This document shows positions 1-32,000 of a DNA stretch of 32,000 bases, one piece after another. Source of the stretch: Paenibacillus pinihumi DSM 23905 = JCM 16419 (GTDB taxonomy: Bacteria; Bacillota; Bacilli; Paenibacillales; Paenibacillaceae); the NCBI RefSeq assembly GCF_000422505.1, contig NZ_AULX01000030.1:61328-93327 (forward strand), read 5' to 3'. The position numbers and the translations under genes are program-made. The number at the start of each line of letters is the position of its first letter. Position 1 is the first letter of the stretch. The notes below the pieces were generated by a model. It was not told the DNA's origin. It saw only the letters and a program-made list of their open reading frames with translations, and ran no database searches.

Positions 1-10700: not shown

Positions 10701-13700
10701 TTCCAAGATAACATGGGCATTTGTTCCGCCCTGCCCGATCGAGTTTACAGAAGCCCTGAGAGGATGACCTGTTTCCGGGAATTTTTCGGCTTCGCTCCCC
10801 ACATAAAATGGACTGTCGATTAAATCGATATCCAGGTTAGGGACATTAAAATTCAATGTCGGAGGAATCGTTTTATTCTTTAACATAAGAACGGTTTTTA
10901 CAAAGCCTGCAATACCTGAAGTACAATCAAGATGACCAATATTAGTTTTAATAGAACCTATGGCACAAAAAGCTTTCTCCTTCGTATCAAAAGCCTTTGT
11001 GGCAGCTTCTATTTCTATTAAATCGCCCATCCTTGTTCCGGCTCCATGGGTTTCCATGTAACTTATTGAAGTCGCAGGTACCCCGCTTACCTTTAAAGCA
11101 TCCTGGATAACATCAGCTATTCCTTCTACACTGGGAGCATAATAACCGACTTTTCGGTCACCGTCATTATTGACAGCAGATCCTTTGATTACCGCATAAA
11201 TATGATCTTTATCAGCCAGTGCATCCTCTAGCCGTTTCAGGACGACAGCTGCCGAGCCTTTGCCAGGGACAAAACCATCCGCGTCATTATCAAAGGTTTT
11301 ACACTGGCCGTCTTTTGAATAAATCATCCCATCTTCAAAAAGATACCCGCTCTTATCCGGCAGAGGAACGATCGTTACACTTCCCGCCAGAGCCATAGAG
11401 CATTCTGAACGCAATAAGGATTGAGCTGCCGTATGGATCGCGACAAGAGATGTCGAACAGGCGGTATACAAAGATACAGCTGGACCTTTTAAGCCAAGTT
11501 TATAGGCAACAAGCTGGCTCATATAATCTTTATTGCTATAGAGCTCTGTAGTAAATAAACCGATTCTCTCCGCCATTTCCGAAAACATGGATGTCTTTTC
11601 CCAAAACAAATTCGGGGAAGCGCTCGCAAAGATCCCGATAGGTTTAGGATATTTCCCGGGATCATACCCTGCATCTTCAAGTGCTTCCCAGGCAACTTCA
11701 TGAAAAACCCTTACCTGAGGGTCCATGACCGCAGCTTCATTCGGTTTATAACCAAAAAACTCCGGATCGAATAAATCAATCCCTTTCATAACTCCCTGAG
11801 ATTTCACATAGTTCGGATTATTCTGCAGCTTTCTGTCAACGTTTGCCTTATCAAGCTCCTCTTCAGAAAGGACAGAAATTGAATCGACTCCGTCAGCGAG
11901 GTTGTTCCATATTTCATAAATATCAGAGCCGGCAGGAAGACGGCCGGACATCCCTACCACGGCAATGTCATGGGCAGTTCCTTCTTTCGGCTCCATTCGT
12001 TCGCTGATGATAGCGGTTTCAATTCCACCTGAAATCAATTGAGCTTGTTTTCGAATCGTCGTATACTGGAACAACTCTGCGATTTTAATTTTTTTGTCGA
12101 ATGTACTATTGATCTTATTATTCAGCTGAATAAGAATGATCGAATTACCGCCCACATCAAAGAAATTTTCCTCTAGCCCGATCATTTCCCTTCCGAGGAG
12201 TTCTTTCCATATACGCAAAAGTTCTTTTTCGTGATTCGTGTTAGCATCTCTTGAAGGAGTCTCCTGTAATCGGACAGCGTTCATGTTATTTAATTTTTTG
12301 TAATCAATCTTCCCGTTTAAGGTATACGGAATCTCCTCGATCTGCTTAAATTCCGCAGGAATCATATAGTCCGGTAAGTAGCGTGCCAGTTGCTCCCTCA
12401 CGTAAGCGGGGCTCAAGCTGCTATCGGCTTTATAGAAGGCAAGAATTCGCTTCCTGCTGTCATCATATTCATTAACAACGGCAATGCCTTCCTCGATCCC
12501 CCGGATATTACGCAAGTTTGATTCGATCTCTCCCAGCTCGATCCGATATCCCCGGATACTAACCTGATTGTCAATTCGGCCCATGAAATCAATATCGCCA
12601 CCGGGAAGCCATCTGGCCTGATCCCCGGTTCTATAAAGGGTTTTGCCTGCTATAATCTCCGTCGTGAATTTTTCTGCTGTGAGCTCCGGGAGATTTAAAT
12701 AGCCACTGGCGACTCCGAGCCCGGCTATGCATAGCTCTCCGGGAACTCCGATCGGTGCAAGTCTTGATTCGGCATCCACAATAAAAATTTGTGCATTTTC
12801 TATTGGTTTTCCAATAGGGATTTTAGTAGTACCGGCGTCCAAATCTGCACAATTATAAAATGCAGCACAAACGGTGGCTTCCGTCGGTCCGTAAGTATTA
12901 TAAACAGAACAGTCTTGCTTCAATCGGTCGATATATTCATTCTTGAGCACATCGCCGCCGCTGATAAACAGTCTGACATCTTTCAACTTTTCCAGCTTGT
13001 TCAGTTCATTCAGCATCAGCGGCGAGCAGGAAACAATGGATACTTTCCGTTCTCGTATAAACTTATGAACCTCATCGATATCAAGGATATTATCATGATT
13101 CAGTATGGCTACTTCCCCCCCGTTTACCAGGGCAGGGTAGATCTCCTCAATACTCGCATCAAAAGCCAGAGATGCCTGCTGGAGAACAACATCTTCTTTA
13201 TTAACAGCAAACTCTTTCGAGAAACAATTGACATAGGATGCTGCATTTTTATGGCTTACCATAACTCCTTTTGGATTCCCCGAGGTTCCTGAGGTATAGA
13301 TGATGTAACAGCAGCTATTAATATCAATATCAACTTCAATACTGGAATTATCTAAAGCAGTTGAATTTTCAATATGCGTAAGATTAATTATTTTCCCGTC
13401 ATAAACTTTTGTGACCTTTTGAGCCGTTGAACCTGCAGCTATCACGCAGGAAGCCCGGCAGTCATTTAAGATATAACGGAGTCTCTCTTCCGAGGTCAAC
13501 ATATCGATGGGTACATAACAGCATCCAATTTTTTGGACTCCCAACATGGCGGCAACAGCCTTTACTGACTTCGGAAGGAATAAGGCAATTGTACTGCCGG
13601 GAGTAATGCCGCTTTCAGTTAAAGCCCGTGCAATATTATCGCTCATGGAATTCAGTGTTTTATAATCTATCTTCTCATCAGCTGTACTTATAGCCATTTT

Positions 13701-15125
13701 TGCAGGGTAAGTATGAGCGGCCTCTTCAAATTGCCTAACTAGAGGGATAGAGGCATCCAAAGTAAGATCCTCTTTATTAAACTCTTCAAGAATGATCCTC
13801 TTCTCCTGAAGACTGAGCAGACTCAGTTCATCGCAAGTCCCGTTAAGATTAGCCGCAACCTGCTCCAGCATAAATAAAAAGTCTTTGCTCAATCTTTGGA
13901 TAATAACCGGATCTATTGCAGCCTTATCATATGAGAAGGTTATTTCCATAGAGTCAAATAATTCAATTCCGACAATCAAGGGATAATTGGAAAATTCCCA
14001 AGAGGCGAAGGATTTCAGCTGTAATTCGCTATTACTCAACTTCTTCATGTCCACCGGATAATTTTCAATGACCATAATGGAATTGAATAGTTCCCCGCTC
14101 GTATTGCCGTATTTCTTAATATCGACTAATGGCGTCGTACATACTTCCTGCTGTTCACCGATAGCCCGTGTTATCTCTTCAATAACATCCAGTATTTTTT
14201 TATTTGCTGAAAAGTCTATTCTTAACGGAAGCGTATTGATAAAAATTCCGATTGTATCCTCAAAAGATTGTCCGTCTATCCCTCTTGAAGACAGAGTATA
14301 ACCGAGGGTGACTTCCTTATTGTTTTGATACGTCTTCAGCATAGCTCCATACACAAAATAGCAGAAGGATGAAAGGAGGACGTTCCTTTCTTTTAAAAGA
14401 CTTTCGATTCTCTTTTGCAGCTTACTTTCGATGACCATCTTTTCTTCCATATATAATGCTGCTTTATTATCACGGGGGGTAATGAACCAGTTTAATTCAA
14501 CATCATGCCCCTTTAAGTAATTGGTCCAATAGGCCTCTTCTTTCTTTTTATCTTTTCTTACCAGATTTTTTATATAGTCCTGATAAGTCCCCTTGCCTGC
14601 CGGAAATTTAATATTTTCAGGTTCAAGACCGTAAAAACGGAAAAAATCCTTTAACAGGATATATGTACTCCAGCCATCATACAAAATATGGTGATGAGTG
14701 ATAAGCATAAAATGTTTATGCTCATCAAAGGTACACAAGGTTACCCGGAAAGGGACCTCATCCAAAGAAAAAGTATCATTTCTGTCTTTATCCAGAATTT
14801 CAGCATACTCCCGCTCACGATTGTCCGGAGATACCGTGGAGAGGTCAAAAAAACGGATGGGAAGGAGATGCTTCTTCAGGTTAATCTGAATCGGATTATT
14901 CAAACCTTCCCAGCGGAAAAGTGTTCTAAGCATCTCATGTTTCTCAACGATCTTATTCCACACTTTATTAAAAGTGACAGGAGTCATCCGGCCTTCCAAT
15001 TCTATAGCCAATTGGGCATGATATATTTGAGAGGCAGGCTCCATAAGATAGTGAAAAAGCATCCCCTCCTGCACAGGTGTAAGCCGCAATATATTTTCCA
15101 CATTATTCTTATTAAGAATTCTCAT
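7743..15125 (-). CDS. Hybrid NRPS-PKS megasynthase, C-A(Lys-like)-T-KS-(vestigial AT)-KR-ACP, 2460 aa
   Basis: Boundaries: ATG at 15123-15125 with a G-rich SD (aagggggt) ~9 nt upstream; stop TAG at 7743-7745. C: HHHILYDGWS (14673-14696). A: YIIYTSGTSGNPKGV, hand-read code DAESIGTVCK (residues between nt 12309 and 13160). T: GGNSI (Ser at 12141-12143). KS: C1223 in TACSTS (11457-11459), METHGAGT, NIGHLD. AT-like region lacks the nucleophile (GYGDNE at 10125-10142). KR: GVYLVVGGLGGVG ... YSSANIY (~8316-8873). ACP: MGASSL (Ser at 7962-7964). Basic C-terminal tail KDRKQRRLQKRKG. Confidence 0.93.
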   Translation of the reverse strand: MRILNKNNVENILRLTPVQEGMLFHYLMEPASQIYHAQLAIELEGRMTPVTFNKVWNKIVEKHEMLRTLFRWEGLNNPIQINLKKHLLPIRFFDLSTVSPDNREREYAEILDKDRNDTFSLDEVPFRVTLCTFDEHKHFMLITHHHILYDGWSTYILLKDFFRFYGLEPENIKFPAGKGTYQDYIKNLVRKDKKKEEAYWTNYLKGHDVELNWFITPRDNKAALYMEEKMVIESKLQKRIESLLKERNVLLSSFCYFVYGAMLKTYQNNKEVTLGYTLSSRGIDGQSFEDTIGIFINTLPLRIDFSANKKILDVIEEITRAIGEQQEVCTTPLVDIKKYGNTSGELFNSIMVIENYPVDMKKLSNSELQLKSFASWEFSNYPLIVGIELFDSMEITFSYDKAAIDPVIIQRLSKDFLFMLEQVAANLNGTCDELSLLSLQEKRIILEEFNKEDLTLDASIPLVRQFEEAAHTYPAKMAISTADEKIDYKTLNSMSDNIARALTESGITPGSTIALFLPKSVKAVAAMLGVQKIGCCYVPIDMLTSEERLRYILNDCRASCVIAAGSTAQKVTKVYDGKIINLTHIENSTALDNSSIEVDIDINSCCYIIYTSGTSGNPKGVMVSHKNAASYVNCFSKEFAVNKEDVVLQQASLAFDASIEEIYPALVNGGEVAILNHDNILDIDEVHKFIRERKVSIVSCSPLMLNELNKLEKLKDVRLFISGGDVLKNEYIDRLKQDCSVYNTYGPTEATVCAAFYNCADLDAGTTKIPIGKPIENAQIFIVDAESRLAPIGVPGELCIAGLGVASGYLNLPELTAEKFTTEIIAGKTLYRTGDQARWLPGGDIDFMGRIDNQVSIRGYRIELGEIESNLRNIRGIEEGIAVVNEYDDSRKRILAFYKADSSLSPAYVREQLARYLPDYMIPAEFKQIEEIPYTLNGKIDYKKLNNMNAVRLQETPSRDANTNHEKELLRIWKELLGREMIGLEENFFDVGGNSIILIQLNNKINSTFDKKIKIAELFQYTTIRKQAQLISGGIETAIISERMEPKEGTAHDIAVVGMSGRLPAGSDIYEIWNNLADGVDSISVLSEEELDKANVDRKLQNNPNYVKSQGVMKGIDLFDPEFFGYKPNEAAVMDPQVRVFHEVAWEALEDAGYDPGKYPKPIGIFASASPNLFWEKTSMFSEMAERIGLFTTELYSNKDYMSQLVAYKLGLKGPAVSLYTACSTSLVAIHTAAQSLLRSECSMALAGSVTIVPLPDKSGYLFEDGMIYSKDGQCKTFDNDADGFVPGKGSAAVVLKRLEDALADKDHIYAVIKGSAVNNDGDRKVGYYAPSVEGIADVIQDALKVSGVPATSISYMETHGAGTRMGDLIEIEAATKAFDTKEKAFCAIGSIKTNIGHLDCTSGIAGFVKTVLMLKNKTIPPTLNFNVPNLDIDLIDSPFYVGSEAEKFPETGHPLRASVNSIGQGGTNAHVILEEAPSYERRPSQRSNHLILVSAMTEQSLNELTEKYIQFFKANSGLALPDIAYTLQVGRKHFKYRRYVSCRDLSEGIEQLEKTQQAGVADESNGEDAIYFVFGNDTDGVFFKNIDCFFAEPLLKKELEQNILIGDSVSFPGLSEYFAARISNAGEVANEEFNRVIDTIFLYSYAKMFISLGIKPAGVAGYGDNEIIALCLAGVLSFENALEMMKEKGRGLEGYAGDLAVPSIPCWSHKSRNWFSRENDQLPVSFLLQEKGESPVEEFVEWVNQNKKGRAGIMCFAGESVEQEGVTCLNPLETEKDAFNNITGFLWSIGYAVDWEYFCSTEQVSRLSLPTYSFKKESFWLESKTSQALPVENDDSRKSLPDWFYVPVWKQSLLLESTPEKINSGVLVLCEENDFSQGLIEYLNHAGYKVFVVFPGKSFAPAKENSYVLNLGCRSQYKELVTEITRDGNQLDYIINCFGLAAEDNSRQRAAGDINETYFLATVYMTDAIQECNLQNHVKLMNLATNLHRISGGESRVPEKSLVIGASMVAAQEINNLSFQCLELDEKALGNNDSSYRYIEQELRQNSENPMTAYRNEIRWELDYQPLKLEESVKRNGALKEQGVYLVVGGLGGVGFHLCRYLLENYKATVIITGRTELSSDTGESSRDAGAARKAERLKELQSLGSECIYVAAGVHKSEEMEKVFKIIDEKYSSLDGVIFAPTSSDSSLFRSLNELTPDDVNLQFDPKIEGVQVLAELIKTRKPDFCLLMSSISSIVGGLGFAAYSSANIYLDYFAGTRDSSETRWISVNWEGWDIENKETRFDYNNASVTDYFMSIAEGIEAMERVLALRNIPQVAVSSVPLSGRLKKWVYKKDLALNNAASEKQLTLQTMSLREIEESLGAIVRDYFGFAEIKENATFFDMGASSLDVIQLCLNIRKIFNISLTIVELFRYSSVLALAEYLYKLNAPKGADDVKITSEEELSKIKDRKQRRLQKRKG
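9681..10424 (-). other. Vestigial / inactive acyltransferase-like region inside the NRPS-PKS (candidate docking scaffold for a trans-acting AT)
   Basis: Aligned by eye to the intact AT of the neighbouring megasynthase. FPGQGAEY becomes FGNDTDGV. GYSFGE becomes GYGDNE, so the active-site Ser is replaced by Gly (10125-10142). The downstream Arg-containing helix is not conserved, and the region is ~70 aa shorter. Confidence 0.7.
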
Positions 15126-15218
15126 TTATTAAACCCCCTTCTCAAATGAATAAAAATGCTGAGTTGCTCATAGCTCGATCCTGGTCATGATCCTGGAGTC
15201 TTCATAAGATCCCTGCGT

Positions 15219-15350
15219 TCATAACTGTTCTTGTATGTATTTTTTGATTGCATCTGCTGTGATATTTCCTACTGTAAACACATAATATCCTCTTGCCCAA
15301 GATGCCTTGTTCCCTTTGGTTGTTTGATCGAGATGCTTATCAAATATTTC
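15219..15350 (-). pseudogene. C-terminal remnant of an IS200/IS605-family tnpA (Y1 transposase)
   Basis: The minus-strand frame reads EIFDKHLDQTTKGNKASWARGYYVFTVGNITADAIKKYIQEQL*. This matches the conserved C-terminus of IS200 TnpA (..FWxRGYxVSTVG..xIxxYIxxQ) as I remember it. An in-frame stop lies immediately upstream (15351-15353), so only ~43 codons survive. Confidence 0.55.
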
Positions 15351-15371
15351 TCAGACATTTATTCCATGGCG

Positions 15372-15623
15372 TCATTCGTATAAACGGGTCTCAATGTAAG
15401 ATAACAAACTGCTCAAAGTTGACAATTTGGTATACTCAAGATTTTCATCTTCAATTTCAAAATTAAATTCGTTCTCAAGTAATACAATGAGTTTAACAAA
15501 AGCAATAGAATTGATACCATAATTAGTTAGTACATCATCTAACTTGATTTCATCCACATCGGTGGTAAGTTCCATGTTTTCTTTCATAATCCTTCTAATC
15601 TTTGCTTCTGTTGATTCTGACAT
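15372..15623 (-). CDS. Free-standing acyl/peptidyl carrier protein (83 aa)
   Basis: MSESTEAKIRR...NYGINSIAFVKLIVLLE carries a carrier-protein helix-II motif with the Ser in INS. I prefer the ATG at 15621-15623, which has GGAGG 5 nt upstream, over the TTG at 15633-15635 used by the ORF track. Confidence 0.8.
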   Translation of the reverse strand: MSESTEAKIRRIMKENMELTTDVDEIKLDDVLTNYGINSIAFVKLIVLLENEFNFEIEDENLEYTKLSTLSSLLSYIETRLYE

Positions 15624-15641
15624 ATATACCTCCAATAAAAT

Positions 15642-15647
15642 ATTATA
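15642..15647 (-). promoter_or_regulatory. Candidate -10 box (perfect TATAAT) upstream of the carrier-protein gene
   Basis: The minus strand reads ...aatacTATAATattttattGGAGGtatatATG. I found no convincing -35 element at 17 nt. AT-rich context makes chance matches likely. Confidence 0.2.
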
Positions 15648-15736
15648 GTATTTCTTTTCATTATATTATGAAATCATCTGATAGCATCTTATGGTGAATG
15701 TATTCCAGAGTGTAATAGTATCTATTATCTGAACGA

Positions 15737-15783
15737 CCCTGCACTAAACGTGCAGGGATTCACCTCTGCGACTGAAAGTCGCA
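15737..15783. repeat. Two adjacent perfect inverted repeats (hairpins) in the radical SAM / ACP intergenic region
   Basis: Hairpin 1 at 15737-15757: ccctgcac/taaac/gtgcaggg, 8-bp stem and 5-nt loop. Hairpin 2 at 15767-15783: tgcgac/tgaaa/gtcgca, 6-bp stem and 5-nt loop. The string actgaaa recurs at 15821 and 15832. Function is unknown; the hairpins may be subterminal structures of a decayed IS200/IS605 end. Confidence 0.6.
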
Positions 15784-15845
15784 ATTCCGGCTAAAGTTCC
15801 GACGAAATCGTTATGACTACACTGAAAGTGCACTGAAATGTCCTC

Positions 15846-15899
15846 TTGCTTAAGCAAATGGAAGTCTGCAAAATAGCCAGATGCCCAAGATGCTGTGCT
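15846..15899 (-). pseudogene. Second, more degenerate IS200/IS605 tnpA-like remnant
   Basis: The minus-strand frame reads STASWASGYFADFHLLKQ. It shares the nucleotide 12-mer tgcccaagatgc (15882-15893) with the first remnant (15294-15305) and the peptide pattern ASWAxGY(F/Y). It lies 2 nt after the radical SAM stop codon. Confidence 0.3.
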
Positions 15900-15901
15900 C
15901 C

Positions 15902-17524
15902 TTACAGTAAAACCTTACTTAGGTATTCAGGATTTAGTTTGATCAGGCTTCGAATCAGCGAGTATCGTTTGTTTTGCATTTTACTCATCATTTCCGTCAA
16001 ATACTGGTGATTCAATTCATCATCAATGATTCCTGCAAACAAATTTCTATCGTTAGTGGTTTGAGACATGTTCAACAGCTTGCTATAACAGCTGTAATTC
16101 TTTTTGTTCAAATCAAGGATGAATGCATCAATATAATTCACGAATTCCTGAACCAACAGCTTTGCCGGAATATGTTCATCTCCATCGTAATAATTAAAAA
16201 ACACTGTTAGAAAACACTTGTATCTTGAAAGAGGCTCAAAGATATTTCCAAACATCTTCCTTTTTTCCAAGAAATAATTCTCCAAAAACTCATAAAGATT
16301 TCCAATTCTTTCGTCGGCAAAACGATACCCGATTGCTTCGTCATATTTCGCATCTTCTAGCAATCCATCTTTCTTTGTAGCTTCATACAGTCCCGCTCCT
16401 TTTGAAAGATGCAGCTTACTCAAATGGCCAAAACCACCCAATAAGTTATACTGATTCATAAATTCCATATTCTCATATAATTTGTCGTAGGTGGAATATG
16501 GGTTGAAATTAATGAATCCCATATGGTAATTTATATCGTTCTTTTCGAGATCGTCCAGTAGTTTTCTTGAATCATCGACTGTTACCCCTTTGTTATACAG
16601 CTTCAAATCGTCATCGTTGCCAGCCTCTATCCCAGCAAATACACCAACTAATCCAGCTTTTTTCAGTAGGCCCAGATAGTTATCCGTTGCTTTTTTATAC
16701 ATATCCGCCCGTAAATCCAGCATAAAAAAAATCTTCAAATCCCTGCGCAAGATTTCTTCAGCAAGTTTTACTCCTCTATCTAATGTAGGGATTTCAAAAC
16801 TGCCATCGGCAATCGAGAAGTTAATGATACCAAGATCTCTATTTATCTCTTCCATCTCGTCGACGACCTTTTTGATGCTCCTTCCCCTCCAACCACGAGT
16901 TTCGCCGCCCTTCCAATATTCAGGAATAATGCAAAAGCTGCAATTCATATAACATCCTCTGGAGGTTGACAAATAAGCTTGTTTTAATTTATGTTGCACG
17001 ATAAGGTCCCTACTTGGAAAGGGAAGGATGTCCAGATCAGGAATCAATGTCGCCTGCTCATTCATGATGATTTCACCATCATGATTCCGATACGTCAGCC
17101 CTTTTACCCCGGATGGATCTCCGTCGCAATTTAGGCACTCAAGCAATTCAAAGGTTGTAATTTCGGCTTCTCTTTCTATGGCGTAATCGATATACTCCAG
17201 CTCAGACAGTATTTCACACGAATAATTCAACACAGCTGCTCCTCCAATAAATAGCGTGGTATTCGGCAGCCTGTCATGAAAAACATCAAGCAATTTATAG
17301 CCGTACTTTTTCGTAGGTTCATTAATGCATAATCCCAGAAAATCCGGACGGTAATTAACAATATCATCAATATAGTCCTTATCGACGGTATCATCATCCT
17401 CTTTTATAATGGGGGTAGAGATTTTAACCATGTAACCCTTTTCTCTCAGATAGGATGCAAGGAAACATATTTCCACTTCTTCAGGTTCACCCACAGCACT
17501 TAACAAGACTTTGTTTTTTTTCAT
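15902..17524 (-). CDS. B12 (cobalamin)-binding radical SAM enzyme, class B-like (putative methyltransferase), 540 aa
   Basis: Radical SAM cluster motif CYMNCSFC (CxxxCxxC; C191/C195/C198) at nt 16931-16954. It is preceded by a ~170-aa N-terminal Rossmann-like domain of the kind found in B12-binding radical SAM proteins. SD AAGGAGA lies 9 nt before the ATG at 17522-17524. Confidence 0.85.
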   Translation of the reverse strand: MKKNKVLLSAVGEPEEVEICFLASYLREKGYMVKISTPIIKEDDDTVDKDYIDDIVNYRPDFLGLCINEPTKKYGYKLLDVFHDRLPNTTLFIGGAAVLNYSCEILSELEYIDYAIEREAEITTFELLECLNCDGDPSGVKGLTYRNHDGEIIMNEQATLIPDLDILPFPSRDLIVQHKLKQAYLSTSRGCYMNCSFCIIPEYWKGGETRGWRGRSIKKVVDEMEEINRDLGIINFSIADGSFEIPTLDRGVKLAEEILRRDLKIFFMLDLRADMYKKATDNYLGLLKKAGLVGVFAGIEAGNDDDLKLYNKGVTVDDSRKLLDDLEKNDINYHMGFINFNPYSTYDKLYENMEFMNQYNLLGGFGHLSKLHLSKGAGLYEATKKDGLLEDAKYDEAIGYRFADERIGNLYEFLENYFLEKRKMFGNIFEPLSRYKCFLTVFFNYYDGDEHIPAKLLVQEFVNYIDAFILDLNKKNYSCYSKLLNMSQTTNDRNLFAGIIDDELNHQYLTEMMSKMQNKRYSLIRSLIKLNPEYLSKVLL

Positions 17525-17596
17525 ATATTATTCTCCTTTTTTCATTTTTTTGTAAAAGAAAGAACCGCTTCGGAACTATAGCGGCCAAAGGCGTAA

Positions 17597-17893
17597 AAGT
17601 TATCCTTATACAAAGCCTACAAAGCTTCGTCGCGTCTAGCCAAGGTAGACTGGGCTTTGCAGATACGAGAACTGTTACATGTCCATTATGCACAAGCCAA
17701 GCGAATCCGGCTCGTAATGGACAACTTAAACATGGATACGATTGCATCACTTTATGAGGCATTTCTTCCTTCTGAGGTACTCAGCCTGGCCAAACGCTTG
17801 GAGATCCACTATATATCCAAGCATGACAGTTCAGCAAATATTGCCGAGATCGAACTCAGTGCACTTACGCTGCAATGCTTGACTCGGTCATAG
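17597..17893 (+). pseudogene. IS630-family transposase C-terminal remnant
   Basis: The plus-strand frame reads ..KVDWALQIRELLHVHYAQAKRIRLVMDNLNMDTIASLYEAFLPSEVLSLAKRLEIHYISKHDSSANIAEIELSALTLQCLTRS*. This matches the conserved ..VMDNLNTHxxxSLYEAFxPxEAxxLxxRLEFHYTPKHGSWLNMAEIELSxLxRQCL.. block of one IS630 subgroup, from memory. It is N-terminally truncated by a stop at 17594-17596, and the GSWLN motif is degraded to DSSAN. Confidence 0.7.
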
Positions 17894-17966
17894 GACTAGC
17901 TGCTTTCCAGAAATACCTTATACTGAAACCGTTAATGAAAAACAAAGTATGCTGACCTCTTTAATG

Positions 17967-19865
17967 TTATTCATTAAATTTCTTAAATGACTTTAACATT
18001 TTTTTGAAAATACGCTTTAATACTATAATATCGTCGTCATTATCAACACTATATTCATGCAAATCAGATGCTGAAAAATACAAATCATATTCAGCCAGAG
18101 TTAATTTTTTTTCAACCTGATTTGCATAAATTGAAAAGCACTCATGCTTTCTTGATTTAGGAGTATCTGTAGAAAATTCTGAATGGTTTGTTAAAACAAT
18201 TCTATGCCCGTTTATGTACATAATCTTAATTCTTTTCCTTAAGGCAAAATTCAAAGCTTCTTCAATTGTATTAATTATAGGTTCTCCCTTATCATTTAAG
18301 GATGTATTACATATAATGGGTACCCCGGTAGAAGCATAGTATTTTTTCATACATAAATACAATTTCTCATTCATTTTTTCGTTTAAAGTTTGAACTCTTG
18401 CCGTTTGATCCAAATGAATAATCGCAGGGACAATATCTTTTTTTTCATCTCTCAACACAAAATTATTAAGCATGTATGGGGATTCAAAAGAATCTTTAAA
18501 CCAATTTTCCAATTGTTCATTAAGAATTATTGGGGCCACAGGCCTCCACCATTGTCTATTTTTATATAAATTAAGTAAATCCTTTGAACGCTCCTCTGTA
18601 GCAGTAGCTAATATACTGCGATGTCCCAAAGCACGTGGTCCAATTTCTGCCCTTCCATCAAACCAAATAATGGGGCCATTTGATATATCATCTGCAAAGT
18701 AATCTATTGTATTTTCAATAGAAACAATAAATTTTTTATATTGTTCTTTATGTAATACATTTATATCATCATCCCTATCTCCATAATAGGCATGTTCTAA
18801 TTTGAAATTAATTCTATTGCAATATTTATAAAAATAATACAATCCCATACCTATAGCTTGTCCGCCATCATTAGCAGATGGTACAATTAATTGTTTTTTA
18901 AATCCATATTTATGCATTAAATGAGTGTTAGTTGGACAGTTTAATGCGTATCCGCCTGATAAAGAAATATTTACTTTTGAAGGTTCTAATTTAAATCTCA
19001 TTATAGCTTGGTCTATCGTATTATCAATTTGTTTTATAGAAATTTCTTGAATTATTTTAGCTGCCATGCTAATTTTATTTTCATCTTCTGTAAAACGCTC
19101 ATCAAAAAAATTATACTTATTACCAATATCTTTTTGAGTATAGGAATTAACATGTTGCAAAATTTTATTTATTAATTTTGCAGGGCTATCTTGGAGTGTC
19201 TTATAGATTTCCAACAAATCATCATCATTATAAATTGTTTCTAACGTTGTGCACTGCGTAGCGGTCGCTAATGCCATCAAAGTTCCTTCTTCTAATCCCG
19301 TTTTACTTGCTAATTCTCCCCAATATGGACCTGGTGATGGAACATGAAAAAATTGAATTTTACCTTTTGAACTAAATGCTCCTATATAATCATTTCTTTT
19401 TTCAAAATCTCTATTATCAAGAAGAAAATCAGCTCCACCATCAACTGCTATAGCCAATATGTCTTCATTATAAAAAATATCAGTATCTATCATCAATGAT
19501 GAAAATAAATGCGCCAAAGAATGGTAGGTATACTCCGGGCCTAAATCTTTATCATAATATTTATTTACATTTGATATTATAGGGGTACCAATTATATCTA
19601 CTATATCGTCTATACATAGATCATAGTCACTTAATAACATATTAATAAATTCTATGGCACTTTCTTTATCGTAAAATGATATGGAATGATGTTTGTATCC
19701 TGTGATACGTTCAAATTCCCAATGATGGACCAATTCTAAATTTTCATTTTGTTTTTTCCATAAAGACATATTATGATCATGCCTTAAACAACTTTCATAG
19801 TTGTTCAAATATTTATTAACACAACTATAAATTGATATATAGTATCCATCTTTTAAATTATTCAT
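17967..19865 (-). CDS. Carbamoyltransferase (NodU/CmcH/TobZ family), 632 aa
   Basis: Family motifs: SLSGGYALNCPTN, GPRALGHRSILA, PIICNTSLN. I moved the start to the ATG at 19863-19865 (MNNLKDGYYISIY), which follows AGGAGG. The 28-codon upstream extension in the ORF track has no SD and reads like low-complexity noise. Confidence 0.88.
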   Translation of the reverse strand: MNNLKDGYYISIYSCVNKYLNNYESCLRHDHNMSLWKKQNENLELVHHWEFERITGYKHHSISFYDKESAIEFINMLLSDYDLCIDDIVDIIGTPIISNVNKYYDKDLGPEYTYHSLAHLFSSLMIDTDIFYNEDILAIAVDGGADFLLDNRDFEKRNDYIGAFSSKGKIQFFHVPSPGPYWGELASKTGLEEGTLMALATATQCTTLETIYNDDDLLEIYKTLQDSPAKLINKILQHVNSYTQKDIGNKYNFFDERFTEDENKISMAAKIIQEISIKQIDNTIDQAIMRFKLEPSKVNISLSGGYALNCPTNTHLMHKYGFKKQLIVPSANDGGQAIGMGLYYFYKYCNRINFKLEHAYYGDRDDDINVLHKEQYKKFIVSIENTIDYFADDISNGPIIWFDGRAEIGPRALGHRSILATATEERSKDLLNLYKNRQWWRPVAPIILNEQLENWFKDSFESPYMLNNFVLRDEKKDIVPAIIHLDQTARVQTLNEKMNEKLYLCMKKYYASTGVPIICNTSLNDKGEPIINTIEEALNFALRKRIKIMYINGHRIVLTNHSEFSTDTPKSRKHECFSIYANQVEKKLTLAEYDLYFSASDLHEYSVDNDDDIIVLKRIFKKMLKSFKKFNE

Positions 19866-19976
19866 TAATACAAAAACCTCCTGCGATCTTAATTTTAGTA
19901 AAATGGTTATTTTTGTATTCTTTACAAATAAAATTATTAATGTAATCATTTTTCAATTCCACTCATGATAAGGCCA

Positions 19977-21206
19977 TTATAAAGCCTTTCCTTCAAGAAT
20001 CTGATGTAATTTTCGACTAAATAACTGCTGGGGTATCTTTTTGGTTTCCATAACTGATATTGCCATCTTGACTGCTTCTCTAACATTGTTTTCAGAAGGA
20101 AAAATATTCTCAGCCAATATATCCTCATATGTCTTTTTTACTGCATTATAAGGCAGAACTGCTCCATTTTGAAACTCGTTATAATTCGTATTGTAATTTC
20201 TTAAACTAGTTGCGATCTTCAAGCACCTTTCCATAATTGTTAAGTACTCATCATGACTCACAAATAGCATATTCCTTAGCTCATCACACAATTTATAATT
20301 ATTAAATGAATAAGGAACCAACTGGGATGTAATTTTTTTAATCAGAAATTTTAATACGTCTTTAGGCCCTATTTCAATCACATATTTGACATTACAATTC
20401 ATAAGATTCATAACAGATTCCTGCCATCTGACAGGTGACATTAGCTGTTTCGACAAGTTGTCAATCAGAGACTCCGTTCCTTGGTAAGGCTGTGTGTTGT
20501 AATTTGAAATCACTTGGCATTCAGGAAAGCGGTAACGATATCCGCGCAATACAGCCTTCATCTCATCTGCCGCATTAGCCATAAACGGCGAATGAAAAGG
20601 TCCCGACATTTTTAAGGGATAAACAATTGCTCCGCTGCCTTCCAGTGTCCGTGTCAAACTCTTGATCGTATCATTTCTCCCGGAAATTGAGCACTGAGCC
20701 GGTGAATCATAAGCGGATATATATACATCACCACATTCTATATATTCTCTGCATACTTCTTCTACGGTTTTATAATCGATATTTATAACCCATATCATTG
20801 TTCCATCACATGAGGAAATTGTTTCTTTAATAATCCTTCCTCTTTGTTTTACAATTTGAAGTACATCTGAGAACTCGACTACTCCAGCTGCGCACAATGC
20901 CGAATATTCACCCAGGCTGTGTCCAAGGCAGTATGACGGGCTTAAACCTATTTCCTTCTGGAAAACTCTGAATATGGCCATACTGGCAGTCACCAAGGCT
21001 AATTGCGAAATATCTATTTCATTCAACTTATCTGCAGAATCATTTGAAAAGCATATTTCTGCCATATCCATTTTCAATGTATCACTGGCTTCTTCAAAGG
21101 TTTCTCTGGCTATGTCGGAGTTATCGTAAAAACTCTTGGCCATATTCGTGTGTTGAGAACCAACCCCTGGGAAAACCAGTGCAATTTTTGGTTCTAATTT
21201 GTGCAT
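19977..21206 (-). CDS. Free-standing (trans-acting) acyltransferase, FabD-like core plus ~100-aa C-terminal extension, 409 aa
   Basis: Motifs: FPGVGSQ, CLGHSLGEYSALCAAG (GHSxG nucleophile), VKQRGRI (Arg), SGPFHSPFM. SD GAGGAG lies upstream of the ATG at 21204-21206. Confidence 0.88.
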   Translation of the reverse strand: MHKLEPKIALVFPGVGSQHTNMAKSFYDNSDIARETFEEASDTLKMDMAEICFSNDSADKLNEIDISQLALVTASMAIFRVFQKEIGLSPSYCLGHSLGEYSALCAAGVVEFSDVLQIVKQRGRIIKETISSCDGTMIWVINIDYKTVEEVCREYIECGDVYISAYDSPAQCSISGRNDTIKSLTRTLEGSGAIVYPLKMSGPFHSPFMANAADEMKAVLRGYRYRFPECQVISNYNTQPYQGTESLIDNLSKQLMSPVRWQESVMNLMNCNVKYVIEIGPKDVLKFLIKKITSQLVPYSFNNYKLCDELRNMLFVSHDEYLTIMERCLKIATSLRNYNTNYNEFQNGAVLPYNAVKKTYEDILAENIFPSENNVREAVKMAISVMETKKIPQQLFSRKLHQILEGKAL

Positions 21207-21215
21207 ACAGCTCCT

Positions 21216-22811
21216 CTATTCCTTTGATTTTTTCAATAATGCTAATGCATTGCGGTCAACCTTCCCATTCATCGTTTTTGGGAAACTGTCCATTATAATA
21301 TAATGATTTGGAACCATATAATCAGGAAGAAAATTTCTTAAAAACATTTTCATTTTTTTGTCTGTCAGGCTACTATCTGCAGTTAGTAAATATGCTGTCA
21401 ATACAGGATTGATGCTTTCCACATCCTTTAAAACAACGACACACTGACTAACTGCTTCATGCTCGCAGAGCCTGGCTTCAATTTCTCCAAGTTCAATCCG
21501 AAGTCCCCTGATTTTCACCTGGTTGTCCATCCTCCCCAGGTATTCAATATTACCATTGGGCAACAGACGTGCATAATCCCCAGTCCTGTAAATCCTTGCT
21601 CCTCTACATACCGGACTATCTACAAATCTTTCATCTGACAGCTTGGGCTGGTTCAGGTATCCTCTGGCCAGTCCGACACCGGCAATGCAGAGCTCCCCTT
21701 TTTCCCCGGGCGGCATAAGACCCGATTCCCCCAAAATATACATTGCTGTATTATCGATTGGCTTTCCTATGGGCACCTTGATAATTTCCCCGCTGCCAGG
21801 ACAATCATAGTAAGTTACGTCAACTGTTGCTTCAGTTGGTCCATATAGGTTAGTCAATCTTGTTCCGTTCTTTTGTCCTAATAATGTGTTGAACTTTTTA
21901 ACATGCGCGGGCGTAAGTGCCTCACCGCTGCAAAAAATCTGCCTCAGTGACAAGAGCTTTGCAGTATAGTCCTCACTGCCAATATAATTCAGAAAAGAAT
22001 TGAACATAGAAGGTACAAAATGCAGTGTAGTGATTTTGCTTCGTTCAACTTCTTCAATTATGCCCTGGGGGAATTTCTCAAATCCGGGCTTCAATATACT
22101 TAATTTTGCGCCTGTTATAGACCACCAAAACAGTTCCCATACAGATACATCAAATACAAACGGTGTTTTTTGCATTATTGTATCGTCATGTGTAACAGGG
22201 TATCTTCTTTGCATCCAATTCAACCTGTTAACAACCGAATGATGTTCAACCATAACGCCTTTTGGATTACCGGTTGAACCTGATGTATAAATCACATACA
22301 TTAAATCATTAGGCCTTGCATAATCCGCATAACTGTATTCTGGCAGTTCATAAATATATTCATCGTTAAGATTTATACATTTTGAATGAAATCCGATTAT
22401 TTTATCTATTGTTTTGCTCTGCCCTATTAGACAGCCTGGTTTACTATCAGAAAGTATATACTCCATTCTTTTTTCAGGATAGTCAGGCGAAATGGGCAGG
22501 TAAGCCGCACCGTATTTCAAAATACCATATAGACCAATAATCATTTCCAATGAGCGTTCCATCATTAGACCGATTATTCCATTTTTTTCAACTCCATTTT
22601 GATGAAGAGCATATGCTAATTGCCCTGCCTTTCGGTTCAGTTCACGGTATGTAAGGACCTCTTCACCAAAAATAACTGCTGTTGCGTCGGGTGTTTTTTC
22701 AACCTGCGCTTCAAATAGCTGGCATATCGTTTTATCTTTAGGATACGGAAATACTGTATCATTTAACTGCCTATATATGATATCAATATTGCTTATTTCA
22801 TGGAAATTCAT
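21216..22811 (-). CDS. Free-standing adenylation enzyme with a serine specificity code (seryl-AMP ligase / ACP loader), 531 aa
   Basis: A-domain cores: YVIYTSGSTGNPKGV, NLYGPTE, YRTGD, NGKVDR. Hand-read 10-residue code is DVWHFSLVDK. There is no C or T domain in the ORF. Confidence 0.88.
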   Translation of the reverse strand: MNFHEISNIDIIYRQLNDTVFPYPKDKTICQLFEAQVEKTPDATAVIFGEEVLTYRELNRKAGQLAYALHQNGVEKNGIIGLMMERSLEMIIGLYGILKYGAAYLPISPDYPEKRMEYILSDSKPGCLIGQSKTIDKIIGFHSKCINLNDEYIYELPEYSYADYARPNDLMYVIYTSGSTGNPKGVMVEHHSVVNRLNWMQRRYPVTHDDTIMQKTPFVFDVSVWELFWWSITGAKLSILKPGFEKFPQGIIEEVERSKITTLHFVPSMFNSFLNYIGSEDYTAKLLSLRQIFCSGEALTPAHVKKFNTLLGQKNGTRLTNLYGPTEATVDVTYYDCPGSGEIIKVPIGKPIDNTAMYILGESGLMPPGEKGELCIAGVGLARGYLNQPKLSDERFVDSPVCRGARIYRTGDYARLLPNGNIEYLGRMDNQVKIRGLRIELGEIEARLCEHEAVSQCVVVLKDVESINPVLTAYLLTADSSLTDKKMKMFLRNFLPDYMVPNHYIIMDSFPKTMNGKVDRNALALLKKSKE

Positions 22812-22815
22812 ACTA

Positions 22816-23994
22816 TCATTTACTCCCGAGCCCGGCCTTTATTTCTGAGCTCCTGTACTTTCTTGCAAAGCTGTTTCCTAGTATCATTTCTATAATTTGA
22901 TTACTACCTTCAATAATTTCAAGTGTCTTGGTATCCCTATAATACCTTGCCACTGGGTGGGACTCATTACAGCCCATTGCTCCAAGGATCTGCACGGCAT
23001 TATCTGAATGCTTGCGCGCTGCCTTAGTAGTAAAATATTTGGCGATTATCACCTTTTCAGCCGAACTTGGATGATGATTTTCCTTATCATGGCATGAGTG
23101 TATACATAAATGGGCTGCGGCTTCATAATCCACTCCCATTTTGGTAATCATCTCTTTTATTGTACTATGGGAGATTAACTTTTCCCCAAAGGTTTTCCTT
23201 TTCAAAACATGGCTGGTGCAGTATTCAAGGCAGCCTCTCATAATACCAAGTGCTGTAAATGCAACACTAATGCGTCCGTAATCCAAAGCATACGGAGCTA
23301 TATGTGATAATGCAAAACCGGGTTTTGCAAGTACGTTTTCCTTGCTTATTTCACAATTATCGAATTCCAGCACTGCTAAAGCACTCGCTTTAAAACCAAT
23401 CATGTTTTTGATTTGAACCACATTCAATCCGGGTGCATTCTTCTCTACGATTACTGCAGTTGCTTTTTCATCTTGTCCGTTCATTTTGCCAAAAACAATG
23501 AATACATCCGCCAAGCCTCCAAAAGTAATCCATCTCTTGGTTCCATTTATGATTATCTTGTCCTCTGTCTCGGTAAATGTAGTAGTAATTCCCTGGATAT
23601 CACTTCCGGCTTCCGGCTCTGTCAATGCAAGAGCCCCTAGCACTTTGCCCTGAGTCATGGAGGGCAGCCATTTCTGTTTCTGCTCTTCCGTTCCCCATTT
23701 GAGTATAGATTTCATAACCATGGTGTGTACATTGAATAAACCGCTTAAAGATGTACTGGCTTTGGCTACTACTTCAGTAAATACACCATATGTGAGATGG
23801 TCCCATCCCTGTCCTCCAAACTCTTCCGGCAAAATTCCGCCCATATATCCAGCTTCTGCGCATTTATCAATAACTTCTCTTGGGATACACTCATTTATTT
23901 CCCATTCCCATGCAAACGGCTGGACATTGGATTGGACGAATTTTCCGAATTCAGTGTATTTTTCTTTTTGTTCTCTTGAAAGCAATCCGATCAT
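22816..23994 (-). CDS. Acyl-CoA dehydrogenase family flavoenzyme (FkbI/ZmaE/ZmaI-type, acting on acyl-ACP), 392 aa
   Basis: ACAD motifs: LTEPEAGSD, and YRDTKTLEIIEGSNQI near the C-terminus. The start overlaps the upstream ACP stop as ATGA (23991-23994). Confidence 0.85.
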   Translation of the reverse strand: MIGLLSREQKEKYTEFGKFVQSNVQPFAWEWEINECIPREVIDKCAEAGYMGGILPEEFGGQGWDHLTYGVFTEVVAKASTSLSGLFNVHTMVMKSILKWGTEEQKQKWLPSMTQGKVLGALALTEPEAGSDIQGITTTFTETEDKIIINGTKRWITFGGLADVFIVFGKMNGQDEKATAVIVEKNAPGLNVVQIKNMIGFKASALAVLEFDNCEISKENVLAKPGFALSHIAPYALDYGRISVAFTALGIMRGCLEYCTSHVLKRKTFGEKLISHSTIKEMITKMGVDYEAAAHLCIHSCHDKENHHPSSAEKVIIAKYFTTKAARKHSDNAVQILGAMGCNESHPVARYYRDTKTLEIIEGSNQIIEMILGNSFARKYRSSEIKAGLGSK

Positions 23995-24245
23995 CCCAGA
24001 TCACCAGCCTTCTTTTTGCATACGAATTCAGTAATACTGTTGATACATTTATAATTGTTCATATCTAAATCATTTGTTGTTATTTTAATTTCAAAGTTTT
24101 TCTCTAGAAATGTCATTAATTCGATTGCAAATAAGGAACTTACCAATCCCTCTTCAAAAATATCCATGTCAAAATCAATACGATCAATGTTTACACTATC
24201 CAGAACATATTTATTAATTTTTTCAGCAATTGAGTTGTGTTCCAC
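23991..24245 (-). CDS. Free-standing acyl carrier protein (84 aa)
   Basis: EEGLVSSLFAIELMTFLE carrier-protein motif. GTG start at 24243-24245 with GGGAGG 9 nt upstream. Paralogous to the ACP at 25162-25422. Confidence 0.8.
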   Translation of the reverse strand: MEHNSIAEKINKYVLDSVNIDRIDFDMDIFEEGLVSSLFAIELMTFLEKNFEIKITTNDLDMNNYKCINSITEFVCKKKAGDLG

Positions 24246-24282
24246 AATAACAAACCTCCCAAATATATTGAACTACCTTATT

Positions 24283-25134
24283 TTAATAGTTATAAAAGCC
24301 TTTACCCGTCTTTCTGCCGAGCAAGTTTGCATCAACCATTTTTCTTAGCAGCGGACAGCAGCGAAATTTAGGGTCCTGATAACTTTCATACAATATATCC
24401 AGCGAGTTTACAACCGTATCCAATCCGATCAAATCAGCAGTTTCCAAAGGTCCCATCTTATGCCCGTAGCATTTCGTGAAAATTTCGTCTACTTGGGCTG
24501 GTGTTGCCACATCGTCCTGCACCACAAACGCAGCCTCGTTCATAAATAGATGAGATATCCTGTTTGTAACAAATCCCGGCAAGTCATTTACAAGGATAAC
24601 TTCCTTTTTCATTTGATCAAGTAATGCCTTCGCGTTGTTTATGCACGCTTCTGAAGTGTGATATCCTTTGATTGCTTCAACGCAATTTTTCAAATATGAA
24701 GGATTCATAAAATGTATCCCGATTACTTTGTCTGGACGATCTGTTATACTTGCCACCTTTGTGACAGAGATACAAGAAGTATTGACAGCAAAGTTGACTT
24801 CCGGTTTGCACACTTTTGTCAATTCCCTATAAACAGCTTCCTTCATTTCCCATTTTTCCGGTACATTTTCAATAATGAACTCCGCATTATATACATCTTC
24901 AATGTTAGTAGTAAATGTAATTTTGCTTATTGCCTCTTCAACGTTCAACTTAGGTAACGAAGGATTAGCCAGTGGAGCAAAACGGATAATACGAATGATT
25001 TCAGCTTTTGCCCTTTCAAGGGCCGCTGTGGTAATATCAACAAGTATACAGTTCATTCTATGAAACAGCAGATCAGCAGCTATTCCTATACCCATAGTTC
25101 CGGCACCGATTATACCAATTGTCTTAAATTCCAT
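24283..25134 (-). CDS. 3-hydroxyacyl-CoA dehydrogenase family enzyme (FkbK/ZmaG-type), 283 aa
   Basis: N-terminal Rossmann motif IGIIGAGTMGIGIA. Length and C-terminal dimerisation region (GRKTGKGFY) are typical of 3-hydroxybutyryl-CoA dehydrogenases. SD GGAAGGTGA lies upstream. Confidence 0.87.
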   Translation of the reverse strand: MEFKTIGIIGAGTMGIGIAADLLFHRMNCILVDITTAALERAKAEIIRIIRFAPLANPSLPKLNVEEAISKITFTTNIEDVYNAEFIIENVPEKWEMKEAVYRELTKVCKPEVNFAVNTSCISVTKVASITDRPDKVIGIHFMNPSYLKNCVEAIKGYHTSEACINNAKALLDQMKKEVILVNDLPGFVTNRISHLFMNEAAFVVQDDVATPAQVDEIFTKCYGHKMGPLETADLIGLDTVVNSLDILYESYQDPKFRCCPLLRKMVDANLLGRKTGKGFYNY

Positions 25135-25161
25135 GTTTGATCACCTTCCATAAAATTTATT

Positions 25162-25422
25162 TTAAGAATTATTGGCAGTGCCTGCTTTTTTATTTAAAAA
25201 GCTAATTATGTTATTAACCGATGAAAAATTTGATAATTCCAATTCATCACTGTCAACCGTAATGGAGAATTCGCTTTCAATATAATTCAATAATTTCATT
25301 GCAAAAAGTGAGTTTACAAATCCCATTGAGAAAATATTATCTTCATCAGAAAATATAGTTTCCTCGTCATACCGAATTAAATTATCTTCAATAAACATTC
25401 TAACTTTTTCTTTGTTATCCAT
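25162..25422 (-). CDS. Free-standing acyl carrier protein (86 aa)
   Basis: SMGFVNSLFAMKLLNYIE carrier-protein motif. SD AAGGAG lies 7 nt before the ATG. It sits immediately downstream of the FkbH-like gene. Confidence 0.8.
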   Translation of the reverse strand: MDNKEKVRMFIEDNLIRYDEETIFSDEDNIFSMGFVNSLFAMKLLNYIESEFSITVDSDELELSNFSSVNNIISFLNKKAGTANNS

Positions 25423-25452
25423 AATAGGCTCCTTTTCTTCGGTCCATGTATA

Positions 25453-26529
25453 TTATTTGATTTCAACATTTACATAATGAGGAAATTTTTGGACCATCGA
25501 CAAATCATTTTCAAGAACGGTAATGCCTTCTTCGTTTGTAGATACTTCTTTAAAATTCGCAAATTTATAAGTGACATACATCACTTTGTTTCGATCAGTC
25601 TTTTTAAAATCAGCAAGCAGGATTTTATTTTGGGACTTTGCCATCTGCATAATATAGGATAATAGTATCGTTCCTACTCCCCTTGACATTACTCTGCATG
25701 ACATGAGAAGCAGCTTTAAATGAAGAGCGCTTTCTTTTATTTCCAGCAAAGCCAACCCTATTTTCCCATAAGAACCATAACGGTCAGTAAGCTCACAAAC
25801 TAAAAGTTTATGATCGTCTGAGGTTCTGTAATTATTAAGCTCATCATAGCCGTAAGTATAGCCGGTGGTATTCAGCTGATGGGTCCTTTCAGTCAATTCT
25901 ATCGCTCTTATCAAGTCTTCTTCCTGTGCTTCAGATATAACGAAAGTCATATCTAGAGATGCAAGAAAATTCTCAGGTGCACCATTGAACCGTTCTTCAT
26001 CTTCCCTTCTTTGTTTGTCCTCCATGTACATAAGACGCCGTCTTTGAGCATCTCTAGTGATATATTTATGTTGCAAACGGCTATTGTTGAGTAAAGATTC
26101 ATATTCTAATGCATCCATACATGTAATATCCGGGTGTGCATATTTCACTTCGTCTCTTTCAAAAATCTGATCATCAATAAAAAGTATGGAGTCCATCCCG
26201 ATATTTAAGCTTTTTTGTATATTAGATATGGATATAGACTTCAGATCCCAATTGATTTCAGGAAAAAGAAAATACTCCGATATTCCGAACTCCTCCAACT
26301 TTCGAATAGCGTAATCGAAGCTGTTTTTACTTGCTATGGAATGTAGTATGCCTCTAGTATCCAATTCTCTAATGATTTCAACGATACCGGGCTTTAAAGA
26401 AATATCATCGTTCTCCAATAATACTCCATCCCATAAAGTATTATCCAAATCCCATATAATACATTTTATCTCTTTATTCAAAATATCTACCTCTCTTATT
26501 TTATTTATGCTCAATATTCGTTTATTCAT
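25453..26529 (-). CDS. FkbH-like HAD-family phosphatase/acyltransferase (glyceryl-ACP forming), 358 aa
   Basis: HAD motif I DLDNT at 26437-26451 (IIWDLDNTLWDG). The C-terminal MSCRVMSRGVG motif is one I associate with FkbH/OzmB/ZmaN-type enzymes. The start overlaps the thioesterase stop (TAATG at 26527-26531). Confidence 0.85.
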   Translation of the reverse strand: MNKRILSINKIREVDILNKEIKCIIWDLDNTLWDGVLLENDDISLKPGIVEIIRELDTRGILHSIASKNSFDYAIRKLEEFGISEYFLFPEINWDLKSISISNIQKSLNIGMDSILFIDDQIFERDEVKYAHPDITCMDALEYESLLNNSRLQHKYITRDAQRRRLMYMEDKQRREDEERFNGAPENFLASLDMTFVISEAQEEDLIRAIELTERTHQLNTTGYTYGYDELNNYRTSDDHKLLVCELTDRYGSYGKIGLALLEIKESALHLKLLLMSCRVMSRGVGTILLSYIMQMAKSQNKILLADFKKTDRNKVMYVTYKFANFKEVSTNEEGITVLENDLSMVQKFPHYVNVEIK

Positions 26530-27239
26530 TAAGCATAGGGCATTAATACATCATTGATTACTTTCACAACATCCTCAACGTCCTCATTAATAAAGAAATG
26601 CCCCCCTTCAAATTTGTAAATCCTGCATTTGCCTGTAGTACAGGTCTGCCACAGCTCTAAAGATTTATCTTCCATATCCTTATCCTTCTTACCGCTTAAT
26701 ACGGATATGTCAAAATCAAATTTCAAATGATTCTTTAAACAATTATAGGTTTCTACTATCTTATAATCATCCCTTATAATCGGAATGAAGGTTTTAATAA
26801 ATTCATCATTTTCCAGTAATTGTTCAGGTGTTCCTCCATTCTCTTTCAGCTCTTCTATAAACATCTCTAATGGTGCATCATGAAGGTTAAACTGATTCTT
26901 TTTTTCAAAAGGAGGATAACGTCCGGAAAAAAAGACATGTTCAGGATTATGCAAACCTTCAGCTCTAAGTTTATGAACAAGTTCATAGGCAATTATACTC
27001 CCCATGCTATGTCCGAAAATTGCATATTCCGAATCTTGCATCCAGGGTCTGACCATCTCATAAACATCATTTACAGCTTCATCCATATTTTCATATCGGG
27101 GTTCTGTAAATCTTCTCCCCCTTCCGGCGAGCTCAACAGGGTGAAGCTCTATTGAATCATTTAAATAACCTATCCAGCTTCTATAAGCCTGAATACCACC
27201 ACCGGCATACGGTATACAAATCAATTTTATTTTCCTCAT
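26529..27239 (-). CDS. Type II thioesterase (editing TE), 236 aa
   Basis: GHSMGS (GxSxG) and C-terminal GGHFF. Size and motif spacing are typical of NRPS/PKS-associated TEII enzymes. Confidence 0.88.
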   Translation of the reverse strand: MRKIKLICIPYAGGGIQAYRSWIGYLNDSIELHPVELAGRGRRFTEPRYENMDEAVNDVYEMVRPWMQDSEYAIFGHSMGSIIAYELVHKLRAEGLHNPEHVFFSGRYPPFEKKNQFNLHDAPLEMFIEELKENGGTPEQLLENDEFIKTFIPIIRDDYKIVETYNCLKNHLKFDFDISVLSGKKDKDMEDKSLELWQTCTTGKCRIYKFEGGHFFINEDVEDVVKVINDVLMPYA

Positions 27240-27280
27240 TTTATTAAGCCTCTCAATTATCCTTTTTGAATTGGTGTTTG

Positions 27281-32000: not shown

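What the first reader, a model, noticed from the sequence alone, without database searches (positions are those of the whole stretch)
15126..17966. B12-radical SAM enzyme + dedicated carrier protein form an IS-bracketed insert in the middle of the cluster
Seen: the radical SAM gene (CxxxCxxC at 16931-16954, with a B12-type N-terminal domain) and a small carrier protein sit between the tailoring genes and the megasynthases. They occupy the only two long intergenic gaps of the cluster. Those gaps hold an IS630 transposase remnant (17597-17893, opposite strand) and two IS200/IS605 tnpA-like remnants (15219-15350, 15846-15899).

Established: class B radical SAM enzymes methylate unactivated carbons (for example Fom3, GenK, PoyC, CysS), and some act on carrier-bound substrates.

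Inference: this pair was recruited into an ancestral cluster by transposition-associated recombination. It may modify a carrier-tethered building block before assembly. I do not recall such a step from zwittermicin-type pathways.
Basis: partly seen in the sequence, partly recalled or inferred. Interest (0 to 1): 0.7.

Follow-up and report, generated by a model that had tools for sequence, protein, structure and literature searches.

The report
Foreign radical-SAM/carrier cassette in antibiotic cluster
A zwittermicin-type antibiotic gene cluster in Paenibacillus pinihumi carries three extra genes (a carbamoyltransferase, a cobalamin-type radical SAM enzyme and a small carrier protein) patched in among dead transposon fragments, at a spot where five sibling clusters carry other genes (kinases in three, acetyltransferases in one, an extra synthetase in one); the insertion is real, but what the enzyme does is still unknown.

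Summary
The 540-aa gene (15902-17524, minus strand) is a class-B-type radical SAM enzyme with CxxxCxxC exactly at 16931-16954. An 83-aa carrier protein follows it. An IS630 remnant, an IS200 TnpA remnant and a 33-nt IS200-like scrap lie in the only three long intergenic gaps of the window.

The inference of insertion is supported and needs widening. Five sibling clusters share the TE-FkbH-ACP-3HCDH-ACP-ACAD-A-AT core at 64-87% protein identity. None has the radical SAM gene, this carrier protein or the carbamoyltransferase within 10 kb of the AT. Between the AT and the next synthetase gene they carry APH kinases (3), GNATs plus a GTPase (1) or an extra NRPS (1). The lineage-specific segment is therefore 15126-19976 and includes the carbamoyltransferase.

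The segment looks mosaic: GC3 is 0.20, 0.41 and 0.31 for its three genes.

The assumed methylation is not supported. The enzyme's family is far closer to the ring-contracting OxsB than to the methylases CysS and TokK. Its nearest homologue is only 38% identical. Its B12 domain has lost family-invariant residues.

The family is nevertheless strongly linked to carrier-protein biosynthesis, and this carrier protein resembles those next to family members.

Verdict: a real, moderately interesting new variant of a known pathway type, chemistry unknown.

The parts
19977..21206 (-). ZmaF-like trans-acyltransferase; last conserved core gene before the variable slot (left flank)
   Evidence: Pfam Acyl_transf_1 E 1.2e-34. 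70-74% identical to the AT of five sibling clusters. 39% identical to the AT of the B. thuringiensis zma cluster. The C-terminus is intact and homology to siblings stops at the stop codon.
17967..19865 (-). TobZ/NodU-type carbamoyltransferase (632 aa from the ATG with an AGGAGG ribosome-binding site); part of the lineage-specific segment
   Evidence: Pfam Carbam_trans_C E 2.8e-52. PDB relatives include a carbamoyltransferase (7xb6), TobZ and GdmN. GC3 is 0.20, the lowest in the window. Absent from all five sibling loci. Closest homologues are 61-68% identical. Of four looked up (62-68%), three are followed by a small ACP.
17621..17893 (+). IS630-family transposase remnant (C-terminal ~87 aa, 5' part deleted), opposite strand, between the carbamoyltransferase and the radical SAM gene
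   Evidence: Pfam DDE_3 E 3.2e-6; NCBIfam IS630 E 2.7e-6, profile positions 199-279 of 299. 70.6% identical to a Paenibacillus sonchi IS630 transposase, E 2e-30. GC 0.47.
15902..17524 (-). Cobalamin-type (class B architecture) radical SAM enzyme, 540 aa, OxsB-like
   Evidence: Nearest homologue is 38% identical. Retains 79 of 93 family-conserved positions but has lost Y68, G118, G120, Y267 and S290, which are invariant in all 37 aligned homologues, and G18, T99 and D245, conserved in 35-36 of them.
16931..16954 (-). CxxxCxxC [4Fe-4S]/SAM motif (C191, C195, C198)
   Evidence: Direct reading and coordinate calculation. The three cysteines are invariant in the family alignment.
15869..15901 (-). 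33-nt IS200-tnpA-like scrap (encodes ASWASGYFA) starting right after the radical SAM stop codon
   Evidence: Direct repeat of 15281-15313, 76% identical. Only 1 of 2000 shuffles reached the score; protein level 4 of 1000. No HMM hit.
15700..15800 (-). Three stable hairpins between the radical SAM gene and the carrier-protein gene (one is an 8-bp stem, CCCTGCAC/GTGCAGGG); function unknown
   Evidence: Folded as ssDNA: -20.3 kcal/mol, z = -5.1, 0 of 200 shuffles as stable. No U-tail terminator. No Rfam match.
15372..15623 (-). Free-standing carrier protein ACP3 (83 aa; ORF extends to 15635 from a TTG)
   Evidence: PP-binding E 9.9e-12; gene call of 83 aa. Serine in GINSI. Best matches are carrier proteins in loci of the same radical SAM family: L005 37% over 79 aa, L068 44% over 70 aa.
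15219..15350 (-). IS200/IS605 TnpA C-terminal remnant, same strand as the genes, between the carrier protein and the megasynthase
   Evidence: Pfam Y1_Tnp E 7.1e-8, profile 80-121 of 121; NCBIfam IS200 E 1.2e-8. 56-57% identical to annotated tnpA genes.
7743..15125 (-). Hybrid NRPS-PKS (C-A-T-KS-KR-ACP, no AT domain); first conserved gene after the variable slot (right flank)
   Evidence: Pfam. 75% and 79% identical to the orthologues in L006 and L007. Homology to siblings resumes at the start codon.

Best explanation
The stretch 15126-19976 is a lineage-specific, mosaic accessory cassette. It sits in the variable slot between the ZmaF-like acyltransferase and the first megasynthase gene of a zwittermicin-type NRPS-PKS cluster in Paenibacillus pinihumi.

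It holds three intact genes, each with its own ribosome-binding site and all on the cluster's strand:
- a very AT-rich TobZ-type carbamoyltransferase;
- a cobalamin-type radical SAM enzyme of an uncharacterised, OxsB-like clade;
- that enzyme's own small carrier protein.

The genes are separated by debris of an IS630 element (Paenibacillus-like) and of IS200/IS605 tnpA. The cassette was therefore stitched together and into place by illegitimate or IS-associated recombination, probably in more than one step. It occupies the position where sibling clusters carry APH kinases or GNAT acetyltransferases.

Shown: the presence and integrity of the genes, their absence from five siblings, the mosaic composition, and the association of the radical SAM clade with carrier-protein pathways.

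Inferred mechanism:
1. The carrier protein is phosphopantetheinylated.
2. It is loaded with a small acyl or aminoacyl unit by one of the cluster's existing loaders: the serine-specific free-standing A domain, the FkbH-like enzyme or the trans-AT.
3. The radical SAM enzyme uses 5'-deoxyadenosyl radical chemistry, with or without cobalamin, to modify an unactivated carbon of the tethered unit. This could be methylation or an OxsB/BchE-like rearrangement.
4. The carbamoyltransferase may add a carbamoyl group.
5. The modified unit or intermediate then enters or decorates the assembly-line product.
For: Insertion:
- Five sibling clusters (L006-L010) share the eight-gene core TE-FkbH-ACP-3HCDH-ACP-ACAD-A-AT at 64-87% protein identity. 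The peptidase-ABC gene is present in L006, L007 and L009 only. The 2460-aa NRPS-PKS has a true orthologue (75-79% identity) only in L006 and L007; the megasynthase after the slot is 33-37% identical in L008-L010. Their slots hold 2 APH, 1 APH, 1 APH, GNATs plus a GTPase, or an extra NRPS. None has a homologue of the three cassette genes.
- Homology to siblings stops at the AT stop codon and resumes at the NRPS start codon.
- IS remnants lie in the only long gaps.
- Mosaic composition: GC3 is 0.20, 0.41 and 0.31 for the cassette genes against 0.35-0.43 for the flanks. The IS630 remnant has GC 0.47.

Enzyme class.

Carrier-protein link:
- Of 31 non-redundant family loci with at least 6 ORFs, 26 carry thiotemplate parts within 6 kb, 15 a free carrier protein and 14 a free A or A-T protein. 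In 8 of 42 loci the carrier protein is directly adjacent.
- In L005 the carrier-protein and radical SAM genes overlap.
- ACP3 is most like these carrier proteins and shares the (I/V)NSI...LENEF-FE-EDE motif.
- Solved relatives CysS and TokK were crystallised with pantetheinylated substrates.

Integrity and context:
- All ORFs are full length. No terminator-like site lies in 15000-20100.
- The free A domain has the same serine-type pocket code as ZmaJ (using a GrsA reference fragment recalled from memory).
Against: - No close relative of the radical SAM gene exists (best 38% identity), so no donor cluster or function can be transferred.
- Its B12 domain is the most divergent of 38 family members. 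GEGE is REAE here, and Y68 is N. Cobalamin use, or activity itself, may be altered or lost.
- The megasynthase pocket codes match those of a sibling without the cassette: DAESIGTVCK against DAESIGSVCK. Nothing shows the assembly line has adapted to a new unit.
- The closest carbamoyltransferase homologues are themselves followed by a carrier protein in 3 of 4 contexts. This offers a different pairing for ACP3.
- The co-variation of enzyme and carrier-protein similarity across loci is not significant (rho 0.46, p 0.18, n 10).
- Only 10 kb either side of the AT was seen in the siblings, so a carbamoyltransferase elsewhere in their clusters is not excluded.
Confidence: 0.6

Rival explanations
1. 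The cassette is passenger DNA in decay. The radical SAM enzyme, and perhaps the whole insert, no longer contributes to the product. It was dragged in with IS activity that removed the ancestral kinase gene, and it persists only because the event is recent.
For: - IS debris lies on every side.
- The radical SAM enzyme has lost family-invariant residues, concentrated in the cobalamin domain: G18E, Y68N, T99L, G118R, G120A. That domain is the most divergent of 38.
- Its relatives are mostly from anaerobes.
- The megasynthase specificity codes are unchanged relative to a sibling.
Against: - All three ORFs are full length with good ribosome-binding sites.
- All 28 strictly invariant family columns, including the three cluster cysteines, are retained. 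So are 79 of 93 conserved positions.
- The model is confidently folded, pLDDT 89.9.
- Two of the deviations (Asn at position 68, a basic residue at the first G of GEGE) are also seen in the active enzyme OxsB.
Confidence: 0.2
2. The carrier protein is the ancestral partner of the carbamoyltransferase, as in the closest homologues of that enzyme. The radical SAM gene alone was later dropped between them, bracketed by the IS630 remnant and the 33-nt IS200-like scrap.
For: - In L091, L092 and L093 the carbamoyltransferase homologues (62-68% identical) are immediately followed by carrier proteins of 82, 98 and 75 aa.
- Those carrier proteins are only 34% identical to each other, while ACP3 is 38% identical to the L091 one. 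Low identity therefore does not exclude orthology.
- The radical SAM gene is the unit directly flanked by IS630 and IS200-like fragments.
Against: - ACP3 aligns better and over its full length with carrier proteins of the radical SAM family loci: 58 bits and 36-44% identity, against 31-39 bits and 18-28%.
- It shares their NS-type serine motif.
- Carrier protein adjacent to a family radical SAM gene recurs in 8 independent loci.
- ACP3's GC3 (0.31) is not closer to the carbamoyltransferase (0.20) than to the radical SAM gene (0.41).
Confidence: 0.15
3. The trio is ancestral to this cluster family and was replaced independently in the siblings.
For: The slot content differs among siblings, so replacement events do occur there.
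Against: - It would need the trio to be lost in every sibling lineage seen.
- The two closest siblings (75-79% identity in the megasynthase) both carry APH.
- The clearly supported IS remnants (IS630, IS200 TnpA) and the strong compositional heterogeneity are in P. pinihumi; the only hint in a sibling slot is a sub-threshold transposase-HTH match in the L009 gap.
- The genuine zma cluster region examined also lacks the trio.
Confidence: 0.05

Closest known systems
Zwittermicin A (zma) cluster of Bacillus cereus / B. thuringiensis (here pBMB431 of strain HD-1)
   Same: The window's core genes are homologous to it:
- ZmaN/FkbH-like 61%
- the two carrier proteins 60%
- 3-hydroxyacyl-CoA dehydrogenase 58%
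- acyl-CoA dehydrogenase 53% (to the ZmaI-position gene)
- ZmaJ 50%, with the same serine pocket code
- peptidase-ABC fusion 46.5%
- AT 39%
- hybrid NRPS-PKS 35%

A resistance-type GNAT sits next to the AT in zma, as APH or GNAT genes do in the siblings.
   Different: - Gene order differs.
- Only one acyl-CoA dehydrogenase is present here, against two in zma.
- There is no GNAT or APH in the window.
- No radical SAM gene, third carrier protein or TobZ-type carbamoyltransferase was found in the 64 kb of pBMB431 examined.
OxsB (oxetanocin A biosynthesis; PDB 5UL2-5UL4)
   Same: It is the closest solved relative by sequence (E 5.8e-24; family profile E 7e-45) and by fold (Foldseek E 1.9e-26, TMq 0.66). 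It shares the Rossmann cobalamin domain, the radical SAM barrel and a C-terminal helical bundle. Asn68 aligns with the lower-axial Asn186 of OxsB, and the first glycine of GEGE is a basic residue in both.
   Different: - OxsB has an extra N-terminal domain (744 aa against 540 aa).
- By published accounts it acts on a free deoxyadenosine phosphate together with an HD-domain partner. No HD-domain gene was seen in the window among the annotated ORFs, and a carrier protein sits beside this enzyme instead.
- Identity is only about 20%.
CysS (cystobactamid) and TokK/ThnK (carbapenem): class B radical SAM methylases acting on pantetheine- or carrier-tethered substrates
   Same: Same overall architecture (Foldseek E about 1e-18 to 1e-19). 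Both were crystallised with pantetheinylated substrates. They are the best precedent for a cobalamin radical SAM enzyme working on a thiotemplate-bound unit.
   Different: Much weaker sequence relationship (family profile E 2e-17 and 1.7e-16). The SCYVWN segment that holds TokK's lower-axial Trp76 is not conserved here. Methylation by this enzyme is untested.
TobZ/NodU-type O-carbamoyltransferases
   Same: The neighbouring 632-aa gene matches Carbam_trans_C (E 2.8e-52) and the solved structures of a carbamoyltransferase (7xb6), TobZ and GdmN.
   Different: The N-terminal domain matches only weakly. Of four looked-up members of its own clade, three (62-68% identical) are directly followed by small carrier proteins in uncharacterised BtrH-, glycosyltransferase- or PKS-containing clusters.
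IS630 and IS200/IS605 insertion sequences
   Same: Protein-level homology of the remnants to the transposases of both families.
   Different: Only C-terminal fragments remain (87 aa, about 42 aa and about 11 aa). No intact element, no matched pair and no demonstrated ends, so this is not a transposon.

Membership tests
Cobalamin-dependent (class B) radical SAM enzymes | CxxxCxxC motif binding the [4Fe-4S] cluster that cleaves SAM | tested here: met
   C191, C195 and C198 at 16931-16954. Pfam Radical_SAM E 5.4e-14. The cysteines are invariant in the family alignment.
Cobalamin-dependent (class B) radical SAM enzymes | N-terminal Rossmann-type cobalamin-binding domain | tested here: met
   The AlphaFold model has five beta-alpha units in residues 1-135. 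Top fold matches are OxsB, TokK, CysS and TsrM. Caveats: Pfam PF02310 scores only 27.2 bits against a 32.1 cut-off, and the conserved GEGE motif reads REAE.
Cobalamin-dependent (class B) radical SAM enzymes | Actual binding and use of cobalamin | not testable with these tools
   Needs purified protein. Losses of family-conserved residues in this domain (G18E, Y68N, T99L, G118R, G120A) make it an open question.
Class B radical SAM C-methyltransferases (Fom3, GenK, PoyC, CysS, TokK type) | Methyl transfer from methylcobalamin to an unactivated carbon | not testable with these tools
   Sequence gives no support. Matches to methylase models are far below their cut-offs. The family profile matches CysS and TokK at E about 1e-17, against 7e-45 for OxsB.
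OxsB-type ring-contracting enzymes | Extra N-terminal domain and an HD-domain phosphohydrolase partner (OxsA) encoded alongside | tested here: not met
   The protein is 540 aa against 744 aa, and the alignment starts at OxsB residue about 141. No HD-domain family was found among the window ORFs scanned.
Zwittermicin-type NRPS-PKS cluster | Gene sets for hydroxymalonyl-ACP (FkbH-like, ACP, 3HCDH, ACAD) and aminomalonyl-ACP (Ser-specific A, ACP), a ZmaF-like trans-AT, and a ClbP-like peptidase fused to an ABC transporter | tested here: met
   Pfam annotation. tblastn against the annotated zma cluster of pBMB431 gives 39-61% identity for each. Exception: one acyl-CoA dehydrogenase here instead of two.
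Zwittermicin-type NRPS-PKS cluster | ZmaR-like GNAT self-resistance gene | tested here: not met
   No GNAT or APH in the 32-kb window. Siblings and zma have one next to the AT.
Acyl/peptidyl carrier protein | Four-helix PP-binding domain with the phosphopantetheine-accepting serine | tested here: met
   PF00550 E 9.9e-12. The serine in GINSI aligns with the serine of 16 other carrier proteins. Modification by a PPTase is not testable here.
Composite transposon / IS-bounded mobile unit | Two copies of the same IS (or functional ends) flanking the cargo | tested here: not met
   The flanking fragments are from different families (IS630, IS200/IS605) and are truncated to 11-87 codons. No long inverted or direct repeat brackets the segment apart from the 33-nt scrap.

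The most novel reading that the evidence does not exclude
The radical SAM enzyme and its carrier protein may represent an uncharacterised clade of OxsB-like cobalamin radical SAM enzymes. These would work on carrier-protein-tethered substrates and carry out something other than methylation, such as a skeletal rearrangement, ring contraction or C-C bond formation. In P. pinihumi that would create a new building block for a zwittermicin-type antibiotic. The Asn at the OxsB lower-axial position, unique within the family, would then mark a switch in cobalamin chemistry.
Probability: 0.15. Interest if true: 0.75.

Novelty: new variant of a known kind. Interest (0 to 1): 0.45.

Why it matters
- It gives a clean natural experiment. 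Near-identical zwittermicin-type clusters differ only in one slot: kinase, acetyltransferase, or carbamoyltransferase plus radical SAM enzyme plus carrier protein. Comparing the products of P. pinihumi and P. amylolyticus should reveal directly what the cassette does.
- It points to a sizeable, uncharacterised clade of cobalamin-type radical SAM enzymes. They are tied to carrier-protein biosynthesis in anaerobic Firmicutes, and their closest characterised relative is not a methylase.
- It documents how IS debris marks the stepwise assembly of accessory genes in a biosynthetic cluster.

Tried and rejected
- Rfam scan of 15000-20100: only chance-level hits.
- Terminator scan: none; promoter-like sites are not enriched.
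- Literature searches (zwittermicin + radical SAM; cobalamin radical SAM + ACP + polyketide; zwittermicin + aminomalonyl + carbamoyltransferase): nothing describing such a step.
- Global alignment of the two IS200-bearing gaps was uninformative; a local alignment with shuffles was used instead.
- Remnants of the sibling APH genes in the window: none. A putative APH pseudogene in the L007 gap was not confirmed.
- A transposase helix-turn-helix in the L009 gap is only a sub-threshold hint, E 0.003.
- Plasmid database: only distant radical SAM relatives.
- The fragmentary proteins in the same 90% clusters are the same sequence with homopolymer frameshifts from another assembly, so they are useless for selection analysis.
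- No conserved third partner gene was found around family members.
- The radical SAM genes near the carbamoyltransferase homologues are unrelated to this enzyme.
- Co-variation of enzyme and carrier-protein similarity is positive but not significant.
- The lower-axial residue argument is kept only as a lead. TokK's Trp76 aligns two positions away from OxsB's Asn186 in the profile alignment.

Full report
**Source and layout.** The window comes from Paenibacillus pinihumi. The radical SAM protein, AT, A domain and NRPS-PKS are exact matches to WP_028560599, WP_028560600, WP_036709312 and WP_028560597. All genes run on the minus strand. Pfam gives this order:
- C domain (30422-31888)
- ClbP-like peptidase fused to an ABC transporter
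- type II thioesterase
- FkbH-like HAD enzyme
- ACP
- 3-hydroxyacyl-CoA dehydrogenase
- ACP
- acyl-CoA dehydrogenase
- free-standing A domain
- trans-AT (19977-21206)
- carbamoyltransferase (17967-19865)
- B12-type radical SAM enzyme (15902-17524)
- small carrier protein (15372-15623)
- C-A-T-KS-KR-ACP hybrid (7743-15125)
- KS-AT-KR-ACP-C-A-T hybrid

tblastn against the annotated zwittermicin A cluster on B. thuringiensis HD-1 plasmid pBMB431 gives 39-61% identity for the precursor, AT, ZmaJ and peptidase-ABC genes. So 'zwittermicin-type' is correct.

**Checking the observation.** The CxxxCxxC motif is at 16931-16954, exactly as stated. The B12-binding Pfam match is sub-threshold (27.2 against 32.1 bits). 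However, an AlphaFold model built on 38 homologues is confident (pLDDT 89.9). It shows a five-stranded Rossmann domain, a radical SAM barrel and a helical bundle. Its best PDB matches are all cobalamin radical SAM enzymes.

The carrier protein matches PP-binding at E 9.9e-12 and has the serine in GINSI.

The IS630 fragment (about 17621-17893, + strand) is supported by Pfam and NCBIfam at E about 3e-6. It is also 70.6% identical to an annotated IS630 transposase of Paenibacillus sonchi. The IS200 TnpA fragment at 15219-15350 scores E 7e-8 and ends at the natural C-terminus. The second 'IS200' piece has no HMM support. It is a 33-nt repeat of the first, with 1 of 2000 shuffles as good, and it starts directly after the radical SAM stop codon.

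There are three long gaps (246, about 270 and 442 nt), not two. Every other intergenic distance is at most about 110 nt.

**Is it an insert?** A scan of one genome per species with the AT found Paenibacillus amylolyticus Lu_Sv_028 (L006). The protein database gave four more sibling clusters: L007-L010, including Anaerocolumna cellulosilytica.

- All five siblings share the eight-gene core TE-FkbH-ACP-3HCDH-ACP-ACAD-A-AT in the same order, at 64-87% protein identity. The peptidase-ABC gene is present in L006, L007 and L009 (73-77% identity).
- The 2460-aa NRPS-PKS has a true orthologue only in L006 and L007 (75% and 79% identity). In L008-L010 the megasynthase after the slot is only 33-37% identical.
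- Between the AT and the next synthetase gene they carry: two tandem APH kinases (L006), one APH (L007, L010), an RsgA-like GTPase plus two GNATs (L008), or an 840-nt gap plus an extra NRPS (L009).
- None has a homologue of the carbamoyltransferase, the radical SAM enzyme or the third carrier protein within 10 kb of the AT. The window has no APH.
- Homology to the siblings stops at the AT stop codon and resumes at the NRPS start codon.

But the lineage-specific segment is 15126-19976 and includes the carbamoyltransferase, and the site is a general variable slot.

**Mosaic origin.** GC3 is 0.20 for the carbamoyltransferase, 0.41 for the radical SAM gene and 0.31 for the carrier protein, against 0.35 for the AT and 0.43 for the NRPS-PKS. 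The IS630 remnant has GC 0.47.

The carbamoyltransferase has relatives at 61-68% identity, including one in Anaerocolumna jejuensis. The radical SAM enzyme's best relative is only 38% identical. The two genes therefore probably came from different sources. The Paenibacillus-like IS630 fragment between them points to at least one event inside a Paenibacillus host. The fragments are from two unrelated IS families, truncated to 11-87 codons, and also separate the inserted genes from each other. This is a patchwork with IS debris, not a composite transposon.

**What is the radical SAM enzyme?**
- By sequence, its closest solved relative is OxsB: E 5.8e-24 for the protein and 7e-45 for a profile of 38 family members. 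The methylases trail far behind: QCMT/MgmA 1e-18, CysS 2e-17, TokK 1.7e-16. Foldseek agrees.
- The best NCBIfam models are BchE and HpnJ, all far below their cut-offs. C-methylation is thus an assumption, not a finding.
- The protein keeps all strictly invariant family columns and 79 of 93 highly conserved ones. It has lost Y68 (now N), G118 and G120 (GEGE now REAE), Y267 and S290, which are invariant in all 37 aligned homologues, and G18, T99 and D245, conserved in 35-36 of them.
- Its B12 domain is the most divergent of the 38.
- N68 aligns with OxsB Asn186. A recent review describes that residue as part of the hydrophilic lower-axial environment typical of non-methylating members (PMC12931638; alignment). 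In the profile alignment TokK's Trp76 falls two positions away, so this is only a lead.

**Does it work with a carrier protein?** A metagenome scan with the family alignment returned 80 loci. I annotated them with phmmer and jackhmmer, using the window's own domains as queries.
- Of 42 non-redundant loci, 8 have a free-standing carrier protein directly adjacent to the enzyme, and 26 have some carrier domain within 6 kb.
- Of the 31 loci with at least six ORFs, 26 have thiotemplate components, 15 a free carrier protein and 14 a free A or A-T protein.
- In Wukongibacter (L005) a 95-aa carrier-protein gene overlaps the start of a family member.
- The closest homologue, P0001, lies between an NRPS and a trans-AT/KS.
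- ACP3 is most similar to carrier proteins from these loci: L005 37% over 79 aa, L068 44% over 70 aa. It shares their (I/V)NSI and LENEF-FE-EDE motifs.
- The solved relatives CysS and TokK were crystallised with pantetheinylated substrates.

**A complication.** Of the four carbamoyltransferase homologues whose contexts were looked up (62-68% identical), three are each followed directly by a small carrier protein (L091, L092, L093). ACP3 could therefore be the carbamoyltransferase's old partner, with the radical SAM gene inserted between them. Those carrier proteins are only 34% identical to one another, so low identity does not exclude this. Still, ACP3 matches them less well (18-28% over the full alignment) than it matches the radical-SAM-linked ones. 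I keep this as a rival at about 0.15.

**Integration into the pathway.** Using a GrsA reference fragment recalled from memory, the free A domain has the serine code DVWHFSLVDK in the window and in both close siblings. The ZmaJ gene of B. thuringiensis reads DVWHFSLIDK. The first NRPS A domain reads DAESIGTVCK here and DAESIGSVCK in L006. The assembly line therefore shows no adaptation to a new unit. That fits a recent add-on that tailors an existing intermediate, or a passenger.
- There is no terminator-like site across the cassette.
- Three strong hairpins lie between the radical SAM and carrier-protein genes (z = -5.1). They have no U tail and no Rfam match, and remain unexplained.

**Verdict.** The insertion inference is supported, with wider boundaries. 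The methylation idea is unsupported. The most likely reading (confidence 0.6) is a mosaic, lineage-specific cassette. Its radical SAM enzyme and cognate carrier protein would modify a tethered small unit by radical chemistry of unknown outcome, with a separately acquired carbamoyltransferase beside them. Rivals:
- passenger DNA in decay (0.2);
- carbamoyltransferase-carrier protein pairing with the radical SAM gene as the sole later insert (0.15);
- the trio as the ancestral state (0.05).

It is a new variant of a known pathway type, of moderate interest (0.45). The interest would rise sharply if the enzyme proves to do OxsB-like, non-methylating chemistry on a carrier-bound substrate.

Noticed in passing
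L002:2-5341 (ENA ERZ2916260 NODE_3233): An NRPS module whose adenylation domain is interrupted. Between the N-terminal A region and the A3 motif YTSGSTGTPKG lie a radical SAM core (CPYQCLYC, Pfam aa 301-464) and then a B12-binding domain (aa 636-747). A QueC/PP-loop-like stretch sits before the T domain. The next genes are the closest homologue of the window's radical SAM enzyme, a trans-AT and a KS. A radical SAM domain embedded in an A domain looks unusual.
   Followed up: partly
L006:11405-13625, L007:11742-12815, L010:11289-12362, L008:11647-15210; window 15126-19976: The slot after the ZmaF-like AT holds APH kinases (71% identical across three siblings) or GNAT acetyltransferases. In the genuine zma cluster a GNAT also sits next to the AT (L096:4871-5998). 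These look like alternative self-resistance genes. P. pinihumi has none in the window, so its self-protection is unexplained.
   Followed up: partly
L091:10001-12257, L092:279-2690, L093:8001-10260: The window carbamoyltransferase belongs to a clade. Three of four looked-up members (62-68% identical) are directly followed by a small carrier protein. They lie in uncharacterised clusters with BtrH_N proteins, glycosyltransferases, A domains or a PKS. This suggests carbamoylation of carrier-tethered substrates.
   Followed up: partly
window 17967-19865: The carbamoyltransferase gene has GC 0.29 and GC3 0.20, far below every neighbour. Its N-terminal (Kae1-like) domain matches Pfam only weakly.
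   Followed up: partly
window 15700-15800 (minus strand): Three very stable hairpins lie between the radical SAM and carrier-protein genes (-20.3 kcal/mol, z -5.1). There is no U tail and no Rfam family. They could be IS200/IS605 end structures or an mRNA processing or stability element.
   Followed up: partly
window 22816-23994: This cluster family has a single acyl-CoA dehydrogenase, where zwittermicin has two. The window gene is 53% identical to the ZmaI-position gene and 36% to the ZmaE-position gene. One enzyme may therefore serve both the hydroxymalonyl- and aminomalonyl-ACP routes.
   Followed up: no
L004 (Paenibacillus sp. M1) and L005 (Wukongibacter sp. M2B1): Other family members sit in large clusters with several radical SAM paralogues, type II KS/CLF-like genes, ACP, FabA-like dehydratase and 2-hydroxyacyl-CoA dehydratase (HGD-D/BcrAD) genes. 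These are reminiscent of ladderane-type lipid clusters. About a third of family loci carry two or more paralogues.
   Followed up: no
L012:2373-7644 and L067: A more distant carbamoyltransferase (39-41% identical) lies directly beside radical SAM family members in two independent metagenome contigs. The carbamoyltransferase-radical SAM adjacency therefore recurs, although rarely.
   Followed up: partly

Follow-up and report, generated by a model that had tools for sequence, protein, structure and literature searches.

The region is the subcluster for extender units within an uncharacterised NRPS-PKS cluster of Paenibacillus pinihumi that resembles the zwittermicin one, and carries a gene set for hydroxymalonyl-ACP and aminomalonyl-ACP with only one acyl-CoA/acyl-ACP dehydrogenase (ACAD). 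We propose that this single ZmaI-type ACAD acts on either ACP and tolerates either C2 substituent, and so serves both branches, a reading to which we give about even chances. In the zwittermicin A pathway of Bacillus cereus, ZmaN/D/G/E generate hydroxymalonyl-ACP and ZmaJ/H/G/I aminomalonyl-ACP, with ZmaF and ZmaA-AT as the acyltransferases (ATs). The six cassette proteins are one-to-one orthologs of ZmaN, ZmaD, ZmaG, ZmaH, ZmaI and ZmaJ, with 50-61% identity. As the preliminary description had it, all six genes are present at 21216-26529 on the minus strand, and the ATGA overlap at 23991-23994 is real, joining the ACP2 stop codon to the ACAD start codon (23994-23991). It had also held that two rare units are made, each on its own ACP; the one-to-one zwittermicin orthology of both branches bears this out, while the use of one ACAD for both stays at the level of our proposal. 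Every stretch of the window (the whole 32 kb of DNA analysed) is occupied by an assigned gene (Table 1), and the parent cluster is apparently of the N-acyl-D-Asn prodrug type.

Table 1. Features assigned in the 32 kb window
Feature	Coordinates	Strand	Basis
PKS-NRPS, KS-AT-KR-ACP-C-A-PCP, complete at 2576 aa	1..7731	-	Pfam; A code DFWNIGMVHK
cis-AT domain of the 2576-aa PKS-NRPS, ZmaA-AT-like	5245..6120	-	motifs, identity
NRPS-PKS, C-A-PCP-KS-(dead AT remnant)-KR-ACP	7743..15125	-	Pfam; A code DAESIGTVCK
Third free-standing carrier protein, adjoining radical SAM gene	15372..15635	-	PP-binding, E 1e-11
B12-binding radical SAM enzyme	15902..17524	-	Radical_SAM + B12-binding domains
Carbamoyltransferase (tailoring)	17967..19949	-	Carbam_trans_C, E 2.8e-52
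Free-standing AT, ZmaF family, 409 aa	19977..21206	-	Acyl_transf_1, residues 11-290
Stand-alone Ser-code adenylation (A) enzyme, ZmaJ ortholog	21216..22811	-	AMP-binding + AMP-binding_C
ACAD, assigned to ZmaI type	22816..23994	-	three ACAD Pfam domains
ACP2, seryl/aminomalonyl carrier, ZmaH ortholog	23991..24245	-	PP-binding
HADH (3-hydroxyacyl-CoA dehydrogenase family), ZmaG ortholog, putative shared first oxidase	24283..25134	-	3HCDH_N + 3HCDH
ACP1, glyceryl/hydroxymalonyl carrier, ZmaD ortholog	25162..25422	-	PP-binding
FkbH-type glyceryl-ACP synthase, ZmaN ortholog	25453..26529	-	TIGR01686, motifs, identity
Type II thioesterase	26529..27239	-	Thioesterase domain, E 1.6e-45
Beta-lactamase-fold (ClbP/ZmaM-like) peptidase-ABC exporter fusion, prodrug-cleaving	27281..30391	-	Beta-lactamase E 7e-68, ABC_tran E 5e-23
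Starter NRPS (C-A-PCP-C), 3' part of 1506 aa	30422..32000	-	Condensation domain; A code DLTKVGEVGK

Among the genes of the glyceryl branch, FkbH scores 252 bits against TIGR01686 (cut-off 147); its identity is 61% with ZmaN and 65% with the FkbH of Brevibacillus laterosporus, and aligning the three proteins shows DLDNT and MSCRV to be unchanged throughout. ACP1 shows 57% identity to ZmaD versus 39% to ZmaH, retains the Ser of GFVNSLFAM, and its gene is preceded by a ribosome-binding site (aaaaggag). The dN/dS values (0.07-0.10 for FkbH, 0.07-0.12 for FkbH and ACP1 together) indicate purifying selection equal to that on neighbouring genes, so that the glyceryl branch is not in decay. ACP2, in turn, is 54% identical to ZmaH versus 40% to ZmaD, and the two ACPs are paralogs, as had been noted, with 28-39% identity to one another. 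The adenylation enzyme (AMP-binding, E 2e-90) is 50% identical to ZmaJ, and its ten-residue code DVWHFSLVDK is indeed a Ser code (DVWHFSLIDK in ZmaJ).

HADH contains 3HCDH_N (E 2e-46) and 3HCDH (E 7e-32) domains and is 60% identical to ZmaG. In a neighbour-joining tree the HADHs of combined cassettes, that of the window included, group together beside those of aminomalonyl-only cassettes. The zwittermicin pathway is described with ZmaG as the one HADH of both branches, called predicted-promiscuous (PMC6395733), which provides a precedent for enzyme sharing here. A HADH common to both branches is thus nothing peculiar to this cassette.

The ACAD possesses three domains of the ACAD family (E values between 1e-34 and 1e-21) and, at 53% identity to ZmaI and only 35% to ZmaE, its sequence clearly points to the ZmaI type. 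The segment IEGSNQ, whose Glu is presumably the catalytic base, is conserved across all aligned ACADs. FkbI (1r2j) is among the PDB matches of the protein. When ZmaE, the ZmaE-like protein of B. laterosporus and the window ACAD were searched by tblastn against all six frames of the 32 kb, one ACAD region and no other came up, as had been claimed; what is absent is ZmaE, which in zwittermicin acts as ACAD in the hydroxymalonyl branch. The flanks, where a second ACAD or an O-methyltransferase would have spoken against the preliminary description, contain neither in 6.3 kb upstream nor in about 11 kb downstream (10 kb and the opening 1 kb of the gene that follows), giving a total of 48 kb around the cassette. 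A NusG paralog and a ROK gene mark the upstream edge of the cluster. Downstream the cluster runs on beyond the 48 kb covered, with at least one more KS gene, which starts 30 bp past a 3326-aa synthase. The absence of an O-methyltransferase from the window was likewise correctly described: the sole methyltransferase fold is the B12-radical SAM enzyme, which matches class-B rSAM methylase families (NCBIfam) and is probably a C-methyltransferase, not an FkbG-type O-methyltransferase. With no O-methyltransferase in the 48 kb, the first unit would stay hydroxymalonyl.

Two ATs would suit the two units. The gene of the free-standing AT adjoins the cassette; about 110 residues of its product lie beyond the AT-domain match, and its core shares 43-46% identity with ZmaF and with the AT of B. 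laterosporus. Its motifs are GHSLG / GAIVY / GPFH (GYSLG / GGIAI / GPFH in ZmaF), GHSLG being found also in the ATs of aminomalonyl-only cassettes. The cis-AT has its best identity to ZmaA-AT (39%, versus 31-33% to malonyl-CoA ATs) and the motifs GYSFG / FCF / FASH (GYSFG / MCM / GAAH in ZmaA-AT), the hydrophobic FCF replacing RXR; according to PMC4207774, from which the meanings of the AT motifs are taken, the ZmaA-AT type takes ACP-linked extender units. Given a ZmaA-type cis-AT and a ZmaF-family trans-AT, both units are probably used, and because a KS needs a carboxylated extender, both carriers should end as malonyl-type units. The module at 7743..15125 is AT-less and needs a trans-AT; by-eye alignment of its AT remnant (residues 1653-1691) places GYGDNE at the GHSLGE active-site position. 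The third carrier protein shares no more than 25-27% identity with ACP1-type carriers.

In the pathway that we propose, FkbH would charge ACP1 with a glyceryl unit derived from 1,3-bisphosphoglycerate, HADH would oxidise its C3-OH to the aldehyde, and the single ZmaI-type flavoenzyme would convert the aldehyde to the carboxylate, giving hydroxymalonyl-ACP1 for uptake by the cis-AT within the 2576-aa synthase, which is of the ZmaA type (GYSFG). In the other branch, the stand-alone A enzyme would load L-Ser onto ACP2, and seryl-ACP2 would be converted to aminomalonyl-ACP2 by the same HADH and ACAD as in the glyceryl branch; the ZmaF-family trans-AT would then deliver this unit to the AT-less KS modules.

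A scan of 185,579 species genomes found 113 relatives, of which 80 loci were kept. The layout FkbH-ACP-HADH-ACP-ACAD-A-AT, with a single ZmaI-type ACAD within +-10 kb, recurs in six further places: P. amylolyticus CP194939 (L088), two Logan assemblies (L090, L091), Ruminiclostridium papyrosolvens C7 (L022), a Bacillota MAG (L017) and a Chloroflexia MAG (L060), in the last of which the AT has a different position. The single ACAD had been called unusual; it is so next to the two ACADs of the characterised zwittermicin cluster and of its B. laterosporus counterpart, but no fewer than seven related clusters have the one-ACAD layout as their conserved state. The same gene order is obtained when FkbH-ACP is placed in front of the aminomalonyl-only HADH-ACP-ACAD-A (L092, L093).

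Several observations count against a shared ACAD. No sign of adaptation was seen at 16 positions that separate ZmaE-type from ZmaI-type enzymes, where single-copy ACADs keep the ZmaI state bar one position, and the window protein lacks even that exception. Sequence comparison showed ACP1 and ACP2 to be no more alike here than in zwittermicin, and the ACP1s of one-ACAD cassettes have the ordinary look of ZmaD-type ACPs. On stereochemical reasoning, the D-glycerate- and L-serine-derived intermediates would have opposite C2 configurations. The enzymes are described as too specific for hybrid precursors (PMC4207774), and ZmaE and ZmaI of B. cereus as orthogonal (PMC6395733). The latter description equally favours a ZmaE/FkbI-type dehydrogenase, encoded downstream or in another FkbH cassette, which would complete the hydroxymalonyl branch in trans and leave the cassette ACAD aminomalonyl-only, like ZmaI. 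Extender genes can scatter (in zwittermicin about 18 kb separate ZmaN from ZmaE), the cluster extends past the 3326-aa synthase with its new KS gene, many Paenibacillus, another strain of P. amylolyticus among them (L021), possess plain HADH-FkbH-ACP-ACAD cassettes, and in Paenibacillus sp. SC116 a ZmaE-type ACAD shares a contig with an FkbH locus having none within 10 kb. Yet the omission of ZmaE is kept in seven clusters (Paenibacillus, Clostridia, Chloroflexia) with the other extender genes in one tight operon, the 48 kb hold no other ACAD, and R. papyrosolvens C7 and the Bacillota and Chloroflexia MAGs each appear with only this one FkbH locus among the 80 kept of 113, in a scan that lists two-cassette genomes twice. 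We consider a dehydrogenase acting in trans unlikely.

A glyceryl branch working without an ACAD seems to us quite improbable. HADH or another oxidase would perform both oxidations, or the branch would end at glyceryl- or 2-hydroxy-3-oxopropionyl-ACP, to be used otherwise. Fourteen of the 86 loci with FkbH or a ZmaI-type ACAD have no ACAD within about 10 kb, and HADH lies beside FkbH at several of them (L012; L023/L025, P. alvei type; HADH-ACP-FkbH-AT in Lysinibacillus, L043; AT-HADH-ACP-FkbH in an Anaerolineae MAG, L059); such absence within 10 kb says little, however, since some of the fourteen are on short contigs or have the split layout known from zwittermicin (L029, L032). A ZmaA-type cis-AT followed by a normal KS-KR-ACP module calls for a carboxylated extender, and the accepted hydroxymalonyl-ACP set consists of four genes including an ACAD (PMC5355916). 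That only one branch functions, with FkbH-ACP1 a non-functional leftover and a single ACAD therefore enough, is very hard to credit. It rests solely on the missing ZmaE-type enzyme, to which may be added that one screen detected no antibacterial activity of P. pinihumi (PMC11210098); against it stand the intact ACP1 and the intact FkbH with its invariant motifs, the selection on both, their conservation in the seven clusters and the matching ZmaA-type cis-AT.

Apart from the ACAD, the likeness to zwittermicin is considerable. HADH-ACP-ACAD-A is collinear with zmaG-H-I-J, the DNA aligning at 67%, and the two clusters share a ZmaF-family trans-AT, a ZmaA-type cis-AT, one HADH for two carriers, a ClbP/ZmaM-like peptidase-ABC exporter and an NRPS starter (full protein taken from locus L006) whose A code we take to be Asn-type. 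The window differs in lacking a ZmaE ortholog, in having FkbH and ACP1 directly before the cassette (scattered in zwittermicin), in its trans-AT motif (GHSLG versus GYSLG) and in possessing the B12-radical SAM enzyme and an extra carrier protein. No homolog of ZmaL or ZmaR occurs in the stretch covered, unlike in zwittermicin, the A codes read as Lys-like and Thr-type rather than Ser, and there are two AT-less KS modules among at least four KS genes or modules. With so different an assembly line, the product is not zwittermicin A.

Within the plasmid collection, the cassette DNA is matched best by the zwittermicin-like locus of B. laterosporus B9 (NZ_CP011076.1, unannotated), at 65.5% identity across 67% of the query. 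Its genes run FkbH-ACAD-ACP-AT-HADH-ACP-ACAD-A; at the protein level its six cassette orthologs are 55-65% and its AT (GYSLG) 40% identical to those of the window. It differs in having two ACADs, a ZmaE-type being kept between FkbH and the first ACP, and the cis-ATs of its megasynthases are ZmaK-like and ZmaA-like. Plain hydroxymalonyl/methoxymalonyl-ACP cassettes (FkbH/FkbJ/FkbK/FkbI +/- FkbG), in many Paenibacillus ordered HADH-FkbH-ACP-ACAD, have FkbH, a ZmaD-type ACP and HADH in common with the window, and hydroxymalonyl producers likewise lack FkbG; their ZmaE/FkbI-type ACAD, and their HADH from another tree branch, are both missing here. Aminomalonyl-only cassettes (P. macquariensis, Clostridium cavendishii), presumably of the colibactin ClbD/E/F + ClbH-A1 type, share the HADH-ACP-ACAD-A order of the window's right-hand four genes. 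Their ACADs are 57-58% identical to that of the window and an AT with GHSLG/GAIVYPL follows; they lack FkbH and a second ACP, which the window has added in front. In the relatives L088 (P. amylolyticus), L090 and L091, the peptidase-ABC exporter gene also precedes the cassette.

Pfam and NCBIfam assignments place all of the large ORFs of the window on the minus strand, in one operon-like array (Table). The gene set, gene order and coordinates offered in the preliminary description are correct in every particular, including the ATGA overlap between the ACP2 and acyl-CoA dehydrogenase (ACAD) genes, which lies at 23994-23991; the ribosome-binding sites of ACP1 and of the 3-hydroxyacyl-CoA dehydrogenase (HADH) gene are good. 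By exact sequence match the window proteins are those of Paenibacillus pinihumi, WP_028560601 and WP_028560603 among them. An Rfam scan of the window gave no matches.

Genes of the window, their family assignments and their counterparts among the zwittermicin A (Zma) proteins of Bacillus cereus
Feature	Position	Strand	Assignment	Zma counterpart	Protein comparison
NRPS, 3' end	30422-32000+	-	Pfam/NCBIfam		
Beta-lactamase-fold peptidase + ABC exporter fusion, 1036 aa	27281-30391	-	Beta-lactamase + ABC_tran domains		
Type II thioesterase	26529-27239	-	Pfam/NCBIfam		
FkbH	25453-26529	-	TIGR01686, 252 bits vs cut-off 147	ZmaN	61%
ACP1	25162-25422	-	Pfam/NCBIfam	ZmaD	57% (39% to ZmaH)
HADH homologue	24283-25134	-	both 3HCDH domains	ZmaG	60%
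ACP2	23991-24245	-	Pfam/NCBIfam	ZmaH	54% (40% to ZmaD)
ACAD homologue	22816-23994	-	Pfam/NCBIfam	ZmaI	53% (35% to ZmaE)
Stand-alone adenylation (A) enzyme	21216-22811	-	Pfam/NCBIfam	ZmaJ	50%
Acyltransferase (trans-AT), 409 aa	19977-21206	-	Pfam/NCBIfam	ZmaF	39%
Carbamoyltransferase	17967-19949	-	Pfam/NCBIfam		
B12-binding radical SAM enzyme	15902-17524	-	Pfam/NCBIfam		
Third small carrier protein	15372-15635	-	Pfam/NCBIfam		
Megasynthase C-A-PCP-KS-KR-ACP, 2460 aa	7743-15125	-	Pfam/NCBIfam		
Megasynthase KS-AT-KR-ACP-C-A-PCP, 2576 aa	1-7731	-	Pfam/NCBIfam		

In a blastn search of a plasmid collection, the HADH-ACP-ACAD-A stretch matched the collinear genes zmaG-zmaH-zmaI-zmaJ on plasmids of the B. 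cereus group at 67% DNA identity, and most of the cassette aligned to an unannotated Brevibacillus laterosporus locus. The latter is arranged FkbH-ACAD(ZmaE-like)-ACP-AT-HADH-ACP-ACAD(ZmaI-like)-A, and thus has two ACADs where the window has one. By bit score (814 to itself, 449 to ZmaI and 260-278 to ZmaE-type proteins) the window ACAD is of the ZmaI type. Since it is the ZmaI orthologue, the enzyme that is missing is specifically the orthologue of ZmaE, the flavoenzyme of the hydroxymalonyl branch. The other parts of that pathway (ZmaN/ZmaD/ZmaG/ZmaE or FkbH/J/K/I) are present, namely an FkbH with the HAD motif DxDxT and the Cys motif MSCRV, a ZmaD-type ACP (ACP1 aligns with 27 such proteins), a ZmaG/FkbK-type HADH and an AT of the ACP-extender type; the canonical pathway also has a ZmaE/FkbI-type enzyme, whereas the cassette is without one in the DNA searched. 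For aminomalonyl-ACP, the product of ZmaJ/ZmaH/ZmaG/ZmaI and of ClbH-A1/ClbE/ClbD/ClbF, there are a stand-alone A enzyme with a Ser code (DVWHFSLVDK, against DVWHFSLIDK in ZmaJ, both read after anchoring the alignment at the standard motifs) and, in one operon, a ZmaH-type ACP, the HADH and the ZmaI-type ACAD. We infer from these likenesses that the cassette works in the manner of the zwittermicin extender-unit genes.

The cluster as a whole is zwittermicin-like, but it is not the zwittermicin A cluster, from which it differs in A codes, module order and tailoring genes. The assembly-line codes DAESIGTVCK, DFWNIGMVHK and DFWNLGLVHK do not match a collinear line of the ZmaK/ZmaA/ZmaB type, and additional KS modules, the radical SAM enzyme and the third carrier protein are present. 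Upstream, the cluster starts with a 1506 amino acid C-A-PCP-C starter NRPS, in front of which lie a ROK gene and a gene for a NusG paralogue. The code of this starter, DLTKVGEVGK, is one which we take to be Asn-type, and together with the peptidase-ABC fusion, an arrangement frequent among the ClbP-like peptidases, it apparently marks a cluster of the N-acyl-D-Asn prodrug kind (ClbP/ZmaM type). Downstream of the window lies a 3326 amino acid KS-(degenerate KR)-KR-ACP-C-C-A-PCP protein, and a further KS gene opens 30 bp past its stop codon (positions 3010-3990 of L094, the contig further downstream, outside the window); this brings the assembly line to four KS modules or more and makes it longer than that of zwittermicin.

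The preliminary description had noted one ACAD and no O-methyltransferase, and had proposed that the ACAD serves both branches unless one of them stops short. With the window ACAD, ZmaE and the ZmaE-like protein of B. laterosporus as queries, six-frame tblastn picked up a single ACAD region within the window; the 10 kb that follow downstream contained none, and the 6 kb upstream flank no further one. Among the ORFs of the window and flanks, none scored above threshold for a methyltransferase family, and the PKS linkers yielded none even at E<=1; the sole methylase-like enzyme in this DNA is the B12-radical SAM protein. A Methyltransf_31 match on the HADH (22 bits vs a cut-off of 27) was set aside as Rossmann-fold noise and not an O-methyltransferase. 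The proposal thus withstands this check over about 48 kb, in which there is neither a second ACAD nor an FkbG-like methyltransferase; the cluster extends beyond this stretch.

To see how common the layout is, a genome set with one representative for each of 185,579 species, P. pinihumi not among them, was scanned with an FkbH alignment, which gave 80 loci (of 113 relatives), the best match being 66%. Their ORFs were classed against Zma, B. laterosporus and window references. Most of the 80 loci are plain hydroxymalonyl cassettes of the type HADH-FkbH-ACP-ZmaE-type ACAD. The combined layout, in which a ZmaI-type ACAD is the only one up to 10 kb away on either side, was found in Ruminiclostridium papyrosolvens C7, a Bacillota MAG and a Chloroflexia MAG, in the last of which the AT has moved. 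Homologues of the window ACAD, examined in their contexts, add P. amylolyticus CP194939 (79% identity) and the Logan assemblies SRR13358361 and SRR28201140, and tblastn located exactly one ACAD region in the loci of each of these six relatives. At least seven clusters, belonging to three lineages, thus share the one-ACAD combined cassette as a conserved design. All examples of the two-ACAD form came from the B. cereus group and B. laterosporus, and the versions in the plasmid collection were of this form alone. The single ACAD, which had been called unusual, is so by comparison with zwittermicin and B. laterosporus, but not in the light of this recurrence. Two more ZmaI-type matches belong to aminomalonyl-only cassettes which contain no FkbH, and by gene order the one-ACAD cassette is such a cassette with FkbH-ACP put in front. 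In a neighbour-joining tree without bootstrap, the HADHs of combined cassettes lie beside those of aminomalonyl-only cassettes and apart from those of plain hydroxymalonyl cassettes.

The proposed route would begin with the loading of glyceryl onto ACP1 by FkbH and of Ser onto ACP2 by the A enzyme. The HADH would take both carrier-bound units to their 3-oxo intermediates, as described for ZmaG, which the zwittermicin scheme assigns to both branches (PMC6395733). The sole ZmaI-type flavoenzyme would then oxidise both intermediates to malonyl-type units, which the cis-AT (the AT domain of the 2576 amino acid PKS-NRPS) and the trans-AT would hand to the synthases. One ACAD serving both branches is the most economical reading, the presumed step being the final oxidation on ACP1. 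The case against a shared ACAD comes mainly from the literature, although the glyceryl- and seryl-derived intermediates should also be of opposite C2 configuration. In the papers searched, both units together are described only for zwittermicin A, where there is one flavoenzyme per branch and ZmaE and ZmaI are termed orthogonal (PMC6395733); the B. cereus enzymes are also reported to be too specific for making hybrid precursors (PMC4207774), and both of these secondary reports count against sharing. Of 16 discriminating columns, one has the ZmaE state in most single-copy ACADs; since the window ACAD does not share it, such signs of a dual-purpose enzyme were rejected as evidence. Signs of an adaptation of ACP1 to a ZmaI-type partner came down to one weak column (N to D), which the window ACP1 does not share, and identity between ACP1 and ACP2 within the cassette is not raised.

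It is plausible, alternatively, that a ZmaE-type gene further along the cluster, or at another place in the genome, supplies the ACAD of the hydroxymalonyl branch. Extender-unit genes can be scattered, as are ZmaN in zwittermicin and those of Paenibacillus sp. SC116, but the omission of the ZmaE-type gene is conserved in seven clusters, and in the species scan three of the one-ACAD genomes showed a single FkbH locus; both points weaken this reading. When eight ZmaE-type sequences served as a search profile, at least 120 matches came back, the 120th still scoring 641 bits; among the matches listed no name contained "pinihumi", but as P. amylolyticus did not appear either, despite being a member of the query, the missing name carries no weight. 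That the glyceryl branch is simply dead is contradicted by the selection data: dN/dS for FkbH is 0.10 between P. pinihumi and P. amylolyticus and 0.07 between the Bacillota MAG and SRR13358361, and for ACP1 it is 0.12, all within the 0.03-0.14 spanned by the remaining cassette genes. DLDNT and MSCRV are also invariant in the alignment of FkbH with ZmaN and the B. laterosporus protein.

The existence of loci with FkbH and HADH but without any ACAD within about 10 kb (L043, L059, L012 and L023/L025) hints that the glyceryl branch could be ACAD-independent or that the glyceryl unit has a different fate. Such layouts include HADH-ACP-FkbH-AT in Lysinibacillus (L043), AT-HADH-ACP-FkbH in an Anaerolineae MAG (L059) and, in the P. 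alvei type, FkbH-HADH with an NRPS after it; at these loci the ACAD is either far away or dispensable. We think it improbable that the branch runs without any ACAD, with the HADH doing both oxidations or the synthase taking a non-carboxylated C3 unit. If true, this would constitute a new route to, or around, hydroxymalonyl-ACP, and the ACAD-less loci would be the same phenomenon.

The architecture of the acyltransferases fits the use of both ACP-linked units, as judged from the motifs by which substrate choice is predicted. In zwittermicin, ZmaA-AT (GYSFG/MCM/GAAH) accepts hydroxymalonyl-ACP, ZmaF (GYSLG/IAI/GPFH) aminomalonyl-ACP and ZmaK-AT (GHSIG/HAFH) malonyl-CoA (PMC4207774). The cis-AT has GYSFG/FCF/FASH, lacks the RXR arginines and is nearest to ZmaA-AT (39%, with 31-33% to malonyl-CoA ATs). 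The trans-AT belongs to the ZmaF family, with a core identity of 43-46%, GPFH and the hydrophobic GAIVY in place of RXR; at 409 residues it is close in length to ZmaF (405) and reaches far past the AT-domain match. Where ZmaF reads GYSLG it has GHSLG, but since GHSLG/GAIVYPL likewise occurs in the ATs within aminomalonyl-only cassettes of P. macquariensis and C. cavendishii, the histidine need not count against aminomalonyl transfer. GHSLG occurs throughout the Paenibacillus and clostridial one-ACAD clusters (the window, the Bacillota MAG, R. papyrosolvens, P. amylolyticus and both Logan assemblies), and GYSLG in ZmaF and the ATs of B. laterosporus and the Chloroflexia MAG. Two visible KS modules are without an AT. 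In the first PKS module a remnant occupies residues 1653-1691 of the 2460 amino acid protein (approximately window 10053-10169) and, in a by-eye alignment, reads GYGDNE at the GHSLGE active-site position, the serine being gone; the equivalent module in zwittermicin (ZmaK) and B. laterosporus has an intact malonyl-CoA AT. With two KS modules lacking a working AT, the trans-AT is needed, and with both of them depending on it, it may act on two or more extender units.

Hydroxymalonyl- and aminomalonyl-ACP install a free hydroxyl or amino group on the polyketide backbone. Sharing of the HADH is already known from the zwittermicin scheme; what is new, and moderately surprising, is the leaner, conserved combined cassette. 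A cassette that manages with one flavoenzyme and is conserved over several phyla would indicate a ZmaI-type enzyme whose choice of carrier and substrate is relaxed. PKS engineering would thereby gain a minimal toolkit of six genes, and there would be a direct handle on the specificity determinants of FkbI/ZmaE/ZmaI enzymes. The finding also draws attention to the zwittermicin-like clusters of Paenibacillus, Clostridia and Chloroflexia as an uncharacterised family, apparently of the prodrug kind. The P. pinihumi strain has 26 BGCs, almost all of them unknown, and no antibacterial activity was found for it (PMC11210098). Our literature search revealed no paper describing the cluster and none mentioning aminomalonyl in Paenibacillus.

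G+C content is uneven, being 29-35% in the carbamoyltransferase and at the peptidase-ABC/NRPS end, approximately 39% in the cassette and 42-45% in the megasynthases. This unevenness, and the clostridial identity of the nearest relatives beyond Paenibacillus, suggest that the cluster is a mosaic gained horizontally. The NusG paralogue (181 amino acids), encoded immediately before the first NRPS gene (positions 1469-2014 of the upstream flank L006, approximately 4.3-4.8 kb past the high end of the window), resembles the LoaP-type antiterminators that precede long PKS operons. The 440-nt gap between the carbamoyltransferase and radical SAM genes (17525-17966) contains part of an IS630-type (DDE_3) transposase (remnant ORF 17657-17890, plus strand; E 1e-5, a match short of the Pfam cut-off). 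In P. amylolyticus and SRR28201140 two APH-family kinases replace the carbamoyltransferase, radical SAM enzyme and carrier protein after the AT, and this looks like an exchangeable tailoring slot. The radical SAM enzyme, which is class-B methylase-like, adjoins the third free-standing carrier protein (only approximately 25% identity to ACP1), and both are missing from the closest relatives. Perhaps the pair may be used for C-methylation of a carrier-bound unit.
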